Notes under the pieces: model-generated
Databases searched by the model: none
Told to the model about the DNA's origin: nothing
The model's input: only the letters and a program-made list of their open reading frames with translations
Part shown: positions 1 to 64,000 of the stretch, one piece after another
Layout of the letters: every line of letters starts with the position of its first letter
Position numbering within the stretch: the first letter of the stretch is position 1
Virus record (IMG/VR): IMGVR_UViG_3300031787_007614
Span: 124,001 to 188,000 of that record
DNA length: 64,000 bases
Reading direction: 5' to 3' (one strand)
Program-made: the position numbers and the translations under genes

Positions 1-218
1 ACAAGCCCCGTAAGTCCAATTGCTACACTTACAAGATTCACAAACATCTGTGGTTTATTTGCAACACGGATGCACCATATCAGAAACAGTATGGTTCCTA
101 TAAAAAATGTAAGGATATTGTAGGGATAGGCCGCGGGCCCGATAGCGTTGAGGCTGTGCCCTGCTACAATAAACACGGCACCTGCCCACTGCAAAATTTC
201 GTTAGTATCTAATTTCAT
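1..218 (-). CDS. Small membrane protein, truncated by window start (not in ORF track)
   Basis: Hand translation MKLDTNEILQWAGAVFIVAGHSLNAIGPAAYPYNILTFFIGTILFLIW... is open to base 1 and hydrophobic. ATG is 6 nt after TATAAT. Confidence 0.75.
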   Translation of the reverse strand, partial: MKLDTNEILQWAGAVFIVAGHSLNAIGPAAYPYNILTFFIGTILFLIWCIRVANKPQMFVNLVSVAIGLTGL

Positions 219-224
219 ACCTTA

Positions 225-253
225 ATTATAGCAGTTTGGGCATTATTGGTCAA
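225..253 (-). promoter_or_regulatory. sigma70-type promoter TTGACC-17-TATAAT
   Basis: -35 at 253-248, -10 at 230-225. Confidence 0.85.
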
Positions 254-255
254 CC

Positions 256-286
256 AAAAAGTAGTACTTTTGTAGTACTACTTTTT
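256..286. repeat. Perfect 12-bp inverted repeat AAAAAGTAGTAC-N7-GTACTACTTTTT (terminator or operator)
   Basis: Arms 256-267 and 275-286, overlapping the stop of the 278..484 gene and just upstream of the -35 at 248-253. Confidence 0.7.
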
Positions 287-484
287 GAGGATTTCGTAAA
301 ATTGCTGGTTGAGCGCATCCATTTCCGCCTGACTCACGTAGAAGTCAGTACGGGGGTCATAGTAGGCACCCTCTTTGTTGTCATAATACAACACTCTGCC
401 TGAGAAGTTGAACGGGCCTTCTAGCCCGGCACGAGCACTGTATTTTTCGCGCATGTTGTCAACTTCAAAGACTTTGTAACCCAT
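278..484 (-). CDS. Hypothetical early protein (68 aa)
   Basis: ORF-track frame; start moved to MGYKVF, which has an AAGGAG SD downstream of the promoter. Confidence 0.75.
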   Translation of the reverse strand: MGYKVFEVDNMREKYSARAGLEGPFNFSGRVLYYDNKEGAYYDPRTDFYVSQAEMDALNQQFYEILKK

Positions 485-514
485 TGCCAGCTCCTTTTGT
501 GTCTGTATGCCCAA

Positions 515-543
515 ATTATAGCAAATTGGGAATTATTGGTCAA
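515..543 (-). promoter_or_regulatory. sigma70-type promoter TTGACC-17-TATAAT
   Basis: -35 at 543-538, -10 at 520-515; spacer nearly identical to those at 225 and 30597. Confidence 0.85.
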
Positions 544-607
544 CCAGGCCGTTATATATTAGTAGAAACCATTAGTACTAGTGGTAAATACTGAGAAGGA
601 GAAAACC

Positions 608-775
608 ATGTCAGAACTAATGCAAAAATTAGTAGAACGCTTGGCCGAGATGTTTCCAGGCTCGGGCTACCAATCCCGATTGGAAGCATACATTGCCGGC
701 AGACGTCCATGTGACGTATTTGATGTTGAACGATTCCAAAAAGAGTTCAGCCAAGAATTTAAAGGATTTTTATGA
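608..775 (+). CDS. Hypothetical protein (55 aa)
   Basis: TAAATA at 585-590, AAGGAG SD, start MSELMQ. Confidence 0.65.
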   Translation: MSELMQKLVERLAEMFPGSGYQSRLEAYIAGRRPCDVFDVERFQKEFSQEFKGFL

Positions 776-876
776 TTGCTAAATTTTTTAATCGTGTGTT
801 TGAACTGTTGGTAGCCTGGGGCGACACTGTGCATGAGTACAGAATGAGCCGCGCCAGTCGTACCTGGTACTATTAA
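772..876 (+). CDS. Small hypothetical protein (34 aa, [34 protein letters not shown])
   Basis: ATGA overlap with the upstream stop; hand translation. Confidence 0.55.
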
Positions 877-1460
877 TCTCGTTTGATTAATATTTTATCA
901 GCAAGGCCATATTCAACTGCTTCGCCAGCAGTCATGAAATTGTCACGTTCCATATCAGCTTTGAGTTGTTTGTGGGGTTTGCCAGTGTGTTTGACATAGA
1001 TATCAGTCAACACAGTTTTCCAACGCAATAGTTCTCGAGCTTGAATTTCCACGTCTGTGGCCTGACCCGATGCGCCGCCCAGGGGTTGATGGATCATGTG
1101 GCGTGCATTGGGCAGGATGTAGCGATTGCCCTTGTCGCCAGCAGCGGCCAACAACGAGCCCATGCTGGCAGCCTGCCCCATCACAATAGTGTGAATTTTG
1201 GGCTTGATAAAGTTCATGGTATCGTAAATGGCCATACCTGCTGTGACTGATCCGCCGGGTGAGTTGATGTACAAGCTGATGGCTTTGTCGGGGTTGTCAC
1301 TTTCCAAAAACAATAACTGCGCACAGATCAAGCTGGCTGTGTGTTGGGTGACTTCTCCGTCCAGCATGATCACACGATCTTTGAGCAAGCGGCTGTAAAG
1401 GTCGTAACTGCGTTCGCCTCGGGAAGTGTTTTCGATAACAATTGGCACTAGATTTGACAT
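873..1460 (-). CDS. clpP: ATP-dependent Clp protease proteolytic subunit
   Basis: [24 protein letters not shown] (Ser), MIHQP (His), MERDNF (Asp); AGGAG SD before MSNLVP. Confidence 0.97.
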
Positions 1461-1511
1461 GGGGTCTCCTGGTTGATTGCATAAGTATAGCATTATTCTC
1501 GGAAGAAAACA

Positions 1512-3092
1512 ATGCGTGATCTACTCAATTTACTCGACAACATACTGACTGAAGAAGTCAACGCTCAATTTGCCCCTGAACTTGAAGGCATGAAAGACGT
1601 GATTTCTAGAAGAATCAAGGATCTTCCAGACGACCCTGCTACTGCAAAAGCTCTTAAAGAAATTGAAGATCTGCTGTCGCATATTTCACATGGTGGAAGA
1701 ATGGGATCAATCAGTAAAGAAATTGAAGCTGTGCAAGATCAAGCTGTGCAAGATGCTAAAAAAGTTCTGGCAAGACTAGCAATGAACATCATGGAAGAAG
1801 TTGGTGCCACGCCGTTGCAACGTGCTGATTTTTTCAATACCTGGAAAAGCGATCGGTTGGTCAACACCCAGGCCCTGCTGAGCAATGAAAAAGTTGACTT
1901 TCCTGTGGTATTCACTGGTTATACTGAAAATCCAGTCACAAAAGAATTTGTTGACGAAGTTATGATGATCCAGGAATTAGGCATGGGACGAGGCGAATTT
2001 GGATTGAACGTACTGAGCAAAAGTATTACTGTGGCAGGCAAAAGTTCAAAACAAGACAATGACGAGGACAGCGGATCTAAAAAGGGTGACTTACAAATCA
2101 AGTCAGGTGGTAAAGTTTACCAAGTAGAATTAAAAACTGAAATGGGTGGTGCTGCCAGATTTGGAGATCAAGAAGTTAGGCCAGCAGAAGGATTTGAAGC
2201 ATCCGCAGTGACGTTGAATAATTTTGTGAAATCTCACAAGGCATACAAAAATCTCAAACGCAAATTGTCCGGCAGCGGCATGAATTTGAACCAGGCCATA
2301 GACTTTAACAAACTTCTTTCTCCAGCAGACAGTGATAAATTCCTGGCACTGACTCAACGGTGTATATCTCTCATATTTGGCAATATCAAAGGCAGTAGAA
2401 AAGAGTATGCCACAAGATTGAAAAAAAATATAAATGGCATTATGACAGCTATCGAAACTGGCGACAGCGGATCGGCTGCACAACAATGGAGTCAGGCCAG
2501 TTTCAATTATTACATGAGCAAAAAAGAAGACGACGGCGTGCTCTATCTTAACTTGAACAGCAAAGTATTCATATACTACAATGATGCAGAACAATTACTG
2601 GCACAAGGACTGAGATTCCACGCCAGTACTCCATACATTAGTGCCACAAAAGATCCTGTTAGATCAGTGTATCCACAGATTGGAGTTCAACAAACATCAT
2701 TTGGTGGTGACGCGGCTCGACAAGGATTGACACAGTTGTCCAAAGGAAAAAATCCTATGGCAGCTTCAACATTCAATTCTGCGTTGACTGATTGGGTCAT
2801 GACATTGGCAGGCAGACGTGGCATCAACAATCAAAAGTTAATAGCGCAAATTGCCAAGTCAACCTTGAACATGATAGCTAACAAAACACCAAAAGAGCAA
2901 ATTATTCCTGCACTAGAACGCCAATTTCCACAGTTGGTTCCAAGAGGGGCCGTGCAGCCAGTGGCACCTGCTGTGGCACCTGCTGTGGCGCCTGTTGGTA
3001 GACTCACAGGTCCGGGCGTGAAAACAGCTAGAAACCCAGCACAACCTCAGGTGACTGCTGAAGTGTTGGGCAGAGAACGCAGACGTAATTAA
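1512..3092 (+). CDS. 526-aa protein with a possible PD-(D/E)XK nuclease-like motif
   Basis: GDLQI...VELK motif preceded by GMGRGEFG; Pro/Ala/Val low-complexity tail. Confidence 0.55.
2961..2996 (+). repeat. 12-bp tandem repeat x3 (VAPA linker)
   Basis: gtggcacctgct gtggcacctgct gtggcgcctgtt. Confidence 0.85.
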
Positions 3093-3664
3093 CGAGTCAC
3101 TTGGCTGATGTGATCACAGATACCCAGCCGCAGGGCATCATCCGCACCCAAATAAACGTCATGCGGTGGCAACAGATGTTGCTTGATTTGGTCTTCGCTT
3201 AGACCTGTACAATCTATATAATGCTGTACCATGCGTTTTTGTGTGAGCTCAAACTCTTTAATTGTGGCCAATAGTTCATGATGTTTGCCATCACTGCCCC
3301 AGGCATACTGGTGACTCATGATTGACGTATTAGGAGTGAGTGTTCTGCGTCCTGGTGTTCCTGCCAAAAAGATCAACAATCCGGCACTGGCAATTTGCCC
3401 CAGCCCCACAGCTTTGATTGGAATGACCGAACTGCGCATGACATCAATCAAGGCAAATGCTGAACTCATGTCTCCACCTTCTGAGCAAATCATTAGCAAG
3501 AGTTCTTTGCGTTTTTTCTTGGCCACAAAGTTCTCGTGCAGGATCCATTCAATTATGGGTTTGATGTTATCATCATCAACCTCGCCCATAAAAACATACA
3601 TTCCAGCGTCGGCCAAGGCTTGGGTGTGAGTCTGCTCAATTTGTAGGGAGTTATCTGTGGTCAT
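3089..3664 (-). CDS. clpP: Divergent second ClpP-family protease
   Basis: CSEGGD, GLGQIASAG (Ser), MSHQY (His), HDVYL (Asp) are colinear with ClpP. Confidence 0.85.
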   Translation of the reverse strand: MTTDNSLQIEQTHTQALADAGMYVFMGEVDDDNIKPIIEWILHENFVAKKKRKELLLMICSEGGDMSSAFALIDVMRSSVIPIKAVGLGQIASAGLLIFLAGTPGRRTLTPNTSIMSHQYAWGSDGKHHELLATIKEFELTQKRMVQHYIDCTGLSEDQIKQHLLPPHDVYLGADDALRLGICDHISQVTR

Positions 3665-3678
3665 AATTTGAATGTAGG

Positions 3679-3700
3679 AAAAGGCAGCCGAAGCTGCCTT
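3679..3700 (-). terminator. Intrinsic terminator AAGGCAGC-TTCG-GCTGCCTT followed by TT
   Basis: 8-bp perfect stem, UUCG loop, short U tract, 14 nt after the lipoprotein stop. Confidence 0.8.
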
Positions 3701-3708
3701 TATTTATA
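3701..3708 (-). promoter_or_regulatory. T4-like late promoter TATAAATA abutting the hairpin
   Basis: Exact T4 late consensus upstream of the second clpP. Confidence 0.7.
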
Positions 3709-3714
3709 CGCCGT

Positions 3715-4554
3715 TTATTGCAGGGTAATTTGTCCAACCACTGCATTAGGCTTGGCCAATGCTTCTGCTCGTTTGCGCTTGTATTCCTCATTGTCCACGT
3801 CCAGTAATTTTAGTTCACCTTGTGTGGTGCTTACTACACTAGGAGCCGGTTTTGGTTCCGTTTCCACTTTTACAGGTTCAATTCGACTTTGCGGAACCAA
3901 GCTACGTTCAAGATTGGCATCAGTATCTTGCTGAGTTTTGCGCTCAACTGCTTCGTTACGATCCATGTTTTGTTCAGCGGCCCGACTGCGGATTTCAAGT
4001 TCGCGTGTCAACTGAGTTTGTTCTCGTCGAGTTTGAATTGTGTTTGCGGCTCCAAGGGGCAGACGCAACAACACATAGACCTTGTAGTACTGCCCGTCAT
4101 GGGTGGCTTGACTGTCTACCCGTTGAGCTCCACTCAACTCACCATTGGCATTCTTGCGAGTGACCTGCTGGAAGTTTTCAACCAGAGCTTGGCCACGATC
4201 AGATCTAAAGTTATTGGTCTGTGTGGTAATACGAGCATACATCTGCTCAATCAACTTGCGTTCAGCTGCCATACGAGCTTTGTCGTAGGCCATTTGTTCG
4301 TCTGTGCTGACTGCTGTACCAGCCGCAAAGGTCATCTCTGCGGTATCTTCAGGCAGGCGTACAAACCATTCTGGCGCACGGGGTATCACACGCTGAGGCT
4401 GGGCTGGCATGGCATACGGATGTACCGGGGCTTGATACACTTGTGGTGCTGGTTGTGCTACCACCTGTGGCACGGGCACTTCGGCTTTTTGAGCACTGGC
4501 ACAAGCCACAAGACCGGCACTGATTGCCACAACAGAAAGTTTAACGAGTTTCAT
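3715..4554 (-). CDS. Lipoprotein (LPP20-like) with coiled-coil C-terminus
   Basis: Signal peptide and lipobox GLVAC; AAAGG SD before MKLVKL. Confidence 0.75.
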   Translation of the reverse strand: MKLVKLSVVAISAGLVACASAQKAEVPVPQVVAQPAPQVYQAPVHPYAMPAQPQRVIPRAPEWFVRLPEDTAEMTFAAGTAVSTDEQMAYDKARMAAERKLIEQMYARITTQTNNFRSDRGQALVENFQQVTRKNANGELSGAQRVDSQATHDGQYYKVYVLLRLPLGAANTIQTRREQTQLTRELEIRSRAAEQNMDRNEAVERKTQQDTDANLERSLVPQSRIEPVKVETEPKPAPSVVSTTQGELKLLDVDNEEYKRKRAEALAKPNAVVGQITLQ

Positions 4555-4586
4555 ACACACCTTTCAGGTTAGTTAACGGATAAAGC

Positions 4587-4615
4587 ATTGTAGCAGATTG
4601 ATTAAAATTTGTCAA
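4587..4615 (-). promoter_or_regulatory. sigma70-type promoter TTGACA-17-TACAAT
   Basis: -35 at 4615-4610, -10 at 4592-4587. Confidence 0.8.
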
Positions 4616-5162
4616 CCACTATCCACTTTGCATCTTGCATTTGGCAAATGATTCCTTGTACCACAGCAATGTCTTGTGCTTGGAATTCAGTATCCAAAAA
4701 CCAACGGCACCGAGCGCCGTTGTGCCAAAACTCTCTATTGCGGTCTGGATGCGGTCTAAACTGGCTTACCAGGCCCACTGTGCCCACTGTGGTCTTTCGA
4801 ATTGTTTGGTGTTCGGGTCTATCCGAACACACCACAACGGATTCTGTAGCTACAGACGTTTGTCCGCTTCGACTTTGCACTTCTGCTTCTGCTCGAGTTA
4901 GTGCAATATTGCATGCTGACTGTTCGGATTGAGAAAGATCAAAAGACTGGTCACCGTGAGCAGTAAGCCACTGGTTTCCAATCCTTGCACGGAAACTCAC
5001 AATGCATCGTTTCTTTCCATTAATTTCTGGAGTTACAGTCTGTGTCAACGCAGATCTCTCAAGTATCTGCGCACGACCATTAGTGGCTGTTTTGCTTTGT
5101 AAAACGCATTCACCGGCTGCTACTGCCGCAGGTAACATGAGAGCAATGACTAGTTTTTTCAT
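4602..5162 (-). CDS. Secreted Cys-rich hypothetical protein
   Basis: Signal-like MKKLVIALMLPAAVAAG; ATGA overlap with the upstream gene; six Cys in the mature region. Confidence 0.75.
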   Translation of the reverse strand: MKKLVIALMLPAAVAAGECVLQSKTATNGRAQILERSALTQTVTPEINGKKRCIVSFRARIGNQWLTAHGDQSFDLSQSEQSACNIALTRAEAEVQSRSGQTSVATESVVVCSDRPEHQTIRKTTVGTVGLVSQFRPHPDRNREFWHNGARCRWFLDTEFQAQDIAVVQGIICQMQDAKWIVVDKF

Positions 5163-5515
5163 GAGCAGTGTTTTAAATGTTGCAGATTCCAATTTATCTG
5201 TTTGTTTATGGCACCAGATGCAATTTCTTGTCTGCGTTGATAGCCGTCTGGGTCAGTTATTTGTGTCCAAAAATTGCCAATGTTTCCTAGTCCAGCAAAC
5301 AGCATCTCATCTTCTGATTGCCTCATGCTTTGCAACATCGCAATCTGTTGTTCTTTGATACGACAGTTGGGCTGGAAAAAATTTAGATCACGCTCGGACA
5401 TGGGCATGCGACTGACATTGGTAACGGCGCACCCACTACACAGGCTGACAATTGTAACGCAGAGTCCAAAGACGGTGGCGAATTTGCGATCGCTGACGTG
5501 CATAATCTTGCTCAC
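5159..5515 (-). CDS. Putative lipoprotein
   Basis: Hydrophobic stretch ending LCSGC. Confidence 0.7.
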   Translation of the reverse strand: MSKIMHVSDRKFATVFGLCVTIVSLCSGCAVTNVSRMPMSERDLNFFQPNCRIKEQQIAMLQSMRQSEDEMLFAGLGNIGNFWTQITDPDGYQRRQEIASGAINKQINWNLQHLKHCS

Positions 5516-5687
5516 TTTGAAATGATTGACGAGGAATTAAATCTTGACTTTCGATCCACCTGGCAATGGCAGACCTATTGGCACAGTCATCTGGCATGAT
5601 GGCCACATCTATTGGCATGGGTCTAGGTGCTGATGCACACCCTATCAATGTGATCAATAGCAAAGGTGCCAGATGTTTAGTGTTCAT
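5436..5687 (-). CDS. Putative lipoprotein
   Basis: LLLITLIGC lipobox. Confidence 0.7.
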   Translation of the reverse strand: MNTKHLAPLLLITLIGCASAPRPMPIDVAIMPDDCANRSAIARWIESQDLIPRQSFQSEQDYARQRSQIRHRLWTLRYNCQPV

Positions 5688-5829
5688 CGCGCTGACGGTG
5701 TTTGATTTTGCGAGTGTACGCCACCCGCAACCTTTCTACTTTGAGTCTGAAAGGGGTATCGCGTGAGTACAACTCCACCGCACGACGGCGCTGGCGAGGT
5801 ATTTCGAGCTTGAAACTTAGTGTCTTCAT
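5677..5829 (-). CDS. 50-aa basic peptide resembling alternative ribosome-rescue factor ArfA (not in ORF track)
   Basis: MKTLSFKLEIPRQRRRAVELYSRDTPFRLKVERLRVAYTRKIKHRQRDEH; FRLKVE...AYTRKIKH vs E. coli ArfA FRQRVE...SYMRKGKH; leaderless behind its own promoter. Confidence 0.6.
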   Translation of the reverse strand: MKTLSFKLEIPRQRRRAVELYSRDTPFRLKVERLRVAYTRKIKHRQRDEH

Positions 5830-5835
5830 GATGTA

Positions 5836-5864
5836 ATTATAGCAGATTGGCTTTTATTGGTCAA
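5836..5864 (-). promoter_or_regulatory. sigma70-type promoter TTGACC-17-TATAAT
   Basis: The -35 contains the TGA stop of the upstream gene; ATG 6 nt after the -10. Confidence 0.85.
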
Positions 5865-6187
5865 TCGGCACGTGAGCTCATGTATGCATTGATACCAAAA
5901 CTGCGCAGAACGTCAGCATAGGCTTGGGCGCCTGCTTCTTTGATGTCCATGCTCTGGGTGCCTGAACCACCGGGGTTCCACAGATCCAGGCCACCGTGGT
6001 AGCTCTTGCGGAAGCCCACACTTTTGAGCGCACGACCCAACTTGGTCGAAGCCTTTTCGCTCACATGCACCCAGGCAAAACCACAGTAACCAGGTTCACC
6101 GTGTTGGGCACGGAAGTCTGCTTCGGCACGTTCTGCGGCGGCGGTAGCAGTGTTATGGACAGATTCAATATTGTCTAGTGCAAGCAT
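5861..6187 (-). CDS. Hypothetical early protein (108 aa)
   Basis: AAGGAG SD before MLALDN; the ORF-track start abuts the -10 and is unlikely. Confidence 0.8.
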   Translation of the reverse strand: MLALDNIESVHNTATAAAERAEADFRAQHGEPGYCGFAWVHVSEKASTKLGRALKSVGFRKSYHGGLDLWNPGGSGTQSMDIKEAGAQAYADVLRSFGINAYMSSRAD

Positions 6188-6217
6188 TTTGGGCTCCTTT
6201 TGCGTTAACATGTCCAT

Positions 6218-6246
6218 AGTATAGCAGATCGAGAATTTCCGGTCAA
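6218..6246 (-). promoter_or_regulatory. sigma70-type promoter TTGACC-17-TATACT
   Basis: -35 at 6246-6241, -10 at 6223-6218. Confidence 0.8.
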
Positions 6247-6249
6247 CCC

Positions 6250-6277
6250 AAAAAAAAGCCCTACATGCAGTAGGGCT
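6250..6277 (-). terminator. Intrinsic terminator after the phasin-like gene
   Basis: AGCCCTAC-TGCAT-GTAGGGCT followed by a T run on the minus strand. Confidence 0.9.
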
Positions 6278-6294
6278 ATTGTAATACTTGAGTA

Positions 6295-6567
6295 TTACTT
6301 TTTAGAAGTTGCTGTGTAAGCCTTCATGATGCCTTCGCCAAATTTCACATAGTCAAATTTGGTGGTTTCTTGCACGGCTTTGACAGTTTCGCTGGCAACA
6401 GTGGTTGCGGCGTCTGTGGTAGCTTTGAATGCTTTCTTGGTGTATTCGGCTTGATTGTCAATGAACTTGATCATTGCGTCTTTTACCAATTCGTTTGTGA
6501 CGAAAGTGTTAACCCAAGTTCTTTTCCCGGTTTGTACGGTGTCGATGAATGCGTCTGCTGTAAACAT
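6295..6567 (-). CDS. Phasin-like (PHA granule-associated) protein
   Basis: Small amphipathic helical Ala/Thr/Lys-rich protein (FIDNQAEYTKKAFKATTDAA); PhaR-like box upstream. Confidence 0.6.
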   Translation of the reverse strand: MFTADAFIDTVQTGKRTWVNTFVTNELVKDAMIKFIDNQAEYTKKAFKATTDAATTVASETVKAVQETTKFDYVKFGEGIMKAYTATSKK

Positions 6568-6572
6568 AGTGT

Positions 6573-6623
6573 TCTCCTTAATTAAGCAAGTTGCGATAGG
6601 ACCCGGCCTATCCAGCGTCCTAT
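6573..6623 (-). promoter_or_regulatory. Structured 5' leader: hairpin plus ROSE-like CUUGCUU/AAGGAG SD stem
   Basis: ATAGGAC/GTCCTAT stem (6596-6602 with 6617-6623), then CTTGCTT-AATT-AAGGAG. Confidence 0.6.
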
Positions 6624-6628
6624 GTGCT

Positions 6629-6660
6629 ATTATATATGATAATTATGTTGCATTGCAACA
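6629..6660 (-). promoter_or_regulatory. Promoter TTGCAA-18-TATAAT overlapped by palindrome TGTTGCA-T-TGCAACA (PhaR-like operator)
   Basis: Perfect 7-1-7 inverted repeat at 6646-6660; -10 at 6634-6629. Confidence 0.6.
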
Positions 6661-6732
6661 ATTATTTCTAGTGGATGGTCACTAAAAACCAAATCCAAAA
6701 ACGGCATACTAAATACAACATAGGAGATTGAA

Positions 6733-7002
6733 ATGTTAAAAGCTATTTTTAATTGGTTTACCAGCAAGCCAGTTCCAGGCACAGAAGCACCTGTTGTAAA
6801 AGCTGAATCTGCACCTTACAAAGTTGAACCACCACCAGTTGTTAAAGTGAGTGAACCAGCACCTGTTGGTGACCATGTAAGGGTAGAAGCCACTGCACCA
6901 GTTGAGTCAGCACCAAAAGCCAAACGAGCTCCTGCTGTAAAGAAGGCTGTTGCACCCAAGGCACCTGCTAAACCTAGGGCAAAAAAAGCACCTAAACAAT
7001 AA
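6733..7002 (+). CDS. Pro/Ala/Lys-rich histone-H1-like small protein
   Basis: C-terminus APKAKRAPAVKKAVAPKAPAKPRAKKAPKQ; TAAATA and AGGAG upstream. Confidence 0.7.
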   Translation: MLKAIFNWFTSKPVPGTEAPVVKAESAPYKVEPPPVVKVSEPAPVGDHVRVEATAPVESAPKAKRAPAVKKAVAPKAPAKPRAKKAPKQ

Positions 7003-7023
7003 ACTCGCGTTATATTATCATAG

Positions 7024-7054
7024 AAGCCCCGTGTAAATACTATATGGGGCTTTT
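7024..7054 (+). terminator. Hairpin AAGCCCC/GGGGCTT+TT with TAAATA promoter motif in its loop
   Basis: Arms 7024-7030 and 7046-7052; TAAATA at 7034-7039; csgF ATG at 7057. Confidence 0.65.
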
Positions 7055-7056
7055 CT

Positions 7057-7497
7057 ATGAAAACAACAATAACAACATTAGCCTTGATGCTGGTTACAGC
7101 TGGAGCCACCGCCACTGAACTAGTACATCAATTTAATTCGCCGTCGTTCAGTGGTATCGGTTACAGTAGTCACGTCCTTACAATCGAACAACTAGAGGCA
7201 ACACGCCGTCAGAAACTACGAGAAGAAGAAGCAAGCAGGATAGCCAAAGCCGAGCTTGCTGCCAAACAAACCAATATAGCTAAATTTCTAGTCAACGTAG
7301 AAAGTCGCATCTACGCTCAGTTGAGCAAACAGTTGGCAGACTCGCTGTTCAGCGGTGGGGGCACCACAGGCAGCATGGATTTCCAAGGCACCAACATCAG
7401 TTGGGTCAAAACTTCTACTGATGTAACCATGACCATTCTAGAAAGCAATGGCAATCGCACAGAGATCACTGTGCCACTAGCGAGTTTTGCATTTTGA
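7057..7497 (+). CDS. csgF: Curli assembly protein CsgF-like
   Basis: Signal peptide, then ELVHQFNSPSFSG (CsgF N-terminal F..PSF.G motif). Confidence 0.85.
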   Translation: MKTTITTLALMLVTAGATATELVHQFNSPSFSGIGYSSHVLTIEQLEATRRQKLREEEASRIAKAELAAKQTNIAKFLVNVESRIYAQLSKQLADSLFSGGGTTGSMDFQGTNISWVKTSTDVTMTILESNGNRTEITVPLASFAF

Positions 7498-8321
7498 TGA
7501 AAGCACTGTTTTTATCATTGCTGTTGGCTGTGTCTGGGTGTGCCAGTTTGGATCAAACTCAATTTGATGTACAGCCACCTCAATTGGTGCCACGACAAAA
7601 TTTGTTGGCTGTGTTGCCCGAGTTAGATGGTCCAAGAATACCTGTTGCTGTATATGGATTCATGGACAAGACTGGTCAGAAAAAAAACAACGACAAGCTG
7701 GCGTTATTTTCTACAGCGGTAACACAAGGTGCTGAAGTGTTTTTGATCAAGGCCTTGCAAGACACCCCAAACTGGTTCACAGTGGTTGAACGTGTAGGCC
7801 TGGACAACTTGATCAAAGAGCGTCAACTGATTCGCAATCAACGTGAAGTGTACGAAGGCAAAGATGCCAAGCCGCTCAAGCCTTTGTTGGTAGCTGGACT
7901 CATGATTGAAGGTGGCATCATTGGTTATGACACCAACATAACGTCTGGTGGTCGAGGAGCCAGAGTGCTAGGCATTGGTGCCAGTACTCAATATCGTGTG
8001 GACGAGATTGTGATATCCATGCGAGTGATTTCAGTCAACACTGGAGAAGTGTTGCTGAATACGGCTGTGAGCAAGACGGTGTTTAGCACAGCTCACAATC
8101 AAGGTGTTCTCAAATTTGTTGACCTTGGCACAACCAGTGTTGAACTTGAGAACGGGGCTGCTATTAACGAGCCCACCACATACGCTGTTCGAATAGCCAT
8201 CGAGCAAGCGGTGTACGAAATGATCCAAGAAGGAGCAAAACGGAAACTTTGGTCATACAAAAAGGGCACAAGCCCAAGGAGTGCGGATGAGGATAGTAAC
8301 TTGCCCACAAAACAAAAATGA
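7494..8321 (+). CDS. csgG: Curli secretion pore lipoprotein CsgG
   Basis: Lipobox VSGC; AVYGFMDKTGQ, FSTAVTQGA, WFTVVERVGLDNLIKERQLIR, EGGIIGYD. Confidence 0.95.
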   Translation: MMKALFLSLLLAVSGCASLDQTQFDVQPPQLVPRQNLLAVLPELDGPRIPVAVYGFMDKTGQKKNNDKLALFSTAVTQGAEVFLIKALQDTPNWFTVVERVGLDNLIKERQLIRNQREVYEGKDAKPLKPLLVAGLMIEGGIIGYDTNITSGGRGARVLGIGASTQYRVDEIVISMRVISVNTGEVLLNTAVSKTVFSTAHNQGVLKFVDLGTTSVELENGAAINEPTTYAVRIAIEQAVYEMIQEGAKRKLWSYKKGTSPRSADEDSNLPTKQK

Positions 8322-8944
8322 AAATAACAAGATCTCTCAAAGGGACAATATTTGCATTGAGCATGATGGCTTTATCGCATGTTCAAGCTTCAAATGAAAT
8401 TTACATAGAGCAAGTTGGTGATAATGCCACAGTGACTTTAAAACAAGCAGGCAGCAACAATACCATTGGCTCTGCCCTAGCACCGGCCTTTATTGGTGGC
8501 GGCCAAAACGTAGTTTACGTTGAACAATCTGGCAGTAGCAATCAACTGGCCATGTTGGTCAACGGCGCTGGCACTAATGTGACGTTAACAATCACAGGCG
8601 ACAGCAACCAACAGACCATCACATGCGGAACCAGCATCAGCGCCAGCTGTAGCGGATCTGCAATCACGCATACCATAACAGGTGACAACAATGATGTGCA
8701 AAGTATCCTAGGTACCAATGGTGGAGCGCATACCAGTAACATCACAGTGCTAGGTGACTACAACCATGTGACTCATAGCAGTTCAGGATCAGGCGCCAAC
8801 TCAGCCACAATCAATGTTACTGGGTCAGGCTCAGGTGCTACCCCAAATGCAATCACTGTATCACAGAGTGGTATGAATACTCAAAGTGCAACCGTCAATG
8901 CTTCGGGCAATAACATTAATATCAGTATTATTCAGTCTGACTAA
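8318..8944 (+). CDS. Curlin-repeat (CsgA/CsgB-like) secreted protein
   Basis: Signal peptide; repeated I/V-x-Q-x-G-x-x-N units (EQVGDN, KQAGSNN, EQSGSSN, ITGDSN, ITGDNN, SQSGMN). Confidence 0.75.
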   Translation: MKITRSLKGTIFALSMMALSHVQASNEIYIEQVGDNATVTLKQAGSNNTIGSALAPAFIGGGQNVVYVEQSGSSNQLAMLVNGAGTNVTLTITGDSNQQTITCGTSISASCSGSAITHTITGDNNDVQSILGTNGGAHTSNITVLGDYNHVTHSSSGSGANSATINVTGSGSGATPNAITVSQSGMNTQSATVNASGNNINISIIQSD

Positions 8945-9974
8945 TACTTGGGCTGGAGTAGGCAAGGTCACTGAACAAACTGGCCCTACTGAAATAGTAC
9001 GGGCTCGAAAAAGCATATCCAGTGCTGTAAATACCGCAGTGGAAATGAATGACACCATTGTCACAGCCCGATCCCGAGCTGAACTTACATTTGATGATGC
9101 TACCAAAGTCAAAATTACTGAACAGTCAAAGCTGATAATTGATGACTTTGTGTATGACCCAAAGTCAGGCACAGGCAAGTTGGCCATGAAAGTGGCTCTG
9201 GGCACGGCTAGATATGCATCAGGACAGATTGCCAAGAACTCTCCACAACAGGTTGCAGTCAGCACACCCACAGCTTCTATTGCTGTGCGTGGCACAGACT
9301 TTTCAATGACCGTGGACGAGCTTGGGCGCAGTCTAATAATGCTGTTGCCCAGTTGTGATGACAAAACATGTGTAACAGGTGCTATTGAAGTATCCAATCA
9401 ATCTGGTAGCATACTAATGACACAGGCCTATCAAGCTACTTTAGTTTCCACAGTAGATACACCGCCAACCAGACCAGTTGTGTTGACCATTGATCAGGCC
9501 AACATCAACAACATGCTGATCATCAGCCGGCCCCGAGAAATTAGCGAAGAACATAGAGACAACAAAAAAGATGTTCGAACAGCGTTAGACGTTAACTTTC
9601 TTGATCGAGACTTTTTAAAACCTGCAGATTTAGACAATCGGTTGGATGCATTCAACCGACTGGATCGCAATGAACTAGAAGATGAGCTGTTGCCCAATGT
9701 GTTGGATGCCGTAAATGCAGCCTTGTCGGCCACGCAAGAAGCCATGTCAACTACACTGAGCATGCTGCCAGGCTATGACGCTGGCTCAGGATTAAAATGG
9801 CGGGTAGATGATCAAGAACAGCTGGGTTTAACCAGATACAGCACTCATATTTTTGAACTAACTGTTCCCAAAGAGCAAGGGGCAATACTGGATCTCCAAC
9901 AGGACGGCATTCCTGTATATCAAAAAATCAACACAGGTGGAACCACCACAATTACCATTGTCCAAAGTCAATAA
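8898..9974 (+). CDS. FecR-domain periplasmic protein
   Basis: Signal peptide; DTIVT, AELTFDDATKVKITEQS, STPTASIAVRGTDF FecR motifs. Confidence 0.88.
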   Translation: MLRAITLISVLFSLTNTWAGVGKVTEQTGPTEIVRARKSISSAVNTAVEMNDTIVTARSRAELTFDDATKVKITEQSKLIIDDFVYDPKSGTGKLAMKVALGTARYASGQIAKNSPQQVAVSTPTASIAVRGTDFSMTVDELGRSLIMLLPSCDDKTCVTGAIEVSNQSGSILMTQAYQATLVSTVDTPPTRPVVLTIDQANINNMLIISRPREISEEHRDNKKDVRTALDVNFLDRDFLKPADLDNRLDAFNRLDRNELEDELLPNVLDAVNAALSATQEAMSTTLSMLPGYDAGSGLKWRVDDQEQLGLTRYSTHIFELTVPKEQGAILDLQQDGIPVYQKINTGGTTTITIVQSQ

Positions 9975-10001
9975 ATACTACTATAAAAATAAGGAGCCAA
10001 C

Positions 10002-10283
10002 ATGGGGGACATCTTCAAGTTAATTGGTGATCTAGGATTTCCAATAGCAGTGGCATTAGCAGGTGGATACTTTGTTTATCTCACAATCAAACTGTTGTTA
10101 GCCGGTGTACTAAGTGCAATCAAAGGCATGGCTGGCATCATCACAGCACTCGACAATCGCGTAAAGACCATGAATCATGATGTGGTTCGCATTGATACCA
10201 TTGTGTCAAATGCGCTGGGCCTCAAACCCGATGTGGATCGTATTGCACGAGCAGATGGTAAGAATGATGCAAGGAGAGATTGA
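10002..10283 (+). CDS. Small membrane/coiled-coil protein (YvrJ/holin-like), paralog of 10465..10806
   Basis: LIGDLGFPIAVA N-terminus; TAAATA at 9972-9977 and AAGGAG SD. Confidence 0.65.
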   Translation: MGDIFKLIGDLGFPIAVALAGGYFVYLTIKLLLAGVLSAIKGMAGIITALDNRVKTMNHDVVRIDTIVSNALGLKPDVDRIARADGKNDARRD

Positions 10284-10468
10284 TGTTACATCTTGATTAC
10301 AACTGGGACCTGGGCCCTGGATATATTGTGCCAGACAAAGAATTAGACACTGAAAGACTGGGCTGGAAGCCTGGACAGTTCTGGCAGATGATTGAAGTCA
10401 ATGGAAAAATAAGATTACACCAGGTGGATCCCATGGTCCAATTTGTATTGGAAGGATCTGTCAAATGA
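10280..10468 (+). CDS. Hypothetical protein
   Basis: Coupled overlaps with both neighbours. Confidence 0.65.
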   Translation: MMLHLDYNWDLGPGYIVPDKELDTERLGWKPGQFWQMIEVNGKIRLHQVDPMVQFVLEGSVK

Positions 10469-10806
10469 GCGAAGTAGTTGAACTAGTAAACAAATATGGC
10501 TTTCCTATTGTGATGGCTGTGGGCATGGGCTACATCATCAAGTATGTTTGGGAATGGGCCACAAAAGAAGTCAAACCTGTTATCAATGATGCCAACACTG
10601 TGTTGATTGCTCTCATTGACCGCGTTAGAATGTTGGACAATGATCTTATTCGTTTGAATCAAAAGGTCAACACAGTGTTGCACCTACGTGGCAAGATGAT
10701 TGAAAGTGATCGTGTGATGGAAGCACACAAAGTAGATCATGAAGCTGAAAAAACGTTCAAGAGTGTAGTGCAAGATAAAACTACTACCAAGCCAGGCGGA
10801 AGTTAA
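10465..10806 (+). CDS. Small membrane/coiled-coil protein, paralog of 10002..10283
   Basis: LVNKYGFPIVMA; ALIDRVRMLDNDLIR vs ALDNRVKTMNHDVVR. Confidence 0.65.
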   Translation: MSEVVELVNKYGFPIVMAVGMGYIIKYVWEWATKEVKPVINDANTVLIALIDRVRMLDNDLIRLNQKVNTVLHLRGKMIESDRVMEAHKVDHEAEKTFKSVVQDKTTTKPGGS

Positions 10807-10814
10807 GTACTTTA

Positions 10815-11519
10815 ATGACAGAACTAATAGCAACCCTGGTAATGACACACATTACCATAGTTTGCGTCACTTTGTATTTGCATCGTGGACAAGCTCATCG
10901 AAGTATAGAATTTCATCCCATACTCGAACACTTTATGCGAGCCTGGTTATGGCTCACAACAGGCATGGTTACCAAGCAATGGGTGGCTATACATCGCAAG
11001 CATCATAGGCACAGTGATCAACCAGGTGATCCACACAGCCCACATGTGTATGGCATCAAGAGAGTTTTCTTTAAAGGAGCAGGATTATATCATGAAGCAT
11101 CAAAAGATAAAATCATGGTTGACGCATACGGTGTTGGTACTCCTGCTGATTGGGTGGAGCTTCACTTATACACTCCTCACAGTAGACTTGGCATTGGCAT
11201 TCTCTTTGTGCTCAACACCTTGATATTTGGTTGGTGGGGCATCTTAATCTGGGGCATACAAATGATCTGGATTCCATTCTGGGCTGCAGGGGTAATCAAC
11301 GGTCTAGGTCACTGGTGGGGATATAGAAATGGTGAAACTAAAGATCACAGCAGAAACATTGTTCCTTGGGATATTATTGTTGGTGGGGAATGCCTGCATA
11401 ATAACCATCATCTGGATCCTGCTAACGCTCGACTGAGTCGTCGTTGGTTTGAGTTTGATGCAGGATGGATGTGGCTCACAGTGTTTAGAGCACTGTATCT
11501 TGCCAAATTAAGAACTTAA
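10815..11519 (+). CDS. Membrane fatty-acid desaturase (delta-9/DesC-like)
   Basis: His boxes HRGQAH, HRKHH, HNNHH. Confidence 0.92.
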   Translation: MTELIATLVMTHITIVCVTLYLHRGQAHRSIEFHPILEHFMRAWLWLTTGMVTKQWVAIHRKHHRHSDQPGDPHSPHVYGIKRVFFKGAGLYHEASKDKIMVDAYGVGTPADWVELHLYTPHSRLGIGILFVLNTLIFGWWGILIWGIQMIWIPFWAAGVINGLGHWWGYRNGETKDHSRNIVPWDIIVGGECLHNNHHLDPANARLSRRWFEFDAGWMWLTVFRALYLAKLRT

Positions 11520-11520
11520 A

Positions 11521-13569
11521 TTACTTTTCATGGGCAACAAACTCACCGTTCCAGTTGTCGCCTAGGTCCTGTTGCTTCATGAACGCACAACGTTCAATCC
11601 ACATTTTATAGTACTTGTCCATTTGCCCACCAAACTTGCCGTGCAATTCTTCACACAAGATAACAGCCGCATCAAACTGTTTTTCTTTGTATAAGGCATG
11701 CATTTTGTTGTGCGTAGCACGTTCTTTAGTATAATCCTCACCACGAGTGCGTAGCACGGTGTAGATCAAGTCTGCTACTGTTTTGCCTTTGGGTTGTAAG
11801 TTATCTAATAGCAAGTAGAAGAAGTCATCTCGAGTTCTGTTGTATGTCTCAGCACCAACAATGGCCAACACACCATAAGCCTTACAACGTGCTTCTAGTC
11901 GTGCGGCTGTTGACACCATGTCACCCAAGATGTCATAACTGTGTCGTTCTGTTGAACCCATCTCACCAATAAAGCCGACGCCTGTGTTACAGCCCCAACC
12001 CATTGCAGCTGGTGGTAAGCCCTGAGCTTCCATCTCTTTAGTGTAAGCATCTACAGCATCCAACATTTCTAATCCTACTTGAACAATAGTTCTAGCATGG
12101 TTAGGATCTTCAATTGGAGCACCGTGTATGTGCATACTCGCATCACCCACATACTTTATGACCATGCCTTTGTTGTCTAGTATAGGGCGGCTGATGCTGT
12201 CCATGTAGCCGTTCATGTACCGGCCAAGTCCAGCAACATCATCGCCGTAGTGTTCCCCAATTGGTGTAAAACCACGTAAGTCACTGAACATGACACTTAC
12301 GTCTTTACGCACGCCACGCTTGATCAAGTCTGGATCTTTTTGCAGTAGCTCTACAACTTCCTTGGAACAGTAGCCTGCAAATTGTTTTTTGATTGCTTGT
12401 TTTTGGAGGAACTCTGAGACAAACTTGACTCCGTAGGCGTGTAGCCCGACAAGGACAATGCCCGCGACTGGGAGGGTAACGTCAAATAACCAAAGGTAAT
12501 TGACAAAACTAAAGTAACTGCCATACGCAAGTACAGCGCATATTCCAACCAACGAGATAAGACCAACATACACCCACCTTGTAAGAATTAATAATAACAC
12601 GCCTGCTGCCAAGATAACAAGTATTTCAACTCCATCAGCGTAGTCTGGACGCACAATATTGGTGCCTGCTGCCACAGTTTCTAGTACACTGGCTTGCAAG
12701 TAGTGCGGATAGACTTCTCCTCTTGCAGTTGCGACGGGGTTGTTGAGCCCGCGAGCTGTGAGTCCGACAATGACAATTCCACCTTGGAAGTCCTCTGGCA
12801 AATCAGCCAGGGAGTATTCTTGCGGTTGGGATGACCAATCCACCCAAACTCTACCGTAACTGTCTGTTGGAATTTTTCCAAACTGTGGAATTCTAACTGC
12901 TTCAACGCTTCCGTCATTGACTCGGACCTGGAAGCTGGGATCTCCGGCAAGGACTCTAAGCGTTTCAAGACTGATGGAGGGATAGACTTGTTCTCCAACT
13001 GTGACGACTTGGGGGACTCGGCGTACAACGCCGTCGATTTCAGGCAAAGTGTTAACAATGCCAATGCCGCTTGCTGTTTCATTTAATGACCTCACGTTGG
13101 GTTGAATACTTTGATACGCTATGCCCGGCAAACCAGTGCCTATTACAGACACACCAGGTCTGTAAGGTGCGTACTTGGACACAGTGTTTTCGTTGGTGGC
13201 CATGTGTGGCAACACTACTAAACTCTCTTTGAGTTGCCGAGACAGTGCAGAGTCTTGCCCAAAACGATCCACATCGGGCATGAATATGTTAAACACAATC
13301 ACACCTGCATTGCGATCTTCTAACTGACGAATAATGTCAGCATACTGATTTCTGGGAAAAGGAAACTGCCCACGTTGAGCAATAGCACGGTCGTCAATGT
13401 TGACCACATGAATTTGCTCACTTGTTGTAACAGCACGATCAGTGATCAGCATGTCAAAGTAACGTAGTCTTATACTTTCTACAAAGCTAGGATCAGCAAT
13501 TCTTATACTTAAAATAAGTGCCAATGTAATTAGAGCAGTCCATGGACTTAGTAGAATTTTTTTCAACAT
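11521..13569 (-). CDS. CHASE2-domain class III adenylate/guanylate cyclase
   Basis: N-terminal TM, CHASE2 (VVNID, QFPFPR, DGVVRRVP), three TMs, cyclase FSDLRGFT / KYVGDA / GDMVSTAARLE. Confidence 0.93.
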   Translation of the reverse strand: MLKKILLSPWTALITLALILSIRIADPSFVESIRLRYFDMLITDRAVTTSEQIHVVNIDDRAIAQRGQFPFPRNQYADIIRQLEDRNAGVIVFNIFMPDVDRFGQDSALSRQLKESLVVLPHMATNENTVSKYAPYRPGVSVIGTGLPGIAYQSIQPNVRSLNETASGIGIVNTLPEIDGVVRRVPQVVTVGEQVYPSISLETLRVLAGDPSFQVRVNDGSVEAVRIPQFGKIPTDSYGRVWVDWSSQPQEYSLADLPEDFQGGIVIVGLTARGLNNPVATARGEVYPHYLQASVLETVAAGTNIVRPDYADGVEILVILAAGVLLLILTRWVYVGLISLVGICAVLAYGSYFSFVNYLWLFDVTLPVAGIVLVGLHAYGVKFVSEFLQKQAIKKQFAGYCSKEVVELLQKDPDLIKRGVRKDVSVMFSDLRGFTPIGEHYGDDVAGLGRYMNGYMDSISRPILDNKGMVIKYVGDASMHIHGAPIEDPNHARTIVQVGLEMLDAVDAYTKEMEAQGLPPAAMGWGCNTGVGFIGEMGSTERHSYDILGDMVSTAARLEARCKAYGVLAIVGAETYNRTRDDFFYLLLDNLQPKGKTVADLIYTVLRTRGEDYTKERATHNKMHALYKEKQFDAAVILCEELHGKFGGQMDKYYKMWIERCAFMKQQDLGDNWNGEFVAHEK

Positions 13570-13572
13570 CAA

Positions 13573-13707
13573 TTATTTATTGGGGGGGTTTGGAGCAGAT
13601 TCTTTGGCTTTTTGTTTAGCTTTTTCTGAAGCCGGGCTTGATCTGTGCGGAGTAGTGGGGCGGGGGGTCGAAGGATATCGGGGCGGTTTGTGCTTGAACC
13701 AACTCAT
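13573..13707 (-). CDS. 44-aa Pro/Lys-rich peptide (not in ORF track)
   Basis: MSWFKHKPPRYPSTPRPTTPHRSSPASEKAKQKAKESAPNPPNK; TAAATA at 13732-13727 and AAAGGA SD. Confidence 0.6.
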   Translation of the reverse strand: MSWFKHKPPRYPSTPRPTTPHRSSPASEKAKQKAKESAPNPPNK

Positions 13708-13762
13708 AGGCTGTGTCCTTTTGAAGTATTTAATTGAGCTCAAACATGATAAAGTTAATTGT

Positions 13763-13993
13763 TTATTTTTTGTTATAGTTCCAGACCAGTCTGCGCTGTT
13801 CTTTGCGCACCCAATGCATACAATCTTCTTTCAGTGACAGATTTTTGATTTTATCACAGTGATGAATACTTACTGTTGCTTGAGCCATGCACATGGCATT
13901 TTGCTCAGGATCTTTGATCTTGGTGCAATCATTTAGGTTTACGGCCCATGATTGCATGGGCGCAAACACAAGCATAAACATTGTGGGCCACAT
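13763..13993 (-). CDS. Small secreted Cys-rich protein
   Basis: Signal peptide and four Cys; TAAATA 4 nt upstream of ATG. Confidence 0.7.
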   Translation of the reverse strand: MWPTMFMLVFAPMQSWAVNLNDCTKIKDPEQNAMCMAQATVSIHHCDKIKNLSLKEDCMHWVRKEQRRLVWNYNKK

Positions 13994-14008
13994 GCCTTAT
14001 TTACAGCC

Positions 14009-14036
14009 AAAATAATAGGACTGTGTAGTCCTATTA
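14009..14036 (-). terminator. Intrinsic terminator after pstS
   Basis: 10-bp stem TAATAGGACT/AGTCCTATTA followed by TTTT. Confidence 0.75.
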
Positions 14037-14083
14037 TGCTGGTTACGAGTTCCAGCACCTCTCAATCGTTGAGGTCGGTTTGT

Positions 14084-15088
14084 TTACTTAATCTGACTCC
14101 ACACACGCTCGCGAATTTGCTTGGTCAACACATCAGGCAAACTCACATAGTCCAGTTCTTCAGCCATCTTCTTGCCATTCTTGAATGACCAGTTAAAGAA
14201 CTTTAGTACTTCAGCCGATGCTTTTTTATCAGCTGGGTCCTTGTACATGATAATAAAACTAGCAGTGGTCACAGGCCACACTGTGTCGCCCTTTTGGTCC
14301 ACAATACTAATGCCCATACCTGGCACTGAGAACCAGTCAGCGCCTGCAGCCGCGGCAGCAAAAGTCAAGTCATCTGGACTGACAAATTTGCCTGACTTGT
14401 TTTGCAACTGCATGAATGTCATGTTGTTCTTTTTAACATAAGCATACTCAACATATCCAATGGCACCTTTCACACGATTCACATTGGCTGCAACACCTTC
14501 GTTGCCTTTGCCGCCCACTGATGATGCAGCCGGCCATTTTACTGCGGCACCACGGCCCACTCGGCTGGCCCATTCAGGACTGACAGTTGTGAGATAGTCT
14601 GTCCAGTTAAATGTTGTGCCTGATCCATCTGCACGATGCACTACAGTGATGTTGGCATCAGGTAACTTTTTGCCGGGATTCAACGCCGCTAATTTTGGGT
14701 CGTTCCACTTCACAATGTTGCCCATAAACACTTCTGCCATCACTGCACCTGTGATTTGCAATTCACCGGGGCGGAATCCTTCCAAGTTGATCACCGGCAC
14801 TGTGCCACCAATAACAGCAGGAAATTGCACTTGTCCTAGTCGATCCAAATCTTCACCTTTTACTGGTGCATCAGTTGCACCAAAGGCCACTGTTTTGTTG
14901 TTGATCTGGCGAATGCCGCCTGATGAACCAATTGATTGATAATTAAGTCCCACGCCAGTTTCTTTCTTGTAGGCTTCAGCCCATTTAGCGTAGATAGGAT
15001 AAGGGAAAGTTGCACCTGCCCCTGTGATGTCGGCTGCTTGTGCTGTAACCGTGAAAGCGGTCAGTAGTGTCAGTAAGTGTTTGAACAT
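14084..15088 (-). CDS. pstS: Phosphate ABC transporter substrate-binding protein
   Basis: ITGAGATFPYP, YQSIGSSGG, HRADGSGTT, GKGNEGVA; AAAGGAG SD. Confidence 0.97.
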   Translation of the reverse strand: MFKHLLTLLTAFTVTAQAADITGAGATFPYPIYAKWAEAYKKETGVGLNYQSIGSSGGIRQINNKTVAFGATDAPVKGEDLDRLGQVQFPAVIGGTVPVINLEGFRPGELQITGAVMAEVFMGNIVKWNDPKLAALNPGKKLPDANITVVHRADGSGTTFNWTDYLTTVSPEWASRVGRGAAVKWPAASSVGGKGNEGVAANVNRVKGAIGYVEYAYVKKNNMTFMQLQNKSGKFVSPDDLTFAAAAAGADWFSVPGMGISIVDQKGDTVWPVTTASFIIMYKDPADKKASAEVLKFFNWSFKNGKKMAEELDYVSLPDVLTKQIRERVWSQIK

Positions 15089-15129
15089 GATTTCTCCTTT
15101 GTAGTTCACAACTATTTAGGCCGAATCAC

Positions 15130-15147
15130 ATTACAATTTTGTTACAA
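15130..15147 (-). promoter_or_regulatory. Pho-box-like direct repeat TTGTAAC-AAAA-TTGTAAT
   Basis: 11-bp periodicity and A-rich spacer as in the PhoB consensus CTGTCAT-A(A/T)A(A/T)-CTGT(C/A)A(C/T); directly upstream of pstS. Confidence 0.55.
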
Positions 15148-15432
15148 TGTCAACATTCGGATCAACGCAATGGTGTCAATAGTCGTGAGCAACACATAGT
15201 TAGCCAACATCCCAAAACTTCTGCGAGTCCAAGCAGCCCAGGCATAGATAGCACAACCAGTGATCCACACAGGGTAAAGAGCCAGTAAGGGTGGAGTTGG
15301 TACAGTGGCTGCCATTGCAACACTGCAACCAATGCTGATAGCCCAAGCCAATACTTCCATGACAAACCTAAAAGGGTGGGTCTTGTAATCACTTTTGATC
15401 CATTCAAAGATGCCAGTTAAAATGTTGTTCAT
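15142..15432 (-). CDS. Small inner-membrane protein
   Basis: Three hydrophobic segments; ATGA overlap with the uvsE stop. Confidence 0.75.
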   Translation of the reverse strand: MNNILTGIFEWIKSDYKTHPFRFVMEVLAWAISIGCSVAMAATVPTPPLLALYPVWITGCAIYAWAAWTRRSFGMLANYVLLTTIDTIALIRMLTL

Positions 15433-16466
15433 CGAGTGGCCAGCCATTGCTGGTACAATTGATCTCGGGCCAAGTTCTTGCCTTTGGCCTCGCACTGAAT
15501 GTTGAATTGATCAGCAAATGTCAAGGCCCAGTCATTCACTGCTTCGTTCCAATAAAAGTCACTATGGGCTCGCAGTTTTTGCTTTTTGTAGCCCTGTGCC
15601 AACAGCGCACTCAAGTCAGGCTTTACTGTGCGAGAGTGGTCAACAAGGCAGTCTTCACGACTAACTGAGTAGTGTAGTGTAGGACGCACACCACGCCAAG
15701 ACTCACGAACCCGTTGCGCACGTGGGTCCGTAGGTTGGATGTATTCGCCGGTGTTGATCCAGTGGTGATGGATATCCAGCACAAGAGCCACATGATCAGC
15801 CACGGCAAGAGTAACGTCAAGTCCATTTGTAAGTTCGTCATTTTCTATAGTTATGAGATTGCGAGCCTCTGGAGACAATCTGCCCAAGGTTCGAAGAAAC
15901 TTTGCAGGGCCGCCCTTGCCCGAGAGATGTACGTTGATCTTGAATCCGTGATCATGATACGTGTTTCCATACCCCATCCACCGGGCCATATCTGCATGAT
16001 ACTCGAATTCCAGAATGGATCGTTCAACGATTTCATCCGATTCGCTTGCCAGCACACAAAATTGTCCTGGATGAAAGGAAAGCCGAACACCCAGACGCCG
16101 AGCAGCGTTGCCAACCGGCGCAAATATGCGTTCGCAATGATCTTGAATTTCACGTCGTTGCCACCAATTGATCCAAGAGGGTTCTGTATAGCCCTGTAAC
16201 ATTTCTGATCCCAAACGAACCATTCTGCGCTCGGGTTCCATTGCGCCCACACGCTCAATCATTTTTAACGCCGCGGCAGCGTTATGGTTCATGATGTCCC
16301 ACTGACGCTGGTCAGCTTCGGCGGCATGCTCACGGAGCCAGCGCATGGTGGTTGATCTTCCGTTTATATCACGGTCCACAGCATTGACTTTCATGCCCCC
16401 AGTTTCCTCGGGGTCATTGAGCCATTTGCAACAAAAGCCAAAACGCGAATGTGTAAGTGTAGTCAT
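15429..16466 (-). CDS. uvsE: UV-damage endonuclease
   Basis: RLSFHPGQF, INVH, TIENDE, VLDIHHH, RAHSD, QCEAK. Confidence 0.93.
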   Translation of the reverse strand: MTTLTHSRFGFCCKWLNDPEETGGMKVNAVDRDINGRSTTMRWLREHAAEADQRQWDIMNHNAAAALKMIERVGAMEPERRMVRLGSEMLQGYTEPSWINWWQRREIQDHCERIFAPVGNAARRLGVRLSFHPGQFCVLASESDEIVERSILEFEYHADMARWMGYGNTYHDHGFKINVHLSGKGGPAKFLRTLGRLSPEARNLITIENDELTNGLDVTLAVADHVALVLDIHHHWINTGEYIQPTDPRAQRVRESWRGVRPTLHYSVSREDCLVDHSRTVKPDLSALLAQGYKKQKLRAHSDFYWNEAVNDWALTFADQFNIQCEAKGKNLARDQLYQQWLATR

Positions 16467-16472
16467 ACATGT

Positions 16473-16501
16473 ATTATACGACTACTTTATTAAAAAGTCA
16501 A
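16473..16501 (-). promoter_or_regulatory. sigma70-type promoter TTGACT-17-TATAAT (leaderless uvsE)
   Basis: The -35 contains the upstream TGA; ATG 6 nt after the -10. Confidence 0.85.
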
Positions 16502-17415
16502 TTGGTTTGACGATTTAGATCCAATGTTACACAATGAAACCCACCACCCAATGTTCGGCTGTGGCGCAGTTCCAACGGTATCACTTCAAATCGGTAACTC
16601 TTTAGTGTTTTGATCAATTCGGTTTGGTGTCGGTCCACAATCACAGTGTTTGGATCCACAGTGAGCATGTTCATTGCTATCCATTTTGAAGCATAAGGAT
16701 ATTGGTAAAAGTCCTGTGGCACCACTTCGTTTACCCAAATTTTCTGCCAGCCATCAAACACTCGGGGCACTGTATCAAACCCAACTCTGCTACCGTTTAA
16801 CATGACCAAACCTTCGCGCAAGGCCACAATGGTTGAGTCAATGTGTACGCCAGCATAAAAATTACACAGTTCTATTTCAACATCAGGGAATTGATCACAC
16901 AGCCAATTGTAGGCAGCTCGATTCCCTGATGCTGATTCCAAAAATAGCATTTTGTCGTTGAGTCTTAGTACATTGGCAGCGTCCAGTGTCATGCCTTCAT
17001 TACGTGGCATAAACAAATATTGGTCAGCAGAATCCACAATGTCGTGATAGCATTGCAGTTCCATGTCTCTGCAGGGATACATCATGGCAGGATCCACAAC
17101 AGTTGATCCGTACACAAGGAACCGATCACGCGGGCAGTAATTGTACATGCCATCATGTGCTTGGAAGTTGAGTGGATCTGGGCGCACAACTTCTACACCA
17201 AGGCTGATTAGAGTAGTTGCTAACGTATCTAAGTCTTCATTGGCTTCGTCAATTATGCGTTGTGGCACAGGTCCACGCGGAACGGGTGTTTCTTTCCAGG
17301 TGGTCTTTTCACTCTCCTGAGAGAATACAGGATCGTTTACAGGCCAGTTAGCATTGGTGGCCGAACCTACTACTATACGTTTTAGTGGACTCCACTCGTT
17401 GTAACTTGATATCAT
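16498..17415 (-). CDS. Amidinotransferase (glycine/inosamine-phosphate amidinotransferase family)
   Basis: SYNEWSPLK, YCPRD, DAAN, HIDST, GGGFHCVT (catalytic Cys). Confidence 0.9.
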   Translation of the reverse strand: MISSYNEWSPLKRIVVGSATNANWPVNDPVFSQESEKTTWKETPVPRGPVPQRIIDEANEDLDTLATTLISLGVEVVRPDPLNFQAHDGMYNYCPRDRFLVYGSTVVDPAMMYPCRDMELQCYHDIVDSADQYLFMPRNEGMTLDAANVLRLNDKMLFLESASGNRAAYNWLCDQFPDVEIELCNFYAGVHIDSTIVALREGLVMLNGSRVGFDTVPRVFDGWQKIWVNEVVPQDFYQYPYASKWIAMNMLTVDPNTVIVDRHQTELIKTLKSYRFEVIPLELRHSRTLGGGFHCVTLDLNRQTN

Positions 17416-18329
17416 AATGTTGTCTCTATTTGTTGCAAAAGTGGTTCAATAATTTGTTGCTTGATACAACTCTGTACATATGCTTGATCAAAAAATCTAT
17501 CATGATTATGCTGTAATTTTTCCAACGTAATACGATCATATGGCACCTGTTTAAAGTTGCCAACATTGCTAACCATTGCTTTTAATCGATCAACCGAGTT
17601 AGATATAGCGTCATATGATTCATCAAATAAATTATTAAAAGTTTCAAATCCCAAATTTTTTAAATGTTGCAATGATCCCAATTCTCCCCAAATCAAGAAT
17701 GGATGATAAAACGCCAGGGCCTTGAATGTTTTTTCACTAATCAATAAAGGTGTATTCACTACTGTCATAACTCTAGTTTCTGCAACTATGCTAAAATATG
17801 TATCATCGTACCATCGTGCTTCAAAATGTCGTTGCCCTGGCCAATCTACTACAGGAACATCGAACGGCAATTGTCGACCCATGCCTACATAACTCCAATA
17901 ACACTTGTCAAGGTATGGGGCCATGCGTTCCAATAATTGTGTTCGGTGGTGTTTATGCAAATTCATAGGCATAAGTGCAAGTTTTTTATAAGTTTTCTGT
18001 GGTTGATAAGTGTGATAGTTGTGAGCAATCATTTGCAGACTGTCGTGATACCACATGTAGTCCTGATGGTGCAACACATATCCGTTGCTTGTGGTGAATT
18101 TAATACCGGGTTCGTGTAACCCATCATATACGATTTGAAATCCACGTTCTAAAAACTCATCATGCACACTGGTTTTTTTCAATGCATCAGTATAGTATAA
18201 TGTGGTTTTGGGATCGTAGTTTTTGTCAACCTGATATTGTTCAACGTTAAAATATTCCTGATATAACGGAAGTTCCAAATTAGAATGTATAGTTCCAAGA
18301 TGATCATATATCAAGGTGAATTTTTTCAT
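17412..18329 (-). CDS. Putative glycosyltransferase-like protein
   Basis: SIVAET...ISEKTFKAL..HPF..LGFETF..FDESYD, shared with 20062..21399. Confidence 0.5.
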   Translation of the reverse strand: MKKFTLIYDHLGTIHSNLELPLYQEYFNVEQYQVDKNYDPKTTLYYTDALKKTSVHDEFLERGFQIVYDGLHEPGIKFTTSNGYVLHHQDYMWYHDSLQMIAHNYHTYQPQKTYKKLALMPMNLHKHHRTQLLERMAPYLDKCYWSYVGMGRQLPFDVPVVDWPGQRHFEARWYDDTYFSIVAETRVMTVVNTPLLISEKTFKALAFYHPFLIWGELGSLQHLKNLGFETFNNLFDESYDAISNSVDRLKAMVSNVGNFKQVPYDRITLEKLQHNHDRFFDQAYVQSCIKQQIIEPLLQQIETTL

Positions 18330-18829
18330 AAGTGTCCTGTAATTTGTAATGTGTATCTTGGTTCAAACCCACAGTTGGCAGCCATGTGTGGCGTGTCGTA
18401 CCGCCACTCCACTGTGTCTCCTGCTCGCCAGTTTGTCATTGGTTGATCTTCATATTCGCCGTAGTGTCCAGGTTTCCAGTCTTCAAGGAATACTACTGCT
18501 CGTCTGATATGTTGTTCCTGGCCTTGCAATTTAAACAATTCAATATATTTGACATAGAGATCTTGATGAGTAGGAAGGATTGTGCCTGAACTCATTCTGT
18601 AATAGCTGGTGCCCACATCCTTCCAGCCCATTTCTTCGTAAATTTTTACAAATTGTTTGTTCCAACTGGGTTGCACTGATCGCATGTCGCACATGTCGCC
18701 AGTGAATTTATTGGCAAAGCCTTGCCCTTGCCAGAGTTCTAGATTTTTTGAATCATTGAATGTTTCATTGATATACAATAGCTGTTTAAACTCGTTATCC
18801 CAAAATTTTGGAATGTGGTATTTAAGCAT
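18326..18829 (-). CDS. 2OG-Fe(II) oxygenase-like protein
   Basis: PTHQD and distal PHMA His. Confidence 0.6.
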   Translation of the reverse strand: MLKYHIPKFWDNEFKQLLYINETFNDSKNLELWQGQGFANKFTGDMCDMRSVQPSWNKQFVKIYEEMGWKDVGTSYYRMSSGTILPTHQDLYVKYIELFKLQGQEQHIRRAVVFLEDWKPGHYGEYEDQPMTNWRAGDTVEWRYDTPHMAANCGFEPRYTLQITGHL

Positions 18830-20063
18830 GTCTAGTGTTACCGTAATGCACCACTTCAACGTTGTCTGTAGATTCCAACTTGCGCCATGGGTCAACAATT
18901 ATACTGCCAGGCAAAATGTCACAGTAGGGTTTGGTGTCAGCTTGATCGCCGGTGTACTCATATGTGATCTTGCGATTGTGTGCCCACAAAAAGATTGCAG
19001 GTGTATCAACACCATCTACCACTTTGTCTTTGTTGTCAGCAAGTGGATCAACATACACAACTGATTTACCTTCCATCTCAACGTAGTGCCCAACCAAGGT
19101 TGAGTATGAACCAATACAGTATTCTACGTCAGGCTTGTAGGCCTTGCCGTGAATCACAATGGGCATGTTGTCATTCATCACACTTAAATCAACCAAGAAC
19201 ATGGCCAAGTTCTTAGCTTGAATTTCTCTAGCATGCATCACAGTATCAAACAAGTCATACCCAATGTTGTATTCTTTGGCCAACCAACGCAGTGCAATGT
19301 TATCACGTGGATGGCAAGCACCGGCATCTCCCATGCCTGCTGTCATGTACTTGGGTCCCATGATACGCATGGTTGAACGTGCAAGAGCATTTGTGACAAC
19401 GTCTACATTGATATTGCCAATTCGCATGGCAAAGTCTTGGACCATGTTTACAAGGCCCACTTTGGCCGAAATAAATGTGTTGTAAAAAATCTTAATGGCT
19501 TCGCATTCGTCCCAGGTACCAATTTCGTAGCGTGGGTCATTTTGCATCACTGTGTCATACAAATCACGAAGTTCACCGGCCAAGGCATTGGGGTTGCCAT
19601 CTTCAGTACCAATCATGATCATTTCAGGGTTCACCATGTCCCACTTTACCGAGCCCATGGCAATCAGGTAAGGATTGTACAAGAACTGATGCTTGGCATC
19701 CAACAACGGAACAAAGTGCTTGCGAGTAGTGCCAGGTAGCACTGTAGAGATCAACACAACCTTCTTGGAGCCAGTCGCGTATTTGTTAACATTTTTAATA
19801 GCATCAATCACAGCCGCATGCCCAAAATCTCGAGGTTCCATGTGTGAGCTTGGCACTGATCCATCATAGCCTTCAGCATGTGGTGTAGGCACAGCAATAA
19901 AAATCCATTCGCTTTCGTTTACTAGTTCTTCAATGTCGCAGACTTTTACTGAGTCACTGACTCTTGGGTAAATATCGTAACCGCGCACTTCGTGCTTTTC
20001 TGCCATGACTTCTGCGCAGTCAAGTCCTAGTTTCCCAATACCAATAAAACCAATTTTCTTCAT
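18822..20063 (-). CDS. ugd: UDP-glucose/GDP-mannose 6-dehydrogenase
   Basis: GFIGIGKLG, IAVPTP, STVLPG, catalytic GACHPRD, GKAYK; AAAGGA SD before MKKIG. Confidence 0.92.
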   Translation of the reverse strand: MKKIGFIGIGKLGLDCAEVMAEKHEVRGYDIYPRVSDSVKVCDIEELVNESEWIFIAVPTPHAEGYDGSVPSSHMEPRDFGHAAVIDAIKNVNKYATGSKKVVLISTVLPGTTRKHFVPLLDAKHQFLYNPYLIAMGSVKWDMVNPEMIMIGTEDGNPNALAGELRDLYDTVMQNDPRYEIGTWDECEAIKIFYNTFISAKVGLVNMVQDFAMRIGNINVDVVTNALARSTMRIMGPKYMTAGMGDAGACHPRDNIALRWLAKEYNIGYDLFDTVMHAREIQAKNLAMFLVDLSVMNDNMPIVIHGKAYKPDVEYCIGSYSTLVGHYVEMEGKSVVYVDPLADNKDKVVDGVDTPAIFLWAHNRKITYEYTGDQADTKPYCDILPGSIIVDPWRKLESTDNVEVVHYGNTRHA

Positions 20064-21399
20064 GAGTGTTCCTTTAGATAGATTATACAATTTTTTGCAA
20101 AGCCTTTGCAACCGAGATATCATAATTTATCGCTGGACGCCACATGGCTCAAGAAATTTAGGCGATCTGACGCCAATAAAAACTATACAATATCAGACAG
20201 ATGTATTATTAACTATCCCCCCAATAATCTGTCATGATCAAGAGCCGTTAAATTACAACTATTGGACTCAACATGATTTTGTACAAAATTCAACATTGAT
20301 TCTTGAAGAGTCAACTATTGTTGCTAACCAGTTTGCCCACTGGCATTTACGTTCAGCTTTACGCCGAAGACACAAAGCACATGTTTTTAAAAATACCTTA
20401 TTATGTCATTCAGAACTTAACAGCAAAGAACTAGACAAATACACACAAAATAACTTCACCGGAGTTTACTACTGGGCACATGGATTGATTGCTAGAGATT
20501 GGTTTAGATTTGCGCAACTAGATCATAGTCTAAAACAAAAAAATATTCAGTCTGATTTTTTGATTTACAACAGAGCATGGTGCGGCACTAGAGAGTATCG
20601 GTTAAAGTTTGCAGAACTTTTGGTAAAAAACAATTTACATCATCACTGTCAGATGGGATTCAATGACACTGATAGCATTCACTACAGTAACCACAAGTTT
20701 AACAATCCTGCCATGCAAATTTCTAGCACAGATCTTGACCAAAACTTCAAAAAAAATAATTCATTGCCAACAGCCAGTGCAGATTATTGCACTCAGGATT
20801 ATCAGCAAACAGCAATTGAAGTTGTGTTAGAAACGCTGTTTGACGACAGTAGATTGCATCTCACTGAGAAGGCTCTACGTCCAATTGCTTGTGGGCAACC
20901 TTTTATATTGGCAGCAACTGCCGGTAGCCTTGGATATCTTAGAAGCTACGGGTTCAAAACATTTGACTCAGTGTTTGACGAATCGTATGATACCATCAGC
21001 GATCCAGTAGAGCGGCTTCATGCTATAGTCGATCTTATGAACAATATCAAAAACAATCCAAGACGTTTGGAAATATATCAACAGTTACAAGATATCGCCG
21101 ACTTCAATCAACAACGATTCTTTAGTGATGAGTTTCATCAACAAATCGTAGACGAATTTAAACAAAATTTTTCTAATGCGTATGTAGAAGTGTTAAACAG
21201 TTGTACTGGAGAATACATGGAACAATACTTAAATGCCGTACAACAAACTCAAGAATATTATACTGCACCAGTATCAAACAATCATCTTCAAAATCTTAGA
21301 AACTGGACAAAATACGTCTATGATTTTATAGATCGGACAACGAGCGAGTCAAACATCCGTTCCAATCTTCCGGCGGCGGAGTGTGTTCATAATCAGTGA
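20062..21399 (+). CDS. Putative glycosyltransferase-like protein
   Basis: VVLET..HLTEKALRPIACGQPF..GFKTF..FDESYD; start uncertain. Confidence 0.5.
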   Translation: MSVPLDRLYNFLQSLCNRDIIIYRWTPHGSRNLGDLTPIKTIQYQTDVLLTIPPIICHDQEPLNYNYWTQHDFVQNSTLILEESTIVANQFAHWHLRSALRRRHKAHVFKNTLLCHSELNSKELDKYTQNNFTGVYYWAHGLIARDWFRFAQLDHSLKQKNIQSDFLIYNRAWCGTREYRLKFAELLVKNNLHHHCQMGFNDTDSIHYSNHKFNNPAMQISSTDLDQNFKKNNSLPTASADYCTQDYQQTAIEVVLETLFDDSRLHLTEKALRPIACGQPFILAATAGSLGYLRSYGFKTFDSVFDESYDTISDPVERLHAIVDLMNNIKNNPRRLEIYQQLQDIADFNQQRFFSDEFHQQIVDEFKQNFSNAYVEVLNSCTGEYMEQYLNAVQQTQEYYTAPVSNNHLQNLRNWTKYVYDFIDRTTSESNIRSNLPAAECVHNQ

Positions 21400-21685
21400 C
21401 TCTGGCCTGCAGATTGTCGTAGAAACTGTCTAATTCTCCATTCCATCGACCGCGCAGGCCTTTGATTGCACTGTTACAATATTCCCAATTGCGGCCTCGA
21501 TAGGCCTGCATCAAGTCACTGTGTACTTTTTTGTAGGCGTCTAGGGTTGGAAAATCTCCCAAGGGAATATTTTCTACCACACACCAAGCAGTTTCTTGCT
21601 TGTTGCCATCTTCAAATGTATCTAGTTCTAGTATGGTAAACTTTTCGGGAATTAGATGAAGTGAGTCTCCAAATATAATGTGCAT
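21326..21685 (-). CDS. Stand-alone homolog of the cyclase C-terminal region
   Basis: HSDLMQAYRGRNW..LRGRWNGELDSFY..R..WNG aligns with HNKMHALYKEKQF..LHGKFGGQMDKYY..R..WNG of 11521..13569. Confidence 0.75.
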   Translation of the reverse strand: MHIIFGDSLHLIPEKFTILELDTFEDGNKQETAWCVVENIPLGDFPTLDAYKKVHSDLMQAYRGRNWEYCNSAIKGLRGRWNGELDSFYDNLQARVTDYEHTPPPEDWNGCLTRSLSDL

Positions 21686-21709
21686 GTTAAATCCTTTTAA
21701 ATATGTATC

Positions 21710-22498
21710 ATGAAAGTTGCTTTTGACCTAATTTCTGATCTCCACATTGACACCTGGAACGAACCCTTTGACTGGACTGATCGAGCCACCAGTCCATACG
21801 CTATTGTTGCCGGTGACATTGCTGAAGATAGAAAATTGTTATCTGACGCATTGACCAATCTAAGTCGCTGTTATCAAGCTGTGTTTTTTATAGACGGCAA
21901 TGACGAGCATGCTAGATATTATCACAGTCTTAGCGACAGCTACAAAGACCTAACCAAACGCATTGCCAAAATATCTAATGTGGTTTATCTCCAGGACAAT
22001 GTGGTGGTAGTTGATGGTATTGGCATATTGGGCACCAATGGATGGTGGGGATTTGATTTTGAACTCAGCATTGATCCTACTCAAAGTTCTTTGTGGTGGC
22101 AAGAAAAAGAAAATCTCACCAGTGACATTGCTAAAAAGATATCCAGGATGGCTACCAATGATGCGGCGTACATGATAAACTCTGTGAAACGCTTGCAATC
22201 ACACAAGGATGTCAAACACATACTCATGGTCACACATACTGTGCCCTGTCAGCAGTTGATTGAGCATGACATAGATCTTGAAGGCAGCATGCGATTCAAC
22301 ATGATGGGCAACAGAGACATGATGCAGGCTATGGCAGCAGACGACGGGAAAAAGATTCATACCTGGTGTTTTGGACACTATCATGGATCAGTAGACCAAA
22401 TACGCCACGACGTGAGGTTTGTAAACAACTGTCGTGGGCGCAGTGGTTCGCCATGGTCACATCATGTGTACCATCCTCGCAGAATTGAAATTCAGTGA
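21710..22498 (+). CDS. Calcineurin-like metallophosphoesterase
   Basis: ISDLH, AGDI, GNDEH, HTVP, GHYH; TAAATA 6 nt before ATG. Confidence 0.9.
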   Translation: MKVAFDLISDLHIDTWNEPFDWTDRATSPYAIVAGDIAEDRKLLSDALTNLSRCYQAVFFIDGNDEHARYYHSLSDSYKDLTKRIAKISNVVYLQDNVVVVDGIGILGTNGWWGFDFELSIDPTQSSLWWQEKENLTSDIAKKISRMATNDAAYMINSVKRLQSHKDVKHILMVTHTVPCQQLIEHDIDLEGSMRFNMMGNRDMMQAMAADDGKKIHTWCFGHYHGSVDQIRHDVRFVNNCRGRSGSPWSHHVYHPRRIEIQ

Positions 22499-22803
22499 AC
22501 TTCTTCTGGTTCTAATTTGATTTGTAACGGATAACTTTGTGAACGAGCTTGCAAGGTAACTTCGATGCCTTTTTGTTCGGCAATCTCATAAGGTAGCACA
22601 GCAACCACAGCACTTCCAGCTTCGTGAATGTCAACTGTGATTTGTTCAGCAGATTCTGCGGTGTAATCAAAATACTCAACCAAACTACTGACCACAAATT
22701 CCATAGAGGTCTGATTGTCATTGATATAAATCACGCGAAACAACGACGGTGGTCGCACTGCTTCTTGTGTGCGAGTTCGTGATTTCGTTTCAGTTTGAGC
22801 CAT
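22492..22803 (-). CDS. clpS: ATP-dependent Clp protease adaptor
   Basis: RVIYINDNQTSMEFVV, VDIHEAGSAVV, YPLQIKLE. Confidence 0.93.
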   Translation of the reverse strand: MAQTETKSRTRTQEAVRPPSLFRVIYINDNQTSMEFVVSSLVEYFDYTAESAEQITVDIHEAGSAVVAVLPYEIAEQKGIEVTLQARSQSYPLQIKLEPEEVH

Positions 22804-22819
22804 TTTTTATCCTTGTTAG

Positions 22820-22850
22820 CAGTGGCAGCACTGTGCTGCCACTGTATTTA
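22820..22850 (-). promoter_or_regulatory. TAAATA immediately followed by an 11-bp perfect hairpin
   Basis: TAAATA at 22850-22845; CAGTGGCAGCA/TGCTGCCACTG at 22820-22844. Confidence 0.65.
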
Positions 22851-22860
22851 CACAATTATA

Positions 22861-23319
22861 TTAGTTTGTGTAGGTGATCGCAATAGTCTTTGGCTTGGCA
22901 TCTTCGGGCACTTCACGTTTCAAGTGAACGCTTAGAATACCAAGTTCAAGGTGTGCATTACTGATCTCCACATGATCAGCCAACTGAAATTCCCTACGGA
23001 AACTTCTTTCGCTGATGCCTTTGTGCAAATATTTTGTTGTAGTATCCTCATTCTCCACAGTCTCACGACTGTGCTTACCTTCAACAATCAAGAATTTTTT
23101 GTCCTTGGTTACTGTGAGGTTATCATGCCCAAAGCCAGCCACGGCCATGCTGATCATGTACTCATCTTCATTGATTTGTACAATGTCATAGGGTGGGTAG
23201 TTGGTAGAGGATTGTTGAGCACTCACACGCATGAGTTCATCAAACATGCTATCGAAACCGATACCAAATTTGGTGAGTGTGGGAATGTCGAAACTACGAA
23301 GGGTGAGAGTTTTTGTCAT
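22861..23319 (-). CDS. Small heat-shock protein (Hsp20/IbpA-like)
   Basis: NYPPYDI, AVAGF, YLHKGISERSFRREF, A.L..GILSV. Confidence 0.95.
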   Translation of the reverse strand: MTKTLTLRSFDIPTLTKFGIGFDSMFDELMRVSAQQSSTNYPPYDIVQINEDEYMISMAVAGFGHDNLTVTKDKKFLIVEGKHSRETVENEDTTTKYLHKGISERSFRREFQLADHVEISNAHLELGILSVHLKREVPEDAKPKTIAITYTN

Positions 23320-23326
23320 TTGTTTT

Positions 23327-23394
23327 CTCCTTTATATAAGCAAGATGACTTGTAATGTAGCCCCACTATGGGCACTACAACATTATTTATTATA
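23327..23394 (-). promoter_or_regulatory. hsp20 leader: promoter motifs, hairpin and ROSE-like thermometer
   Basis: Overlapping TATAAT/TAAATA at 23394-23384; TGTAG/CTACA hairpin; CTTGCTT-ATATA-AAGGAG. Confidence 0.65.
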
Positions 23395-23406
23395 CACGAA
23401 GAAAAA

Positions 23407-23634
23407 CTATATTTTATTATTTAGGTCAGTTATCAAGCGGTAACTTGTCCATTCTGGATGTTCTGGATGTGGCACCCAGGTCATTGCAAACAGTGTGTAA
23501 GATTCGTCTGAATCAAATGTAACCCGCAAGGTGTATTTGAATACTTTAGTACGGTATTTGATATTGTATTTTGCTGCCCATGCACTCAGTTTGTTTCGAA
23601 CAAAGTCTGAGGACAACCGAAACTCAATGTACAT
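23407..23634 (-). CDS. Hypothetical protein
   Basis: ORF coupled to rpsU. Confidence 0.7.
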   Translation of the reverse strand: MYIEFRLSSDFVRNKLSAWAAKYNIKYRTKVFKYTLRVTFDSDESYTLFAMTWVPHPEHPEWTSYRLITDLNNKI

Positions 23635-23858
23635 CAGTACAGTTTTTTAGGTAGTGCTTGCTCGGCTAGTTGTTTGCGCCAGCGATTTTTGGCAGCACTG
23701 CGTTTGAGTTTGCGAGCAGTAGTGGGCTTGATGTAGTGCTCTTTTTCACGGAGATCATTGAGTATGTTTGACGCTTGAATTTTTTTCTTGAGTTTTCTCA
23801 GCGCACGTTCAATATTGTTGTCCTGAACCAACACTGATCTACCATGTAATTTACCCAT
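23634..23858 (-). CDS. rpsU: Ribosomal protein bS21
   Basis: IERALRKLKKK, LREKEHYIKPTTARKLKR, C-terminal LY as in E. coli S21. Confidence 0.9.
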   Translation of the reverse strand: MGKLHGRSVLVQDNNIERALRKLKKKIQASNILNDLREKEHYIKPTTARKLKRSAAKNRWRKQLAEQALPKKLY

Positions 23859-25056
23859 TGACTTTCTTTAACTCCTCGGGAGTATTTACCATGTTTTCGT
23901 CAATTTCTACATGGGCGATGTTTTGTTTAGTATACTCGCCTAGCTTGTACATGTGTGGCAGTAGCACACGTTCCAGTTCACTGTGTAGTCCACGAGCACC
24001 AGTTTTGTTCTTGATGGTATTGTCGGCAATTTTGACCAGGGCCTCTGGGGTAAAATCCAACACAATCTTGTCTTGGTCAAACAGCCATTTGTACTGTTCT
24101 ATATAACTGTGTTTGATATCAATCAATATCCTAATGAGATCATCTCTAGTTAAATCTTGCAATGCTACCCAGGTTGGGAAACGACCAACAAATTCTGGAA
24201 TCATACCAAAGCGAATCAAATCGTCAGGTGTGACTTGGTCTAGGTGCGTGGTGGTATCCGAGTTTACTTTGGCACCAAACCCTATGCTGGTTCCACGCAC
24301 TCGACTTTTTACAATGTTATCCAGGCCCACAAATGCGCCGCCTGCAATGAACAGGATATTGGTGGTGTCAATTTCAACTGTTTCACCTGATGGATGTTTG
24401 CGCCCACCTTGTGGAACAATTCTACACTTGGTTCCTTCGACTAGCTTGAGCAGAGCCTGTTGTACACCTTCACCTGATACATCTCTTGTGATGGATGCTG
24501 ATTCCGAACGACGAGAAATTTTATCAACTTCATCTAAAAACACAATGCCACGTTGGCATCGATCAACGTCATTACCAGCAGCCGCAAACAGTCTACTAAT
24601 CAAACTTTCCACATCATCGCCAACATAGCCTGCTTCAGTAAGACTGGTGGCGTCAGCAATCACAAACGGCACGTCAAGATATCGTGCTACCGATCTTGCC
24701 AACAGAGTTTTTCCCGAACCAGTGGGCCCAAGCATGAGAATGTTGACTTTTTCAATTTCGGTATGTTTGTCATGATTGTTGATGCGTTTGTAATGATTGG
24801 CAATTGCCACGCTCAACACAATCTTGGCTTGATCCTGACCAATTACGTATTGATCAAGATGTGTTTTGATCTCAATTGGATTCAATGTAGGGGATGTTTT
24901 TGTTTCTTTAACTATTAGTTCTTCTTTGAGAAGAGTTTCACATAAATCCACACATTCATTGCAAATTGCAACACCTTCGCCCACAATTAGTTTGGCCACT
25001 GCGTCTTTATGTTTGTTACAAAAACTGCAGGTGTCAATGGTTTCAGTCTGTTTCAT
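23851..25056 (-). CDS. clpX: Clp protease ATPase subunit
   Basis: Zn finger CSFC..CNEC, GPTGSGKT, GYVG, LDEVDK, RDVSGEGVQ, IGF loop. Confidence 0.97.
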   Translation of the reverse strand: MKQTETIDTCSFCNKHKDAVAKLIVGEGVAICNECVDLCETLLKEELIVKETKTSPTLNPIEIKTHLDQYVIGQDQAKIVLSVAIANHYKRINNHDKHTEIEKVNILMLGPTGSGKTLLARSVARYLDVPFVIADATSLTEAGYVGDDVESLISRLFAAAGNDVDRCQRGIVFLDEVDKISRRSESASITRDVSGEGVQQALLKLVEGTKCRIVPQGGRKHPSGETVEIDTTNILFIAGGAFVGLDNIVKSRVRGTSIGFGAKVNSDTTTHLDQVTPDDLIRFGMIPEFVGRFPTWVALQDLTRDDLIRILIDIKHSYIEQYKWLFDQDKIVLDFTPEALVKIADNTIKNKTGARGLHSELERVLLPHMYKLGEYTKQNIAHVEIDENMVNTPEELKKVNG

Positions 25057-26558
25057 AAGTTATTGGTTTGTTTAAGACGTTCTGCAACTTGTTCACGTTC
25101 AATGTCACTCAACAAGTCCGGATCATACTCACCGGTTGCAATTTTGTCAATGAGGTGATCAATGTATGCTGTATCGTAAGTATAGTTATCTGTAGAATTT
25201 TTGTCAATAATAATCCACTCGTTGCCATTGAATTTGTAAACCTTGCTGGGCAATTGATCTACTCTAACAAAAGTATCGCCTTTTGAAGGACTGTCAGGGA
25301 ATCGTATTCCAAAGCTGGAGTTTGATTGTCTAGGTTGGTCATTGTCAGGCACCAACTTCATCCAAGGTAATTCGTCAATTTCTCCACGATATAATTTACG
25401 TCTTTCTTCCTTGAGTGTTCGATCAGGGTTTGCAGTTTTCCATGCTTTGACTGCTGCCTTGACATTTGCAGGCTCATCTTCTTCTTGATCAAAGTTAGGC
25501 ATGTCCACAAACACTGGCGAGCTTGGTGTTTCAGGTTGTGTAAAACTAATCGTGGCACCAGAAGTAGAGTCAAACACATCGCACTGTTTGTTTGGACAGA
25601 AAAGACCTATACCAGGAGCATCTACTAGTTCCGTGCCACACTTGTAGCAATTGATTGGGTCTGGCTTGTCAAACATCCACCCCGGCGGATGTGGATCTTT
25701 CGGCAATTCCACACTGGCTTGTATTTGTTCTATTTGGTCATCGGTGAGTGGCCCATCGTCGGGCTCATATTTAGGTTCGTCATGTATGAATCCACCTGTG
25801 CCTTGCCGTGCCCATTCAAACTGTTTGTTGGCGGCTAGGATAAGTGTGAGAGCAAGAGGATCAAACACCAGCACAATCATTATGATCATCCAACGCACTG
25901 CCCGTTCCAACAGATTGGCATCAGGATTGTCTCCGTACAACAGGGCCGCAATGTATTTTATCGGTCCGACTTCTGCGTCAACTTTGCGTACTTCGGCGGC
26001 AATAGGCGCACGGGCATCATTAAGTTCTGCGATAGACTTTTGCGACTGTGATATTTCAGCTTGAAGGCGAGTACGCTCTTTCTGCTGGGCTCTTCGCATA
26101 GCCACAGCTTTTTCGGCACCCGTTTCTGTTGTTGAGCGGCCCAGTACTTGGTCCACTCCCTCATCCATCTGTTTAAGTGCCTTACGGTTTGCTTCAATAT
26201 TCTCTTTTTCGGTCTTGATCTTTTCATCATATATTGCAATCTTGCTAACAACGTCGCCGGACACAAGATTTTGATCAGAGTGTGCCTTTGACAAATAACC
26301 AAAGATACCCATACTGGTCAGTATCATTAGGAATGCTATGGCTGGTACCAGGTACAGTTTGAACACAATACCGGCACGTTTCCAGTTGTTGTGCAACCAC
26401 ACAGTGGCCACAATCTTGCCCAGTTCTAGTGAACCACCCATGATGATCACAGGCACCACAGCCGCTGAAAATATAGCAGTAAGGCCGGCCACTGAGTACC
26501 AGGCAGCCACGGCGCTTAGGAGTAATGCGGTGGCGAGAATTCCAAATCCAAATATCAT
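25053..26558 (-). CDS. Multi-pass membrane coiled-coil protein
   Basis: N-terminal TMs, long coiled coil, further TM, acidic/Pro region with CYKC..CPNKQC. Confidence 0.75.
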   Translation of the reverse strand: MIFGFGILATALLLSAVAAWYSVAGLTAIFSAAVVPVIIMGGSLELGKIVATVWLHNNWKRAGIVFKLYLVPAIAFLMILTSMGIFGYLSKAHSDQNLVSGDVVSKIAIYDEKIKTEKENIEANRKALKQMDEGVDQVLGRSTTETGAEKAVAMRRAQQKERTRLQAEISQSQKSIAELNDARAPIAAEVRKVDAEVGPIKYIAALLYGDNPDANLLERAVRWMIIMIVLVFDPLALTLILAANKQFEWARQGTGGFIHDEPKYEPDDGPLTDDQIEQIQASVELPKDPHPPGWMFDKPDPINCYKCGTELVDAPGIGLFCPNKQCDVFDSTSGATISFTQPETPSSPVFVDMPNFDQEEDEPANVKAAVKAWKTANPDRTLKEERRKLYRGEIDELPWMKLVPDNDQPRQSNSSFGIRFPDSPSKGDTFVRVDQLPSKVYKFNGNEWIIIDKNSTDNYTYDTAYIDHLIDKIATGEYDPDLLSDIEREQVAERLKQTNNL

Positions 26559-26563
26559 AAAAA

Positions 26564-26887
26564 TTATTTACCGGGTAGCGGCAAAGAGATCACCGCATGC
26601 TTTACTGCCACCCATGTAGCAAAGGTCTGATCTGGCACTTCAAACCATACAGGCACTGTTTGAGCGGGACTTAGCCCCCAGAGATTATTGTGCTCTAGTC
26701 TGCGTTTTACCCGGCTTTGAGTGCGCCAGTTTTTACCAAACATAACACGAGCCTCGTTCATAACTGCATACCATTCTTTAGTAGAATGCAATTGGAACCA
26801 AATACGGTGCATGACCAAAGGCGTTATTTCAAGCGAGTCAAGTGACTCAGGGATACTCAACGCAGAGCCCTCAATTTTGACAGTCAT
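26564..26887 (-). CDS. Hypothetical protein
   Basis: ORF with GAAAGG SD. Confidence 0.7.
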   Translation of the reverse strand: MTVKIEGSALSIPESLDSLEITPLVMHRIWFQLHSTKEWYAVMNEARVMFGKNWRTQSRVKRRLEHNNLWGLSPAQTVPVWFEVPDQTFATWVAVKHAVISLPLPGK

Positions 26888-26899
26888 TTCTAACCTTTC

Positions 26900-27068
26900 C
26901 AGATTTATCCTCTCGGCATACTCCCAGGGTACCAGCCCAGGTTTTGATCTTACAATCGAGGTCCTTGTCGCAACCTACAGGATTTACGTCCACTTGCCAC
27001 GGTCTGAGCAGGCCTAGGTTATCGATTCACCCCGCCCTACCATTAGACTACCCAATCTCTTTGATCAT
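26900..27068 (-). ncRNA. Candidate structured non-coding RNA or long leader
   Basis: No ORF longer than about 10 codons from the ATGs; follows a consensus promoter; several stems with GNRA-type loops. Confidence 0.4.
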
Positions 27069-27069
27069 G

Positions 27070-27105
27070 CACAGTAATTATAACTGTGTATGTTGAGATT
27101 GTCAA
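27070..27105 (-). promoter_or_regulatory. Perfect sigma70 promoter TTGACA-17-TATAAT, with the -10 flanked by CACAGT/ACTGTG inverted repeat
   Basis: -35 at 27105-27100 (contains the upstream TGA), -10 at 27082-27077; inverted repeat at 27070-27088. Confidence 0.9.
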
Positions 27106-27563
27106 GTGTTTTGTTTTTGTTTGACAAGATTGCACACAGTTTGAAACTGCTCGTATGCATCACGCACAGCCGGATGACTCATCAGTTTGTCTGCTTCGGC
27201 AATCATGGCGTTGACACCTGCTTCGGCATGATCTCGAGCACTGCCCATGGTCAGTGCGGCCAGACCATCACCAAACTCTTTTGCCAATTTTTCCCAGGCT
27301 TTCTTTTGTCCAGGAGTAATAGGTGTACGCTGTGGCCGCATCTCGCTAGATTTTCTAAGAGCATCACAGATGGCATCTTCCGCTACACGGCCTGCGGCAA
27401 TCATCGGAGCATAAGCGGGATCAATATTATAGTAGCGAGACCTGCCTCCGGGGTATACTGACACCAGGTGATTGCCTTTTGTAAAGCTATCCAAAAAGTC
27501 GCTGTCGTATTCTGTCACAGGCACATACCGACGTCCAATTTTTTCATAGTAAATTTTCTTCAT
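27102..27563 (-). CDS. Hypothetical protein
   Basis: ORF track; coupled operon. Confidence 0.8.
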   Translation of the reverse strand: MKKIYYEKIGRRYVPVTEYDSDFLDSFTKGNHLVSVYPGGRSRYYNIDPAYAPMIAAGRVAEDAICDALRKSSEMRPQRTPITPGQKKAWEKLAKEFGDGLAALTMGSARDHAEAGVNAMIAEADKLMSHPAVRDAYEQFQTVCNLVKQKQNT

Positions 27564-27790
27564 TTGCCAAAATACTTAATAACTGTGTTCAGTGCTTCCA
27601 CCAAACGAGTGTTACCTGCTACATCTTCGGGGTGCAACCAATATCCGTCTGGATTGGTTTCTGACCGAGGATTCTTTTTCCAATCACTGAGTTCTTTCTT
27701 GAGATAGGCTCTCTGCTCCTTGAGAGTTAGTACAGTGATGCAATCAGCGGCTTCGCCGTCCAGGGTAATAGGTCCAACTCTTTTGTTCAT
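27560..27790 (-). CDS. Hypothetical protein
   Basis: ORF track; coupled operon. Confidence 0.75.
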   Translation of the reverse strand: MNKRVGPITLDGEAADCITVLTLKEQRAYLKKELSDWKKNPRSETNPDGYWLHPEDVAGNTRLVEALNTVIKYFGK

Positions 27791-28215
27791 TAGCGATACT
27801 CCCGATCTAGTTTAACACTGGTCAATCCAGCAACCATTTGAAATTTGTCCCAGGCATCTTTCACTGCCGGGCGAGATTCAAGTTCACTGTCCGGCAATAC
27901 TGTTTCCAACCAGTATTCTGATCGGCGGCTTGGATGTGTGCCAAACTTGCGTGGCTGGTGTAGTCGACCAGTTTCCCAAAGTTCAATGCTAACACTGCGG
28001 AACTTGTCTTCATCTTCTTTACTGTTGAAATCATAGGCACTCCATTCTGCTCGGCTGCCGCCACCATAGCAGTATCCCGCCCAGATGCCTGCCCACTGTT
28101 CGTCATCTCTGGGATCAAAATCTGTACGAGTAATCAGCACCAACACATCGTCCATGTTCACACTACCTTCCACAATGTCTCGAACGCAACGGCTGTAACT
28201 GAGTCCAATTTTCAT
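27790..28215 (-). CDS. Hypothetical protein
   Basis: ORF track; coupled operon. Confidence 0.8.
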   Translation of the reverse strand: MKIGLSYSRCVRDIVEGSVNMDDVLVLITRTDFDPRDDEQWAGIWAGYCYGGGSRAEWSAYDFNSKEDEDKFRSVSIELWETGRLHQPRKFGTHPSRRSEYWLETVLPDSELESRPAVKDAWDKFQMVAGLTSVKLDREYR

Positions 28216-29585
28216 ACTTTTTCACCTGCTTCAAAGTCACGGAATCTCAAGAACCGGGGGAATCGGAGACTGTATGTTCCGTCTTGGTTTTGGGTGACTG
28301 CGTCCGCTTGGACTTCAACCAAGTGACCAAGTAGCTGATCCCTACTGGCCCAATACTCATCGCGAAGAGTATCACTAAACCCACTACCAACATTAACATG
28401 AATTCTACGGTCATTATCATCTCCTTCACAGATTATAGCACCCAACCGGTTTTCGTTCCTACCAGTTCCTTCTTCAAAACCCACAATGTTCAAATCAACT
28501 GTGATGGTGGGTTTCCATTTCATCCACGAGTCCGAACGTTTGCATTGGTATGGTGCGTCCAGGCTCTTGATCATGATGCCTTCAAAGCCACCTTCCACAG
28601 CAGCTTCCGCATAACGTTGCATGATGTCATGTCCTTCGGCTGTGTCCAGGTTCACATCCAAGCCTGGCATGATGCGCAGACACGTAGTCTCTTCCAATCC
28701 AGCGCGGGCTGACTCTAGCCATTCCAGACGTTTGTACTGCCCTGCATTCCAGTGCCCTTCTTGAAAAGCTTCAAGTGGGATGATATCAAAGATGTGATAC
28801 ACCATGCCGGTGGTTTCGGCGTTTGATTTGCGATGTGCTTGGCGCATGAGTTGCTGGAAACTTTCGCCCACAATCTCACCATCCAACACATAATGGCCAC
28901 CGGTACCACGTCCATATTGGAAGTGCTTGCGAGCATCTTCAATGGCATCGGCAACCTGCGGAAAGTTTTCAAATTCTTTGCCATTGCGACTGTATAGTGT
29001 GACTGTGGATCCACTAACCACTGCCAACACACGCACACCATCCAGTTTGCATTCCAGGCGCTTGATGCCTTTCATTTTCTTGGGATGATCTGTTGAGTCT
29101 TGTGCCAGCTGGCACGAGAAAATTGGTATCTTGTATTCGGTCTTGCCCACAACCTTGTTGATGGTCTTTTCTGAAATGCCGCATCGAAGGTCTTTGATCA
29201 ACACACGGCGGGCTAACATGTTCCATTCTTCCGAGTCAAACTGCTGGCTCATTTGTTCAACTGCTTCTCTAGCACGATTGCCTGTGATGTACCTAGTGCG
29301 TAGAGCTTCTAGCATGGCCCAGAACTGTGTCCAAGGATTGGCACGACCAGTCAGTCCCTCAGTCTCAGGCACCTGGCGGATGCCAAACACATAGAACGGA
29401 TTGTAGGCTTGGTAGCAATTGAACAAAAAACACTGTGCATCGGCACTGCCAAGCCGAGCAGCCATGAGAGCCTTTTCAATCACTTTTTCTTTGTGAATGC
29501 GACTGTCAGAGCTTTCTAGGTCTCGGATCCATCCTGCGGCCATTATGGCATCAAACCTTGAGTAGCTGTAATCGGTTTCATTCAT
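28212..29585 (-). CDS. lig: ATP-dependent DNA ligase
   Basis: KLDGVR (motif I), VLDGEI, FDII, EGIMIK, WMKWK, OB fold SLRFPRF. Confidence 0.95.
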   Translation of the reverse strand: MNETDYSYSRFDAIMAAGWIRDLESSDSRIHKEKVIEKALMAARLGSADAQCFLFNCYQAYNPFYVFGIRQVPETEGLTGRANPWTQFWAMLEALRTRYITGNRAREAVEQMSQQFDSEEWNMLARRVLIKDLRCGISEKTINKVVGKTEYKIPIFSCQLAQDSTDHPKKMKGIKRLECKLDGVRVLAVVSGSTVTLYSRNGKEFENFPQVADAIEDARKHFQYGRGTGGHYVLDGEIVGESFQQLMRQAHRKSNAETTGMVYHIFDIIPLEAFQEGHWNAGQYKRLEWLESARAGLEETTCLRIMPGLDVNLDTAEGHDIMQRYAEAAVEGGFEGIMIKSLDAPYQCKRSDSWMKWKPTITVDLNIVGFEEGTGRNENRLGAIICEGDDNDRRIHVNVGSGFSDTLRDEYWASRDQLLGHLVEVQADAVTQNQDGTYSLRFPRFLRFRDFEAGEKV

Positions 29586-29597
29586 ATACTTAACGCC

Positions 29598-30011
29598 TTA
29601 CCATGATGAGTTATAAAACACTTTCAAACCCATGAACATCTCTGTTCTAGCGGCTTTGATAAAGGCCAGGTCACTGTCATAGTAGTGCTGGTCTGAATTG
29701 TTGCCAAAGAAGAATCCCGATGTGGCTGGCAGTTGACGCTTTTTAACATCGCGTTCAAGGGCATCCAAGTCCTCAGCAGTGAGTTCCATTTCCACGCCGT
29801 TGAAAGAATCATATTTCAACTTCTTTTGCTCGGCTAATGTTTCCATCCATCCATGCAGGTTAGGATGCTTGCGCCAGTAGGCAATCTCACGCGGCTTGTT
29901 TACCTTTGTGTTCACATAATCTTTGGCGTCGTCGTTCCATTCGGAACCTTCGTAGTAGTCGCGGTGCTGGCCTTCACGGGTGGCCACATAAGCATACATA
30001 TCAAGACCCAT
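29598..30011 (-). CDS. Conserved phage hypothetical protein
   Basis: MGLDMYAY...EIAYWRKHPNLHGWM; AAGGAG SD. Confidence 0.8.
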   Translation of the reverse strand: MGLDMYAYVATREGQHRDYYEGSEWNDDAKDYVNTKVNKPREIAYWRKHPNLHGWMETLAEQKKLKYDSFNGVEMELTAEDLDALERDVKKRQLPATSGFFFGNNSDQHYYDSDLAFIKAARTEMFMGLKVFYNSSW

Positions 30012-30168
30012 TTGGTACTCCTTGTTGATGACGGTATTCGCGTTTGAGCCAATATTTGTATTTGGCAAAATAATCTGACATTGGATAAGTTGGCATGCGG
30101 CCAGTCCATTCTTCTATTTCAAGGCAGTGAGCATACCACTGCTGTTGCAACCAGCGTCGAAATGTCAT
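30001..30168 (-). CDS. Small hypothetical protein (55 aa)
   Basis: Start MTFRRW in an ATGA overlap. Confidence 0.65.
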   Translation of the reverse strand: MTFRRWLQQQWYAHCLEIEEWTGRMPTYPMSDYFAKYKYWLKREYRHQQGVPNGS

Positions 30169-30284
30169 GTCATTACCCATGTAATTGCTCGGGGATTCAT
30201 TGCTTGACGAGCTTGCCAGTAAGGCAGAGCCCAAGCCACATTGGTTTCTACCACAATCAGTCGTTTGTTGAAATAGACTTTCAT
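30165..30284 (-). CDS. Small hypothetical protein (39 aa; not in ORF track)
   Basis: MKVYFNKRLIVVETNVAWALPYWQARQAMNPRAITWVMT; ATGA overlaps at both ends. Confidence 0.6.
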   Translation of the reverse strand: MKVYFNKRLIVVETNVAWALPYWQARQAMNPRAITWVMT

Positions 30285-30565
30285 GCTGCCTCCAACATGT
30301 TAGCAGGCACTTTCCACAAGCCTTGCTGGGTGCTCACTGTCACATACTTGATAGCAATCTTGCTCACAGTACCTTGCATGGTCATGCCACGTTTGGTGCT
30401 GTGAAACTTCACTGTGTCACCTTTGGCAAATTGTCGGATATTGTGTTTACGCAGATTTGCCTTGGCAAATTGCACTGCACTGATGATGCTGTCAAGCTCA
30501 GTGTTTGAAAACTCACCAAACATGATTGCAGAGTTGACTTGCTGGATCTTGGACATCTGGGTCAT
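30281..30565 (-). CDS. Hypothetical early protein (SH3/KOW-like C-terminus)
   Basis: GDTVKF..GTVSKI..YVTV..WKVPANML; AAGGAG SD. Confidence 0.75.
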   Translation of the reverse strand: MTQMSKIQQVNSAIMFGEFSNTELDSIISAVQFAKANLRKHNIRQFAKGDTVKFHSTKRGMTMQGTVSKIAIKYVTVSTQQGLWKVPANMLEAA

Positions 30566-30570
30566 TTGGG

Positions 30571-30625
30571 GCTCCTTTGTTGCTTACTATGCCTAAATTA
30601 TAACAGATTGGGAATTATTGGTCAA
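30571..30625 (-). promoter_or_regulatory. Promoter TTGACC-17-TATAAT plus leader cassette copy 1
   Basis: -35 at 30625-30620 contains the upstream TGA; 30571-30602 is identical to 30944-30975. Confidence 0.85.
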
Positions 30626-30939
30626 GCCAATTCTAGTTCTTTGGCAGGAAAACGGATCTGGCCTTCGTAGTCCAGTTGGCTTTGTTCAAACTCTGTGAGG
30701 TAGTCATCGGCCTCTACTGACCAGTCAATGATGTGCTCACGGAAGTACTCTGAGTCTGACTCAACTTTGGGACGAATCAAGTCCACAATCACGCCAGGGG
30801 CATAACGCAAGGGATCAAAATCACGGATCACATAGTCAGAACCGCCCTTGGCTTTCCAGTAAGAAGGGCACTCACCTGCACCGTCCCAATCGTGGGCACC
30901 GTAGTTTTCATAAACTTGGGTGGTGATCAGCAGTTTCAT
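30622..30939 (-). CDS. Hypothetical early protein
   Basis: ORF with AAGGAG SD. Confidence 0.8.
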   Translation of the reverse strand: MKLLITTQVYENYGAHDWDGAGECPSYWKAKGGSDYVIRDFDPLRYAPGVIVDLIRPKVESDSEYFREHIIDWSVEADDYLTEFEQSQLDYEGQIRFPAKELELA

Positions 30940-30943
30940 TGTG

Positions 30944-30998
30944 GCTCCTTTGTTGCTTACTATGCCTAAATTATAGCAAAAACGGCTTTTCTAGTCAA
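30944..30998 (-). promoter_or_regulatory. Promoter TTGACT-17-TATAAT plus leader cassette copy 2
   Basis: -35 at 30998-30993, -10 at 30975-30970. Confidence 0.85.
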
Positions 30999-31112
30999 CC
31001 AAAATAATAACCCTACAATCACTAGGAGTTCTACTACCGTAAAATTAGTACGATAGTAGTACTGTAATACTTTCTGTTTAAGTACTACCAGTTGGGTTTT
31101 TAGTGGTTTCAT
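30966..31112 (-). CDS. 48-aa membrane peptide with a pilin-like FTVVELLVIV segment (not in ORF track)
   Basis: MKPLKTQLVVLKQKVLQYYYRTNFTVVELLVIVGLLFWLTRKAVFAII; leaderless. Confidence 0.6.
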   Translation of the reverse strand: MKPLKTQLVVLKQKVLQYYYRTNFTVVELLVIVGLLFWLTRKAVFAII

Positions 31113-31118
31113 GCCCTG

Positions 31119-31147
31119 ATTATAGCAGTTTGGGCATTATTTGTCAA
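31119..31147 (-). promoter_or_regulatory. Perfect sigma70 promoter TTGACA-17-TATAAT
   Basis: -35 at 31147-31142, -10 at 31124-31119; ATG 6 nt later. Confidence 0.9.
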
Positions 31148-31155
31148 TGTATACT

Positions 31156-33273
31156 TTAGTTTGCAATTTCTACGCCGCATGCTGGCGGCACAGGCGGTGC
31201 TGGATCTGGTTTTATGTCTGCGCCACTGAGCTTGTTTTCAGCCAGTTTCATTTGGTTCTCGCCTTCGCGTAAACTGCCAATCATGGCTTGACCGGCTAAT
31301 GTTGTGGTGTCAGCTATGTTTTGTAAGAAATCATATGGACCGCAAGTTTGGCATTCTCTGCCGTACTGTGACAGCATTTGAGAAAACGCCACAATTGAAT
31401 TTTGCTCACCTGACACCAAAGCAAAATAGTCAATACCAGCTTTGACTTGATAGGTTTTCTCTTTGTTGAGATATGTGGCAATGGCAATCCATGCAGTGTT
31501 CAATGTGCCGACTGTGGCAGTGTATGTGGGATTGGCATACAGTGTTGCTATGGCCGAGTTGGCATTGGTAATTTGTGTTAGCACCGCGGCATCGTTAGCT
31601 GCAACCAAAATATTAGTATAGGCGGTATTCAATGTGGCCAACGCTCCGGCAGTTTGTAGTGTTTGAACTGCTGCCGACGCTATGTCAAATTGCGCTGCCA
31701 GATTGTTGTAATCAATTGCTGTGCCCAACACATCACACATGGTAATATTGCCGTCTGTGCCTGATCCAGTGGCCACAGAATTATTGATGTAATTAGTAGT
31801 TGCGGCGGCAACAGGATTGGTCAATGCTTCAATTTGGTCCAGACCAGTCATGGTGTTTAGTCCACCAAGTGTGATTGGTTCCCAGTAGGTTGTGTTGTTG
31901 ATATTGGTACCAGCCGGAACATCATCTATGGCCTGATAAAACACAGTAGCGGGACTTAACACTGCCAGTGGAGGCTGCAATGTGCTGTTAGGATTGACTG
32001 GAGCAGCCGCCACAATGTCGTTGGCCAAGTAGTCACTGTTCACGTCCCAGGGATTGCGATCAAAGCCTTGTATGGTTTGTGCCAGTTCTGGCCAAGTGGC
32101 TAATGGAATATTTGTAATCTGTTGCACAGCCGCTTGTGTGGACTTGTTGGCCACAGCTTGATCTGGGGGAATAATTTTTGCCAACTCATCACACCCAGAT
32201 GGAGCAGGTAAAAATGCACCCACGGTCTCGGCTAGGTTCATGTTGACTGCACCATTGGTCTGGTAAATTGGCACAGGACCTGCTGGTGACGGTGTTAGTA
32301 AATTGGTATAACTGTTTGGAAACATCACAGCTGGATTTAACAAATCTGCCATGGTTGAAACATTAGGTGTGGTCACTCCCAGTATGTCTAATACATCTTG
32401 TAAGGCAGCGTCTGTGATACTGACCAATGCTGGGTATGCTTTTTTCTGTAGTTTATCAAATTCGTTTGGGGTGAGACCACTGGGATTGAACAATGACACT
32501 TTGTTGATGTTCACTAGGTTTGATATGTCTTGTAATGTCAGTCCTTGGTCCTGTAATGCATCACGAACAGCAGGCAACGTACCATTGATGGTGTTGCTTA
32601 CCTTTGACAACTGCGCCAGCAATGCAGCCGGTGTGCCGTATTCATTTAGTGTTTGTGTATTTGTTAACAATCCTTGATTGGCAATATCAGTGGCCAGTCT
32701 GCCCAATGCGCCGGGGCTATCATCCACTAGGCTTGCAATGTTATTGCTTACCAAGTTGCTCATGTTTGTAAATGTAGGGCCCAAATACGTTGCGGCGTTG
32801 CGTGTGCTGTTGATCAACGAATTGGTGGTGGTGATGTACCCTTGCATTGCCATGAATCCTTGACAAAATTTTCCAAGGTCTCTAGTGTCATTGTAGATGC
32901 CTAGATATGCATTACCAGTTTGTTGTACCAAGTCAGCAAATCCGTATGGATCCAATGTGGAAGCATCGCTTTGAGTAGGCAGGTATTCTTGAGTCAAGTA
33001 AGGAAAATTTGCCAATGGCAGTGCAGGAATGGCATCGCCTAGTGCTGGAATTGTGCTGGCACCAATACTCAACAACAAATCTAGTGTGCTTTGAGTTTTG
33101 AATGTCTGAGCTTGGTAATAGTTTACTGCGGCCAACCAATTCACTATCACTGTTTTACCATTGAATGTAGCAATTGCTGTGGTCAGTGCTGTTGGTAAAC
33201 TTTTGACGCCTTGATTGTTCATCAATCCGGCAGCAGCGTTTATTTCTAATGGAGTTAATACACCATTGGCCAT
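31156..33273 (-). CDS. Large putative virion (tail/baseplate) protein
   Basis: Ala/Thr/Asn-rich 705 aa; TAATG coupling to the PAAR gene. Confidence 0.65.
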   Translation of the reverse strand: MANGVLTPLEINAAAGLMNNQGVKSLPTALTTAIATFNGKTVIVNWLAAVNYYQAQTFKTQSTLDLLLSIGASTIPALGDAIPALPLANFPYLTQEYLPTQSDASTLDPYGFADLVQQTGNAYLGIYNDTRDLGKFCQGFMAMQGYITTTNSLINSTRNAATYLGPTFTNMSNLVSNNIASLVDDSPGALGRLATDIANQGLLTNTQTLNEYGTPAALLAQLSKVSNTINGTLPAVRDALQDQGLTLQDISNLVNINKVSLFNPSGLTPNEFDKLQKKAYPALVSITDAALQDVLDILGVTTPNVSTMADLLNPAVMFPNSYTNLLTPSPAGPVPIYQTNGAVNMNLAETVGAFLPAPSGCDELAKIIPPDQAVANKSTQAAVQQITNIPLATWPELAQTIQGFDRNPWDVNSDYLANDIVAAAPVNPNSTLQPPLAVLSPATVFYQAIDDVPAGTNINNTTYWEPITLGGLNTMTGLDQIEALTNPVAAATTNYINNSVATGSGTDGNITMCDVLGTAIDYNNLAAQFDIASAAVQTLQTAGALATLNTAYTNILVAANDAAVLTQITNANSAIATLYANPTYTATVGTLNTAWIAIATYLNKEKTYQVKAGIDYFALVSGEQNSIVAFSQMLSQYGRECQTCGPYDFLQNIADTTTLAGQAMIGSLREGENQMKLAENKLSGADIKPDPAPPVPPACGVEIAN

Positions 33274-33560
33274 TATCCTGCCCTTACATCGCCACTGCCA
33301 CCGGCTCGAGCATGACCACAAGTGTCTGCATCTCCAGTTAGGCTTACTGCTATTCCACCAGCTCGTACTGTGCCCGAACCGCCTGCGGTTGAGGGTCCGC
33401 AATGTATGCCAGGACATCCTCTTCGTCCACAACAAGGATGGGCGCTGACACCTTGCCCAGTTGTGGCAATTGGTCTTCCGTTTATGCGTACCGAACCAAT
33501 ACCCGATGTAATCACACCGCCTGCTCCGTTTGCATCACCCACTCGTTGTATTCCTGGCAT
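33273..33560 (-). CDS. PAAR-domain spike tip protein
   Basis: RVGD, VRINGRPIA, HPCC..H, VRAGG, GDADTCGH. Confidence 0.9.
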   Translation of the reverse strand: MPGIQRVGDANGAGGVITSGIGSVRINGRPIATTGQGVSAHPCCGRRGCPGIHCGPSTAGGSGTVRAGGIAVSLTGDADTCGHARAGGSGDVRAG

Positions 33561-33561
33561 G

Positions 33562-33855
33562 TTATCCTACTAAGATTTTCTTTTCTGGCACCTTTATGCC
33601 TGTAGTTGCTTCGATGTATTTCATACGCACATTTTCATCCGTCAATGAATGAATAGCAACACAGCTCATATTTAGCCGGGGATTTTTGTCAGGATCTGCG
33701 GTAAACATACTCGGCACAAGTCCCATGCCTTGTGGACCTGGGGCCACGCTTACAGGATCCTGTAAGATAGCATAGCCCGACTCCATGTCCACAAGTTTGG
33801 CAATCATTTCTTCGCCAGAGTTCAGTTTGAATGTGTAAACTTTTCCAATTTCCAT
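33562..33855 (-). CDS. Conserved Sm-like/hypothetical phage protein
   Basis: TFKLNSGEEMIAKL. Confidence 0.7.
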   Translation of the reverse strand: MEIGKVYTFKLNSGEEMIAKLVDMESGYAILQDPVSVAPGPQGMGLVPSMFTADPDKNPRLNMSCVAIHSLTDENVRMKYIEATTGIKVPEKKILVG

Positions 33856-34085
33856 TATTTGCTTTCTGTTAGTTTTGTTCTGAGTTCGGTGAACCCGCCT
33901 ACCAGTTGATCATCTAAAAAGATCTGTGGTACTGTACGAGCATTTGGTACTGCTTCTAGTAGTTGTTCTCGTGTCCAACCATGCATAATATTGCGTTCTT
34001 CAAATTCAATGTTACGTGATTTCAACAACGCCTTGGCTTGGTCGCAGTAGGGGCATTGGTCTTTTGACCATACAATTGCTTTCAT
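33855..34085 (-). CDS. grx: Glutaredoxin
   Basis: CPYC, TVPQIF, GGF. Confidence 0.95.
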   Translation of the reverse strand: MKAIVWSKDQCPYCDQAKALLKSRNIEFEERNIMHGWTREQLLEAVPNARTVPQIFLDDQLVGGFTELRTKLTESK

Positions 34086-34086
34086 T

Positions 34087-34497
34087 TTATTTTCCTTCTT
34101 TTGATTTGTCGTAAGTCTTGGCAAAGATATCTGTTTTTACAACACCGTAGTCACCAGGACCATGTCGAACAATGTAGTCATTGCCACGAGTGTATTCTAA
34201 GTTGCCCCATGATGCTCGAACAACACCGTCATGGTCAGCAAGACGAGCAACCTTCATGATCTTCTTGGGCGTAGCAGTGCCATCTTGATTATCATCGTAG
34301 TAGGCAGCAAACTTGATAGGACTCACAGGATACCGTTCGCCCTTGGGTCCTGTAATAATCTTAAAACCAACTGTGTAGGCAACAGGACCTTCGAGGGTTT
34401 CTATAGTTCCGTTGTCTGTGGCAGTTTCATACTTGATAGGTGTTGGATGCTTGTAGGTTTCAAATCCACCTTGTTGGAACCATTCGTCGTTGATCAT
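34087..34497 (-). CDS. PGDYG-family protein
   Basis: TLEG, GPKGERYP, PGDYGVVKTDIF. Confidence 0.8.
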   Translation of the reverse strand: MINDEWFQQGGFETYKHPTPIKYETATDNGTIETLEGPVAYTVGFKIITGPKGERYPVSPIKFAAYYDDNQDGTATPKKIMKVARLADHDGVVRASWGNLEYTRGNDYIVRHGPGDYGVVKTDIFAKTYDKSKEGK

Positions 34498-35594
34498 AGG
34501 TTTGGTAACTCGTCGTAGTCAATGGCATCGCCCATCACGCCAATAACATAATTGGTTGATTCATTTTCCTGCAAGGCAGTTTGCTTCTTGCTGGTGTCCA
34601 CATGCTTGTTGAACCATGGAATGGGTGTGGAGCGTGGTGCTGGTTCTAGATACTTGATGCCAATTTCTTTCAAGGCATTGGCTGCTGTGTAATCTACAAA
34701 GTCTTTTAAGATTTGTGCGTTAAGGCCAATCACTGGTCCCTTGTTGAACAAGTAATCAGCCCACTCTTTTTCTTCACGGATCACATCCAGGTACAGTTGA
34801 TACACTTCTGCTTCACATTCTTGTTTGGCTTGAGCAAAGCGAGGGTCTTCTTTCACCACTTGATTGATGATCCACCCTGTCCATTCCTTGTGCAGGATTT
34901 CATCTTGCAGGATCAACTGAATGATGTTGCCATTGCCAATGAAGATGCGATTTTCTACCATGGCCAAACTGGTAGCAAAGCTAACCATAAAGCGGAATGC
35001 CTCCAATGCGTAACTGGCATTGAGAGCCAACCAAATTGCTTTAACGTGGCCGTGATCTTTGACAGGAACTTCTAGTTCTTTTTCGCAGTTGACCATGTGC
35101 AAGTGATCGTAATACTTGCCCACGCTTGACGCCATGTCCACAATCTCTTTGGTGTCGTGGATGGTGTTGAACACATCCTTGGGCACATTGTAGATGTTGC
35201 GAATGATGTGACTGTAACTGCGTGAATGAATATTGGTTTCAAAGAAACTCCAGTTGTACATCAATGCTTCTAATTCTGGAATACTAATTACAGGAGTAAA
35301 CACCTGTGCTGGACCACGGCCTTGCAATGAGTCTAGTGCTGTTTGGCGCAATAAATTTGCAGTAAAGATATGCTTGACTGTGTCTGACGCTTCTTTGAAG
35401 TCATTGGCATCTTTGCTTAGACTAATCTCTTCTGGAACCCAAAAGAAACCGCGAGCTTCTTGTTCGTACTTGGCCAGTTTGTTGTATTTGACTTCTTCAA
35501 ATCGCTGAATGGTTACAGGACCTGCAGGATCCAGAAACATCTTGCGATGCAGGTAATCTGTTTTGGTTGATAAGTTGTATTGTGCTTGACTCAT
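34494..35594 (-). CDS. nrdB: Ribonucleotide reductase class Ia beta subunit
   Basis: FFWVPEE, ETNIHSRSY (radical Tyr), LEAFRF, DEILH. Confidence 0.97.
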   Translation of the reverse strand: MSQAQYNLSTKTDYLHRKMFLDPAGPVTIQRFEEVKYNKLAKYEQEARGFFWVPEEISLSKDANDFKEASDTVKHIFTANLLRQTALDSLQGRGPAQVFTPVISIPELEALMYNWSFFETNIHSRSYSHIIRNIYNVPKDVFNTIHDTKEIVDMASSVGKYYDHLHMVNCEKELEVPVKDHGHVKAIWLALNASYALEAFRFMVSFATSLAMVENRIFIGNGNIIQLILQDEILHKEWTGWIINQVVKEDPRFAQAKQECEAEVYQLYLDVIREEKEWADYLFNKGPVIGLNAQILKDFVDYTAANALKEIGIKYLEPAPRSTPIPWFNKHVDTSKKQTALQENESTNYVIGVMGDAIDYDELPNL

Positions 35595-35609
35595 TTTGTT
35601 ATTTTCCTG

Positions 35610-36245
35610 TTATTCATTTTTTTCTTCTATGGTATAAAACCAATCATCTCCAGCTGACCACTTGCGTGTGCCATCCACTGTAAAAATAGTCTGTGCAGCC
35701 TTAAAGTCTGGAAACTTAACATTACCTGAAATTAAACTTTGGTCGTACCACAAACATCGGTTGTTGGGTTGGCAAGCAAACTGACCGTTTTCCAATCTAA
35801 TAAAGTTGAAACTTTTGTGCTCTTCGGCAACCTCAGTAAAGCCTGTGTCCACGTCCATACCATCTGCACAAAAGTCCACAGTGAACAAATAAGTTCCGTG
35901 GTGCCATTCCTTGTCTTTACCCAGAAACTTTACACCTAGATTACGCAGGCCTATTTTTTCAATGATAGTAAAACGATAGCCCATACAGTCCCAAAGTTGC
36001 AAGGTGTCTATAGGCAGCTGGCCTGTGTGATTTTCTTGCCACACATAAGCATGGATGGGCAGTTTGTCATACAGTGCTCCGTAGTTGGGCAACAAGGACT
36101 CGATACGAAACACCTGCCCACGTAGTGCTTTAAGGCTAACCCATATTGCGGGTTCTAATTCTCCGTGACCTTTTTCAAAGTTGTAGAGAAATTCTCTTTT
36201 GACAAAGCATTTGATCGGTGGAAGAGATCCTACAATGTAGCTCAT
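35610..36245 (-). CDS. Conserved hypothetical protein
   Basis: ORF within the nrd operon. Confidence 0.8.
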   Translation of the reverse strand: MSYIVGSLPPIKCFVKREFLYNFEKGHGELEPAIWVSLKALRGQVFRIESLLPNYGALYDKLPIHAYVWQENHTGQLPIDTLQLWDCMGYRFTIIEKIGLRNLGVKFLGKDKEWHHGTYLFTVDFCADGMDVDTGFTEVAEEHKSFNFIRLENGQFACQPNNRCLWYDQSLISGNVKFPDFKAAQTIFTVDGTRKWSAGDDWFYTIEEKNE

Positions 36246-36896
36246 TTAGTATTTTCCCGATGCAAGAACTATCTTACAAATGTGTTCTAATCTTTCAATG
36301 TGCTCATAAGCACGCCATGGAGTGACATCAATGGCCACAACTCCGTGACCTTTGATTCCCACAATATCAAATTTGATATTGCCTGCTGAATCCAATCCTA
36401 AATTACGGTGACATGCATCAGCAAGTTCTTGGCTGATAGGTGCTACATCTCCCACATTGGGTGCTACTTTAGTGTATCGATTGAGTTCTGGAAATGAATC
36501 ACTAATAGTGCTCAGATCAATACCGGCATGCATGGCCGCAATACAATAGGTTGGATGAACATGAACAACAACTCTAACATCATTGCTGTGTTGACCCATT
36601 TCCATTTGTAGGCCAAAGTGCAGGGGAATTTCACCGCTGGGCTTGAGGTTGGCACTGATGTCAGTATAGTGATCTTCTTGCCAGAATTTTGTTAAAAACG
36701 GAGGAATTGGATTGATATGATCAACTAATTTAATTTTTTTAAACTGATCAGGTTGTAGCGTTTGCTTGCGCACACCTGATGGTGTGATATAAAAGTGATC
36801 ACGGTCGTGATGACGAATAGAGATGTTGCCATCTCTACTGGTTATCCAATTGCGTTTGTACGCATCTACTAATATATCACAACAGGTTTCTAGCAT
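36246..36896 (-). CDS. Class II aldolase/adducin family protein
   Basis: GNISIR, ITPSG, PSGE, HVHP, GHG. Confidence 0.88.
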   Translation of the reverse strand: MLETCCDILVDAYKRNWITSRDGNISIRHHDRDHFYITPSGVRKQTLQPDQFKKIKLVDHINPIPPFLTKFWQEDHYTDISANLKPSGEIPLHFGLQMEMGQHSNDVRVVVHVHPTYCIAAMHAGIDLSTISDSFPELNRYTKVAPNVGDVAPISQELADACHRNLGLDSAGNIKFDIVGIKGHGVVAIDVTPWRAYEHIERLEHICKIVLASGKY

Positions 36897-37837
36897 TTTA
36901 ATTGTTCCAGTGAGTATGTAATTAGCCCAGTTTTTACACTGTGCTCAACAACTAAATTTGTTTGTGGGTTTGATAAAATTATAGGGTTTTCTCCTGGCCC
37001 CCAATGTCCGGTATCCAAATACAATCGATCATTGTCTTGTGCCATACCCATGCGCGGCACGATCAACACAGTTTTGTCACGCCAGTGTTCAGTAGGCACC
37101 GTTAACACAAAATGTTCACGATCATCACGGCACTGTGTAACATAACTAGCAACCACAGAACCAGCTTGAACTGCTCGCATGTATGGTATCCAGTTCCACA
37201 CTGTGCTAACTTGTCGATCAAACTGCATGATGCCCGGGGTCAGATGTAGCAACGGCATAGGATCATATGTACAATCAGCAGTTTCACAAATAAGTTCATT
37301 TACAGTTTGAACAAATTTATGATCCACATCTACTCCCGGGGCAAAAACTCTATTGGTTTGTTCTTGTACTCCAATGCCTTGCGCAAATGTGTCAGGAATA
37401 ACCAGTGCCCACAGCTCTAAAAAATATTCTCCAGGTAAGAAAATAGATTTGTTGTCTTGAGGCAAGCTATTCCACAAACCTTCCCACCATAAATTACCAT
37501 TCACAGTTTCTGTAAATGTAACTGGTGTGGGTCGATAACTGTTGTCATAACGCTCATTGATAAGTTCTATCTTGTTGTCTAAACCAAGGCGTTGTATGAT
37601 TTCACGTCCCAGCAGATATCTATCATGATCAATTTCAAATGCCCTAACATGATCTGCACCATGCTTTAATGCCAACATTGACAACAGGCCTGTGCCAAAT
37701 CCAATGTCAGTGCAACGTTGGTTGGCAACATAACGAGCAAGAATTCTGTCGTAGAATTGGTTACGCATGAAGTCGTTGATCATGCCTAGATTCACACCAT
37801 CATGGTTGAACCAATCAATCCTACTCAAAAAACTCAT
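36890..37837 (-). CDS. SAM-dependent methyltransferase (PrmA/PRMT-like)
   Basis: MINDFMRNQFY, DIGFGTGLLS, AFE. Confidence 0.8.
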   Translation of the reverse strand: MSFLSRIDWFNHDGVNLGMINDFMRNQFYDRILARYVANQRCTDIGFGTGLLSMLALKHGADHVRAFEIDHDRYLLGREIIQRLGLDNKIELINERYDNSYRPTPVTFTETVNGNLWWEGLWNSLPQDNKSIFLPGEYFLELWALVIPDTFAQGIGVQEQTNRVFAPGVDVDHKFVQTVNELICETADCTYDPMPLLHLTPGIMQFDRQVSTVWNWIPYMRAVQAGSVVASYVTQCRDDREHFVLTVPTEHWRDKTVLIVPRMGMAQDNDRLYLDTGHWGPGENPIILSNPQTNLVVEHSVKTGLITYSLEQLKC

Positions 37838-38028
37838 TACCAGTGCCTTATTGTATTTGCTATGATGAACCCACAGGTCACAACATGTATTATAACCCAA
37901 AAGGTCTTGAAGAACAAGGCCAATCGGGCTTCTCGCAAGGTTAAAATGGGCACATCAGGACGGTCATCGTCTGTGTGCCCCATTAGGTGGCCTGTGGCTC
38001 TAGCCCAAACTTTTTCTAGGCTGTTCAT
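37837..38028 (-). CDS. Small membrane protein
   Basis: WARATG; C-terminal TM. Confidence 0.7.
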   Translation of the reverse strand: MNSLEKVWARATGHLMGHTDDDRPDVPILTLREARLALFFKTFWVIIHVVTCGFIIANTIRHW

Positions 38029-38755
38029 TCTTTTCCTCTGAAATTGTTAATAAACCAAGCATTGAAAATATTTTAGCGTAAACATATCCAATATCAACTT
38101 CAAACCACCTATGTCTATAATTAGGTCTATATGGCATATTATGGTGATTGTTGTGAAGCTCTTCGCCGCCTAGTAGGATTCCAATTGGAAACAAATTCTT
38201 TGATTTGTCATTTAAATTTTTATGTCCAGCATAGTCAAACCCAAATTTATGAAAAGCATAGTTGCCAATGAATACACCTAGCCAATTTTTAGTTAATAAA
38301 TGTAATACCAATGATAATACTGCTCCAAGATATCCAAACAAAATGCCTGCAACTAGATGTTGCACCCAGGGACCTGCAAACCTATATTTTTCATGCAATG
38401 TTTTTTGCATCCAGTCATCTGGTGTTTGAATGTCAGGACAATACTTTTTAACTTCATCCTGGTCAGCCTTCCACGGTTGACACATTTGTTTAAGTGTTAG
38501 ATGATGTGGGCTCTGATCGTCATTTTTTGTATCGCTGGTTGCATGATGTTTACGATGTCTACTGGTGTAAGTCTCTGCCCAATTTGGCCCCAACGTGCCA
38601 GAAATCCATAACACAATTCTAAAAAAATATCCCAATGGGTTAGATATTAAAAAATGTCTGTGTGCAACAGATCTATGAACATAGATAGAAAAACACGTGG
38701 TAAAAATATGCAGTTGTACCAGCCAAAAAATCCAAAAATATTGCAACTCAAACAT
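38000..38755 (-). CDS. Second fatty-acid desaturase
   Basis: HRSVAH, HRKHH, HNNHH. Confidence 0.88.
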   Translation of the reverse strand: MFELQYFWIFWLVQLHIFTTCFSIYVHRSVAHRHFLISNPLGYFFRIVLWISGTLGPNWAETYTSRHRKHHATSDTKNDDQSPHHLTLKQMCQPWKADQDEVKKYCPDIQTPDDWMQKTLHEKYRFAGPWVQHLVAGILFGYLGAVLSLVLHLLTKNWLGVFIGNYAFHKFGFDYAGHKNLNDKSKNLFPIGILLGGEELHNNHHNMPYRPNYRHRWFEVDIGYVYAKIFSMLGLLTISEEKNEQPRKSLG

Positions 38756-38763
38756 TTGATAAC

Positions 38764-41076
38764 TTAAAGTTTACACGCTTCACAATCTTCTTCAAGATCA
38801 AAATCAATAATCTCAAGAGGTTCTTCCACTTTCATTTTGCTACCAGCTTTGTTGATAAGACTGTAGTAGAATGTTTTGATACCCCAATGATGTGCTTGCA
38901 TTAGATTGCGAGCAATCAGTGTGGTAGGTACTTTTCTATCAGGCCAGTGTGCTGGGTTATAAAACGTATTGGTCGAAATTGACTGGTCAATATAAGCAGC
39001 CAAAACCGCTGCTGTTTTTAGATATCCGTCACAGTCTTTTTGTGCCCACATCAGTTGATATTTGTTTTTCAACTTGTGATACTCGGGTACAACTTGTGTC
39101 AATGATCCAGCCTTGCTTTCTTTAACTGAGATCAGGCTCATGGGCATTTCAATGCCGTTGGTTGAGTTAATTACAACTGAACTTGATTCCACAGGCGCCA
39201 CTGCCATAAGTGTGGCATTGCGTACCCCGTGAGCTTTCATCTGTTCACGCAAGGGTTCCCAGTCTAGTTCTGGTGCAAAATTCGCAAGTTCGTTAACTCC
39301 GTTAGCTCGTCGTTCCCACGGAAACACACCACGACCATACCAGGTGCGGTCCGAATCTTTGCAACGGCCACGTTCTTTAGCAAGCTCAACTGTGGCTTCT
39401 GTGAGATAATAGGCTTGGTGCTCCATCCAAGATTTGACTTCGGCCAAAGCATCTGTATCACCGTATAGGAGGCCGCGCTTGGCATGCCAGTAAGCCAAGT
39501 TAGTAATACCGATGCCAAGCGGCTGGATTTCGTCATTTGATAATTTTGATTGGATCGATAGGAAGTCTTGGTAGTCAAGGATATTACACAAGGATCTCTG
39601 CAGAATTCTACAAGCTCTGCGCATGTCTTCAGGATTCCGGAATGCACCCCAGTTAATACTTCCAAGCGTACAGAGCGCGATTCGCCCATCAGCGTCATCC
39701 AGGCGCTTAAACGGTTTAGTTGGTAAGAGAATTTCACAGCAAAGGTTACTCTGATAAATGGTATGATACTCAGGATCAAATGGTCCTTGGTTCATCACAT
39801 TGTCAATAAACACTAGATAGATACGACCAGTGTCTGTTCGTTCTTTAAGTATGCCTGATTTGAACACCTCTTCAGCAGACATAGTTTTTGTCCGGAGGTC
39901 AGATCTAGCTTCATATTTGACATAAAGATCTTCAAAAAGGTTAATGTCTTTGTAGAATGCCTCGTAAAGTTCCGGTACTTCGTTAGGGTCAAAAAACGTG
40001 ATGTTTTGTTTGTGTTTAAATCTACGCCAGAAAAAAGCAGAAAGCACCACCCCGTAGTCCATGTGTCGGACACGGGTTTCTTCGGTTCCTTGATTGTTCT
40101 TGAGCACAATAAGATCATCGAATTGATGATGCCAGATGGGATAAAAAACAGTGGCACTTGCATTTCGAATACCTCCTTGTGAACATGACCGTAAATCACC
40201 AAACCATTTTTTCAGGAATGGTATCATGCCTGTGTGCATGATCTCACCACCACGAATGGGTGAGCCCAATGGACGTAGACGTCCTATCTCCAGGCCAATA
40301 CCAGCACGTTTGCTGGCATACTTGGCCATCATTTCTCCTGAAGCAAAGATGCTATCAAGATCATCATCTGAACGAATAAGCACACAACTACTAAATTGCT
40401 TAGTTGGAGTACCAAGGCCGGCCAGAACAGGAGTTGCAAGAGTAAAGAGCCCATCGCTAGCCGCGTTGTAGTATTCTTTAATATAACGCATCCTAGCTGT
40501 GTTAGGTTCTTCTTTGTGAAACACTGTGGCAGCGGCCACCATGTATCTAACTTGCGGAGTTTCATAAATTTCCTTTGTGGAGCGATTGCGTACCAAATAT
40601 TTTTCAATCAATTGCTCAATGGCTGCATATGAATATTGTTCATCCTTAGCATGATCAATTATGTCGTTCATGCGGTTCCAGTCATCCTCTGAGTACCATT
40701 CCAACAGTTCAGGAGTGTACAAGCCGGTGGCTACATTGCGTTTCACAATCTCATACAAGTGTGGAGGCTGATAAGAACCATAGACATCTTTGCGCAACAT
40801 AGAGAGCCGTTGTTTGCCTGCCACATGTTGATAGTTGGTATGGCCCACATCAGGGTTTTGCTCTACATCAATGAGATCTACTATGGCTCGCAGTGTAATG
40901 CCATCAATTTCTTTGGTAGTAATACCATCATAAAAGTGTAGCTGTGTGCGTATCTCTATCATGCTTTGACTTACGTCTGCTATGCCTGCGCATACTTTGG
41001 CAATTTGCGTTTGCCACTTTTCCAAAGCCAATGGCTCTCGGGTGCCATCTCTTTTAAGAACTGTAATTATTTTCAT
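38764..41076 (-). CDS. nrdA: Ribonucleotide reductase class Ia alpha subunit
   Basis: ATP cone KRDG, SSCVL, SNLCCEI, C-terminal CEAC. Confidence 0.97.
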   Translation of the reverse strand: MKIITVLKRDGTREPLALEKWQTQIAKVCAGIADVSQSMIEIRTQLHFYDGITTKEIDGITLRAIVDLIDVEQNPDVGHTNYQHVAGKQRLSMLRKDVYGSYQPPHLYEIVKRNVATGLYTPELLEWYSEDDWNRMNDIIDHAKDEQYSYAAIEQLIEKYLVRNRSTKEIYETPQVRYMVAAATVFHKEEPNTARMRYIKEYYNAASDGLFTLATPVLAGLGTPTKQFSSCVLIRSDDDLDSIFASGEMMAKYASKRAGIGLEIGRLRPLGSPIRGGEIMHTGMIPFLKKWFGDLRSCSQGGIRNASATVFYPIWHHQFDDLIVLKNNQGTEETRVRHMDYGVVLSAFFWRRFKHKQNITFFDPNEVPELYEAFYKDINLFEDLYVKYEARSDLRTKTMSAEEVFKSGILKERTDTGRIYLVFIDNVMNQGPFDPEYHTIYQSNLCCEILLPTKPFKRLDDADGRIALCTLGSINWGAFRNPEDMRRACRILQRSLCNILDYQDFLSIQSKLSNDEIQPLGIGITNLAYWHAKRGLLYGDTDALAEVKSWMEHQAYYLTEATVELAKERGRCKDSDRTWYGRGVFPWERRANGVNELANFAPELDWEPLREQMKAHGVRNATLMAVAPVESSSVVINSTNGIEMPMSLISVKESKAGSLTQVVPEYHKLKNKYQLMWAQKDCDGYLKTAAVLAAYIDQSISTNTFYNPAHWPDRKVPTTLIARNLMQAHHWGIKTFYYSLINKAGSKMKVEEPLEIIDFDLEEDCEACKL

Positions 41077-41079
41077 TTT

Positions 41080-41508
41080 TTAACCAATTTTTTGTTGTAT
41101 TTGTTGCTGACTAACACGGTGCCGAGGGTTTTCTGGTCCTGGAGTGATATTTACGATTGTGTCCTTGTCCCAATTCAGTATATATTTCTTTTGAGGCGCA
41201 TGGACTAAATTGTCACTACCATGATCGGCTAACCAGCATTTTTGCAAGTCTTCACGATCAATTATTGTTATAGTATACAGGATTCCTAGCCCACGAGCAA
41301 GCCCACAGAACAAATTGTCATCTAATAGTTGCCAGGGATCAGGCCAATTGTCACGATCGTCCCAGTGTAAATGATAAGGAATCCAAGGAGTAGAAAACCA
41401 CCATTGATTAATGGTGGTCAAGGCTGATTCAACATCAGCAGTGGCAGCTTGATTTCTCAGTGCGTTCCAAGACTCAAGCCTATCAGCAAAAGTTCTAGGC
41501 CACATCAA
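41080..41508 (-). CDS. Hypothetical protein (possible transglutaminase-like)
   Basis: WPDPWQLL..FCGLARGLG. Confidence 0.65.
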   Translation of the reverse strand: MMWPRTFADRLESWNALRNQAATADVESALTTINQWWFSTPWIPYHLHWDDRDNWPDPWQLLDDNLFCGLARGLGILYTITIIDREDLQKCWLADHGSDNLVHAPQKKYILNWDKDTIVNITPGPENPRHRVSQQQIQQKIG

Positions 41509-43277
41509 ATGCCAAAGTTTGCTACAGAATACCTAATTGAAGCATTTGCACCAGTACTGGTACAAGTGTAACCCACTGAAAGTTCGGTGCCGCTGTCTGC
41601 TGGTGTAAGTGTTACACCAGTTGAGCCATTTTCTGTAAAGTTGTCAACATAACTGAAACCAGTGGTGGTAGCAGCTTGACCACCTGTTACTGTGATTGTG
41701 CCTCTGCGTCTGGTGTCAGATCTAGTGATCACATAATCAAAACTAAATGAAGTGATAGCAGTTTTATCAATCACCACAAGATTGCCGCTGCCATTGTCTA
41801 CCAGTGTGTCTGATATTCCTGCTGATCGTTTCAGCGTTCCAAGATCCAGGCTCATTCCAACGTTAGTGGTGGTTGCTTGCGATTGATAAAACACCATGTC
41901 TCGAGTGTTCTGACTCATTGCAATGGAGTTTGTGGTAGCAAGACTGATTCTAGGATAGGTGCCGCTTTGACTGTCATTGCGCTGAAACAAGTCGCCAACA
42001 GAAATATTGTTGTTGGCATCAATGCTGATGATAGGCGCTGCTGGTAGTGAAGCGCCATTGAAGTGATTGGCCACATCATAAAACACATTGTAACCAGTAG
42101 CATTCAAACTGCATTCTTGAATGATGATACCTTCGCCGTAGATATTATCAAACACATTATGCAACACCTTGAATCCGCTTGGCCCACCATCTACTGGTGT
42201 GGCACTGCCCAACACCACACCCTGATATAGCACATCAAACCATCCGTTGCTGACAGTTACTCCGGCAGTTTGATGGTCAGTGTTAATACCATAAGTCATG
42301 CCAGTGAATTTACATTTGTCCATGGTAATTTCTGTGCAAGGCAATGCAGTAGTTGAACTGAACAAAACACCGCTTACGTCTTCCACAGCATCTTGCAACT
42401 GCACTGTGGTAAGATTGCTGGCAAAGGTCACATTGTCCATACTGACTTTTTGAGCCTTTTCAATCAAACACACATTATGACTGCCTGACTCGGTGGTCTG
42501 GAATGACATGCTGGACACTTCAATGTTTTGTGGAGGGCTTGCGCCACCCACTCCAATGTTGACTCCAGTTTGTTGTTGACTATCGGCAGTTCTAACAACC
42601 AGTTCTGGCAGTGTGGTAGATTCCCAGTAACTTGCGTTGGATAACAAAATACCAGTGGCAGGCACTGCGGCAATACTACGGTAGTAACTGCCTGAACTTT
42701 TGACCAACACACCATCGGCATAGGCAGTGTTGGCAGCCCAAGTTTGCACAGTAAAATAAATAATACTGGAATCAGCGCCTTCGCCGTACAGTTTGGCCCA
42801 GGGCGGAATCAGTATGGTGTCTGTGACAATGTACGTGCCAGCTGGGAAAAACAAACTTCGGCGTATTTGTGTGTTGTTTTGCACACAGAACAATTGGAAC
42901 AGTGCTCGGTTGATAGCATCAGTGTCATCAGTGCTGCCGTCGCCTGTGGCGCCAAAGTCCGTGACAACAGCGTAACTGTCCAGTCTGCTTTGTATGCTTT
43001 GGCTGACAGGATCGCCAGACGTAGCGCCTGTTTGCACTGTATAGCCAGCGGCTGCGCCTTGATAGGTATACGCAGTGGTAAAACTGAGAATGTCTGAGAA
43101 CTCTGTAAGAACTTCGGTATTTCCCACTATTGGAGCACCGTCAGCAATTGAGCCGTTACCAATGTAGAGTTTGCGCTGATCAATTGCCCAGCCAAATTCG
43201 GCTCCAGCTAAGGGTTGAGGCAGGTCTGTCTCGAGTCCGGTTCGTTGGGTTATTCTAGATACTTGTACTATTGCCAC
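41505..43277 (-). CDS. Tail fibre/tailspike with pectin-lyase-like beta-helix
   Basis: VTDFGATGDGSTDDTDAI, FFPAGTY; GTG start with AAGGA SD. Confidence 0.85.
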   Translation of the reverse strand: MAIVQVSRITQRTGLETDLPQPLAGAEFGWAIDQRKLYIGNGSIADGAPIVGNTEVLTEFSDILSFTTAYTYQGAAAGYTVQTGATSGDPVSQSIQSRLDSYAVVTDFGATGDGSTDDTDAINRALFQLFCVQNNTQIRRSLFFPAGTYIVTDTILIPPWAKLYGEGADSSIIYFTVQTWAANTAYADGVLVKSSGSYYRSIAAVPATGILLSNASYWESTTLPELVVRTADSQQQTGVNIGVGGASPPQNIEVSSMSFQTTESGSHNVCLIEKAQKVSMDNVTFASNLTTVQLQDAVEDVSGVLFSSTTALPCTEITMDKCKFTGMTYGINTDHQTAGVTVSNGWFDVLYQGVVLGSATPVDGGPSGFKVLHNVFDNIYGEGIIIQECSLNATGYNVFYDVANHFNGASLPAAPIISIDANNNISVGDLFQRNDSQSGTYPRISLATTNSIAMSQNTRDMVFYQSQATTTNVGMSLDLGTLKRSAGISDTLVDNGSGNLVVIDKTAITSFSFDYVITRSDTRRRGTITVTGGQAATTTGFSYVDNFTENGSTGVTLTPADSGTELSVGYTCTSTGANASIRYSVANFGI

Positions 43278-43279
43278 AG

Positions 43280-43307
43280 TGTGATTCCTTGAGGTATCAC
43301 ATATTTA
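43280..43307 (-). promoter_or_regulatory. TAAATA followed by an SD-sequestering hairpin
   Basis: TAAATA at 43307-43302; TGTGATACC-TCAA-GGAATCACA (8 of 9 pairs) includes the AAGGA SD. Confidence 0.65.
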
Positions 43308-44013
43308 GCATGTAGTACTGTTCGACCTTTTTCCACCAGATGGTGCGATATTTTTCAAATTCCGCACCTTCCAGCACAAATTCCTGATATTTGGGCTGTC
43401 CTACAATATTGTGTTGCTCATCTAGATCAGGCTTAACACACATCAAAACTACGCCTTTTCGGATACGTGTGCCATGTATTTCGTTATGAGCTTCTGCGTA
43501 TGCGCACAACTGAACAAAGTAATCGTCAATCCATTCACGCTTTTTGGGCTTGTTAGTTTGCTTGTAGTCTAGGATGGATTCTTCATTTAAATGAATACCT
43601 GCACCGTCTGTTGTGCCTGCATACACGCCGGGAAAGTACAAGGGTACTTCAATACCCCAAAATTCCGTAACATTGACCAGGCCTTTATTGACAACTTCTT
43701 CTGCCATAATATGGCTAGGCCAACTGAATGGATTTGATCCACGAGCAGGTATAGCACCTTCTCGAATGTACTTTTCAAGATAGGTATGCATTCTAGTGCC
43801 GCGATTGGCAGCTTCAGTAGTAATAGCTTGTGCTCGTTCTGCGCCTACTGCACGCCGCCAGTTGTGCAAGGCAGCCTTGCTTTCTTCACTTTTGGTTCGG
43901 TCTAATATGGTAGTTACGCTAGGTAATTTGTTGCCATCTGGCGTGGCGTAAAATCGTTTGCCGTCTACAGTAACTCTGGGTATAGGTTGATAGTTAAATT
44001 TTGGATTGTACAT
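43297..44013 (-). CDS. PD-(D/E)XK exonuclease (RecB/lambda-exo-like)
   Basis: PSVTTIL, RGTRMH, AGTTDG, LDYKQT, QLCAYA. Confidence 0.85.
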   Translation of the reverse strand: MYNPKFNYQPIPRVTVDGKRFYATPDGNKLPSVTTILDRTKSEESKAALHNWRRAVGAERAQAITTEAANRGTRMHTYLEKYIREGAIPARGSNPFSWPSHIMAEEVVNKGLVNVTEFWGIEVPLYFPGVYAGTTDGAGIHLNEESILDYKQTNKPKKREWIDDYFVQLCAYAEAHNEIHGTRIRKGVVLMCVKPDLDEQHNIVGQPKYQEFVLEGAEFEKYRTIWWKKVEQYYMLNM

Positions 44014-44837
44014 TATGATAAACAACTTGCAATGTGTTGATACAGTGATGTTGGCCACTTTGCAAACAATGACACTCGCGGATTGTGTTCAGTAAGGCTG
44101 TTTTCAGCGTATCCTACACCATGTAATTTGTTTATGTTCAACAAAGTTGGATGTGGATAGATTTCAACTTGATCAACATAAGAAAATGTATCTGGCGGTG
44201 GCGTGGCATTAACACCTTTTTTAAATCTATCAGCATGTGCTGGCTGTATTCTAGTTATTGAAAAAAAATTCACCGTGCTGTGACTGGCTGCTAATTCTGC
44301 CTGACAATATTCAGGTAGATTCACAATACTTGCCGGAGTCTCGCATGGTGGCCAAGATGGATCTTTGATATTGGCATAGTGTTCTTGCCAAAGTTTTATG
44401 TCTTCTGAAAATTCGTAGAACTGAGTAAAACAGTTCTTGTGATTGTCTACTGGAAAAATCAAACTGGTTGTTTTTGTTATATCCACATGCACAGGAATCA
44501 TACTACCGCCACAAACAATCTGAAGCCTAATTATCGGTTGATCGTCAAACTCTGTTAAAAATGTCCATTGAGATCGAATTTCTTGTTCAATCTCAGCAGG
44601 TAACTCAAAGTTAAACATAGTTCCTATTAACTCATTTTTAGGTCCATAAAACGATTGATACTGGGATCGTAAATCTTCTGGAACTCCCATACTTGTATTA
44701 TACTCTAAATCATGCCAATTTAAATTTTCATAAATGTCTTTTTTAGCCATGCGTTGCCAAGGAAGGTTTTTTACCGCGGCCACAATGTCATTTGACAAAC
44801 TGATGTTTGGCAATGTTTGATAGTAAAAAGATCTCAT
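44013..44837 (-). CDS. Putative 2OG-Fe(II) oxygenase-like protein with an internal insertion
   Basis: PVHVD ... LHGV; insert YANIKDPSWPPCET. Confidence 0.5.
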   Translation of the reverse strand: MRSFYYQTLPNISLSNDIVAAVKNLPWQRMAKKDIYENLNWHDLEYNTSMGVPEDLRSQYQSFYGPKNELIGTMFNFELPAEIEQEIRSQWTFLTEFDDQPIIRLQIVCGGSMIPVHVDITKTTSLIFPVDNHKNCFTQFYEFSEDIKLWQEHYANIKDPSWPPCETPASIVNLPEYCQAELAASHSTVNFFSITRIQPAHADRFKKGVNATPPPDTFSYVDQVEIYPHPTLLNINKLHGVGYAENSLTEHNPRVSLFAKWPTSLYQHIASCLS

Positions 44838-45157
44838 ACTCTAAAACTTTCTCCGCAGCCGCAGCGATCGCGTTCATTGGGATTGAGGAATTCAAAACCT
44901 TCATTAAGGCCCTGTCGCACATAGTCTACAGTGACGCCTCTAAGATACACTTCATTTTTCTTATCAACCAATACCACAAAATCTGCTTGGGCATAGTTGA
45001 TGTCTGATTCTGAAGGCGTATACTCTTGCACGTATTCTAACACATACGCTAGGCCTGAGCAACCTGTAGTTTTTACCCCAAGACGAATGCCAGCATAGTT
45101 TTTGGCTTGCAGTAGTCTCTTTACTTTGGTATAGGCCTGATCAGTTATGGAGATCAT
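44834..45157 (-). CDS. iscA: Fe-S cluster assembly A-type carrier
   Basis: GCSGLAY, NPNERDRCGCGESF. Confidence 0.95.
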   Translation of the reverse strand: MISITDQAYTKVKRLLQAKNYAGIRLGVKTTGCSGLAYVLEYVQEYTPSESDINYAQADFVVLVDKKNEVYLRGVTVDYVRQGLNEGFEFLNPNERDRCGCGESFRV

Positions 45158-45527
45158 GCTTTTTGCGATAATCTTCTACAGCAGCCTTTATAGCATCTTC
45201 AGCAAGAATAGAACAATGAATCTTGACTGGTGGCAGCGCGAGTTCTTCAGCAATCTCTGAATTTTTAAGAGCTGCCGCTTGGTCAAGCGTTCGTCCTTTA
45301 ACCCACTCGGTAACAAGAGAGGATGAGGCAATCGCACTGCCGCATCCGTATGTTTTAAACCTTGCGTCTGTGATGATGCCATCTTGTACCTTGATTTGCA
45401 ATTTCATTACGTCGCCGCAAGCAGGTGCGCCAACCATGCCAGTACCAATATCAGTATCACTCTTGTCAAAAGAGCCGACATTCCGGGGATTTTCATAATG
45501 ATCAATAACTTTGTCTGAGTATGCCAT
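45141..45527 (-). CDS. iscU: Fe-S cluster scaffold
   Basis: PACGDVM, GCGSA, LPPVKIHCS. Confidence 0.97.
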   Translation of the reverse strand: MAYSDKVIDHYENPRNVGSFDKSDTDIGTGMVGAPACGDVMKLQIKVQDGIITDARFKTYGCGSAIASSSLVTEWVKGRTLDQAAALKNSEIAEELALPPVKIHCSILAEDAIKAAVEDYRKKHDLHN

Positions 45528-45528
45528 G

Positions 45529-45831
45529 TTACATTCTTACCAATACTTCTTGATAGTATCCGTTGTGCAACACCAACTGCTTGCGATAAGGCACGCCGTC
45601 GATATAAACAACATCACTAGGGCTCTGAGACATCACTGGTGGTTGTTGCACTACCAGGGGTCTGGTGATAGCATAAACCACAACGCCTCCAACCACAGCA
45701 GGGGCCACCCATCCCCAACCTCCGCCATGATGGCGATGATGTGGTGTGTGTAATGCAGATCCGTGATATCCGTTAGGTCCAGCAAATGCGCTGGAGGTAA
45801 CAAAAGTTAAAATGGTTAGAAGTCGTTTCAT
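45529..45831 (-). CDS. Secreted/membrane Gly-His-rich protein
   Basis: Signal peptide, HHRHHGGGWGW, TM; AAGGAGG SD. Confidence 0.75.
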   Translation of the reverse strand: MKRLLTILTFVTSSAFAGPNGYHGSALHTPHHRHHGGGWGWVAPAVVGGVVVYAITRPLVVQQPPVMSQSPSDVVYIDGVPYRKQLVLHNGYYQEVLVRM

Positions 45832-45851
45832 AGCAGCCTCCTTATGTAAGC

Positions 45852-45880
45852 AGTATACTGTATTTAACGCCTTGTGTCAA
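45852..45880 (-). promoter_or_regulatory. sigma70 promoter TTGACA-17-TATACT with TAAATA nested in the spacer
   Basis: -35 at 45880-45875, TAAATA at 45866-45861, -10 at 45857-45852. Confidence 0.8.
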
Positions 45881-45894
45881 CCAATGGTTGACTG

Positions 45895-46254
45895 TTACAT
45901 TGGACGTTTCATGGCCGATTTGGCCATTTTGTCTACCACTTGTTGTGCTTGAGGAACTGACATTTTGGGTTGTACCGTTTGTTCAGCACCGCCTTTGAAC
46001 ACAATGGGATCAGTTGAGCCGGGTTGGATGGGTTCTAACACATTGCTCAGTGGAGGCTGTCCAACTAGATCCATAATGTTTCTTTGATTGACAGGTACGT
46101 CAAGACTTTGTGCAATAGAGATAAAAGCATCTTGACTGATTTGTTTTTGACTGTTGGTGTCGTCTGCACGACCATTAAGAAAATCTACTAGGCCCAGAAG
46201 TTTGTCTGGGTCAGGTGTTGCACCAGCAAAGGTATCAACTTCAAAGATTTTCAT
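45895..46254 (-). CDS. Hypothetical (putative head-associated) protein
   Basis: N-terminus MKIFEV. Confidence 0.7.
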   Translation of the reverse strand: MKIFEVDTFAGATPDPDKLLGLVDFLNGRADDTNSQKQISQDAFISIAQSLDVPVNQRNIMDLVGQPPLSNVLEPIQPGSTDPIVFKGGAEQTVQPKMSVPQAQQVVDKMAKSAMKRPM

Positions 46255-47159
46255 TATCTACGGCCACGACCCAGTGCGCCTGCTGTGCCCACCGGCTCTT
46301 CAGCAGGAGCGGCCATGTCAGCACCTGCATCGGTAGCAGCAGCATCAAGATCAGCACCTACATCGGCACCCATGTCAGCGCCAGCGGCCATGTCAGCACC
46401 CATGTCAGCGCCAAGTTCGGCACCTAAGTCTGCACCAGCTGTGCTGGGTGCGGCTTGGCCAGTTACCACGCCAAGTGCTTGATCAAGTTGTTGTTTGGCA
46501 CCTTGTAGATTTTGCACTAGGCCAGTGAGTGCGGCTGTGGCGTCTGCGTTGAATTGCGAAGCTTGGTCAATGCCTACTTGATTCTTGATTGAATCAACTA
46601 GAGCAGGCAGTTCTTTAAATTGCATTTCGCTGGCATCTTCCAACATTGATTGCATTTTGTCAACCATGTCTTGTGCAGCCAACACCACTTGAGCTTGTTG
46701 CACTTCAGATTCTTTCAACATGCGATAAGCATTGCGCAAGCGGCTTTCGGCTTTCATCAATGCTGCACCTGCAACAAGTTTTTGTTCATCGGGATTCAAT
46801 GTTTGACCTGCGGCACTCTTTTTAAGAGCAGCAGCCAACTTAGGATCTTTTACTTGTGCGGCTGGTTGAACAGCGCCAGCAGTTGGTTGAGCACCAGGCA
46901 CTGGAACATCCATCTCTTTAAGACGTGTGGCCAAGGCCTGTTCCATCATCATGAGTTTGAGATAAGTTGGATTGCGTTCGCTGGTGTGGCGTGCCATTGA
47001 GCCTTTGTGCTCACCAAGCAGGCCTTGCACCTTGCGAAGCATTTGACGAGTTTGACCAGCGTTGAGACGTTCAACGCTGATGCGTGAGCCAAAATAACTT
47101 TCAAACGTCTTGGTAATCAGACGAGTTTTTTTAGGTGTGGCTAGTTCTTGCAGTTTCAT
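46254..47159 (-). CDS. Putative prohead scaffold/core-like protein
   Basis: Coiled coil and acidic GAD(M/L/V) repeat tail; TAAATA and GAGG SD. Confidence 0.55.
   Translation of the reverse strand: MKLQELATPKKTRLITKTFESYFGSRISVERLNAGQTRQMLRKVQGLLGEHKGSMARHTSERNPTYLKLMMMEQALATRLKEMDVPVPGAQPTAGAVQPAAQVKDPKLAAALKKSAAGQTLNPDEQKLVAGAALMKAESRLRNAYRMLKESEVQQAQVVLAAQDMVDKMQSMLEDASEMQFKELPALVDSIKNQVGIDQASQFNADATAALTGLVQNLQGAKQQLDQALGVVTGQAAPSTAGADLGAELGADMGADMAAGADMGADVGADLDAAATDAGADMAAPAEEPVGTAGALGRGRR
46312..46440 (-). repeat. Degenerate 12-bp repeats encoding GAD(M/L/V)
   Basis: Recurring catgtcagc(a/g)cc on the + strand. Confidence 0.75.
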
Positions 47160-47607
47160 TTGAGAATCCTCTAAGTTGTATATATTTAGCCGAAGATATA
47201 CATTTTTCAAGTTCGGCTGTGACAGCAGAATTTAGAGAAACTTTGGGTTCAAGTTTGGTTTTCACCATTTCTCTAAATTCTGCAGATCTACTGAGTTTGC
47301 CTAGACCACTGCGACAAGCAATGTCATTGTCTAAGAATTGTTTTTTAAAGTCCAACACTTTGATCTGTTGCGATAATGAAGCTTGGTTGTTTTTATCGGC
47401 AATGCACCAAGAAATTGCTGATCGTTTGCTGCCAAAGGATCCCACAAAGTTTGCATAATGCCAAACATTAAACACTTGCTGCTCTGGTGTGATGTGATAT
47501 TTTCCAAACACCACCCATCCACCTGAGTTGTCATCCAAAATCATTTTGTCAATGCTGTGGCGCAGTTCACGCTCGGCCCAGCGTTCAAGTTTTTGTTCTC
47601 GAGTCAT
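47131..47607 (-). CDS. Hypothetical protein
   Basis: ORF track. Confidence 0.75.
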   Translation of the reverse strand: MTREQKLERWAERELRHSIDKMILDDNSGGWVVFGKYHITPEQQVFNVWHYANFVGSFGSKRSAISWCIADKNNQASLSQQIKVLDFKKQFLDNDIACRSGLGKLSRSAEFREMVKTKLEPKVSLNSAVTAELEKCISSAKYIQLRGFSNETARTSHT

Positions 47608-47867
47608 TTGAGTACGTAGTGCGAGACCAGCCAGCCAACTGTGCCGGCTAAAAATGTTATGATTCCCACGCCCCAGGAAATCAATTGATTGTTGCGTTTT
47701 TCAGACATGGCATGCACAATTTCATGCACTTCTTTGACCACTGCCTTGACATCGTCGATGTCTTTTTGCACTGAACTGATTTGCAGTTCCAGTGCTTTGT
47801 ATCGCTCGGCACACAGTTCAACGTGGGCTTCGAGACTTTTCTTTTCAATATCAGTGGTGTCTGCCAT
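47604..47867 (-). CDS. Coiled-coil protein with C-terminal TM
   Basis: TAAATA 7 nt before ATG. Confidence 0.75.
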   Translation of the reverse strand: MADTTDIEKKSLEAHVELCAERYKALELQISSVQKDIDDVKAVVKEVHEIVHAMSEKRNNQLISWGVGIITFLAGTVGWLVSHYVLK

Positions 47868-47869
47868 AA

Positions 47870-48283
47870 TCAGTTATTTACCGTTTCAAACCAAATGTTC
47901 TGGTCAGGGCGCAGTACTGTTTCTACAACTTCCTGCTCGTCTAGCCCAGTTAGCATGGGCACTCCATTGCAGTCTTGGTGCAGTGCCGCAAAAGGATCAT
48001 GATTTCCCGAAATACCAAATGTGCTTTCTGCTTCAACTTCAAAGCTAAAACTCCACACACCTTTGTCACAGCGCGGGGCCTGAATGCGCTCTGGTTGGCT
48101 GCGCAGACTGATTATTTGAATCAATGTTTCAAAGTTTCGCTGTTGATTTCTTGCTCTGTTCCAGTCATTGATGCTGTTGATTGCTTGACCAACTTGATCT
48201 TCAAAGGGAATTTGACCTATGCGAAAATGCCCAGTAATTCCAGTAGGCGAGCAGTCAAAGAGGGTTTTGCACATATACTTCAT
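47870..48283 (-). CDS. Hypothetical protein
   Basis: TAAATA 7 nt before ATG. Confidence 0.75.
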   Translation of the reverse strand: MKYMCKTLFDCSPTGITGHFRIGQIPFEDQVGQAINSINDWNRARNQQRNFETLIQIISLRSQPERIQAPRCDKGVWSFSFEVEAESTFGISGNHDPFAALHQDCNGVPMLTGLDEQEVVETVLRPDQNIWFETVNN

Positions 48284-48300
48284 CGTGTGATATTTACGGC

Positions 48301-48333
48301 AAAAAAATACCCCGGAGTTTTTAATCCCGGGGT
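48301..48333 (-). terminator. Intrinsic terminator
   Basis: ACCCCGG/CCGGGGT stem and T7 tract on the minus strand. Confidence 0.8.
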
Positions 48334-48354
48334 GGTTTAGAACAAGTCTAAAAA

Positions 48355-48744
48355 TTAAGCAGACAGTTTGAAGCCGTTAGCTGTTGCGCTGTCCAACTGA
48401 TAACCAGTGAAGGTAATGTTGGCAGCAGCCAATGCTGTAGCAGCGTTGGCAAAAGCGCCAGTTGGGTAGTAAGCAATTGACAAAGCAGTTGTGTCAACTT
48501 GATACATAGCTACTGTGCAAGTTTGTTGCAGAGCTTGAATAACGTTAGCAACGTATTCTTGCACGCCTGACTGTGTAGCCATGCTGTTGTTGGCAACAAA
48601 GCGAACAAAGTCCAGTTTAGGACCAGCTGGTTGAACTGTAGCAGTAGCGCCAGTAGTGCTTGTAGAAGCAGCGATAGGACCGTTTTGTACGTCTAGTGCA
48701 AATACAGGTTGTGCATCACCATTTACGGGGGTAAGATAAGCCAT
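48355..48744 (-). CDS. Putative abundant virion (decoration-like) protein
   Basis: Ala/Thr-rich; own TAAATA, AAGGA SD and terminator. Confidence 0.55.
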   Translation of the reverse strand: MAYLTPVNGDAQPVFALDVQNGPIAASTSTTGATATVQPAGPKLDFVRFVANNSMATQSGVQEYVANVIQALQQTCTVAMYQVDTTALSIAYYPTGAFANAATALAAANITFTGYQLDSATANGFKLSA

Positions 48745-48807
48745 GATAAATTTCCTTTAAGTTAGTGGTCCTGGTGGACCTGCTTTTATTTAGTCTTTTG
48801 GCAAAAA

Positions 48808-50742
48808 TTATGCCTGTTGCGGATTGTTTTGGGCACGATTTCTAGCAGTAAAATCAAAGCGATTGACTGCTTTGGCATAGCCTGCAGGCGTGGCCATTAC
48901 CCAACCTTCGTGTCCAGGATCTTTCAAATCCAAATTACGTAGTATGTCTAGCTTTAGATCGTGTAACAGAATAAACAGGGTAAATGCAGCAGCCAGACCT
49001 TCTGTGTTTGATGCAGGGCTTTTTAGATATTCAATGATGTTGGCAAATTTTCTTGGGGTGACTTCGGATTGCAACCATTCACCAAACCCTGCCAACAAGT
49101 TGTCAAAGTTGCCTGATCCAATTCTAAAATTAATGTAGTCCACACACAGTTTGGCCAAGTCTGTGATTTGCATGGCTCGCAGTTCGCCAGGATTAAACAA
49201 GGTATCGATGGCAGCACCTTTACTGCGGCGTATTTGTTTGATTTGTTTGATCAAGGCAGTTTGTCCCTTAGATTGTGCAGCGTCTTGAGGTGTAATACCT
49301 TTGCCATAAATTGGCTCAATCAAAAACAATCCTGGTACTTCATTAAATGACACTCTGCTGAGTGGCTGCTTGGGTTCACCTTGATCAGCATACATTGTGT
49401 GCATGGCAATACCTGTGGTGCTGTTGCGAATTCTTTGTCCCAGGGCGCTCTTGGCGGGTATGCGATATTGCACTGTGTTGGGCTTGAACACAAGATTACC
49501 AGCTTCTTCTGTCCATGGCTGTTCGGGGTAGTACAACAAGTCGCCTTTGACATAGCCACGGAAGTTTGTGGGCACAGCCGCTTCTAACTGTGGCCAAAGG
49601 TCAGCATACAATTGTATCAACTTCGCACGTTCACCTTTGCGTGTGCTTTGTATCTGTGCCATCATTCGGGGACTAGTAGCAAGTCCATCGTAGCCTTTGG
49701 CGTCAAACCCTGACCCATCTGTAAGCACAAACTCACCTGTGGCAGGCTTGCGGCCAAATATCACAGCAGGCTTGCCGTCCCACTTCACACTGGTGGTCTT
49801 TTGTGGTGCATCTGCGGCATGCTGGATAATGGCCAGTGCTTCATCCACGCCGCGTGAACCTTTGCGAAACACAAGATCTTCCAGGTGTTCGATGCCTTTG
49901 GCCCGGCCACCCACGCCTGGTTCTTCAGCTTCATAAATTTGATATGGGTTGGCTGTTTCTGTTTCAATCAATGGTGTCATGCCTTGATTTACAATTCTGT
50001 CGCGCAACTTGGCTAGAAAATTCACTTCAGTGTTTTCATTCACAGCACCTGGCTCTTGTAGGCCTTCACGGCCCAGGTATTCACGGAAGTCTGCCAGCTT
50101 GGCATCTCGGTTTTTGTCTCCGGCCAGAGCAGCATAAATGCTTTCCACGTTCTTGAGATTTGCTCTAGTGGCCTTGGGTCCTAGCAGTGTTTTGGCCACG
50201 TAGTCAGGATCCATGCCACCATCTACCAGTTGGTTTGTGGTGCGACTGAACATGCCATTAGCACCCACTTTGAGTCCCTGTTGTTTGGCAATTGAACTCA
50301 TCAACACATTGCGATTCATGCCTTTGTAGGCCGAATCATCTGCACCACCATAGTAAAACTGTCCCCAGTCCAGATTGGGAAAGAACATGAAGTCTGTTTG
50401 CACATAACCATTTTCTGGACGACCATTAATAGGTGTACGTAAGTGTACTTCGCCGCTTTTCTTTACCCAGGCTTTAGGGTCTTCACCGTGACTGGTTGCC
50501 CATTGTGTTAGTTTTGCTGCCAATTGTTCTTTGGATATTTCGCTGGCATCCACTGCCATGTCCATGTCGCCTGATGTAGGTTTACGTCCGGTTGATCCCA
50601 GCCAACGCTCGCGTGGGAATTCTAATCCTGTGAGTGTTTCTAGCCATTGTACTGTGGCTGCTACATCGCTTTGGTTGATACGCCCAGTAAGTGGTTTACC
50701 ATCAGCATCTTTGAATACATTGCCGCCTTCTAATAGTCTCAT
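48808..50742 (-). CDS. Two-domain protein: pol-beta-type nucleotidyltransferase plus KWDG ligase-like domain
   Basis: LGSTGRKPTSGDMDM and VQTDF; VKWDGKPAV and VKGDLLY. Confidence 0.6.
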   Translation of the reverse strand: MRLLEGGNVFKDADGKPLTGRINQSDVAATVQWLETLTGLEFPRERWLGSTGRKPTSGDMDMAVDASEISKEQLAAKLTQWATSHGEDPKAWVKKSGEVHLRTPINGRPENGYVQTDFMFFPNLDWGQFYYGGADDSAYKGMNRNVLMSSIAKQQGLKVGANGMFSRTTNQLVDGGMDPDYVAKTLLGPKATRANLKNVESIYAALAGDKNRDAKLADFREYLGREGLQEPGAVNENTEVNFLAKLRDRIVNQGMTPLIETETANPYQIYEAEEPGVGGRAKGIEHLEDLVFRKGSRGVDEALAIIQHAADAPQKTTSVKWDGKPAVIFGRKPATGEFVLTDGSGFDAKGYDGLATSPRMMAQIQSTRKGERAKLIQLYADLWPQLEAAVPTNFRGYVKGDLLYYPEQPWTEEAGNLVFKPNTVQYRIPAKSALGQRIRNSTTGIAMHTMYADQGEPKQPLSRVSFNEVPGLFLIEPIYGKGITPQDAAQSKGQTALIKQIKQIRRSKGAAIDTLFNPGELRAMQITDLAKLCVDYINFRIGSGNFDNLLAGFGEWLQSEVTPRKFANIIEYLKSPASNTEGLAAAFTLFILLHDLKLDILRNLDLKDPGHEGWVMATPAGYAKAVNRFDFTARNRAQNNPQQA

Positions 50743-51572
50743 TTTTTTGCCTCGGCCACGGCCATTTGTTGTTGTTGTGGGGCACCTTGCAACAGGCCCA
50801 TACTGGCCAGCACCTTGTTTAGTGCTGGATCACGTTGCTGTGGAACCTTGGCAGTAATTCCTAGTTGTTGCGCTGTGAGGCCAGCTCGTTGCGCTGCCTG
50901 TGCCAACTGCGGTTCAGCTGCATTTTTATTTGTGCTGGCTGCGCCAGATACTGGATTGAATTCAACTTCGTTGGCAATGCCATAGCTCATTTTAGCAATG
51001 GAATTCCACAAGTCAGCCAATTTTTTTGCATTGACTCTAGTGGGTTCAGTTATCAACAGTGCGTCAATGGCTTTGTCAATGGTGGCACTCATGTCTCCGA
51101 CCATGTTTCGCAACTGACCTTGATTGGCATCTTTGTCCACCAAACTGGCAGCATTTTTATAGTCGCTGACTGAACGACCGCTCATTCTTTGAAGATTACC
51201 GTTTACCAAACTGATTAATGCTCGTTGCATTTCAATTGGCTGAATGTCCTTGATGCTTTGAACTCCAGCTCGACCAGTTATGGGATTTTTGGCCTGTTGC
51301 ATCATTTGTGTCACTGTGTCTGACCATTGTGCCTGCAGAGTTTTGGCTAGCGCAGCCACAGCAGGTGCCGAAGCAGCCGCGGCTGCGCCGCTTGCTTGTC
51401 CTGGAACAACGCTGGCGCCAGGCGCGGCGTCTGTATTACCACCTGCAGGGATCATGGCTTTGGCTAGATTTTGCCCCACGCCTCCCAAGAATGAACCTGC
51501 CTGTGAACCGGCGCCGCCAGGAGCAAAAACTTCTTGCATGCGGCGGCCATTGGTAATTTCATATATCTGCAT
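50739..51572 (-). CDS. Hypothetical Ala/Gln-rich (putative internal virion) protein
   Basis: N-terminus MQIYEI. Confidence 0.7.
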   Translation of the reverse strand: MQIYEITNGRRMQEVFAPGGAGSQAGSFLGGVGQNLAKAMIPAGGNTDAAPGASVVPGQASGAAAAASAPAVAALAKTLQAQWSDTVTQMMQQAKNPITGRAGVQSIKDIQPIEMQRALISLVNGNLQRMSGRSVSDYKNAASLVDKDANQGQLRNMVGDMSATIDKAIDALLITEPTRVNAKKLADLWNSIAKMSYGIANEVEFNPVSGAASTNKNAAEPQLAQAAQRAGLTAQQLGITAKVPQQRDPALNKVLASMGLLQGAPQQQQMAVAEAKK

Positions 51573-51807
51573 GAGTTCTCCTTACAGATCTAGCAAACTT
51601 TGTGGAATCTTTAAGACGTATGGCATTGAGCAATTTTCTAGTGAGATTTTCAGCCTGATCAGCAGTGTATTCTGTTTCAATTTGCTCTAGCAAACGAATA
51701 GCAGATTCTATCACATTGTTGGCTCTATTTTCAATTATTAGACGACGATCGCGTTCCACATACATGGAATCCAATTCTTCTAACAAGCTACGAGTTTTCT
51801 TTTGCAT
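51559..51807 (-). CDS. Hypothetical protein
   Basis: TAAATA upstream. Confidence 0.75.
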   Translation of the reverse strand: MQKKTRSLLEELDSMYVERDRRLIIENRANNVIESAIRLLEQIETEYTADQAENLTRKLLNAIRLKDSTKFARSVRRTHADI

Positions 51808-51880
51808 TTGCTCGGGGACCTTTGGATTATTTAGCGAAATCTGGTTAGCAATAAATATCTATAACAATCAAGGATTCGCA

Positions 51881-52810
51881 ATGACCAGTCAAATCAACCC
51901 TAACAACATCGACGGAAACTATCCAGTAGCCGGCGTTCCCAACAACACACAAGGGTTTCGGGACAATTTCACAAACACTAGCACTAATTTTCAATATGCA
52001 GCAGACGAAATAACTGCACTGCAAACCAACGCAGTTTTTAAATCTGCACTAACTGGTGCTACACTTGACAACAACATGAATGACAATCTCATTTATGCTG
52101 TAAAATTGCAAGATGTCAGCTATACCTATGTGCCAATTACCACAACTTCTGGCTCAGTCAGCGTGGACTATTCTGCAGGACAATATCAATACGTCAGCAC
52201 AACTGGCAGTATCAGTTTAAACTTTAGCAATTTTCCCACCAGCGGCAGTGCTGGTATAGTACAGCTGGCCATCAACATCACCAATACAGCTTACACTGTT
52301 ACATTGCCGGCTGCTGTGACTTTGGGCATTGTAGGCATTCAAGGCATTAGTTCAAATGTGATCACATTTGCCGCCACAGGAACTTATCAGTTTCAATTTA
52401 CCACTACAGACGGCGGCACCACCGTAACTGTTTACGATCTAAATCGCCCATTGCTGGGCAGCGCAGAATCTGCTGTGGGATACAGCACCGGTACTGGCGG
52501 CACTGTCACACAGGCCACCAGTAAATCAACTGGTGTAACACTCAACAAACGCTGTGGACAAATCACCATGAACAATGCTGCGTTGTCGGCAGCGGCTGAA
52601 GTGAGTTTTACTTTTACCAACAGCACTATTGCAGCCACTGATGTGGTTGTTACTGCTATCAGTTCAGGTGCCACAGCTGGCGCCTACAACACTCACGTTG
52701 ATGCAATTGCCGCAGGCAGTTGTAGAATTAGTATAACCAATTTTTCAGCTGGTCCCCTGTCTGAAGCCATAGTACTAAACTTTGTTGTGATCAAAGCGGT
52801 AAACGCTTAA
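51881..52810 (+). CDS. Putative tail/fibre-associated structural protein
   Basis: TAAATA and AAGGA SD before MTSQIN; Thr/Ser-rich; C-terminal GGTVTQATSKSTGVTLN domain. Confidence 0.7.
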   Translation: MTSQINPNNIDGNYPVAGVPNNTQGFRDNFTNTSTNFQYAADEITALQTNAVFKSALTGATLDNNMNDNLIYAVKLQDVSYTYVPITTTSGSVSVDYSAGQYQYVSTTGSISLNFSNFPTSGSAGIVQLAINITNTAYTVTLPAAVTLGIVGIQGISSNVITFAATGTYQFQFTTTDGGTTVTVYDLNRPLLGSAESAVGYSTGTGGTVTQATSKSTGVTLNKRCGQITMNNAALSAAAEVSFTFTNSTIAATDVVVTAISSGATAGAYNTHVDAIAAGSCRISITNFSAGPLSEAIVLNFVVIKAVNA

Positions 52811-54249
52811 TTACTTTTGATCTGTCCCAGCAGTTGTTTTAGTTTTGAACTTTGAACATCTGCTGTTACTTTAGGCCCCTGCTCCCATGCAGGGGTTCCT
52901 GTGGGTCGGTCCCATTTTGATGGCGAGCTTTCTTCTGGGGCGTCAGCAGCCTTGACCTGGCTGCGGGCCTTGATTGAATCCATAATGGAACTTTGTGGTT
53001 TGTTGTATCCTGTTCCCTCGTCTCCACCTTCATCAGTAATGCGCATGGTTTCAATGTTGTACTCCAAATCAATCTTTTGACCAACGCCGGTCGAGCTTCG
53101 AGACTTCATACACTGGATTTGATACTTGCCACGTTCTTTCATTGCACGACTTGTAAAGATACCAAACACATTATCTGCTGTGTTAATTTTAGAGATACCA
53201 CCTGATATGTGTGAGTGATCAAATTCAATTTCTTCCACAGCTGATCTATTCAACTGCGACGCTGTGACCATCAAGATGCCTAGCTCTTTGGCCAAGTTGC
53301 GCAGTTCTTCTGAAACATACTTGTCTTTCACAAACAAGTCATTGGGGCTGACCTTTGCACTCACAGGCATCAGCAAGTCTAAATAGTCAATCATCACAAA
53401 GTCTACCCGCTTGCCTGTTTGAATTTGATACTCTTTCAAATAAGCACGGATGTCGTTGATATTGCTTTGTGCTGGCAAGCCTTTCACTTGATAGTTGCCT
53501 GACTTCTTGGATACCAGCTTGACCTTAAGTTCAGTGGTGTCTATGTCCTTGCGGATATCTTTTGTTGACATATTGGTCAACATAGCATCAGTACGCAATG
53601 ACGTAAGTTCTTCTGAAAGTTCTAGTGTAATATACACACCACTAAGTCCTTGCTGTAGCCAGTTTAGAGCAATGTTCATCATCACAAGTGATTTGCCTGA
53701 TCCGGATCCACCTGCAAAGATGTTGAGTTCGCCTCTTGAGAATCCACCATACAACAATCTATCCAGTTGTGGCCAACCTGTGCTTACTTGTCCACCCGAG
53801 TTGAAGTACTTCTCAATACGACTCTTAGGATCAGCAAAGTAGTCTGTGCCCATGTCCTTGGTAAGTGATATCTGTACTGCATCTTTGATGAGTTTTTCAA
53901 CTGGATCATACTCGCCTTTTTCCAGTAAGTCTGCGGCTTTTAAGATAGCACGTTCTAGTTCTTGACGTCGAGTAAATGCTTCAAACTCGCCCATGAACCA
54001 ATCAAAGTGCCCTTCGTTTAAATCCGGCACGGCTGCTAATTTAACGCCAGTGGTTGCAGAAATCTGTGTACGTTCCGGCAGGGTCTTGTGTTTGTCTGAG
54101 TGTTCTTTAATAAACTCAGCCGCAGGTCTCAAACTCTTGTCAAAGTTCTGCGGGTTGTAGATGTTTTGAACACGCACATAACTCTGTGCGTCCTCCAACA
54201 TCATTTCTAGAAATAGTCGTTGGACATCAAGTCCGTATTCTTTTAACAA
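52807..54249 (-). CDS. Replicative helicase (DnaB/T4 gp41-like)
   Basis: GGSGSGKS, IDYLDL, TASQLNR, MKSRSS. Confidence 0.95.
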   Translation of the reverse strand: MLKEYGLDVQRLFLEMMLEDAQSYVRVQNIYNPQNFDKSLRPAAEFIKEHSDKHKTLPERTQISATTGVKLAAVPDLNEGHFDWFMGEFEAFTRRQELERAILKAADLLEKGEYDPVEKLIKDAVQISLTKDMGTDYFADPKSRIEKYFNSGGQVSTGWPQLDRLLYGGFSRGELNIFAGGSGSGKSLVMMNIALNWLQQGLSGVYITLELSEELTSLRTDAMLTNMSTKDIRKDIDTTELKVKLVSKKSGNYQVKGLPAQSNINDIRAYLKEYQIQTGKRVDFVMIDYLDLLMPVSAKVSPNDLFVKDKYVSEELRNLAKELGILMVTASQLNRSAVEEIEFDHSHISGGISKINTADNVFGIFTSRAMKERGKYQIQCMKSRSSTGVGQKIDLEYNIETMRITDEGGDEGTGYNKPQSSIMDSIKARSQVKAADAPEESSPSKWDRPTGTPAWEQGPKVTADVQSSKLKQLLGQIKSN

Positions 54250-54956
54250 AGTTTGTCCTTTACGCTTGTTTCAAAAAAATGTCGGTTGCCAGCAGGTCCG
54301 TGGTGCCCGTGCCAACCAAAATTGTCATAGTCTGCCGGCCGATTGATATTTAAGTTGACATCATACATGGAGCCATCAAACAATTTACATCTGTTGTGAT
54401 TTACACAATAATCTAGTATGTATTGGCTTGGTCCCCAGTGATTGTTTGGATCTAAATTTTTACTGAGATTTACAATAATGTAGTTAGCGTCGCAAGAATC
54501 CAACCACTGAGTTATTAAAAATATTTGTCGTAGCACCTGAGTTTCAATCCAACTACGATCACTGATCAACACCGACAATCGATCAAGTTCCTTGTACTGC
54601 AAATTTACCAATCCATGATGACTTGCAACATTACTGGGTTGTGCCTGCCAGGTTTTTGTATCAAATACGGAACTTACCAACGCTGTGTCTTTGTAATCGT
54701 CAAATATAGTAATTCTTTCTAATGGTGGCAGACCAATGACAAAAAAGTCTTGCTCAAAGTTGTATCTTTGCTGTTCACCTATTAGCATTTGACACACACT
54801 GTCAAAACTTATTTTAGATCTGCTACAGTTAATCACAGTACCAACACCCAACTCAGAAGCAGTTAGCCCCCAAAAACTTTCTTGTGGGGAAACACAAACA
54901 TCTGGTGTGCTATAACTGTCGCCAAACACCCAAAGCCTATTGTATTTTTTTAACAA
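54243..54956 (-). CDS. SGNH/GDSL-like hydrolase
   Basis: VFGDSYS; C-terminal GHHGPAGN. Confidence 0.55.
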   Translation of the reverse strand: MLKKYNRLWVFGDSYSTPDVCVSPQESFWGLTASELGVGTVINCSRSKISFDSVCQMLIGEQQRYNFEQDFFVIGLPPLERITIFDDYKDTALVSSVFDTKTWQAQPSNVASHHGLVNLQYKELDRLSVLISDRSWIETQVLRQIFLITQWLDSCDANYIIVNLSKNLDPNNHWGPSQYILDYCVNHNRCKLFDGSMYDVNLNINRPADYDNFGWHGHHGPAGNRHFFETSVKDKLC

Positions 54957-55920
54957 GTTGTCGTTTCCTTATCTCTATTTTGATTTTACTAGTTTCTCTG
55001 GCTGCCATTATAGTTAGCAAGGTGCCCACACGCCCCATGGCAATCACAGCATTATTGACATCTTTGCAGCCTTTGGGCCAGTCGGGTATACTTACCGCCC
55101 ATCCCAGTTCCACAGCACGATCTACCAGTTCTACACCTGCTAGGTCTTGATCAGGCACCACAGTTATGTCTCGACCCAGATTGCGTATCAGTCGGGCCTG
55201 TGCATCACTCACTGTGTTGTGCATCACAGCCACACCACCAATACTCAATGCATCAAATATGCCTTCTGTCACTATCACATTGGTCCAGTCTTTGTGCTGT
55301 AAATCTGTGCCAAACACATAACCTGGTTGGCTGTCTGAAATAAACTTGGGTTGACGGTTGTCTAAAAATCTACAAGTGTATCCTACAATTTTATTTTCGT
55401 ATGTAAACGGAATCACCACATGTGGGCGTGTCCAATGAATACCATCATTCTCTATCTGTACCATAGCAGGAAAATCTTCAGGCACATGTCTACCACGCAC
55501 ATAATCCCAATATGGCCCATGTTCGGGCATCAACAACTCAGCATGTGGTGGCAGGTCTCGTTCTTCAAATGTGAAGCCAGCTAGTTGATTCCAGGCCTGT
55601 TGTCTATCTTCTAGTATGCCATGTATGCTACGATGCCGCAGACTTTCCAAATTGAGCATTTCAATTTCGTTGTCTGGCACACCCATCCATCCTAGTAGTC
55701 TGCGAGCTTTAACACTTAGGGTCCGACCCATAATAAAACTGGCTGTATAGGCGCAATTGAAACAGTGATAACTCCATCCTGCTTCAATAGCTTTGAGCCC
55801 AGCCCGACCTCTTGTGTCTCTGGTGCTGCCATTGTGCTGACAGCAAACCGCATTGAAACTCAACCAACCAGATGGTGTGGGTTTTCTTTTTGCAGGTAGA
55901 TACGCAAGGATGTCAAGCAT
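54937..55920 (-). CDS. DNA primase (T4 gp61-like)
   Basis: Zn finger CC.H..CFNC; TOPRIM TEGIFDA, VPDQD, KDVN. Confidence 0.92.
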   Translation of the reverse strand: MLDILAYLPAKRKPTPSGWLSFNAVCCQHNGSTRDTRGRAGLKAIEAGWSYHCFNCAYTASFIMGRTLSVKARRLLGWMGVPDNEIEMLNLESLRHRSIHGILEDRQQAWNQLAGFTFEERDLPPHAELLMPEHGPYWDYVRGRHVPEDFPAMVQIENDGIHWTRPHVVIPFTYENKIVGYTCRFLDNRQPKFISDSQPGYVFGTDLQHKDWTNVIVTEGIFDALSIGGVAVMHNTVSDAQARLIRNLGRDITVVPDQDLAGVELVDRAVELGWAVSIPDWPKGCKDVNNAVIAMGRVGTLLTIMAARETSKIKIEIRKRQLVKKIQ

Positions 55921-55926
55921 CTATAC

Positions 55927-55955
55927 AGTATAGCAGATCAGCCGGGCTAAATCAA
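55927..55955 (-). promoter_or_regulatory. sigma70 promoter TTGATT-17-TATACT (leaderless primase)
   Basis: The -35 contains the upstream TGA; ATG 6 nt after the -10. Confidence 0.75.
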
Positions 55956-57025
55956 CGATATTGGAGATTGTCAATATATCCAGTGGTAATCATTACCGTG
56001 GCCTGTTGTGTGCCTTGGTATTGAATTGGCAAGTAACCTGAACCGCCATTGGTCACTACAATGGTTGCAATTTGGCCGTCGGCCCCAATGGTGGCTATAG
56101 CTTCTGCGCCAGATCCATTTCCCAAGATTTGAACTTTGGGTGCAGCCACATAATTCTTGCCAGCATTGCTCAAGCTGATTCCTGTGACCACACCCTCAGG
56201 TGAAACCTGTGCTGTTGCTTGCCCGCCAAATCCTTGACTGTTGTTAAAAGCTGCTCGAATCAAGGGATAAAATCCTACCACGTTGAAATACTGTGTGGAA
56301 GTTTCATCAAAAAAGCTATAACTGTCAGTTACATTGTACCAGATAGATTCGTAATCTTGTGCGGCCTGAAATTTCACAGTGCCTGTAAAGTGATCCAGAT
56401 CCATCTTGACTGTTGTCAAACTCTGATGAGATGTGTCAATAAAACTGCTGTAGAATTCAGTAAGTTGCGTGGTATTTACTGGAGGAGGTGTTAGCGCCCA
56501 GTCGGGATAGTTGGTCGGTCCGGGTGTTAGTTGTTGTGCTTTGCCATAAATTGTGGGAATAGTGAGTTCATGACTGGGCACAAACTGCGGTAGCACAGAA
56601 TCCACAATGTTACAGTCACCACGTGCTTGGCTGTTGGCGTCCACATACACTGCTTGTATGTAATCACCAGAAGTGCGCTGTATTGAATAACTAGCTGGTT
56701 GTGCAACTAGATTAATGGTGTCTTCGATGTCCAGCACCACTTTTACTCGTCCTAGTGAATTGCTAAGACTTGTCATGTCTTTTTCCACCAGTACTCTGTC
56801 TCCGTTTTGGCTCATCAAACGAAACACAAATGCAGAGCCAGTGATGTTTACCGGTTTCTGTTCTTGATTGATAAATTCAAAGAGTAGAACATTATCTACA
56901 CCTTTGTTTACAGTTAATTGTTTTGCATACACTGGGTCGTACCTCGCTGTGAAATATCCACCACTGGTGTCAACTAACAAGACTTTGGTAATTTGCTGGT
57001 ATAAGTAAACGGTGGTTGAATACAT
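55952..57025 (-). CDS. Putative baseplate/structural protein
   Basis: BppU-like N-terminus; C-terminal beta repeats (VTGISLSNAGKNY..P, IVVTNGGSGY). Confidence 0.6.
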   Translation of the reverse strand: MYSTTVYLYQQITKVLLVDTSGGYFTARYDPVYAKQLTVNKGVDNVLLFEFINQEQKPVNITGSAFVFRLMSQNGDRVLVEKDMTSLSNSLGRVKVVLDIEDTINLVAQPASYSIQRTSGDYIQAVYVDANSQARGDCNIVDSVLPQFVPSHELTIPTIYGKAQQLTPGPTNYPDWALTPPPVNTTQLTEFYSSFIDTSHQSLTTVKMDLDHFTGTVKFQAAQDYESIWYNVTDSYSFFDETSTQYFNVVGFYPLIRAAFNNSQGFGGQATAQVSPEGVVTGISLSNAGKNYVAAPKVQILGNGSGAEAIATIGADGQIATIVVTNGGSGYLPIQYQGTQQATVMITTGYIDNLQYR

Positions 57026-57045
57026 AGGATCCTCGAACAATATTT

Positions 57046-57423
57046 ATGGGCAATACAATCTTCGATAAGCTGGCAGAAAAATACCCGTTTATTACTCTTT
57101 GCAGTTATGCAAACGCAGAATACGTGGGCATTATACAAAACAGAGATGACAGCGTGACTACCATCTACGACTTTGGATCTGTAGTTGACCAACAAGACAA
57201 AATGTTGTTTTTAGAACTGGCCAATCAGTGGTGGTGGGAAAGCAATAGATCCATCCCCATCAACATATTCCTTCGCCAAGATTGGGACAAATTTAGATTT
57301 ACGTTGCGCACATTTTCCAACAAAGATCTTGAAGTTTTACACGGTCCAGTGTGCAGTTTGATGGACATTGCTCGCAAGAAAAGCAAGCGAAAATCAATCA
57401 CACTTGTGCGGCGTCTTGATTGA
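57046..57423 (+). CDS. Conserved hypothetical protein
   Basis: WWWESNRSIPINIFL. Confidence 0.75.
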   Translation: MGNTIFDKLAEKYPFITLCSYANAEYVGIIQNRDDSVTTIYDFGSVVDQQDKMLFLELANQWWWESNRSIPINIFLRQDWDKFRFTLRTFSNKDLEVLHGPVCSLMDIARKKSKRKSITLVRRLD

Positions 57424-57976
57424 GTAGATTCATGTGTAGTGCGACCAAAGCCGCGTAACTTATACTGTGCGACTTTTTGAATGTGTAACCTTTAGAATCA
57501 TCTCCGTTCCACACTTCGGCAAACACTTCTGTCCACGGGCGATTTTGTAAGTGTGCTTTGCCCGGGCGAATAACTGAGATAAACGCTGCCATTCTGGGTA
57601 TTGAATCTGGCCGCATTGACAGCATCAAGTCTGTGTAATTGCCCACATGAACCAACTGACTAGCCCAAGCAGTATCAGTCCACAGTCTCTGCCATGGTGG
57701 CACGGCTGCCAACATTTCAGCATAGTGTGCAGGGTCACGAATCAACTGATACACACTCATGTTCAACAGATCTATCTTGAAGTATCCACGCTGTTCTGCT
57801 GACTCATAGTCTATGGCTGCACAGCCATTGGGTATGTCTCTAGGAATGTCTGTGACATAGATGCCTGAATTGTGTTTACGCACTTGACCTTGATGCAGTT
57901 GCCGTGCGGCAGTGTGCTGGATTAATTTCAGCACAGCCGTTCTATCCGGCACATCAATGTCAATGTCTGCGCTCAT
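57398..57976 (-). CDS. Miniature DnaE (family C polymerase) catalytic-core protein
   Basis: DIDID, HNSG, GYFKIDLL, RPDS..IRPG, YTFKKSHSISYA are colinear with DnaE. Confidence 0.8.
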   Translation of the reverse strand: MSADIDIDVPDRTAVLKLIQHTAARQLHQGQVRKHNSGIYVTDIPRDIPNGCAAIDYESAEQRGYFKIDLLNMSVYQLIRDPAHYAEMLAAVPPWQRLWTDTAWASQLVHVGNYTDLMLSMRPDSIPRMAAFISVIRPGKAHLQNRPWTEVFAEVWNGDDSKGYTFKKSHSISYAALVALHMNLLNQDAAQV

Positions 57977-58376
57977 AAGTTTCCAAGTATTGTACAGCAG
58001 ATTGCAGTCTTTGTAAATTGTCAGCGAAGTTTCCTAGCCCTAAATTGCATTTATGACACAACCAATTTCTAAATTCGCCAGTAATATGATCATGGTCTGC
58101 ACACCATACTGTTTTCTTTTTTACACTGTATCCGTGTGCTTCTTCTTCATTGCGATTGCATATAGGACATCGATAATTTAATGGCACTGCCGGAGCTGTT
58201 TTTTTTAATTTTGCAACCAATTTACTTTGAGCTCTTGCGCATTCTTTGCATTCATATCTTCTATATTTGGCACCGCCATCAAATCCAAAACATCCAATAG
58301 GTTTTTCGTTACGGCACATCCCACAAATTTTTGTTTGTGTGTTAGCACCTTCAAATAACTTTTGAAAATTATTCAC
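57960..58376 (-). CDS. Endonuclease VII-family (likely free-standing homing) endonuclease
   Basis: CPIC, DHDH.TG, LCHKCNLGLG; N-terminal CGMC..CKEC. Confidence 0.88.
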   Translation of the reverse strand: MNNFQKLFEGANTQTKICGMCRNEKPIGCFGFDGGAKYRRYECKECARAQSKLVAKLKKTAPAVPLNYRCPICNRNEEEAHGYSVKKKTVWCADHDHITGEFRNWLCHKCNLGLGNFADNLQRLQSAVQYLETYERRH

Positions 58377-58732
58377 TTGCTGTCAGTATCGCAAAGTGCA
58401 GTCACCACCTGCAGTTTTTCTTTGGCCAGTTGCACTGCTGCCAATGCATCTGCCACTGTGGGATGTTGTGCTGCCAGGTGCGCAATGCGCCATTCTTCAT
58501 CACGCTTGGCTCGTGCCCAATCTAACAGGGTTTCAGCGTCTGTTGTGAGAGTGATCATAGGATGTGCCGAGTGAATCTGCTGCCACGAATTGCCATCGTT
58601 TACCTCCATACAGTTCATGCCGGAGTTCCATCTCAACATGCCTGCGCCGCTTGCACCTGGACTGATGTATGGATTGGTGAACGTGCCGCCCGACACTTGA
58701 ATGTATTTGCTGCCGCTAATAGATCTAATCAT
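58373..58732 (-). CDS. Hypothetical protein
   Basis: Coupled ORF. Confidence 0.75.
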   Translation of the reverse strand: MIRSISGSKYIQVSGGTFTNPYISPGASGAGMLRWNSGMNCMEVNDGNSWQQIHSAHPMITLTTDAETLLDWARAKRDEEWRIAHLAAQHPTVADALAAVQLAKEKLQVVTALCDTDSK

Positions 58733-59097
58733 AATGCAATTATAGCCACAAGGCCAATGTAAGTCAACTGATGTGCCATCTGATCCAGGCCCAAGTGTGC
58801 CCAGAAGCTGGGATTTTGAAGGTCTCTATTGCCCCAGTTCATTTTGGCCCAGTCAATGTGATAGTGAACCACAGCATCTATCACGCCCATCATGATGCTG
58901 GCGGCCCAGTACACAGGACCTAGCACACATCCAACACACAAGGCTGTGCCAATGCCGTGTTTGAGACTGTGCCGCATGCCCAACCAATGTCCGTATTGGC
59001 CTTTGTGGTTGACTTCCGCCATGCTTTGATCCACAAAGTCAATGTACCAGTGTTTGATCTGTAAAAGTATTAGGGTTAAAAATATCACCGTTTCCAT
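58729..59097 (-). CDS. DUF3307-like membrane protein
   Basis: KHWYIDF, HSLKHG, HYHIDWAK, LGLDQMAHQ. Confidence 0.8.
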   Translation of the reverse strand: METVIFLTLILLQIKHWYIDFVDQSMAEVNHKGQYGHWLGMRHSLKHGIGTALCVGCVLGPVYWAASIMMGVIDAVVHYHIDWAKMNWGNRDLQNPSFWAHLGLDQMAHQLTYIGLVAIIAL

Positions 59098-59098
59098 G

Positions 59099-59770
59099 TC
59101 ACCAACCTGCCTTGCTTAATATATCTTTTGCGTATTCTTGATCAGCTGGATAGTTGTGAAACTTTTTTTGCCACACATCTGAGTCAATGTAGGGCCATAC
59201 CATGCTGATTTGATCAGGAGAGAGTTCACCCAAGAACTGTTGTCCTGACTCTGAATTGTAAATTACCCAAGGTGATATCCTACCTGTTGTGACTGCATAG
59301 CACATGGCCGGTGTGCTGCCATATCGCAAACAGTCCTGTGGCTGTGCTGAATTTTTCTCTGCCCAGTCCATGCCAAACTCTACAGCTCGTGCTAGAGCAT
59401 CTGCCACATTCTCTAATGGCAAGTATTGTATGAGATATTCTGTGTACAGTTGATCACTTGCCCAACGATCGATCTTTTTGTTGTTTTTCAACAGCCACTC
59501 AAGAAACTGTTTGGGATTGATAGTTCTTGTGCTCACACAATAGCGTCCAAACTTCACAAACGCACGATAGTAAGGCGAGTCAGCAAAGTCGTCAAATGTC
59601 TTGAGCCGAGCCGAACCTTGGCTCATTTCATAAAAGCGTATGTAGGCTTGAAAACCCAGTTCCACACCACGCTCCGCTCGTTCCTGTCTGCGCCGTTTGG
59701 GTTCACACACATGCACTGCCAAAGAAGTTTCTTTGATAAAATCTTTCTTGCAGTACTGACACTGGGTCAT
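59099..59770 (-). CDS. Zn-finger-containing replication-region protein
   Basis: CQYC..HVC; ATGA overlap. Confidence 0.7.
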   Translation of the reverse strand: MTQCQYCKKDFIKETSLAVHVCEPKRRRQERAERGVELGFQAYIRFYEMSQGSARLKTFDDFADSPYYRAFVKFGRYCVSTRTINPKQFLEWLLKNNKKIDRWASDQLYTEYLIQYLPLENVADALARAVEFGMDWAEKNSAQPQDCLRYGSTPAMCYAVTTGRISPWVIYNSESGQQFLGELSPDQISMVWPYIDSDVWQKKFHNYPADQEYAKDILSKAGW

Positions 59771-60489
59771 TTTAGTAGATTGTTGTTGTTGATCCATGCA
59801 GTCAAAAACATGTTTAGTTCTTGATGAAATCCTGGTTGCCGATGTGCTATTTCTGGAGGCACATACTGAAGAGCTCCTGGACCATAATCTGTTGCTGGAA
59901 CTCCTCGTTCATGTTGCCATGGTATGGCACGCCACTTGTATCCTTCAACTATTTCAGGTTCACTGTGAAACAATTTTAGTCTTGGTGAATCTAAATAAGA
60001 TTCATATAAATTATCAGCCTGCTGGAAAACTATCACAGCATGGCCTCTAGATTTTAAACTGTGTATCATAGCAAGTATACGATACATGAGATCTTCTGCA
60101 CGATCCAGTATGCTATTCAATTCCCATTTGAGTTTGAGTTCAATCATTGCATCAGTATCTGCTTGTGTCCAGGGAGCATCCCATCGCGAACTCCAGCTTT
60201 GATTTTGAAAATTAGTCCATCGACCTTCAAAATCACTGCTGGCTTGCAAAATTGGCAATTCTTCTCTGCTGACAAATGTCATTCCCAACACATACAACGT
60301 GGGCTGTAGCGTGATGTAACTGTGCTTGAGCGTGGTTCGAATAATACGCGAATTGGCGCTGCCCCCAATGGCCAAACTTATGGCCTGGGGAATTGACAAT
60401 CGTTCTGCTAATTCTTGATGGCCAAATCCGCTGGCATAGCTCTCCATGTAACTACACCCATTAACCACCAGCTGTTGATATTTCATCAT
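59767..60489 (-). CDS. SGNH/GDSL-like hydrolase
   Basis: VNGCSY, AIGGSANSRI, late His (AHRQP). Confidence 0.55.
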   Translation of the reverse strand: MMKYQQLVVNGCSYMESYASGFGHQELAERLSIPQAISLAIGGSANSRIIRTTLKHSYITLQPTLYVLGMTFVSREELPILQASSDFEGRWTNFQNQSWSSRWDAPWTQADTDAMIELKLKWELNSILDRAEDLMYRILAMIHSLKSRGHAVIVFQQADNLYESYLDSPRLKLFHSEPEIVEGYKWRAIPWQHERGVPATDYGPGALQYVPPEIAHRQPGFHQELNMFLTAWINNNNLLK

Positions 60490-60935
60490 GATCCTTCACC
60501 AAATTTTTTGAGATACTCGTTTATTTCTTTTTGTGATGTGATTCCGGCCAGCACACTAATTTCATCATCTTTGAGATGTGGGTAAATTTCTGCCAGTTGT
60601 TTTCGCTTGCCGGTAAGTGTGGCATCTTTTTTCTTGGGAGCAATCCAGTTGTGTCGTTGAGCACCCAGGCCAGGACTCACAGTAGTGGCCAGTAACCATT
60701 GAAGTTTTTTGTGTTTGGTCGTGCTGATGTTAAAAAAATGTTTGTTCAATCGTTCGTTGGTGGCAATCACATAAAACTCTTGAAGCTCTCGAGATCCTTC
60801 CACCGCAGAACCCCAACGTATCATCAAAAAAGGGCTAAACTTTTTGCGTTCTTCATCAGACAATTGATCATAGAACGCTCTGTTCTTGCGATCAAATTGT
60901 TGCATCTCGTTGCCGATGGACAGGTTATCATTCAT
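60486..60935 (-). CDS. Clamp-loader small subunit (T4 gp62-like)
   Basis: KKFSPFLMIRW, NERLN, HKKLQW, WIAPKK. Confidence 0.7.
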   Translation of the reverse strand: MNDNLSIGNEMQQFDRKNRAFYDQLSDEERKKFSPFLMIRWGSAVEGSRELQEFYVIATNERLNKHFFNISTTKHKKLQWLLATTVSPGLGAQRHNWIAPKKKDATLTGKRKQLAEIYPHLKDDEISVLAGITSQKEINEYLKKFGEGS

Positions 60936-61228
60936 TCGGTTTTGGTTAGTTTATAAATCATTATAGCACGTTCTAGTGCGTCTTGTAAAGTGGGATTGGT
61001 ACGAGCTTCTCGCCGAATTTCGCCCCACATCTTGTCTTCCATTAGGTGATCAAACAATGGTCGGCCGTCGCTGGTTCGTTTATCGTAGGATATTTGATGT
61101 CCAGTCATAGGATCATATCCATATCCAACCAGCACACGAGTAGAAGGATCAGCACCTGACTCACGAGCATACACCTCATTACCGTTGCGCTCGTAGATGT
61201 ATGTGGCACCTGGTTTAAGGGTTCCCAT
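60932..61228 (-). CDS. Hypothetical protein
   Basis: Coupled ORF. Confidence 0.75.
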   Translation of the reverse strand: MGTLKPGATYIYERNGNEVYARESGADPSTRVLVGYGYDPMTGHQISYDKRTSDGRPLFDHLMEDKMWGEIRREARTNPTLQDALERAIMIYKLTKTE

Positions 61229-61361
61229 ATTGATAACCGTATTGTAAATGTGCCCAACGCAGGAAACGTTCTAAGCCTTCACGGTCGTCGGGGTAACTTT
61301 CCAGATACACTCTGGCCAAGCGATTGATAATTTCAAATATTTCTGGTTCAGTATAGGGCAT
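61215..61361 (-). CDS. 48-aa hypothetical protein (not in ORF track)
   Basis: MPYTEPEIFEIINRLARVYLESYPDDREGLERFLRWAHLQYGYQYGNP; TAATG coupling. Confidence 0.65.
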   Translation of the reverse strand: MPYTEPEIFEIINRLARVYLESYPDDREGLERFLRWAHLQYGYQYGNP

Positions 61362-61861
61362 TACCAGGCCTTGTTGTAGTCTACAATTTCACAATTGCGA
61401 CTGATGTCCTTTACAAAGTACACACAGTCAGGTTCCGGATCATTATTCAAAGGCACAGCCAACATTTGCCCATTTTTGAGTTTGGGTGCAAACCAGCTGA
61501 CTTCATGATAGACATCTAGTATTTCAATGTCAGGAAAACTAGGCCTATAACTGGTCAGTGGGTTGAATTGAAACACTCTAAAGCCTCGATCATTGATTGA
61601 TGTCAAGGGCAACACTTCCAAGTCACCAATGTCAGGTTCACCTATTAGGATTTGCCAGTCCATGGGCATTTTGAGTGTGATATCACCTATGCGTAAAACC
61701 AAAGCAGGAGCGTTAAAACTCTCCAAGAAGATCAATGGAATAAAGTGATAGTCTGGGTCTGCAGGATTGGAGTTATCTAAAATTGCAAATCTCAAGTCAT
61801 CAATTTCTTCTGGCAAGTGATCCAAGTCGTAGTAAGTGTTATCTAAAGTTAGTATTCTCAT
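61361..61861 (-). CDS. Conserved hypothetical protein
   Basis: ORF track. Confidence 0.8.
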   Translation of the reverse strand: MRILTLDNTYYDLDHLPEEIDDLRFAILDNSNPADPDYHFIPLIFLESFNAPALVLRIGDITLKMPMDWQILIGEPDIGDLEVLPLTSINDRGFRVFQFNPLTSYRPSFPDIEILDVYHEVSWFAPKLKNGQMLAVPLNNDPEPDCVYFVKDISRNCEIVDYNKAW

Positions 61862-61869
61862 ATGTTATC

Positions 61870-61898
61870 AGTATACAGAATTTAATTGACGTTGTCAA
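61870..61898 (-). promoter_or_regulatory. sigma70 promoter TTGACA-17-TATACT
   Basis: -35 at 61898-61893, -10 at 61875-61870; ATG 8 nt later. Confidence 0.8.
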
Positions 61899-62472
61899 GT
61901 TTTTTCATGATCACACCACAATCTAAAGTTTGGTGTACCACAGTCCATCCCAGCGACTGCAAATAAACCACTGCTGGACCGCACTTGCCAATCCAACAGT
62001 CGTTTACGCAATAGGTATCGTCAAATGCTACCACAGCATCGGGACTCAACAAGGGTGTTAATGCAACCATTTGCCGCATGTGCTCAATTTGACAATGTTG
62101 ATTGCTCATTACAATTCCTTGTCCAGCATAGTCATGCATTTGTTGGCGGATGGCTGCACTCACACTATCAATATCCCAGATGTAATCAAAGTTATCCAAA
62201 TATAACACAGCAATGTCGGTGTGGGTATTAGCAAATTCTCTAGCCCAGACAGATCCAGATGCCACAACAAAGTCAGTGTTTGATAACGTGTGAGACAATC
62301 TACTCTGCGCTTTGCTGGAAATGTCCACAGTGATCAAACGAGTGTTGTGTTGTTGAGCCACTTCAGCCAGAGTTTGAGTACTCCCTTCTCCACGGTCGCT
62401 GCCAATTTCCACAAACACTCCACGTGGAGTTTGCGGCAGAAAGTTATTGATGTCTTTGTATATTTTGCCCAT
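61882..62472 (-). CDS. SAM-dependent methyltransferase (Methyltransf_24-like)
   Basis: VEIGSDRGEGST, LYLD, AFDD, GKCG. Confidence 0.75.
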   Translation of the reverse strand: MGKIYKDINNFLPQTPRGVFVEIGSDRGEGSTQTLAEVAQQHNTRLITVDISSKAQSRLSHTLSNTDFVVASGSVWAREFANTHTDIAVLYLDNFDYIWDIDSVSAAIRQQMHDYAGQGIVMSNQHCQIEHMRQMVALTPLLSPDAVVAFDDTYCVNDCWIGKCGPAVVYLQSLGWTVVHQTLDCGVIMKKLDNVN

Positions 62473-63145
62473 GTATTATTTGGTGTATGTTGTTGGCAAC
62501 TGTTTGCTGAGTTGCACGATCCGTGTGAAACGGTGTGTCGACGTTGGGATTGTTGCCACTGAAATCATAAGCGACTTTTCCCACATTATCATTGTTGAAA
62601 AAAACAGGCAGTACACCTGCATCCAAGATCTTGTTGTGCCAAAATTCAAACAACCATCCATCAATGGTGTCTTGAAAATTGTAGTTCATAAAATACTTCA
62701 TGTACAGGTCAACAGCAACAAGTTGTTCTTTGGTAAAATCAAAAAATGGACTGTTTTCTAAATTCTGCCACACAGTGGAAAAAATTGCAGCCTTGCTATC
62801 GCCCACATGCGGCGAACCAGTGCTGGGCATGTGCGGATTAGAATAGATAAAATTCTTTAGGCCTTGAGACGGCTCAAAGTTGTCATGCATGGACAAGTTT
62901 ATTCTGCTGGCCCATGTGCGATTGTAGACCACAACATCAGCTCCAAGCTCAAGGGCTTTTTGCATTTGAAAAAATATTCCAGCATTGCTAAATCCGCCAT
63001 GCGCTAGATGGATAACTTGATAGCCATATTGGTCTTCAAGCATCTGACTAAAATGCGCTCGCAGTCCCACCTCTTTGAGATCAACAGTTGATGCAGTACA
63101 AAAACTGTCTCCGCACACTGCAACAGTTATTTTATTTTCATCCAT
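62444..63145 (-). CDS. SGNH/GDSL-like hydrolase
   Basis: VCGDSF, LAHGGFSN, DTPFH. Confidence 0.55.
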   Translation of the reverse strand: MDENKITVAVCGDSFCTASTVDLKEVGLRAHFSQMLEDQYGYQVIHLAHGGFSNAGIFFQMQKALELGADVVVYNRTWASRINLSMHDNFEPSQGLKNFIYSNPHMPSTGSPHVGDSKAAIFSTVWQNLENSPFFDFTKEQLVAVDLYMKYFMNYNFQDTIDGWLFEFWHNKILDAGVLPVFFNNDNVGKVAYDFSGNNPNVDTPFHTDRATQQTVANNIHQIIHGQNIQRHQ

Positions 63146-64000
63146 TCTAATTTTTCCTGAGTAAAGGGATAGTTAGCTTCTTTATAAAATTGCTTGCGTT
63201 TGGTCAAGTGTCGTTTTGCAAATTTGCATGTTGAAGTTATGTCCCAGATTTGAACATGCTCTTTGTCTTCGGCTTTTCTTATGCCGCGTCCAATGCTTTG
63301 GATAACGCGGACAAAACTTTTCCCGGGTTCCACAAGAACCAAATTAAAAATCCTAGGGATATTAATACCCACAGCGGCAACACCATAGGTAGCCACAATA
63401 ATCTTATCAGTGCTGTCCGCCACTTCGTCATATTCGTCTTGTCTATCTTTTGCTTTGGTTGCACCTGACACAAACACCGCACGTTCGCCCAGTCGTTCTA
63501 CCAATTGTCTACCACATTCGGTGCGATCAACCAGTACCAGAGTGTTGCCTGTTTCATTTACATGGCGTATGAGTTCGGCCATGGCATCCAGTCTGCCTGA
63601 CTCTTCCAACAAGTATTTAAGCTCGCTTTGGTAGTTGGCGTACTCCACATGGTCCTGCAACTGCACAATGTTCACATGGCACTGCGCCAGCACCCCTTGT
63701 TGTTGTAGTTCATTGGCACTGAGCTTGCTGATCACTGGACCCAGGCTTACCAATAGGGCTTGGCTTTCAAACTTCTCTTTGGGCACAGTACCGGTCAATC
63801 CCCAGCGAATTGGCACTCTAGCCATTACGCTGGTCAGCAGAGTTTTGAGTGCGTCTGCCTTGGCCATGTGTACTTCGTCTACCATTACACATACCACATC
63901 CTCAATAAAGTCCTGTATGGTCACTTCACCAACACCTGCCTTGGTATTCTTCAGCAGTACATTTAAACTCTGCCAAGTGCAGATGGTATGTGTGCGTCCG
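63127..64000 (-). CDS. SF2 helicase (UvsW-like), 5' end outside window
   Basis: TWQSL, VDEVH, GLTGT, GINIP, QSIGRGIR; frame open to the window end. Confidence 0.92.
   Translation of the reverse strand, partial: GRTHTICTWQSLNVLLKNTKAGVGEVTIQDFIEDVVCVMVDEVHMAKADALKTLLTSVMARVPIRWGLTGTVPKEKFESQALLVSLGPVISKLSANELQQQGVLAQCHVNIVQLQDHVEYANYQSELKYLLEESGRLDAMAELIRHVNETGNTLVLVDRTECGRQLVERLGERAVFVSGATKAKDRQDEYDEVADSTDKIIVATYGVAAVGINIPRIFNLVLVEPGKSFVRVIQSIGRGIRKAEDKEHVQIWDITSTCKFAKRHLTKRKQFYKEANYPFTQEKLEWMKIK

What the first reader, a model, noticed from the sequence alone, without database searches (positions are those of the whole stretch)
26890..27105. Roughly 170-nt non-coding transcript behind a perfect promoter: candidate new structured RNA
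Seen: the longest ORF-poor gap in this part of the window follows TTGACA-17-TATAAT, whose -10 is flanked by CACAGT/ACTGTG. It holds only tiny ORFs (MIKEIG; a 9-codon one). It can form a closing helix GGGTA (27053-27049) with TACCC (26931-26927), plus GTAGG/CCTGC, AGGT/ACCT and stems capped by GTAA/GCAA loops. I recognise no known family. Inference: riboswitch-like leader, ribozyme or sRNA.
Basis: partly seen in the sequence, partly recalled or inferred. Interest (0 to 1): 0.62.

Follow-up and report, generated by a model that had tools for sequence, protein, structure and literature searches.

The report
New structured leader RNA in jumbo phages
The gap holds a real, previously unclassified, about 177-base folded RNA that giant freshwater phages always place in front of one small unknown gene; it probably controls that gene and may pair up with itself.

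Summary
The window is part of a complete 364-kb phage genome. On the minus strand a perfect sigma-70 promoter (27105-27077) drives an RNA that starts near 27070 and runs to the ribosome-binding site (26898-26894) of a 107-aa gene.

I found 87 distinct versions of this leader in uncultured phage contigs. Each one sits directly upstream of the same gene family, and each of the 6 large records searched in full carries a single copy. Protein identity among these loci falls to about 51%. The promoter spacer drifts, yet the leader keeps ten helices:
- 87% of cells are paired.
- 33 of 48 pairs show compensatory double changes.
- The covariation score is 0.38, against at most 0.09 in the slid controls.

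No reading frame is conserved. Rfam 15 and ARAGORN give no match. Contigs from RNA libraries of four studies lie on the leader and none goes past 27059.

It is a long irregular hairpin plus a three-way junction whose closing helix abuts the Shine-Dalgarno sequence. It also has a GNRA hairpin and an apical loop with self-complementary hexamers that switch between palindromes in different lineages, which is a signature of homodimer contacts.

The function is inferred only. Most likely it is a cis-acting translational control element bound by the operon's own protein. A riboswitch or a self-assembling RNA/RNP remains open.

The parts
27077..27105 (-). Sigma-70 consensus promoter: -35 TTGACA at 27105-27100, 17-nt spacer, -10 TATAAT at 27082-27077.
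   Evidence: One search gives 12/12 matches. 66 of 83 distinct relatives also have 12/12 and 80 of 83 have at least 10/12. The -10 ends 6 nt (61 cases) or 8 nt (21 cases) before GCAUG. The spacer sequence is not conserved.
27066..27070 (-). Predicted 5' end of the RNA and the invariant GCAUG. This is candidate P1, 5' strand, which would pair with UAUGC at 26920-26916 and form a pseudoknot relative to P7/P8.
   Evidence: The position 7 nt after the -10 is an inference. 99% of cells can pair but no pair shows a double change, so the pairing is unproven. RNA-library contigs reach 27059 and none goes further upstream.
27057..27063 (-). Conserved purine-rich single strand CAAAGAG (CAAGGAG in most relatives).
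   Evidence: Alignments. No partner was found.
26978..27054 (-). Domain I, a long irregular hairpin:
- P2: 27054-27051 with 26981-26978.
- P3: 27048-27044 with 26992-26988.
- P4: 27043-27040 with 27002-26999.
- P5: 27039-27031 with 27012-27004.
- Conserved bulge GGCAAG: 26998-26993.
- Linker GUAAAU: 26987-26982.
   Evidence: One search shows double changes in P2 (3 of 4 pairs), P3 (5 of 5), P4 (1 of 4) and P5 (6 of 6). The P5 extension pair G27032-C27011 is G-C in 72 sequences and A-U in 14. One relative (L125) lacks P4-P5 but keeps the rest.
27013..27030 (-). Apical loop of domain I with two self-complementary hexamers: AUCGAU (27026-27021) and CCUAGG (27018-27013). An alternative register, GGGU 27032-27029 with ACCU 27019-16, would give a 9-nt loop GA-AUCGAU-A.
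   Evidence: 71 of 73 distinct variants carry a Watson-Crick palindrome of at least 6 nt here, against 31 +/- 4 (maximum 44) in shuffles. Eight different hexamers occur at site 1 and five at site 2, some extended to 8-10 nt. The two registers are compared.
26968..26977 (-). Conserved linker UAGGUUGCGA between the two domains.
   Evidence: Nearly invariant in 87 sequences.
26958..26967 (-). 5' strands of P7 (CAAGGA, 26967-26962) and P8 (CCUC, 26961-26958).
   Evidence: P7 is CACUGU/ACAGUG or CACUGA/UCAGUG in distant relatives. P8 appears as UCCAA/UUGGA, UCUCUG/CAGAGA or CUA/UAG. One search shows double changes in 3 of 6 P7 pairs and 4 of 4 P8 pairs.
26946..26957 (-). Hairpin H3: GAUU-GUAA-GAUC.
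   Evidence: The stem has 3-6 bp of variable sequence. The loop is GNRA in 28 of 39 distinct variants.
26923..26945 (-). Conserved junction AAAA (26945-26942; CAAAAC together with the C on either side) and hairpin H4 (26941-26936 with 26928-26923), which has a conserved 7-nt loop CUGGUAC (26935-26929) that resembles a T-loop.
   Evidence: H4 has double changes in 6 of 6 pairs and 97% of cells paired. The T-loop reading is an inference from the sequence U-G-R-U-A.
26899..26921 (-). 3' part of domain II: conserved GUAUGC (26921-26916, the candidate P1 3' strand), the P8 3' strand GAGG (26912-26909), a bulge AUAA (26908-26905), and the P7 3' strand AUCUGG (26904-26899).
26885..26898 (-). Shine-Dalgarno AAAGG (26898-26894), which starts one base after P7, and the start codon AUG (26887-26885) of the 107-aa gene.
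   Evidence: GAAAGG is conserved in nearly all relatives.
26564..26887 (-). The 107-aa gene that always follows the leader. It is followed 5 nt later by a 501-aa gene (25053-26558).
   Evidence: There are 189 homologs, none with a name or Pfam domain. Every leader found is followed by a homolog. The AF2 model has pLDDT 78.6 and a ferredoxin-like beta-alpha-beta fold, with only generic fold matches of Z<=6.9.

Best explanation
This is a new family of ornate 5'-leader RNA, about 177 nt from roughly 27070 to 26894 on the minus strand. It belongs to an operon of giant freshwater phages.

Shown:
- It lies behind a host-type consensus promoter.
- It is non-coding.
- It folds into two covarying domains. 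Domain I is a long hairpin, P2-P5, with a palindrome-bearing apical loop. Domain II is a three-way junction of P7/P8, a GNRA hairpin and a hairpin with a conserved loop.
- The closing helix P7 ends one base before the Shine-Dalgarno sequence.
- It occurs once per genome, always in front of the same 107-aa gene.

Inferred:
- It acts in cis on translation initiation of that gene and of the closely following 501-aa gene.
- The folded P7/P8 stack, locked by the invariant GCAUG/GUAUGC pseudoknot, holds a bulky structure against the ribosome-binding site.
- An effector shifts the balance between the open and closed states. The exclusive one-RNA-one-gene linkage points to the basic 107-aa product itself, as in autogenous control of ribosomal-protein mRNAs and of T4 gene 32.
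- The palindrome-switching apical loop suggests that the RNA works as a symmetric dimer.
For: Structure:
- The covariance model scores 187.8 bits (E 4.6e-43) in the window.
- Over 87 distinct homologs, 87.2% of cells are paired against 72.4% in shuffles. 33 of 48 pairs show double changes, in 625 cells. The covariation score is 0.380 against 0.144 in shuffles (0 of 500 reach it) and at most 0.090 with partners slid (the 59-sequence set gave the same picture).

Non-coding:
- The frame upstream of the AUG stays open for anything from 0 to 59 codons in different relatives.
- In most relatives every frame of the leader carries stops.
- Leader lengths differ by amounts that are not multiples of three.

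Promoter: 66 of 83 distinct relatives have 12/12 matches at a fixed distance from the leader.

Linkage:
- Every leader is followed by the same gene.
- There is one copy in each of 6 records of 149-364 kb.

Transcription: contigs from RNA libraries of 4 studies cover 26780-27059. One 229-nt contig is 100% identical over 26831-27059. None crosses 27059 towards the promoter.

P7 next to the Shine-Dalgarno sequence.

Dimer signature. The same logic was validated by cryo-EM for the OLE and GOLLD loops in PMC12286853.

The protein has a conserved basic patch (KNWRxQxHVKRRLE) and a ferredoxin-like fold.
Against: - No experiment or computation here shows that the protein binds RNA. The fold matches are generic (Z<=6.9).
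- The Shine-Dalgarno sequence itself is not paired in any conserved helix, and I found no conserved anti-SD or alternative 'off' structure. The regulatory step is therefore inferred from proximity only.
- P1 has no covariation.
- Known autoregulatory operators are usually simpler than this RNA. So many invariant junction nucleotides are more typical of riboswitch aptamers, ribozymes or RNP RNAs.
- The RNA-library evidence comes from assembled contigs. It cannot give strand, ends or levels, and it is biased toward the most conserved stretch.
- All homologs come from one clade of related phages with conserved gene order. The exclusive gene linkage could therefore partly reflect shared descent.
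Confidence: 0.45

Rival explanations
1. It is a metabolite- or ion-sensing riboswitch. The two-domain fold would be an aptamer, and ligand binding would stabilise the P1/P7/P8 pseudoknot next to the Shine-Dalgarno sequence and change translation of the operon.
For: - It sits in a 5' leader directly behind the promoter.
- It has about ten helices and many invariant unpaired nucleotides in junctions: CCGUGGCA, AGGUUGMGACA, CAAAAC, CUGRUAC and GUAUGC.
- It has a GNRA hairpin.
- A helix ends at the ribosome-binding site, as in translational riboswitches.
- Its size is in the range of large aptamers.
Against: - It is associated with a single gene family of unknown function in all 87 variants, which gives no metabolic clue.
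- I found no conserved alternative pairing that would act as an expression platform, and no terminator.
- It matches no known riboswitch model.
- Palindromic loops are not a usual aptamer feature.
Confidence: 0.2
2. It is a functional non-coding RNA in its own right that self-assembles, or forms an RNP with the products of the downstream genes. The palindromic loop contacts would give a dimer or a higher oligomer. It would act in trans and merely be co-transcribed with those genes, as OLE RNA is with oapA.
For: - Two homologous loop sites keep self-complementarity while their sequence switches among 8 and 5 different hexamers. This is the signature used for symmetric kissing loops of OLE and GOLLD (PMC12286853).
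- Phage-borne RNAs under 200 nt, such as manA, form cages (bioRxiv 10.64898/2026.07.01.735769).
- The promoter is a consensus one, and RNA-library contigs concentrate on the leader.
- It carries GNRA and T-loop-like modules typical of compact folds.
Against: - There is no terminator or conserved processing site between the RNA and the ORF.
- RNA-library contigs run 56-107 nt into the ORF, so the species seen are mRNA 5' parts rather than a discrete small RNA.
- The structure is tied to the ribosome-binding site.
- Six-nucleotide palindromes are common by chance (31 of 73 in shuffles), so the argument rests on position and switching.
Confidence: 0.25
3. It is a self-cleaving ribozyme or a processing signal that frees the mRNA from its 5' part.
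For: It is a complex conserved fold in a phage, which is a setting where small ribozymes are frequent. This rests on general knowledge and was not tested here.
Against: It matches no ribozyme family in Rfam 15, even at E<=10. RNA-library contigs are continuous across the leader into the ORF with no break point. At about 177 nt it is larger than most self-cleavers.
Confidence: 0.03
4. It is not an RNA element at all. Either it is a DNA-level control region whose palindromes are operators for a dimeric DNA-binding protein, or it is an N-terminal extension of the gene, as many automatic gene calls of about 158 aa assume.
For: The palindromes ATCGAT and CCTAGG could be protein-binding sites. Several database entries call the gene 51 codons longer.
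Against: - Compensatory changes in 33 base pairs across 9 of the 10 helices are explained only by RNA pairing.
- The in-frame extension is closed by a stop right before the AUG in many relatives, and the frames shift with 1-2-nt indels.
- The palindromes have no common sequence.
Confidence: 0.02

Closest known systems
Autogenous translational operators: the rpsO/S15 pseudoknot and other ribosomal-protein leaders, and the phage T4 gene 32 5' pseudoknot (from established knowledge)
   Same: A structured 5' leader tied to one particular gene. A pseudoknot or helix sits next to the ribosome-binding site. There are phage precedents.
   Different: This RNA is much larger and more ornate, with about ten helices and many invariant junction bases. 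The protein's RNA binding is unknown. There is no sequence or model similarity.
Large translational riboswitch aptamers such as the cobalamin and lysine classes (from established knowledge)
   Same: Similar size, multi-helix junctions, tetraloop and T-loop-type tertiary modules, and a closing helix or pseudoknot that reaches the ribosome-binding site.
   Different: No Rfam model matches. It is linked to only one gene family, there is no ligand clue, and it carries palindromic apical loops.
Self-assembling ornate RNAs: OLE (dimer), ROOL and GOLLD (cages), and the manA motif (PMC12286853; bioRxiv 10.64898/2026.07.01.735769)
   Same: It is phage-borne or co-transcribed with partner genes. Its loops switch between different palindromes, which in OLE and GOLLD marks symmetric intermolecular kissing loops. 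manA is also a leader-type motif under 200 nt carried by phages.
   Different: There is no homology to any of them. It is far smaller than OLE, ROOL or GOLLD. Oligomerisation here is only inferred.
HIV-1 dimerisation initiation site (from established knowledge)
   Same: In one of the two possible registers the window's loop is 9 nt: two purines, a 6-nt palindrome, then one purine (GA-AUCGAU-A).
   Different: The context is unrelated. The better-supported register gives an 18-nt loop with two palindromes.
Anonymous candidate structured RNAs of IMG/VR ('DNAVirus_X', Fremin et al. 2023, PMC10690425)
   Same: They come from the same data source and method class. That screen could have picked up part of this motif.
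   Different: Those candidates are 29-151 nt long (mean 67), unnamed and uncharacterised. The supplementary files are not held, so overlap could not be checked.

Membership tests
Any Rfam 15 family (4227 models, including riboswitches, ribozymes, manA, GOLLD, ROOL, OLE and raiA) | A score at or above the family's gathering threshold | tested here: not met
   There were 0 matches over the whole window at gathering level. On 26700-27300 at E<=10 only two noise hits appeared: sR7 at 15.4 bits against a threshold of 37, and rli43 at 12.2 against 100. The sR7 hit lies wholly outside the leader; the rli43 hit spans the promoter and only the leader's first 17 nt.
tRNA / tmRNA / tRNA-like | A cloverleaf detected by ARAGORN | tested here: not met
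   0 genes in the window. The D-arm-like string at 27053-27036 belongs to the covarying helices P2-P5.
Riboswitch (as a kind) | A conserved structured aptamer supported by covariation | tested here: met
Riboswitch (as a kind) | Location in the 5' untranslated leader of the regulated gene | tested here: met
   The promoter and its distance are conserved. The structure ends at the Shine-Dalgarno sequence. RNA-library contigs lie on the leader. The transcription start itself is inferred.
Riboswitch (as a kind) | An expression platform with mutually exclusive structures (terminator/antiterminator, or SD sequestration) | tested here: inconclusive
   There is no terminator in the leader, and the Shine-Dalgarno sequence is not in a conserved helix. 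Only proximity of P7, and two alternative registers of the G-run in domain I, were seen.
Riboswitch (as a kind) | Direct binding of a small ligand | not testable with these tools
   This needs in-line probing, ITC or a similar assay.
Autogenous protein-binding leader | Exclusive association with the gene of the presumed regulator | tested here: met
   All 87 distinct leaders precede homologs of the 107-aa gene. There is a single copy per genome record.
Autogenous protein-binding leader | The encoded protein binds the leader and represses its own translation | not testable with these tools
   Only indirect hints exist: a conserved basic patch and a ferredoxin-like fold.
Symmetric kissing-loop (homodimer) element | An exposed loop with a self-complementary core kept through palindrome-to-palindrome changes | tested here: met
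   71 of 73 distinct variants carry one, against 31 +/- 4 in shuffles. Eight different hexamers occur at site 1 and five at site 2. The criterion is the one used in PMC12286853.
Symmetric kissing-loop (homodimer) element | Dimer formation in solution | not testable with these tools
   This needs native gels, SEC-MALS or cryo-EM.
Self-cleaving ribozyme | A match to a known class, or a cleavage site seen in RNA data | tested here: not met
   Searches give no match. RNA-library contigs run unbroken through the leader, though contigs are weak evidence.

The most novel reading that the evidence does not exclude
The leader is a new class of small (under 200 nt) self-assembling phage RNA. Its apical loop carries two independent self-complementary sites, which could join copies into dimers or, because there are two interfaces, into rings, cages or filaments. 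The 107-aa protein and the membrane-anchored 501-aa protein encoded just downstream might take part. Control of its own mRNA would then be secondary.
Probability: 0.2. Interest if true: 0.8.

Novelty: new variant of a known kind. Interest (0 to 1): 0.66.

Why it matters
Large, richly conserved RNA folds are rare, and past ones have turned out to be riboswitches, ribozymes or, recently, self-assembling RNA particles.

This RNA has several features that make it worth testing:
- Its comparative support is unusually clean: 87 variants and 33 compensating pairs.
- It is found only in uncultured giant freshwater phages.
- It sits behind a consensus promoter.
- It appears in RNA libraries from environmental samples.
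- It carries the palindrome-switching loop signature of RNA-RNA dimer contacts.

It gives a concrete, short, testable RNA of about 177 nt, plus a 107-aa partner candidate, for studying how giant phages control early genes or build RNA-based assemblies.

It also corrects a systematic annotation error: many databases extend the gene by about 51 codons into the RNA.

Tried and rejected
- Single-sequence folding gives no thermodynamic signal (z = 0.09).
- RNAalifold on close kin gave a poor model that contradicts the covarying hairpins. I replaced it with a hand model tested on a covariance-model alignment.
- blastn and tblastn against 50,697 cultured-phage records found nothing for the locus or for the protein.
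- Pfam and PHROGs found nothing for the 107-aa protein or its neighbours of 153, 76 and 141 aa.
- Foldseek against PDB and BFVD, VIA-align and the Atlas feature search gave only generic ferredoxin-like matches or unnamed viral clusters.
None of the 120 bacterial or archaeal loci it fetched matches the model. This is not evidence that the motif is absent from cellular genomes.
- A mutual-information search for extra tertiary pairs gave only clade-level correlations. Candidates I looked at by eye were the 5' CAARGAG strand, GGCCY with AGGUU, and GCAA with UUGC.
- uORF idea: the AUG inside GCAUG is invariant, but the following codons vary at positions 1-2 while position 3 is conserved, and the stop positions differ. 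It is therefore not a conserved peptide.
- The supplementary tables of the IMG/VR structured-RNA catalogue are not held, so I could not check overlap.
- Relatives cannot be drawn for a virus record.
- No protein-complex job was sent, because no protein-protein claim is made.

Full report
**Context**

The window is bases 124001-188000 of a complete 364,404-bp virus record with direct terminal repeats, so this is a jumbo phage. Near-identical DNA occurs in freshwater and lake metagenomes from many studies. No cultured phage in a collection of 50,697 records resembles the locus or its protein.

Around the finding all genes lie on the minus strand:
- an ATP-dependent DNA ligase at 28212-29585 (Pfam and PHROG);
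- three small unknown genes;
- the gap 26888-27101;
- a 107-aa gene at 26564-26887;
- 5 nt further on, a 501-aa gene at 25053-26558.

**The observation**

The promoter TTGACA-17-TATAAT at 27105-27077 on the minus strand is a 12/12 match. It is one of 14 near-consensus promoters in the window, all on the minus strand, where 0.65 are expected by chance. The phage evidently uses host sigma-70 promoters widely.

Folding the single sequence gives no signal (z = 0.09). Rfam 15 gives nothing at gathering level and only noise at E<=10. ARAGORN finds no tRNA.

**Relatives**

The 107-aa protein has 189 homologs in the large protein collection. None is named and none has a Pfam domain. Loci fetched from IMG/VR with the protein and with an alignment of its distant homologs all carry a conserved stretch of about 185 nt between a consensus promoter and the start codon.

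I built a covariance model from 49 leaders (model R1). Its results were:
- 187.8 bits in the window, and no second copy there.
- One copy in the whole 364-kb genome.
- One copy in each of five other records of 149-349 kb.
- Exactly one hit in every locus that carries the gene.

DNA-pattern scans brought in further instances. Every one is again followed by a homolog of the same gene. In all there are 87 distinct leader sequences. Protein identity to the window falls to about 51%.

None of the 120 bacterial or archaeal loci fetched by my over-loose pattern matches the model.

**Not coding**

In frame with the AUG, the upstream sequence stays open for 29 codons in the window, 0 in many relatives and up to 59 in others. 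In most relatives every frame of the leader carries stops. Leader lengths differ by amounts that are not multiples of three. The many database gene calls of about 158 aa are therefore over-extensions into the RNA.

The invariant AUG inside GCAUG does not head a conserved peptide. The two bases after it vary freely while the third is fixed, and the stop positions differ.

**The fold**

Positions are window coordinates on the minus strand.

Domain I is one long irregular hairpin:
- P2: 27054-27051 with 26981-26978.
- P3: 27048-27044 with 26992-26988.
- P4: 27043-27040 with 27002-26999.
- P5: 27039-27031 with 27012-27004.
- A conserved 3'-side bulge GGCAAG, part of the near-invariant CCGUGGCA.
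- A conserved GUAAAU linker opposite a 2-nt loop.
- An 18-nt apical loop.

A conserved linker (UAGGUUGCGA) leads to domain II, a three-way junction:
- It is closed by the stacked helices P7 (26967-26962 with 26904-26899) and P8 (26961-26958 with 26912-26909).
- Hairpin H3 is GAUU-GUAA-GAUC.
- The junction CAAAAC follows.
- Hairpin H4 has the conserved loop CUGGUAC.
- Then comes the conserved strand GUAUGC.

The invariant 5' GCAUG (27070-27066) can pair with UAUGC (26920-26916). That pairing, P1, would be a pseudoknot relative to P7/P8.

On the 87-sequence alignment:
- 87.2% of cells are standard pairs, against 72.4% in shuffles and 36-39% with partners slid.
- 33 of 48 pairs show changes on both sides, in 625 cells.
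- The covariation score is 0.380, against 0.144 in shuffles (0 of 500 reach it) and at most 0.090 slid.

Examples of covariation:
- P3: GUCUA/UGGAC against GUUCA/UGAAC.
- P5: AAAAGC/GCUUUU against CGCUGU/GCGGCG.
- P7: CAAGG/UCUGG against CACUGU/ACAGUG against CACUGA/UCAGUG.
- P8: CCUC/GAGG against UCCAA/UUGGA against UCUCUG/CAGAGA.
- H4: CCUGGG/CCUGGG against CCCAGG/CCUGGG against ACUCGGG/CCCUGAGU.

P1 alone has no covariation. It is almost invariant, with four mismatched sequences, so it is plausible but unproven.

H3 is badly aligned by the model because its length varies. Taken sequence by sequence it is a 3-6-bp hairpin, capped by GNRA in 28 of 39 distinct variants.

One relative (L125) lacks P4-P5 yet keeps everything else. 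This marks that arm as an accessory extension.

**The apical loop**

Between the P4 strands, 71 of 73 distinct variants contain a Watson-Crick self-complementary word of at least 6 nt. Composition-matched shuffles give 31 +/- 4 with a maximum of 44. The 3' remainder of the leader is at chance level.

The words sit at two homologous sites and differ between lineages:
- Site 1: AUCGAU (window 27026-21), AGAUCU, UAGCUA, UUCGAA, GAAUUC, CAAUUG, UUUAAA and AUUAAU. Some are extended to 8-10 nt, such as AAAGAUCUUU and AAGCUAGCUU.
- Site 2: CCUAGG (window 27018-13), CCCGGG, ACCGGU, UCCGGA and CUCGAG.

A contiguous hexamer palindrome cannot pair within one strand. Switching from one palindrome to another is the pattern that Kretsch et al. 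used, and confirmed by cryo-EM, for symmetric intermolecular kissing loops in OLE and GOLLD (PMC12286853). I therefore infer that the RNA self-associates.

Caveats:
- Hexamer palindromes are common by chance.
- The sequences are related to one another.
- A G-run (27033-27030) can pair with either of two CCY tracts.

The register that extends P5 has the compensatory change (G-C in 72 sequences, A-U in 14, 86 of 87 paired). The other register gives a 9-nt loop laid out like the HIV-1 DIS loop but fails in one clade.

**Transcription**

66 of 83 distinct upstream regions have a perfect 12/12 promoter and 80 have at least 10/12. The -10 ends 6 or 8 nt before GCAUG, while the spacer sequence is free to vary. 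The RNA therefore probably begins at or just before GCAUG.

Six metatranscriptome runs from five studies hold 14-19% of the sampled words of the 1301-nt stretch searched. Laid on the window, contigs from RNA libraries of four studies cover 26780-27059. One is a 229-nt contig identical over 26831-27059. None extends past 27059 towards the promoter.

This agrees with the predicted start and shows that the leader is continuous with the 5' part of the ORF. These are assembled contigs, so they cannot give strand, ends or abundance. The search also favours the most conserved stretch.

**The protein**

AlphaFold2 with 42 homologs gives a ferredoxin-like beta-alpha-beta fold (pLDDT 78.6) with a disordered N-terminus. 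The best structural matches are generic: V-ATPase subunit-a N-terminal domains and ACT or HMA-like domains, with Z<=6.9 and Foldseek E>=0.01. The Atlas finds only unnamed viral clusters. A conserved basic patch (KNWRxQxHVKRRLE) is compatible with nucleic-acid binding but proves nothing.

**Mechanism**

Shown:
- a conserved, non-coding, multi-helix RNA lies at the 5' end of this operon's transcript;
- its last helix ends one base before the Shine-Dalgarno sequence.

Inferred: it acts in cis on translation initiation. The strict one-RNA-one-gene linkage points to the gene's own product as effector, as in ribosomal-protein leaders or T4 gene 32 (established knowledge). I put this at about 0.45.

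A small-molecule riboswitch (0.2) is favoured by the RNA's complexity. It is weakened by the single unknown gene association and the lack of a visible expression platform.

A self-assembling RNA or RNP acting beyond its own mRNA (0.25) is favoured by the palindromic loops and by recent findings that phage-borne RNAs, including the manA motif of under 200 nt, form oligomers. It is weakened by the absence of a terminator or processing site.

A ribozyme (0.03), or a DNA-level or coding explanation (0.02), is unlikely.

**Novelty**

No Rfam family matches. An automated screen of IMG/VR reported 8,495 anonymous candidates of 29-151 nt (PMC10690425). Part of this motif may be among them, but the lists are not held here.

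To my knowledge the RNA has no name, no described full architecture and no proposed function. It is a new class within the known kind of ornate structured leader RNAs.

Noticed in passing
window 225-253, 515-543, 5836-5864, 30597-30625, 31119-31147 (minus strand): Five of the 14 near-consensus sigma-70 promoters share not only the hexamers but also most of the spacer (CAATAAT.CCCAA..TGC). This looks like a repeated promoter cassette, perhaps with a built-in operator. All 14 promoters are on the minus strand.
   Followed up: no
window 26888-27040 and database entries P0003, P0009, P0017 and others: Many public gene calls for this family are about 158 aa instead of 106-107 aa, extended about 51 codons into the leader RNA. 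Stops and frameshifting indels in relatives show that the extension is an annotation artefact.
   Followed up: yes
L125:2312-2476 (300-kb contig): A minimal natural variant of the RNA lacks helices P4-P5. It keeps P2, P3, a short apical hairpin with a UUUAAA loop, GUGGC, and the whole of domain II (66 bits).
   Followed up: partly
window 25053-26558 (minus strand): The 501-aa gene starts 5 nt after the 107-aa gene. It has a hydrophobic N-terminus (MIFGFGILATALLL...), a long charged middle part, and a weak PHROG match to a virion structural protein (E 2e-4). The same N-terminus follows the small gene in many relatives, so the two genes probably form one operon under the leader.
   Followed up: partly
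window 23851-25056 (minus strand): This 401-aa ORF has an N-terminal CxxC...CxxC motif and a Walker A motif (GPTGSGKT). By eye it looks like a ClpX-type ATPase. I did not run it against any family library.
   Followed up: no
window 27066-27094 (minus strand): The inverted repeat CACAGT/ACTGTG that brackets the -10 hexamer is present in the window and its closest kin, but the upstream arm is replaced by other sequence in relatives. It is probably not part of the conserved element.
   Followed up: yes
window 27010-27033 (minus strand): The G-run GGGG can pair with either of two CCY tracts that flank an RGG (GGGG...CCU-AGG-CCU). This gives two alternative registers of the apical part of domain I. 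I could not decide whether this is a functional switch or only slippage.
   Followed up: partly

What the first reader, a model, noticed from the sequence alone, without database searches (positions are those of the whole stretch)
48808..50742. Nucleotidyltransferase fused to a KWDG ligase-like domain, with possible protease sites in the linker
Seen: an N-terminal pol-beta signature (GS-x8-DMD plus VQTD) and a C-terminal KWDG (ligase motif I-like) with KGD (motif III-like). The linker carries AVNE, PLIE and QIYE. Established: T4 gp21 cleaves after (L/I)-x-E. Inference: a virion-packaged polyprotein releasing an end-adding and an end-joining enzyme, for example for tRNA/RNA repair against anticodon nucleases or for nucleotide signal chemistry.
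Basis: partly seen in the sequence, partly recalled or inferred. Interest (0 to 1): 0.66.

Follow-up and report, generated by a model that had tools for sequence, protein, structure and literature searches.

The report
Phage polymerase-ligase fusion with cleavage sites
A giant phage encodes one protein that joins a small DNA-polymerase-like enzyme to a ligase-like enzyme, with conserved protease-type cut sites at the polymerase borders, so it looks like a previously undescribed two-enzyme break-repair kit that may be cut apart during head assembly.

Summary
The ORF is real, but it lies on the minus strand (48808-50742, 644 aa). The window belongs to a complete 364-kb T4-like jumbo phage.

- **N-terminal domain (residues 6-230):** it folds with high confidence. 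It matches family X DNA polymerases (Z 9.3-10.4, palm plus thumb, including ASFV PolX) far better than other Pol-beta transferases (Z up to 6.9).
- **C-terminal domain:** it is Pfam DUF6267. Its 23 best fold matches are all RNA or DNA ligases, and it keeps a KxDG lysine and ligase-like later motifs.
- **Linkage:** the two domains occur fused in both orders and as stand-alone proteins. In PA5oct they are encoded two genes apart.
- **Cut sites:** the raw count of (L/I)xE is at chance, 6 against 5.2 expected. Only two such motifs are conserved, and they flank the polymerase domain: LLE|GGN and LIE|T. 34 of 40 diverged fusions carry one just before the ligase domain. The genome encodes a gp21-type protease.

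AVNE is not supported. Virion packaging, actual cleavage and the substrate (DNA or RNA) remain untested. I read it as a processed fill-and-seal repair module: a new variant of a known kind.

The parts
48808..50742 (-). Whole ORF, 644 aa plus stop (P0001). A fusion of a PolX-like domain and a ligase-like DUF6267 domain. Its ATG overlaps the stop of the upstream 277-aa gene (ATGA overlap).
50728..50742 (-). M1-R-L-L-E5, a putative 5-residue propeptide ending in a conserved (L/I)xE just before G6-G7-N8.
   Evidence: L/I at position 3 in 108 of 115 sequences and E at position 5 in 108 of 115. The motif is kept in 29 of 30 proteins where the domain is internal. Phosso, Atu_ph07 and PA5oct homologues start at M-GG or M-SG without it.
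50053..50727 (-). Residues 6-230: family-X-DNA-polymerase-like palm plus thumb domain.
   Evidence: AlphaFold2 pLDDT is above 95 over about residues 11-230. The VIA-align top 10 are all PolX enzymes, Z 7.5-10.4 with 146-179 residues aligned (top eight Z 9.3-10.4). Foldseek against PDB gives E about 6e-5 to Pol lambda, mu and beta. Viral PolX models match in BFVD.
50560..50598 (-). G49-S ... S57-G-D59-M-D61: the Pol-beta-type GS motif and the first two catalytic aspartates.
   Evidence: D61 is invariant and D59 nearly invariant in 115 homologues.
50392..50403 (-). V114-Q-T-D117: the third catalytic aspartate.
   Evidence: V114, Q115 and D117 are at least 90% conserved.
49900..50052 (-). Residues 231-281: interdomain linker, low model confidence apart from one conserved helix (E239-M255).
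   Evidence: pLDDT 51-75 over 231-285; column statistics.
49963..49971 (-). First putative cleavage site in the linker.
   Evidence: 85% of 65 aligned sequences; linker enrichment 34 of 40 against a 19% background.
49930..49938 (-). Second putative site, matching in position the second sites in relatives.
   Evidence: Many relatives carry two sites spaced about 5-12 residues apart before the C domain. MAFFT did not align this column.
48811..49899 (-). Residues 282-644: DUF6267 domain, a divergent covalent nucleotidyltransferase (ligase-like).
   Evidence: Pfam PF19782, E 1.4e-29. AlphaFold2 pLDDT 93.7. The VIA-align top 23 are all RNA or DNA ligases, Z 5.4-7.8. Foldseek matches are weak, E 0.02, to DNA ligases.
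49774..49785 (-). K320-W-D-G323: motif I, with the predicted nucleotidylated lysine.
   Evidence: K, D and G are at least 90% conserved. A split intein sits exactly after this G in a relative.
49540..49548 (-). K399-G400-D401: motif-III-like acidic position. G and D are conserved, K is not.
48922..49281 (-). Residues 488-607: helical bundle inserted between the motif III/IIIa region and motif IV. It holds the invariant K597. No OB domain is present.
   Evidence: Secondary structure of the model; invariant K318 in domain numbering.
48859..48909 (-). E612-G-W-V ... K624-A-V-N-R628: motif IV-like and motif V-like elements.
   Evidence: E, G, V, K, V and R are at least 90% conserved. The same block aligns with PA5oct gp228 (hhalign probability 91%).

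Best explanation
**What it is.** P0001 is a two-enzyme polyprotein of a T4-like jumbo phage.

- **N-terminal part (residues 6-230).** It is a minimal family-X-like nucleic-acid polymerase with palm plus thumb and no 8-kDa or HhH domains, like ASFV PolX. Its catalytic aspartates are D59, D61 and D117.
- **C-terminal part (residues 282-644, DUF6267).** It is a divergent member of the ligase/capping superfamily. I expect it to form a lysyl-NMP adduct on K320 and to seal a break. A helical insertion stands where other ligases have an OB domain.

**How it works.** Across phages the two parts belong to one pathway. The polymerase adds or fills the missing nucleotide(s) at a break, and the ligase seals it.

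Conserved (L/I)xE motifs lie at both borders of the polymerase domain. This is the consensus of the T4 gp21 prohead protease, which this genome encodes. I therefore infer that the fusion is cut into separate enzymes during head maturation and may travel with the DNA.

The substrate is more likely DNA, or DNA with a ribonucleotide patch, than tRNA.

**Shown:** the folds, the conserved catalytic residues, the fusion and neighbourhood linkage, and the motif conservation.

**Inferred:** the catalytic activities, the cleavage, the packaging and the substrate.
For: **Folds**
- The N-domain model has pLDDT 88.4. Its ten best PDB representatives are all PolX enzymes (Z 7.5-10.4, the top eight 9.3-10.4; 146-179 residues aligned).
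- Other Pol-beta transferases reach Z 6.9 at most, with about 85 residues aligned.
- Foldseek against PDB and BFVD agrees.
- Among 115 members, the two most recurrent weak Pfam hits are DNA_pol_B_palm and DNA_pol_B_thumb.
- The C-domain model has pLDDT 93.7. Its top 23 structural matches are all ligases, led by NgrRnl at Z 7.8.
- Motif I, III, IV and V positions are conserved.
- A split intein is inserted exactly after KWDG in a relative.

**Linkage**
- Among 50%-identity representatives there are N-C fusions, C-N fusions and stand-alone genes.
- In PA5oct a DUF6267-like gene lies two genes from the N-domain gene.

**Processing**
- Only two (L/I)xE motifs are conserved, and both sit at the N-domain borders.
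- 29 of 30 internal N domains are preceded by (L/I)xE.
- Stand-alone homologues start at M-GG.
- 34 of 40 linkers carry the motif against a 19% background, p about 4e-19.
- Linkers to a third domain carry it too.
- The genome has Peptidase_S77 and a gp23-like capsid protein with three such motifs in its first 34 residues.
- Five genes in the 9 kb around P0001 start M-x-(L/I)-x-E. Genome-wide there are 9 against 2.9 expected, and the pattern is kept in orthologues.
- The PA5oct N-domain homologue was detected in particles.

**DNA leaning**
- The gene keeps its place next to primase and helicase in this phage and PA5oct, next to the helicase in Phosso and Atu_ph07, and next to gp41 in cyanophage S-PM2.
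- No RlaP, Rnl1 or RtcB is present.
Against: - No activity, cleavage or packaging has been measured.
- The C-domain Z scores (5.4-7.8) are middling, and its best matches are RNA ligases rather than DNA ligases.
- The genome already has a canonical ATP-dependent DNA ligase with an OB domain.
- The gene sits among replication genes rather than head genes, and no T4-type late promoter motif is enriched in the window.
- PA5oct gp228, the ligase-like gene, was not flagged by mass spectrometry. That particle preparation also held metabolic enzymes.
- A 5-residue propeptide is short for a head-targeting signal.
- The sequences in the motif statistics are related to one another, so the p-value overstates independence.
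- One orthologue (L009) has T rather than E before GG.
Confidence: 0.5

Rival explanations
1. The same two enzymes act on RNA. This would be a tRNA/RNA repair kit, analogous to the RlaP-plus-RNA-ligase pairing. The polymerase-like domain restores nucleotides removed by host anticodon or acceptor-end nucleases, and DUF6267 religates the RNA.
For: - The best structural neighbours of the C domain are nick-sealing and tRNA ligases: NgrRnl, REL1, Trl1 and T4 Rnl2 (Z 6.5-7.8), slightly above DNA ligases.
- It lacks the OB domain typical of DNA ligases.
- The phage has a separate canonical DNA ligase.
- A Pol-beta transferase paired with an RNA ligase is a described theme in jumbo phages (PMC7824862).
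- Some relatives are fused to HAD-type NT5C phosphatase domains, which could heal ends.
- A 157-aa AAA_33 kinase is encoded elsewhere in the genome.
Against: - The N domain matches templated family X DNA polymerases over palm and thumb. It matches CCA-adding enzymes, TUTases and other RNA-end transferases only over the palm core.
- There is no hit to the RlaP model PF10127.
- No clear kinase-phosphatase end-healing enzyme was found next to the gene.
- The gene keeps its place beside helicase and primase.
Confidence: 0.25
2. It is an ordinary cytoplasmic replication or repair accessory that works as an uncut fusion, for example in gap filling and sealing during lagging-strand maturation or recombination. 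On this reading the conserved (L/I)xE motifs are structural or interaction motifs, not cleavage sites.
For: - The gene lies in the primase-helicase-exonuclease-RNR block and is syntenic with PA5oct and metagenomic relatives.
- In a relative, a split intein rebuilds the fused protein.
- DUF6267 sits beside gp41 in cyanomyoviruses, which lack a g30 ligase.
- No late-promoter signal was seen.
Against: - Homologues that begin at M-GG show that the L-x-E residues are not needed for the fold.
- The motif appears at every kind of domain junction, in otherwise unrelated linker sequence.
- Residues 1-4 and the linker have low model confidence.
- Neighbouring genes share the M-x-(L/I)-x-E start.
- The PA5oct homologue was seen in particles.
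Confidence: 0.2
3. It is not nucleic-acid repair at all. On this reading it is a counter-defence module acting on nucleotides or proteins: the transferase domain makes or modifies a nucleotide signal or nucleotidylates a host protein, and the KxDG domain acts as a capping-like or adenylylating enzyme.
For: - Relatives of either domain are fused in long multi-domain proteins to Tad3 (a Thoeris inhibitor), ART-PolyVal, NT5C, cytidylyltransferase-like and amidoligase domains.
- CD-NTases and OAS appear among the lower fold matches, Z about 5.
Against: - PolX matches are clearly better and cover two subdomains.
- The ligase matches cover the whole nucleotidyltransferase core.
- Polyvalent fusions combine independent activities, so co-fusion does not imply shared chemistry.
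Confidence: 0.05

Closest known systems
ASFV DNA polymerase X (PDB 5hr9) together with the ASFV ATP-dependent ligase (viral base-excision repair pair)
   Same: - It is a minimal PolX of palm plus thumb only. 157 of its 176 residues align with the N domain at Z 9.3.
- It is paired with a dedicated viral ligase to fill and seal short gaps.
- The ASFV ligase is also among the C-domain fold matches (6imk, Z 5.5).
   Different: - Here the two enzymes are fused, or encoded by nearby genes, in a bacteriophage.
- There is no sequence-level similarity.
- The ligase part lacks an OB domain and has a helical insertion.
- That the ASFV enzymes are virion components is my recollection, not tested here.
RlaP (Pfam PF10127) plus Rnl-type RNA ligases: predicted RNA repair modules of jumbo phages (PMC7824862)
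   Same: A Pol-beta-superfamily transferase is genomically coupled to a ligase, and is predicted to restore lost nucleotides before ligation.
   Different: - The N domain does not match PF10127, and no RlaP is found in the genome.
- Its fold is nearest to templated PolX enzymes.
- The ligase is DUF6267, not Rnl1, Rnl2 or RtcB.
Bacterial LigD (polymerase + ligase + phosphoesterase in one polypeptide, NHEJ)
   Same: - One polypeptide joins a gap-filling or end-adding polymerase to an ATP-type ligase domain.
- M. tuberculosis LigD ligase is among the fold matches (1vs0, Z 5.4).
- Its preference for ribonucleotide patches (my own knowledge) would fit an Rnl2-like sealing domain.
   Different: - The LigD polymerase is of the archaeo-eukaryotic primase fold, not PolX.
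- LigD has an OB domain and works with Ku.
- No Ku was looked for here.
Nick-sealing RNA ligases Rnl5/Rnl2/REL1 (NgrRnl 5cot, T4 Rnl2 1s68/2hvq, TbREL1 1xdn)
   Same: - They are the best structural matches of the C domain (Z 6.5-7.8, 170-179 residues aligned).
- They have a KxDG-type lysine motif and no OB fold.
   Different: - Identity is 9-11% and there is no HMM-level match.
- A 120-residue helical bundle is inserted before motif IV.
- The substrate is unknown.
T4 head-internal proteins processed by gp21 (IPI-III, Alt) and 'polyvalent proteins' of phages (PMC5512222)
   Same: - (L/I)xE sites lie at N-termini and domain junctions.
- The genome encodes a gp21-type protease.
- Relatives are fused to ART and other conflict domains.
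   Different: - No capsid-targeting sequence is recognisable.
- Packaging is unproven.
- P0001 itself has only two domains, and the gene is not in the head module.

Membership tests
Family X DNA polymerases | Pol-beta-type palm with a GS motif and three catalytic carboxylates | tested here: met
   G49-S50, D59, D61 and D117 are invariant or nearly invariant in 115 homologues.
Family X DNA polymerases | Palm plus nucleotide-selecting (thumb) subdomain superposes on solved PolX structures better than on other Pol-beta transferases | tested here: met
   The ten best chains are all PolX, Z 7.5-10.4 with 146-179 aligned residues (top eight Z 9.3-10.4). TUTases, CD-NTases and CCA enzymes reach Z 6.9 at most with about 85 aligned. 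Foldseek against PDB and BFVD agrees.
Family X DNA polymerases | 8-kDa dRP-lyase domain and HhH DNA-binding (fingers) domain | tested here: not met
   The fold spans only about 225 residues and aligns to Pol beta 139-335. This is as in ASFV PolX, which also lacks these domains.
Family X DNA polymerases | Match to the Pfam PolX models (DNA_pol_B_palm, DNA_pol_B_thumb) above threshold | tested here: not met
   P0001 has no hit. Only 3 of 115 members hit each model weakly (best E 0.0022 and 0.034), though these are the two most recurrent families. A profile search against PDB sequences finds no PolX.
Family X DNA polymerases | Template-directed gap-filling synthesis | not testable with these tools
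   Needs a primer-extension assay.
Covalent nucleotidyltransferases (DNA/RNA ligases, capping enzymes) | Motif I KxDG with the catalytic lysine | tested here: met
   K320-W-D-G; K, D and G are at least 90% conserved. An intein is inserted right after it in a relative.
Covalent nucleotidyltransferases (DNA/RNA ligases, capping enzymes) | Motifs III, IIIa, IV and V in order | tested here: inconclusive
   Conserved G400-D401, F419-x-P-N, E612-G-x-V and K624-x-V-x-R628 fit the order. They were assigned by eye rather than by residue-level superposition.
Covalent nucleotidyltransferases (DNA/RNA ligases, capping enzymes) | Nucleotidyltransferase fold | tested here: met
   The top 23 of 48,161 representatives are all ligases (Z 5.4-7.8, 144-187 aligned). 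Foldseek is weak (E 0.02). The Z values are middling.
Covalent nucleotidyltransferases (DNA/RNA ligases, capping enzymes) | C-terminal OB domain (DNA ligases, capping enzymes) | tested here: not met
   The model ends after motif V. A helical bundle (residues 488-607) is inserted instead.
Covalent nucleotidyltransferases (DNA/RNA ligases, capping enzymes) | Formation of a lysyl-NMP intermediate | not testable with these tools
   Needs a labelling assay with ATP, GTP and NAD+.
Pfam DUF6267 (PF19782) | HMM score above the gathering threshold | tested here: met
   104 bits against a cut-off of 27, residues 284-635.
RlaP (PF10127) | HMM match | tested here: not met
   No hit for P0001 or in the genome. 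RlaP is not among the recurrent families of the 115 members.
Substrates of T4 gp21-type prohead protease | (L/I)xE at the cut, conserved and exposed | tested here: met
   L3-x-E5 and L258-x-E260 are the only conserved instances. Both lie in low-confidence segments at domain borders.
Substrates of T4 gp21-type prohead protease | Cognate protease encoded by the phage | tested here: met
   Peptidase_S77, E 2e-24, beside the portal, scaffold and gp23-like capsid genes.
Substrates of T4 gp21-type prohead protease | Presence in the prohead or virion and observed cleavage | not testable with these tools
   Only an indirect hint: PA5oct gp231 was found by ESI-MS/MS in a particle preparation that also held unrelated enzymes.

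The most novel reading that the evidence does not exclude
The fusion is a head-packaged polyprotein. The gp21-type protease cuts it inside the prohead into a free PolX-like polymerase (new N-terminus GGN...) and a free DUF6267 ligase. Both are then ejected with the genome as a ready-made fill-and-seal kit. The kit would mend nicks, gaps or defence-inflicted breaks in the incoming DNA before any phage gene is expressed. The neighbouring genes that start M-x-(L/I)-x-E would belong to the same injected set. As a corollary, DUF6267 would be the undetected ligase of T4-like cyanophages.
Probability: 0.3. Interest if true: 0.8.

Novelty: new variant of a known kind. Interest (0 to 1): 0.62.

Why it matters
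- **Two unannotated families get a function to test.** DUF6267 has thousands of metagenomic members and is conserved in T4-like cyanophages. The unnamed N domain has more than a thousand. Both get concrete, testable biochemical assignments, a ligase and a minimal PolX-like polymerase, and are shown to be one functional module.
- **Phage PolX.** I found no report of a phage PolX-ligase fusion in the held paper library.
- **Cyanophage ligase.** Cyanomyoviruses are described as lacking a DNA ligase homologue (PMC2984593). DUF6267 beside gp41 is a candidate for that gap.
- **Protease substrates.** The junction motifs offer a sequence-only way to recognise substrates of T4-type head proteases in jumbo phages. 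They also hint at a set of packaged enzymes.
- **Possible tools.** Small polymerases and OB-less ligases are also of interest as laboratory reagents.

Tried and rejected
- **Plus-strand reading of the coordinates.** It is full of stops.
- **Sequence searches against solved structures.** Neither the single protein nor the profiles gave anything meaningful.
- **NCBIfam.** No hit.
- **PHROGs.** Only an unnamed family.
- **Near-identity DNA search in cultured phages.** No match.
- **Raw count of (L/I)xE as evidence.** Rejected, 6 against 5.2 expected.
- **AVNE as a site.** Rejected, not conserved.
- **T4 late promoter TATAAATA.** One match against 1.66 expected, uninformative.
- **Sigma-70 and terminator scans.** Nothing decisive.
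- **Hidden N domain next to cyanophage DUF6267.** hhalign of A1 against S-PM2d138 and S-PM2d140 found none.
- **Phosso gp446 and the Atu_ph07 upstream gene as DUF6267 homologues.** Motif-level resemblance only, not significant by hhalign; BLASTP was also negative.
- **The 82-aa upstream protein against PA5oct gp230.** No similarity.
- **Predicted complex of the N and C domains.** No verdict (score 0.00, after four unreachable attempts). It is not evidence either way.
- **Canonical RNA-repair partners in the genome.** None of RlaP, Rnl1 or RtcB was found. An AAA_33 kinase is too generic to interpret.
- **Literature searches for DUF6267 and for a phage PolX.** Nothing relevant.
- Not used.
Full report
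**Observation**

The coordinates hold a single ORF on the minus strand (48808-50742, ATG start, 644 aa, P0001). The plus-strand reading is broken by stops.

- GS-x8-DMD at residues 49-61
- VQTD at 114-117
- KWDG at 320-323
- KGD at 399-401
- AVNE at 233-236
- PLIE at 257-260
- QIYE at 268-271

**Setting**

The window is part of a 364,404-bp virus record with direct terminal repeats, rated complete. It is a jumbo phage.

The genome has T4-type head genes:
- a gp23-like capsid protein
- a Peptidase_S77 (gp21-type) prohead protease
- scaffold and portal genes

It also has a canonical ATP-dependent DNA ligase with an OB domain, at window 28212-29585.

P0001 lies in a minus-strand block that runs primase, DnaB helicase, two small genes, P0001, several unknowns, NifU-like and Fe-S genes, exonuclease, a tailspike-like gene and RNR. 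The block is syntenic with Pseudomonas phage PA5oct (genes 0223-0244) and with metagenomic relatives.

**Families**

- Pfam sees only DUF6267 (PF19782), over residues 284-635 with E 1.4e-29.
- Residues 1-285 match no Pfam or NCBIfam model.
- No paper in the library mentions DUF6267.

The protein is abundant in metagenomes:
- A search of 1.84 billion 50%-identity representatives gives 1,539 hits at E up to 0.001.
- The word-indexed search gives thousands more.

**Architectures among representatives**

- N-C fusions like this one are the most common.
- C-N fusions exist: P0378, P0387, P0416, P0441 and P0451.
- Both domains also occur alone.
- Longer proteins carry either or both domains together with other domains: cytidylyltransferase-like (recurrent), NT5C, DUF5661, Tad3, ART-PolyVal and Amidoligase_2.

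In cultured jumbo phages the N domain is a separate gene:
- PA5oct gp231, Phosso gp447 and an Atu_ph07 gene.
- PA5oct gp228, two genes upstream of gp231, matches the DUF6267 profile over motifs IV-V (hhalign probability 91%, E 1e-6).
- The genes directly upstream in Phosso and Atu_ph07 show only motif-level resemblance.

Fusion in both orders together with this neighbourhood is good evidence that the two parts work in one pathway.

**N domain**

I built an alignment of 115 diverged homologues (A1). D61 is invariant there, and D59, D117, G49, S57, G58, H100, Q115 and R167 are nearly invariant.

AlphaFold2 gives pLDDT 88.4 overall. It is above 95 over about residues 11-230 and low beyond 230, except for one helix.

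VIA-align against 48,161 PDB representatives:
- The ten best chains are all family X polymerases: Pol beta, lambda and mu, TdT, Thermus and Deinococcus PolX, Leishmania Pol beta, and ASFV PolX.
- They score Z 7.5-10.4 with 146-179 residues aligned over palm and thumb; the top eight score Z 9.3-10.4.
- TUTases, CD-NTases, OAS and CCA-adding enzymes score 6.9 or less. They align only about 85 palm residues.

Other searches agree:
- Foldseek against the PDB gives E about 6e-5.
- In BFVD, after uncharacterised phage homologues, giant-virus 'DNA polymerase family X' models follow.
- At sequence level, the two most recurrent weak Pfam hits among the 115 members are DNA_pol_B_palm and DNA_pol_B_thumb. 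Each is hit by 3 members, below threshold.

The domain is more specific than that, though: a minimal PolX-like palm plus thumb without the 8-kDa and HhH domains, as in ASFV PolX.

**C domain**

The alignment (A2) has 96 sequences. The following positions are nearly invariant:
- K320, D322 and G323
- G400 and D401
- F419, P421 and N422
- E612, G613 and V615
- K624, V626 and R628

K597 is invariant.

The model has pLDDT 93.7. Its 23 best VIA-align matches are all covalent nucleotidyltransferases:
- NgrRnl, Z 7.8 with 179 residues aligned
- REL1, Z 7.0
- Trl1
- T4 Rnl2, Z 6.6
- T4 Rnl1
- archaeal, human, T4, T7, Chlorella-virus, ASFV and LigD DNA ligases, Z 5.4-6.0

Foldseek is weak (E 0.02) but is also dominated by ligases. 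These Z values are middling. The case rests on the consistency of the match list together with the conserved motifs.

There is no OB domain. Instead, a helical bundle (residues 488-607) is inserted before motif IV.

A relative (locus L015) carries a fractured gene:
- The first ORF ends in KWDG followed by an N-intein.
- A 253-aa ORF follows.
- A third ORF starts with a C-intein ending in HN and then continues SPAVIFGR. This restores the family consensus KWDGSPAxIFGR.

Inteins home to catalytic motifs (own knowledge). This marks KWDG as the functional core. It also shows that the fused protein is what gets made.

**Cleavage sites**

T4 gp21 cutting after (L/I)xE is established knowledge. The raw count of this motif in P0001 is at chance, 6 against 5.2 expected. 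Conservation tells a different story.

1. Only two instances are conserved in the whole family. L3-x-E5 is found in 98% of 110 sequences and is always followed by GGN. L258-x-E260 is found in 85% of 65 sequences and is followed by a small residue. None is conserved in the C domain.
2. In 29 of 30 proteins where the N domain is internal, the three residues before GGN are (L/I)xE. The upstream sequence is otherwise unrelated.
3. The stand-alone homologues of Phosso, Atu_ph07 and PA5oct begin at M-GG or M-SG, with stops upstream. The L-x-E residues are therefore not needed for the fold, and the mature N-terminus would be the same.
4. In 34 of 40 representative N-C fusions an (L/I)xE lies within 25 residues of the C-domain start. 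The figure is 19% for background windows of the same proteins (binomial p about 4e-19). That p-value overstates independence, because the sequences are related.
5. Many relatives have two sites in the linker, as P0001 does (LIE|T and IYE|A).
6. Linkers to a third domain often carry the motif too. In the long multi-domain relatives the sites fall at domain borders.
7. The capsid protein has three such motifs in its first 34 residues.
8. Nine genes in the genome start M-x-(L/I)-x-E, against 2.9 expected. Five of them lie within 9 kb around P0001, including the overlapping upstream 277-aa gene. Orthologues at about 50% identity keep the pattern.

I take this as moderately strong indirect evidence for processing by the gp21-type protease. 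It implies residence in the prohead.

Direct evidence for packaging is thin:
- PA5oct gp231 was found by ESI-MS/MS in particles. The same preparation held 7 'virion-unrelated enzymes', and gp228 was not flagged.
- No T4 late-promoter motif is enriched here.

**Mechanism**

The best reading is a fill-and-seal module: a PolX-like enzyme adds the missing nucleotide(s) at a break, and a ligase-like enzyme seals it.

Arguments for DNA:
- The PolX fold.
- The conserved place beside primase and/or helicase in this phage, PA5oct, Phosso, Atu_ph07 and cyanophage S-PM2.

Arguments for RNA:
- The RNA-ligase-like neighbours of the C domain.
- The lack of an OB fold.
- The presence of a separate DNA ligase.
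- The described RlaP-RNA-ligase theme in jumbo phages.

Against the RNA reading, the domain does not match RlaP. The genome also lacks RlaP, Rnl1 and RtcB.

A ribonucleotide-patch mode of DNA repair, as known for LigD and for Pol mu with Lig4 (own knowledge), would reconcile both sets of clues. It remains speculation.

**Comparison and novelty**

The kind of system is known: a polymerase or transferase coupled to a ligase for break repair. Examples are ASFV PolX with its ligase, LigD, and RlaP with Rnl ligases.

Four things are new here:
- this particular pairing
- the two families themselves
- their spread in jumbo phages
- the junction motifs

I rate it a new variant of a known kind.

**A side result**

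DUF6267 is the conserved cyanomyovirus gene beside gp41 and MazG (S-PM2d138). A 'possible cytidylyltransferase' lies three genes on. Those phages are reported to lack a g30 ligase homologue (PMC2984593).

**Limits**

- All functions are inferred.
- The models are predictions.
- I had no residue-level superposition.
- The complex prediction gave no verdict.

Noticed in passing
window 45895-54788 (minus strand): Five genes in 9 kb start M-x-(L/I)-x-E. They are the 119-aa gene (MKIFE), the 301/318-aa gene (MKLQE), P0001 (MRLLE), the 277-aa gene (MQIYE), and a 181-aa reading of 54243-54956 (MLIGE). Genome-wide there are 9 against 2.9 expected. Orthologues in L009 and L010 keep the pattern. They may form a set of protease-processed proteins.
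   Followed up: partly
L015:6001-9177: A fractured DUF6267 gene in a relative. The first ORF has the N domain plus KWDG followed by an N-intein. Next comes a 253-aa ORF with no Pfam hit, possibly a homing endonuclease. The third ORF has a C-intein ending HN and then the rest of the ligase domain.
   Followed up: partly
window 28212-29585 (minus strand): A canonical ATP-dependent DNA ligase (DNA_ligase_A_M plus an OB domain, 457 aa). The phage therefore has a second, conventional ligase.
   Followed up: yes
L006:4986-8790 (Synechococcus phage S-PM2): DUF6267 forms the N-terminal 390 aa of S-PM2d138, right after gp41 and MazG, and a 'possible cytidylyltransferase' lies three genes downstream. 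Cyanomyoviruses are reported to lack a g30 ligase, so DUF6267 is a candidate for it.
   Followed up: partly
proteins P0495, P0464, P0476, P0401, P0385 (metagenomic relatives): Long multi-domain proteins join the N domain, the DUF6267 domain or both to Tad3 (a Thoeris inhibitor), ART-PolyVal, Amidoligase_2, NT5C, DUF5661 and cytidylyltransferase-like domains. This resembles polyvalent proteins. The role of the recurrent cytidylyltransferase-like partner is unexplained.
   Followed up: partly
window 50739-51572 (minus strand): A 277-aa protein rich in Ala, Gly and Gln with no family match. Its stop overlaps the start of P0001, so it is probably translationally coupled. Orthologues sit in the same place in L009, L010 and L015.
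   Followed up: no
window 51665-52810 (plus strand): The only plus-strand gene in a long minus-strand block. It is rich in Thr, Ser and Gly and matches phrog_18251 (function unknown). Its called start overlaps the 82-aa minus-strand gene, so the true start is probably internal.
   Followed up: no
window 41505-43277 and 44834-45527 (minus strand): A tailspike or pectate-lyase-like gene and a NifU-like / Fe-S assembly pair sit between the exonuclease, RNR and replication genes. The same odd mix is conserved in L009.
   Followed up: no
L009:6842-9037 and L009:19562-21926: In a 51%-identical relative the DnaB helicase carries an intein. The RNR large subunit is split, with intein and HINT signals.
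   Followed up: no
genome G000:264150-264368 (outside the window): A 72-aa protein starting MLLQE lies between the portal and the prohead protease genes. It is a candidate small prohead-core protein with the same N-terminal motif.
   Followed up: no

What the first reader, a model, noticed from the sequence alone, without database searches (positions are those of the whole stretch)
57398..57976. A 192-aa minimal family-C DNA polymerase retaining all three catalytic Asps
Seen: DIDID (cf. E. coli DnaE PDFDVD, D401/D403), HNSG (HAGG), FKIDLL (KFDFLG, D555), IRPG and YTFKKSHS (YGFNKSHS) lie in order in under 200 aa. PHP, most of the thumb/fingers, HhH and OB are absent. The gene is intact with no flanking remnants and sits in the primase/helicase/clamp-loader region. 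Inference: a stripped-down nucleotidyltransferase with a new role (primer extension, end tailing, gap filling, or decoy for host Pol III partners).
Basis: partly seen in the sequence, partly recalled or inferred. Interest (0 to 1): 0.78.

Follow-up and report, generated by a model that had tools for sequence, protein, structure and literature searches.

The report
Half of a split mini-polymerase
This 192-residue gene of a freshwater jumbo phage is the metal-binding half of a stripped-down bacterial-type DNA polymerase whose other half is encoded 97 kb away; the arrangement was already described by comparative genomics in 2021 and has never been tested at the bench.

Summary
The ORF at 57398-57976 (minus strand, 192 aa) is real, intact and homologous to the palm and fingers of family-C polymerases. 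Its AlphaFold model (pLDDT 95.6) superposes on E. coli DnaE 399-781 and Taq 460-841 (Z 8.4-9.8). The aspartates D4/D6/D8 and D69 align with E. coli D401/D403/D405 and D555 and are conserved.

It is not a complete stand-alone enzyme. It lacks the nucleotide-binding GRGS helix. That helix lies in a second 172-aa gene, 97 kb away beside the clamp loader, which ends exactly where this protein begins. Both genes co-occur in every sufficiently complete relative examined. Both are under strong purifying selection (dN/dS about 0.03-0.13). Three rare 375-376-aa proteins fuse the two halves and align with DnaE without a break across the junction.

The genome also encodes a T4-type family-B polymerase and no other Pol III domain. 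This is the "split minimal Pol III alpha" of group 2.2 jumbo phages described by Iyer et al. 2021 (PMC7824862). It is a new member of a known, untested kind.

The parts
57398..57976 (-). Gene for the C-terminal half ('piece B', 192 aa) of the split minimal Pol III alpha. It carries the metal-binding aspartates and a remnant of the fingers.
   Evidence: ORF; phrog_11778 E 1.5e-51 over the full length; profile against PDB DnaE E 4e-6; AF2 pLDDT 95.6; VIA-align to E. coli DnaE 399-781 at Z 8.4 and Taq 460-841 at Z 9.8; dN/dS 0.055-0.127 against the closest relatives.
57953..57967 (-). Codons 4-8, D-I-D-I-D. D4/D6 are equivalent to E. coli catalytic D401/D403, and D8 to D405.
   Evidence: Each is conserved in at least 90% of 84 homologs at 25-60% identity. 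The residue alignment comes through the fused homolog. The segment forms strand E5-9 in the model.
57863..57874 (-). Codons 35-38, H-N-S-G, in a beta-hairpin of the palm.
   Evidence: H35 and G38 are at least 90% conserved and lie on strand E31-40. Equivalence to E. coli 'HAGG' was not tested at residue level.
57770..57778 (-). Codons 67-69, K-I-D. K67/D69 are equivalent to E. coli K553/D555, the third catalytic aspartate.
   Evidence: Both columns are invariant in 84 homologs. HMMER alignment to 2HNH.
57560..57568 (-). Codons 137-139, R-P-G, equivalent to E. coli R639-P640-G641 in the fingers.
   Evidence: P138 is invariant and R137 at least 90% conserved. Alignment.
57467..57475 (-). Codons 168-170, K-S-H, equivalent to E. 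coli K758-S759-H760 in the fingers.
   Evidence: H170 and K167 are at least 90% conserved. Alignment.
57046..57423 (+). Conserved convergent neighbour (125 aa, phrog_11637, function unknown) whose 3' end overlaps piece B by 26 nt. It is a candidate associate, and membership is unproven.
   Evidence: It lies adjacent and convergent in 78 of 80 related loci, in PA5oct and Phosso, next to the fused gene, and in 89 cultured jumbo phages. It has no Pfam or PDB relative.

Best explanation
Identity (shown). The ORF encodes the C-terminal half of a two-gene, minimal family-C (Pol III alpha-type) nucleotidyltransferase typical of 'group 2.2' jumbo phages such as Rak2, PA5oct and Atu_ph07. This half supplies the strands bearing the three catalytic aspartates, the lysine next to the third aspartate, and a shortened fingers segment with the RPG and KSH motifs. 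The N-terminal half ('piece A', 172 aa, G000:C1:83753-84271, minus strand, 97 kb away beside the clamp loader) supplies the helices and the GRGS nucleotide-binding loop.

Assembly (inferred). The two polypeptides associate non-covalently into one Pol-beta-like palm, with no intein and no read-through. The assembled enzyme of about 364 aa lacks PHP, thumb, clamp-binding, HhH, OB and tau-binding parts. It acts as an accessory, low-processivity DNA polymerase beside the phage's T4-type family-B replicase. Short-patch synthesis, meaning gap filling, repair or primer-proximal synthesis, is the most likely role.

Confidence by step. I put identity and the two-part nature at about 0.9, templated DNA synthesis at about 0.55, and the specific short-patch role at about 0.25.
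For: The partner half exists. PF07733 hits a 172-aa ORF above the cut-off, and phrog_11127 matches at E 2e-37. Its profile aligns to E. coli DnaE 323-392 and ends at ...FERFL, while piece B starts at the DFDVD equivalent.

Fused forms exist. Three clusters of 375-376 aa join an A-like half, a 10-aa linker and a B-like half. They hit both PHROGs, and PF07733 positions 14-121 contiguously at 58.6 bits. They align with E. coli 320-417 without a break. The AF2 model of one (pLDDT 84, residues 80-376 confident) matches DnaE and PolC at Z 15-21. Generic Pol-beta-fold transferases match across the junction, residues about 105-275. In the tree the fused clade (100/100) is nested inside split forms, so the fusion is secondary.

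The halves co-occur. The same jumbo-phage set carries both. All 7 IMG/VR records that carry A and are at least 81% complete have exactly one B, and across the 10 records holding both genes the two lie 44-108 kb apart.

Both are under selection. dN/dS is 0.055-0.127 for B and 0.026-0.040 for A against the closest relatives, with no stop codon in 160 loci. Lengths are fixed at 192 and 172 aa. The catalytic columns are invariant or at least 90% conserved.

Genome context fits. A family-B polymerase is present. No PHP, fingers or HHH_6 model matches anywhere, and phrog_405 finds only A and B.

Literature. Iyer et al. 2021 describe exactly this arrangement.
Against: No biochemical or genetic data exist for any member, and none turned up in the literature searches. 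Physical association of A and B is inferred from complementarity, co-occurrence and the fused homolog, and was not modelled as a complex here. The fused model rests on an imperfect alignment, in which the last 22 residues of the A fragments were misplaced. Without a thumb or clamp contact it is unclear how the enzyme would hold primer-template DNA. RNA-library contigs match the gene, but DNA carry-over is not excluded.
Confidence: 0.8

Rival explanations
1. Stand-alone reading. The 192-aa protein by itself is a complete minimal polymerase or nucleotidyltransferase.
For: It folds confidently on its own in silico and keeps all three catalytic aspartates plus K67, RPG and KSH.
Against: It lacks the hG[GS] nucleotide-binding loop and the preceding helices that define Pol-beta-fold transferases (my own knowledge of the fold). 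These sit in piece A. A co-occurs with B in all sufficiently complete relatives examined. Natural fusions join the two.
Confidence: 0.05
2. The assembled A+B enzyme is a nucleotidyltransferase but not a templated DNA polymerase. It might add template-independent tails, synthesise nucleotide signals, or modify DNA or RNA ends.
For: Thumb, clamp-binding and most of the fingers are missing. After DnaE and PolC, the next structural neighbours of the core are CCA-adding enzymes, MenT toxins and terminal uridylyltransferases. A complete family-B replicase is already present.
Against: The retained fingers motifs (RPG, KSH) are specific to family-C polymerases and strongly conserved. Similarity to DnaE (Z 15-21) far exceeds that to other transferases (Z at most 4.2). 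Both genes lie in conserved replisome clusters, with primase and helicase on one side and the clamp loader on the other.
Confidence: 0.12
3. The two ORFs are decaying remnants of a once full-length phage dnaE that was broken by rearrangement.
For: The pieces are short, far apart and in permuted order, with B upstream of A on the same strand.
Against: dN/dS is 0.03-0.13, with no stop codons in 160 loci. Lengths are constant across thousands of clusters. The split point is identical from PA5oct to Atu_ph07. The catalytic residues are invariant.
Confidence: 0.01
4. It is a non-catalytic decoy or regulator that titrates host Pol III partners.
For: None directly.
Against: The known partner-binding parts of DnaE are absent, namely the clamp motif, the tau-binding C-terminus and the PHP/epsilon site (domain assignments from my own knowledge). 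The metal ligands and nucleotide-contact residues would not need to stay invariant in a decoy.
Confidence: 0.03

Closest known systems
Split minimal DNA Pol III alpha of group 2.2 jumbo phages (Iyer, Anantharaman, Krishnan, Burroughs & Aravind 2021, Viruses 13:63, PMC7824862; PHROG families 11127 and 11778)
   Same: There are two distantly encoded proteins, one for the N-terminal NTP-binding half and one for the C-terminal Mg2+- and template-binding half. A family-B polymerase accompanies them and no other Pol III domain is present. The same phage lineages carry them (Atu_ph07, PA5oct, Rak2-like).
   Different: Nothing essential differs. This is an uncultured 364-kb freshwater member, only 34-41% identical to cultured examples. 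Added here are rare secondarily fused forms, selection measurements, the conserved placement of each half beside a different replisome module, and the conserved convergent phrog_11637 neighbour.
Bacterial replicative DnaE / PolC (family C), e.g. E. coli 2HNH, Taq 3E0D, G. kaustophilus PolC 3F2B
   Same: They share the Pol-beta-like palm with GRGS, the DxD and third Asp, the lysine before the third Asp, and the RPG and KSH fingers motifs. The structural match is Z 8-10 for piece B and Z 15-21 for the fused homolog.
   Different: The phage version totals about 364 aa against about 1160. It has no PHP, thumb, clamp-binding, HhH, OB or tau-binding parts. About 89 and 88 residues are removed at the thumb and mid-fingers positions. 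The palm itself is divided between two polypeptides.
Intein-split DnaE of cyanobacteria (my own knowledge: Synechocystis dnaE-n/dnaE-c, joined by protein trans-splicing)
   Same: A family-C polymerase is encoded by two distant genes.
   Different: There the split lies far downstream in a full-length enzyme and is healed by a split intein. Here piece A ends and piece B begins with polymerase residues and leaves no room for intein halves, and the fused homolog needs only a 10-aa linker.
African swine fever virus Pol X (described in PMC11646218 as a minimal PolX with only the nucleotidyltransferase fold and fingers)
   Same: It is a drastically reduced Pol-beta-fold DNA polymerase in a large DNA virus that also has a family-B replicase. 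It is an analogy for a repair or gap-filling role.
   Different: It belongs to a different family (X, not C), is a single chain, and has been characterised experimentally.
Full-length phage DnaE (group 3.2 jumbo phages, phrog_405)
   Same: The palm and fingers are homologous (phrog_405 E 1e-5 for B and 9e-4 for A).
   Different: Those are host-like, single-chain, PHP-bearing replicases.

Membership tests
Split minimal Pol III alpha of group 2.2 jumbo phages (Iyer et al. 2021) | The C-terminal unit has the Mg2+-binding aspartates and a template-binding remnant, as a separate protein of about 190 aa. | tested here: met
   phrog_11778 E 1.5e-51 covering positions 7-194 of 197; conserved D4/D6/D8/D69; structural match to DnaE 399-781.
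Split minimal Pol III alpha of group 2.2 jumbo phages (Iyer et al. 2021) | A separate N-terminal NTP-binding unit is encoded at a distant locus of the same genome. | tested here: met
   A 172-aa ORF at G000:C1:83753-84271, 97 kb away; PF07733 at 26.8 bits against a 23.9 cut-off; phrog_11127 E 2e-37; invariant GRGSS.
Split minimal Pol III alpha of group 2.2 jumbo phages (Iyer et al. 2021) | It is accompanied by a family-B polymerase and T4-type replisome genes, with no other Pol III domains. | tested here: met
   PF00136 E 1e-30 in a 907-aa frame; DnaB helicase, primase and clamp loader present; no PHP, fingers model or HHH_6.
Split minimal Pol III alpha of group 2.2 jumbo phages (Iyer et al. 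2021) | The two units reconstitute one active enzyme. | not testable with these tools
   Supported only indirectly, by fused homologs, co-occurrence and the model of the fused form. No complex prediction or assay was available.
Family C DNA polymerase catalytic subunit (DnaE/PolC) | A Pol-beta-like palm with GS loop, DxD and third Asp in one chain. | tested here: not met
   Piece B has DxD and the third Asp but no GS loop. The loop is in piece A. Only the pair or the fused homolog has the full set.
Family C DNA polymerase catalytic subunit (DnaE/PolC) | Pfam DNA_pol3_alpha (PF07733) at the gathering threshold. | tested here: not met
   Piece B has no Pfam hit at E up to 10. Piece A and the fused form pass.
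Family C DNA polymerase catalytic subunit (DnaE/PolC) | An N-terminal PHP domain. | tested here: not met
   PF02811 is absent from the whole genome while all 14 control genomes ring.
Family C DNA polymerase catalytic subunit (DnaE/PolC) | Thumb, complete fingers, clamp-binding/HhH and OB domains. | tested here: not met
   192 residues span E. coli 399-781. PF17657 and PF14579 are absent. The protein ends about 20 residues after KSH.
Intein-split DnaE | Split-intein halves at the C-terminus of the N-piece and the N-terminus of the C-piece. | tested here: not met
   Piece A ends ...EFLR and piece B starts MSADIDID. Both align end-to-end with the fused protein, leaving only a 10-aa linker.

The most novel reading that the evidence does not exclude
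The enzyme may have more than two pieces. The 125-aa phrog_11637 protein is encoded convergently against piece B, with overlapping 3' ends, in essentially every lineage that has the mini-polymerase, including the lineage where A and B are fused. It has a conserved tryptophan-rich motif and a basic C-terminal tail. It could be a third, DNA-holding subunit that stands in for the missing thumb or clamp contact. Placing the N-half beside the clamp loader and the C-half beside the primosome could tie assembly of the polymerase to expression of both replisome modules. Neither idea is in the 2021 description, as far as the text I could read shows.
Probability: 0.12. Interest if true: 0.6.

Novelty: new member of a known kind. 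Interest (0 to 1): 0.4.

Why it matters
A catalytic palm domain divided between two distantly encoded polypeptides, and kept that way under strong selection in thousands of environmental phage lineages, is an unusual way to build a polymerase. It is also the smallest known family-C polymerase core, which Iyer et al. proposed as a model for the ancestral enzyme. Many database records still label these genes 'hypothetical' or even 'putative membrane protein', so correct annotation has practical value. The fused natural variants found here give a ready single-chain construct for biochemistry. The finding as handed over adds no new kind of system.

Tried and rejected
Direct searches with piece B alone found nothing in Pfam, NCBIfam or PDB phmmer. 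Profiles and structure were needed.

MAFFT could not place A homologs on the N-half of the fused protein (alignments A3, A4, A8, A9). Only A7, built with trimmed A fragments, was mostly right. It was used for the fused model, with the caveat that 22 residues per A fragment were misplaced.

The pseudogene reading was rejected on selection and length data. The intein reading was rejected on end-to-end alignment.

phrog_11637 was searched in the Atlas, the PDB and Pfam without result. orf205, upstream of piece A, has no homolog in cultured phages.

The PA5oct omics paper and a 2026 jumbo-phage review do not mention the polymerase. No supplements are held for Iyer et al..

The promoter scan gave counts at chance level. 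Metatranscriptome contigs match the gene but cannot prove transcription.

Full report
1. What is there

The window holds an intact 192-aa ORF on the minus strand at 57398-57976. The window is G000:C1:124001-188000 of a 364,404-bp virus record with direct terminal repeats. At least 14 lake-water, freshwater and fungus-labelled metagenome runs hold 94-98% of the sampled words of this stretch.

They are D4-I-D6-I-D8, H35-N-S-G38, K67-I-D69, R137-P138-G139 and K168-S169-H170.

Single-sequence searches of Pfam, NCBIfam and the PDB find nothing. PHROGs places the protein full-length in phrog_11778, annotated 'DNA polymerase' (E 1.5e-51), and weakly in the DnaE-like phrog_405.

2. Is the DnaE resemblance real?

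Yes.
- A profile of 84 homologs (25-60% identical) hits only Pol III alpha chains in the PDB, at E 4e-6. It aligns K67/D69 with E. coli K553/D555, RPG with 639-641 and KSH with 758-760.
- The AlphaFold model is very confident (pLDDT 95.6, pTM 0.88).
- The top 16 Foldseek hits are all family-C polymerases.
- VIA-align superposes 184-190 of the 192 residues on E. coli DnaE 399-781 (Z 8.4), Taq 460-841 (Z 9.8) and PolC 970-1299 (Z 9.5). The next unrelated fold scores Z 3.9.
- An Atlas model of a close relative gives TM 0.76-0.79 against DnaE-type models.

Two blocks are missing relative to E. coli. About 89 residues are absent between the DxD strand and K553, which is the thumb position. About 88 are absent between RPG and KSH. 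The domain boundaries are from my own knowledge of Lamers et al. 2006.

The catalytic columns are invariant (K67, D69, P138) or at least 90% conserved (D4, D6, D8, H35, G38, R137, H170).

3. It is only half of the enzyme

A genome-wide scan with PF07733 hits a second ORF above the curated cut-off. This ORF, 'piece A', is 172 aa and lies at G000:C1:83753-84271 on the minus strand (L001:1495-2013). phrog_405 finds only these two ORFs in the genome.

Piece A carries an invariant GVGRGSS, and its profile aligns with E. coli 323-392. It ends with ...EFLR at the position of E. coli FERFL. Piece B starts at the DFDVD equivalent. The break therefore falls inside the Pol-beta-like palm, between the GS-loop helix and the first metal-binding strand.

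The two genes lie 97 kb apart on the same strand with B upstream of A, so read-through cannot join them. There is no room for intein halves.

4. Evidence that the halves belong together

(a) Fused forms. The 1.8-billion-representative search returned one 375-aa protein, and a follow-up search found two more of 376 aa. These are P0282, P0391 and P0392, from separate samples. Each consists of an A-like half, a 10-residue linker and a B-like half.
- They hit both PHROGs, and PF07733 contiguously across the junction at 58.6 bits.
- They align without a break to E. coli 320-417. This gives GRGS = R362-G363-S364 and DxDxD = D401/D403/D405.
- The AlphaFold model of P0392 (pLDDT 84; residues 80-376 confident; the linker scores low) matches DnaE and PolC at Z 15-21.
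- Generic Pol-beta-fold transferases such as CCA-adding enzymes and MenT match residues of about 105-275, which spans both halves.
- In a maximum-likelihood tree the fused clade (100/100) is nested inside well-supported clades of split forms. The fusion is therefore secondary.

(b) Co-occurrence.
- Cultured phages with B (96 records) and with A (101 records) form the same jumbo-phage set: PA5oct-like, Rak2/121Q/CBB-like, Atu_ph07, Phosso, Yersinia fHe-Yen9 and Xanthomonas phages. The genes are always tens to hundreds of kb apart.
- Of 15 IMG/VR records carrying A, all seven that are at least 81% complete carry exactly one B.
- In the ten records holding both, the genes lie 44-108 kb apart.
- The five records without B are 34-76% complete.

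(c) Selection.
- Against the nearest relatives, where dS is unsaturated at 0.47-0.78, dN/dS is 0.055-0.127 for B. For A it is 0.026-0.040.
- None of 160 loci has an internal stop.
- Lengths are fixed. 103 of 120 B clusters have exactly 192 aa, and 95 of 120 A clusters have exactly 172 aa.
- Both families are very large in metagenomes, with at least 7,929 and 6,720 clusters at 90% identity.

5. Context

The conserved order around piece B is phrog_11058 gene, orf119, B, a convergent 125-aa phrog_11637 gene, a structural-like protein, primase, then DnaB-type helicase. PA5oct and Phosso share this order.

Around piece A the order is orf205, A, a Cpn10-like gene, then the clamp loader. Seventy of the 80 related loci hold the clamp loader just downstream, and PA5oct has the same gene order. 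The clamp loader is therefore next to the partner gene, not next to the finding.

The genome has a family-B polymerase (907-aa frame, PF00136 E 1e-30). It has no PHP, HHH_6 or Pfam fingers match.

6. Comparison with what is known

Iyer et al. [quoted passage not shown] It accompanies a family-B polymerase. They suggest it might help synthesise one strand or act in repair.

The present gene meets every testable criterion of that description. I found no experimental work on it.

7. Mechanism

Shown: homology, fold, conservation of the active-site residues, the complementary partner, co-occurrence and natural fusion.

Inferred: A and B associate non-covalently into a palm of about 364 aa with a short fingers segment. 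That enzyme transfers nucleotides with two-metal chemistry.

More weakly inferred: it is a templated, low-processivity DNA polymerase that serves repair, gap filling or primer-proximal synthesis beside the PolB replicase. ASFV Pol X is an analogy for such a role.

The rivals are a non-templated transferase role (about 0.12), stand-alone activity (0.05), a decoy (0.03) and decay (0.01).

8. Verdict

This is a new, uncultured member of a known and biochemically untested kind.

The modest additions here are the secondarily fused variants, the selection measurements, the split placement beside two different replisome modules, and the strictly conserved convergent phrog_11637 neighbour.

Noticed in passing
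window 57960-58376 (-): A 138-aa endonuclease VII gene (PF02945 E 4.7e-14; phrog_2633) lies directly upstream of piece B and overlaps its ATG by 17 nt. It is absent from all 80 related loci and from an RNA-library contig that joins 57976 to 58382. It looks like a recent insertion of a free-standing, homing-type endonuclease.
   Followed up: partly
window 57046-57423 (+): A 125-aa ORF (phrog_11637, no known relatives) is convergent with piece B, and their 3' ends overlap by 26 nt. The pairing is kept in 78 of 80 loci, in PA5oct, in Phosso, next to the fused gene and in 89 cultured jumbo phages. It has a conserved WWWESNRxxPINIF motif and a basic C-terminal tail.
   Followed up: partly
L171:8259-8876 (-) = G000:C1:84258-84875: A 205-aa ORF overlaps the start of piece A by 14 nt, which suggests possible translational coupling. 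It is conserved in 68 of 80 environmental loci. It has no PHROG or Pfam hit and no match in cultured phages.
   Followed up: partly
L170:519-1649 (+) residues 1-78; L001:1495-2013 (-) residues 1-72: The N-terminal 75 or so residues of piece A and of the fused protein are poorly conserved and modelled at low confidence. The structural aligner extends the DnaE match into the PHP region (chain residues 42-48 onward). This may be a vestige of PHP, or noise.
   Followed up: no
ESM Atlas cluster listed (357 aa, viral, PF07733 + PF17657, 73 members): This may be a further, more divergent lineage of single-chain mini-DnaE proteins, beyond the three fused clusters found here.
   Followed up: no
L171:1190-2104 (-), 4193-5350 (-), 2190-2960 (+): Two radical-SAM / QueE-like genes and a PhoH-like gene lie 2-6 kb downstream of piece A. 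This hints at nucleotide or base-modification functions near the clamp-loader module.
   Followed up: no
window 55952-57040 (-): A 362-aa protein lies between piece B and the primase. Its C-terminal 70 or so residues resemble repeats in baseplate-wedge and virion structural proteins. The gene at the same position in PA5oct is annotated as a structural protein found in virions by mass spectrometry. A structural gene thus sits inside a replication cluster.
   Followed up: no
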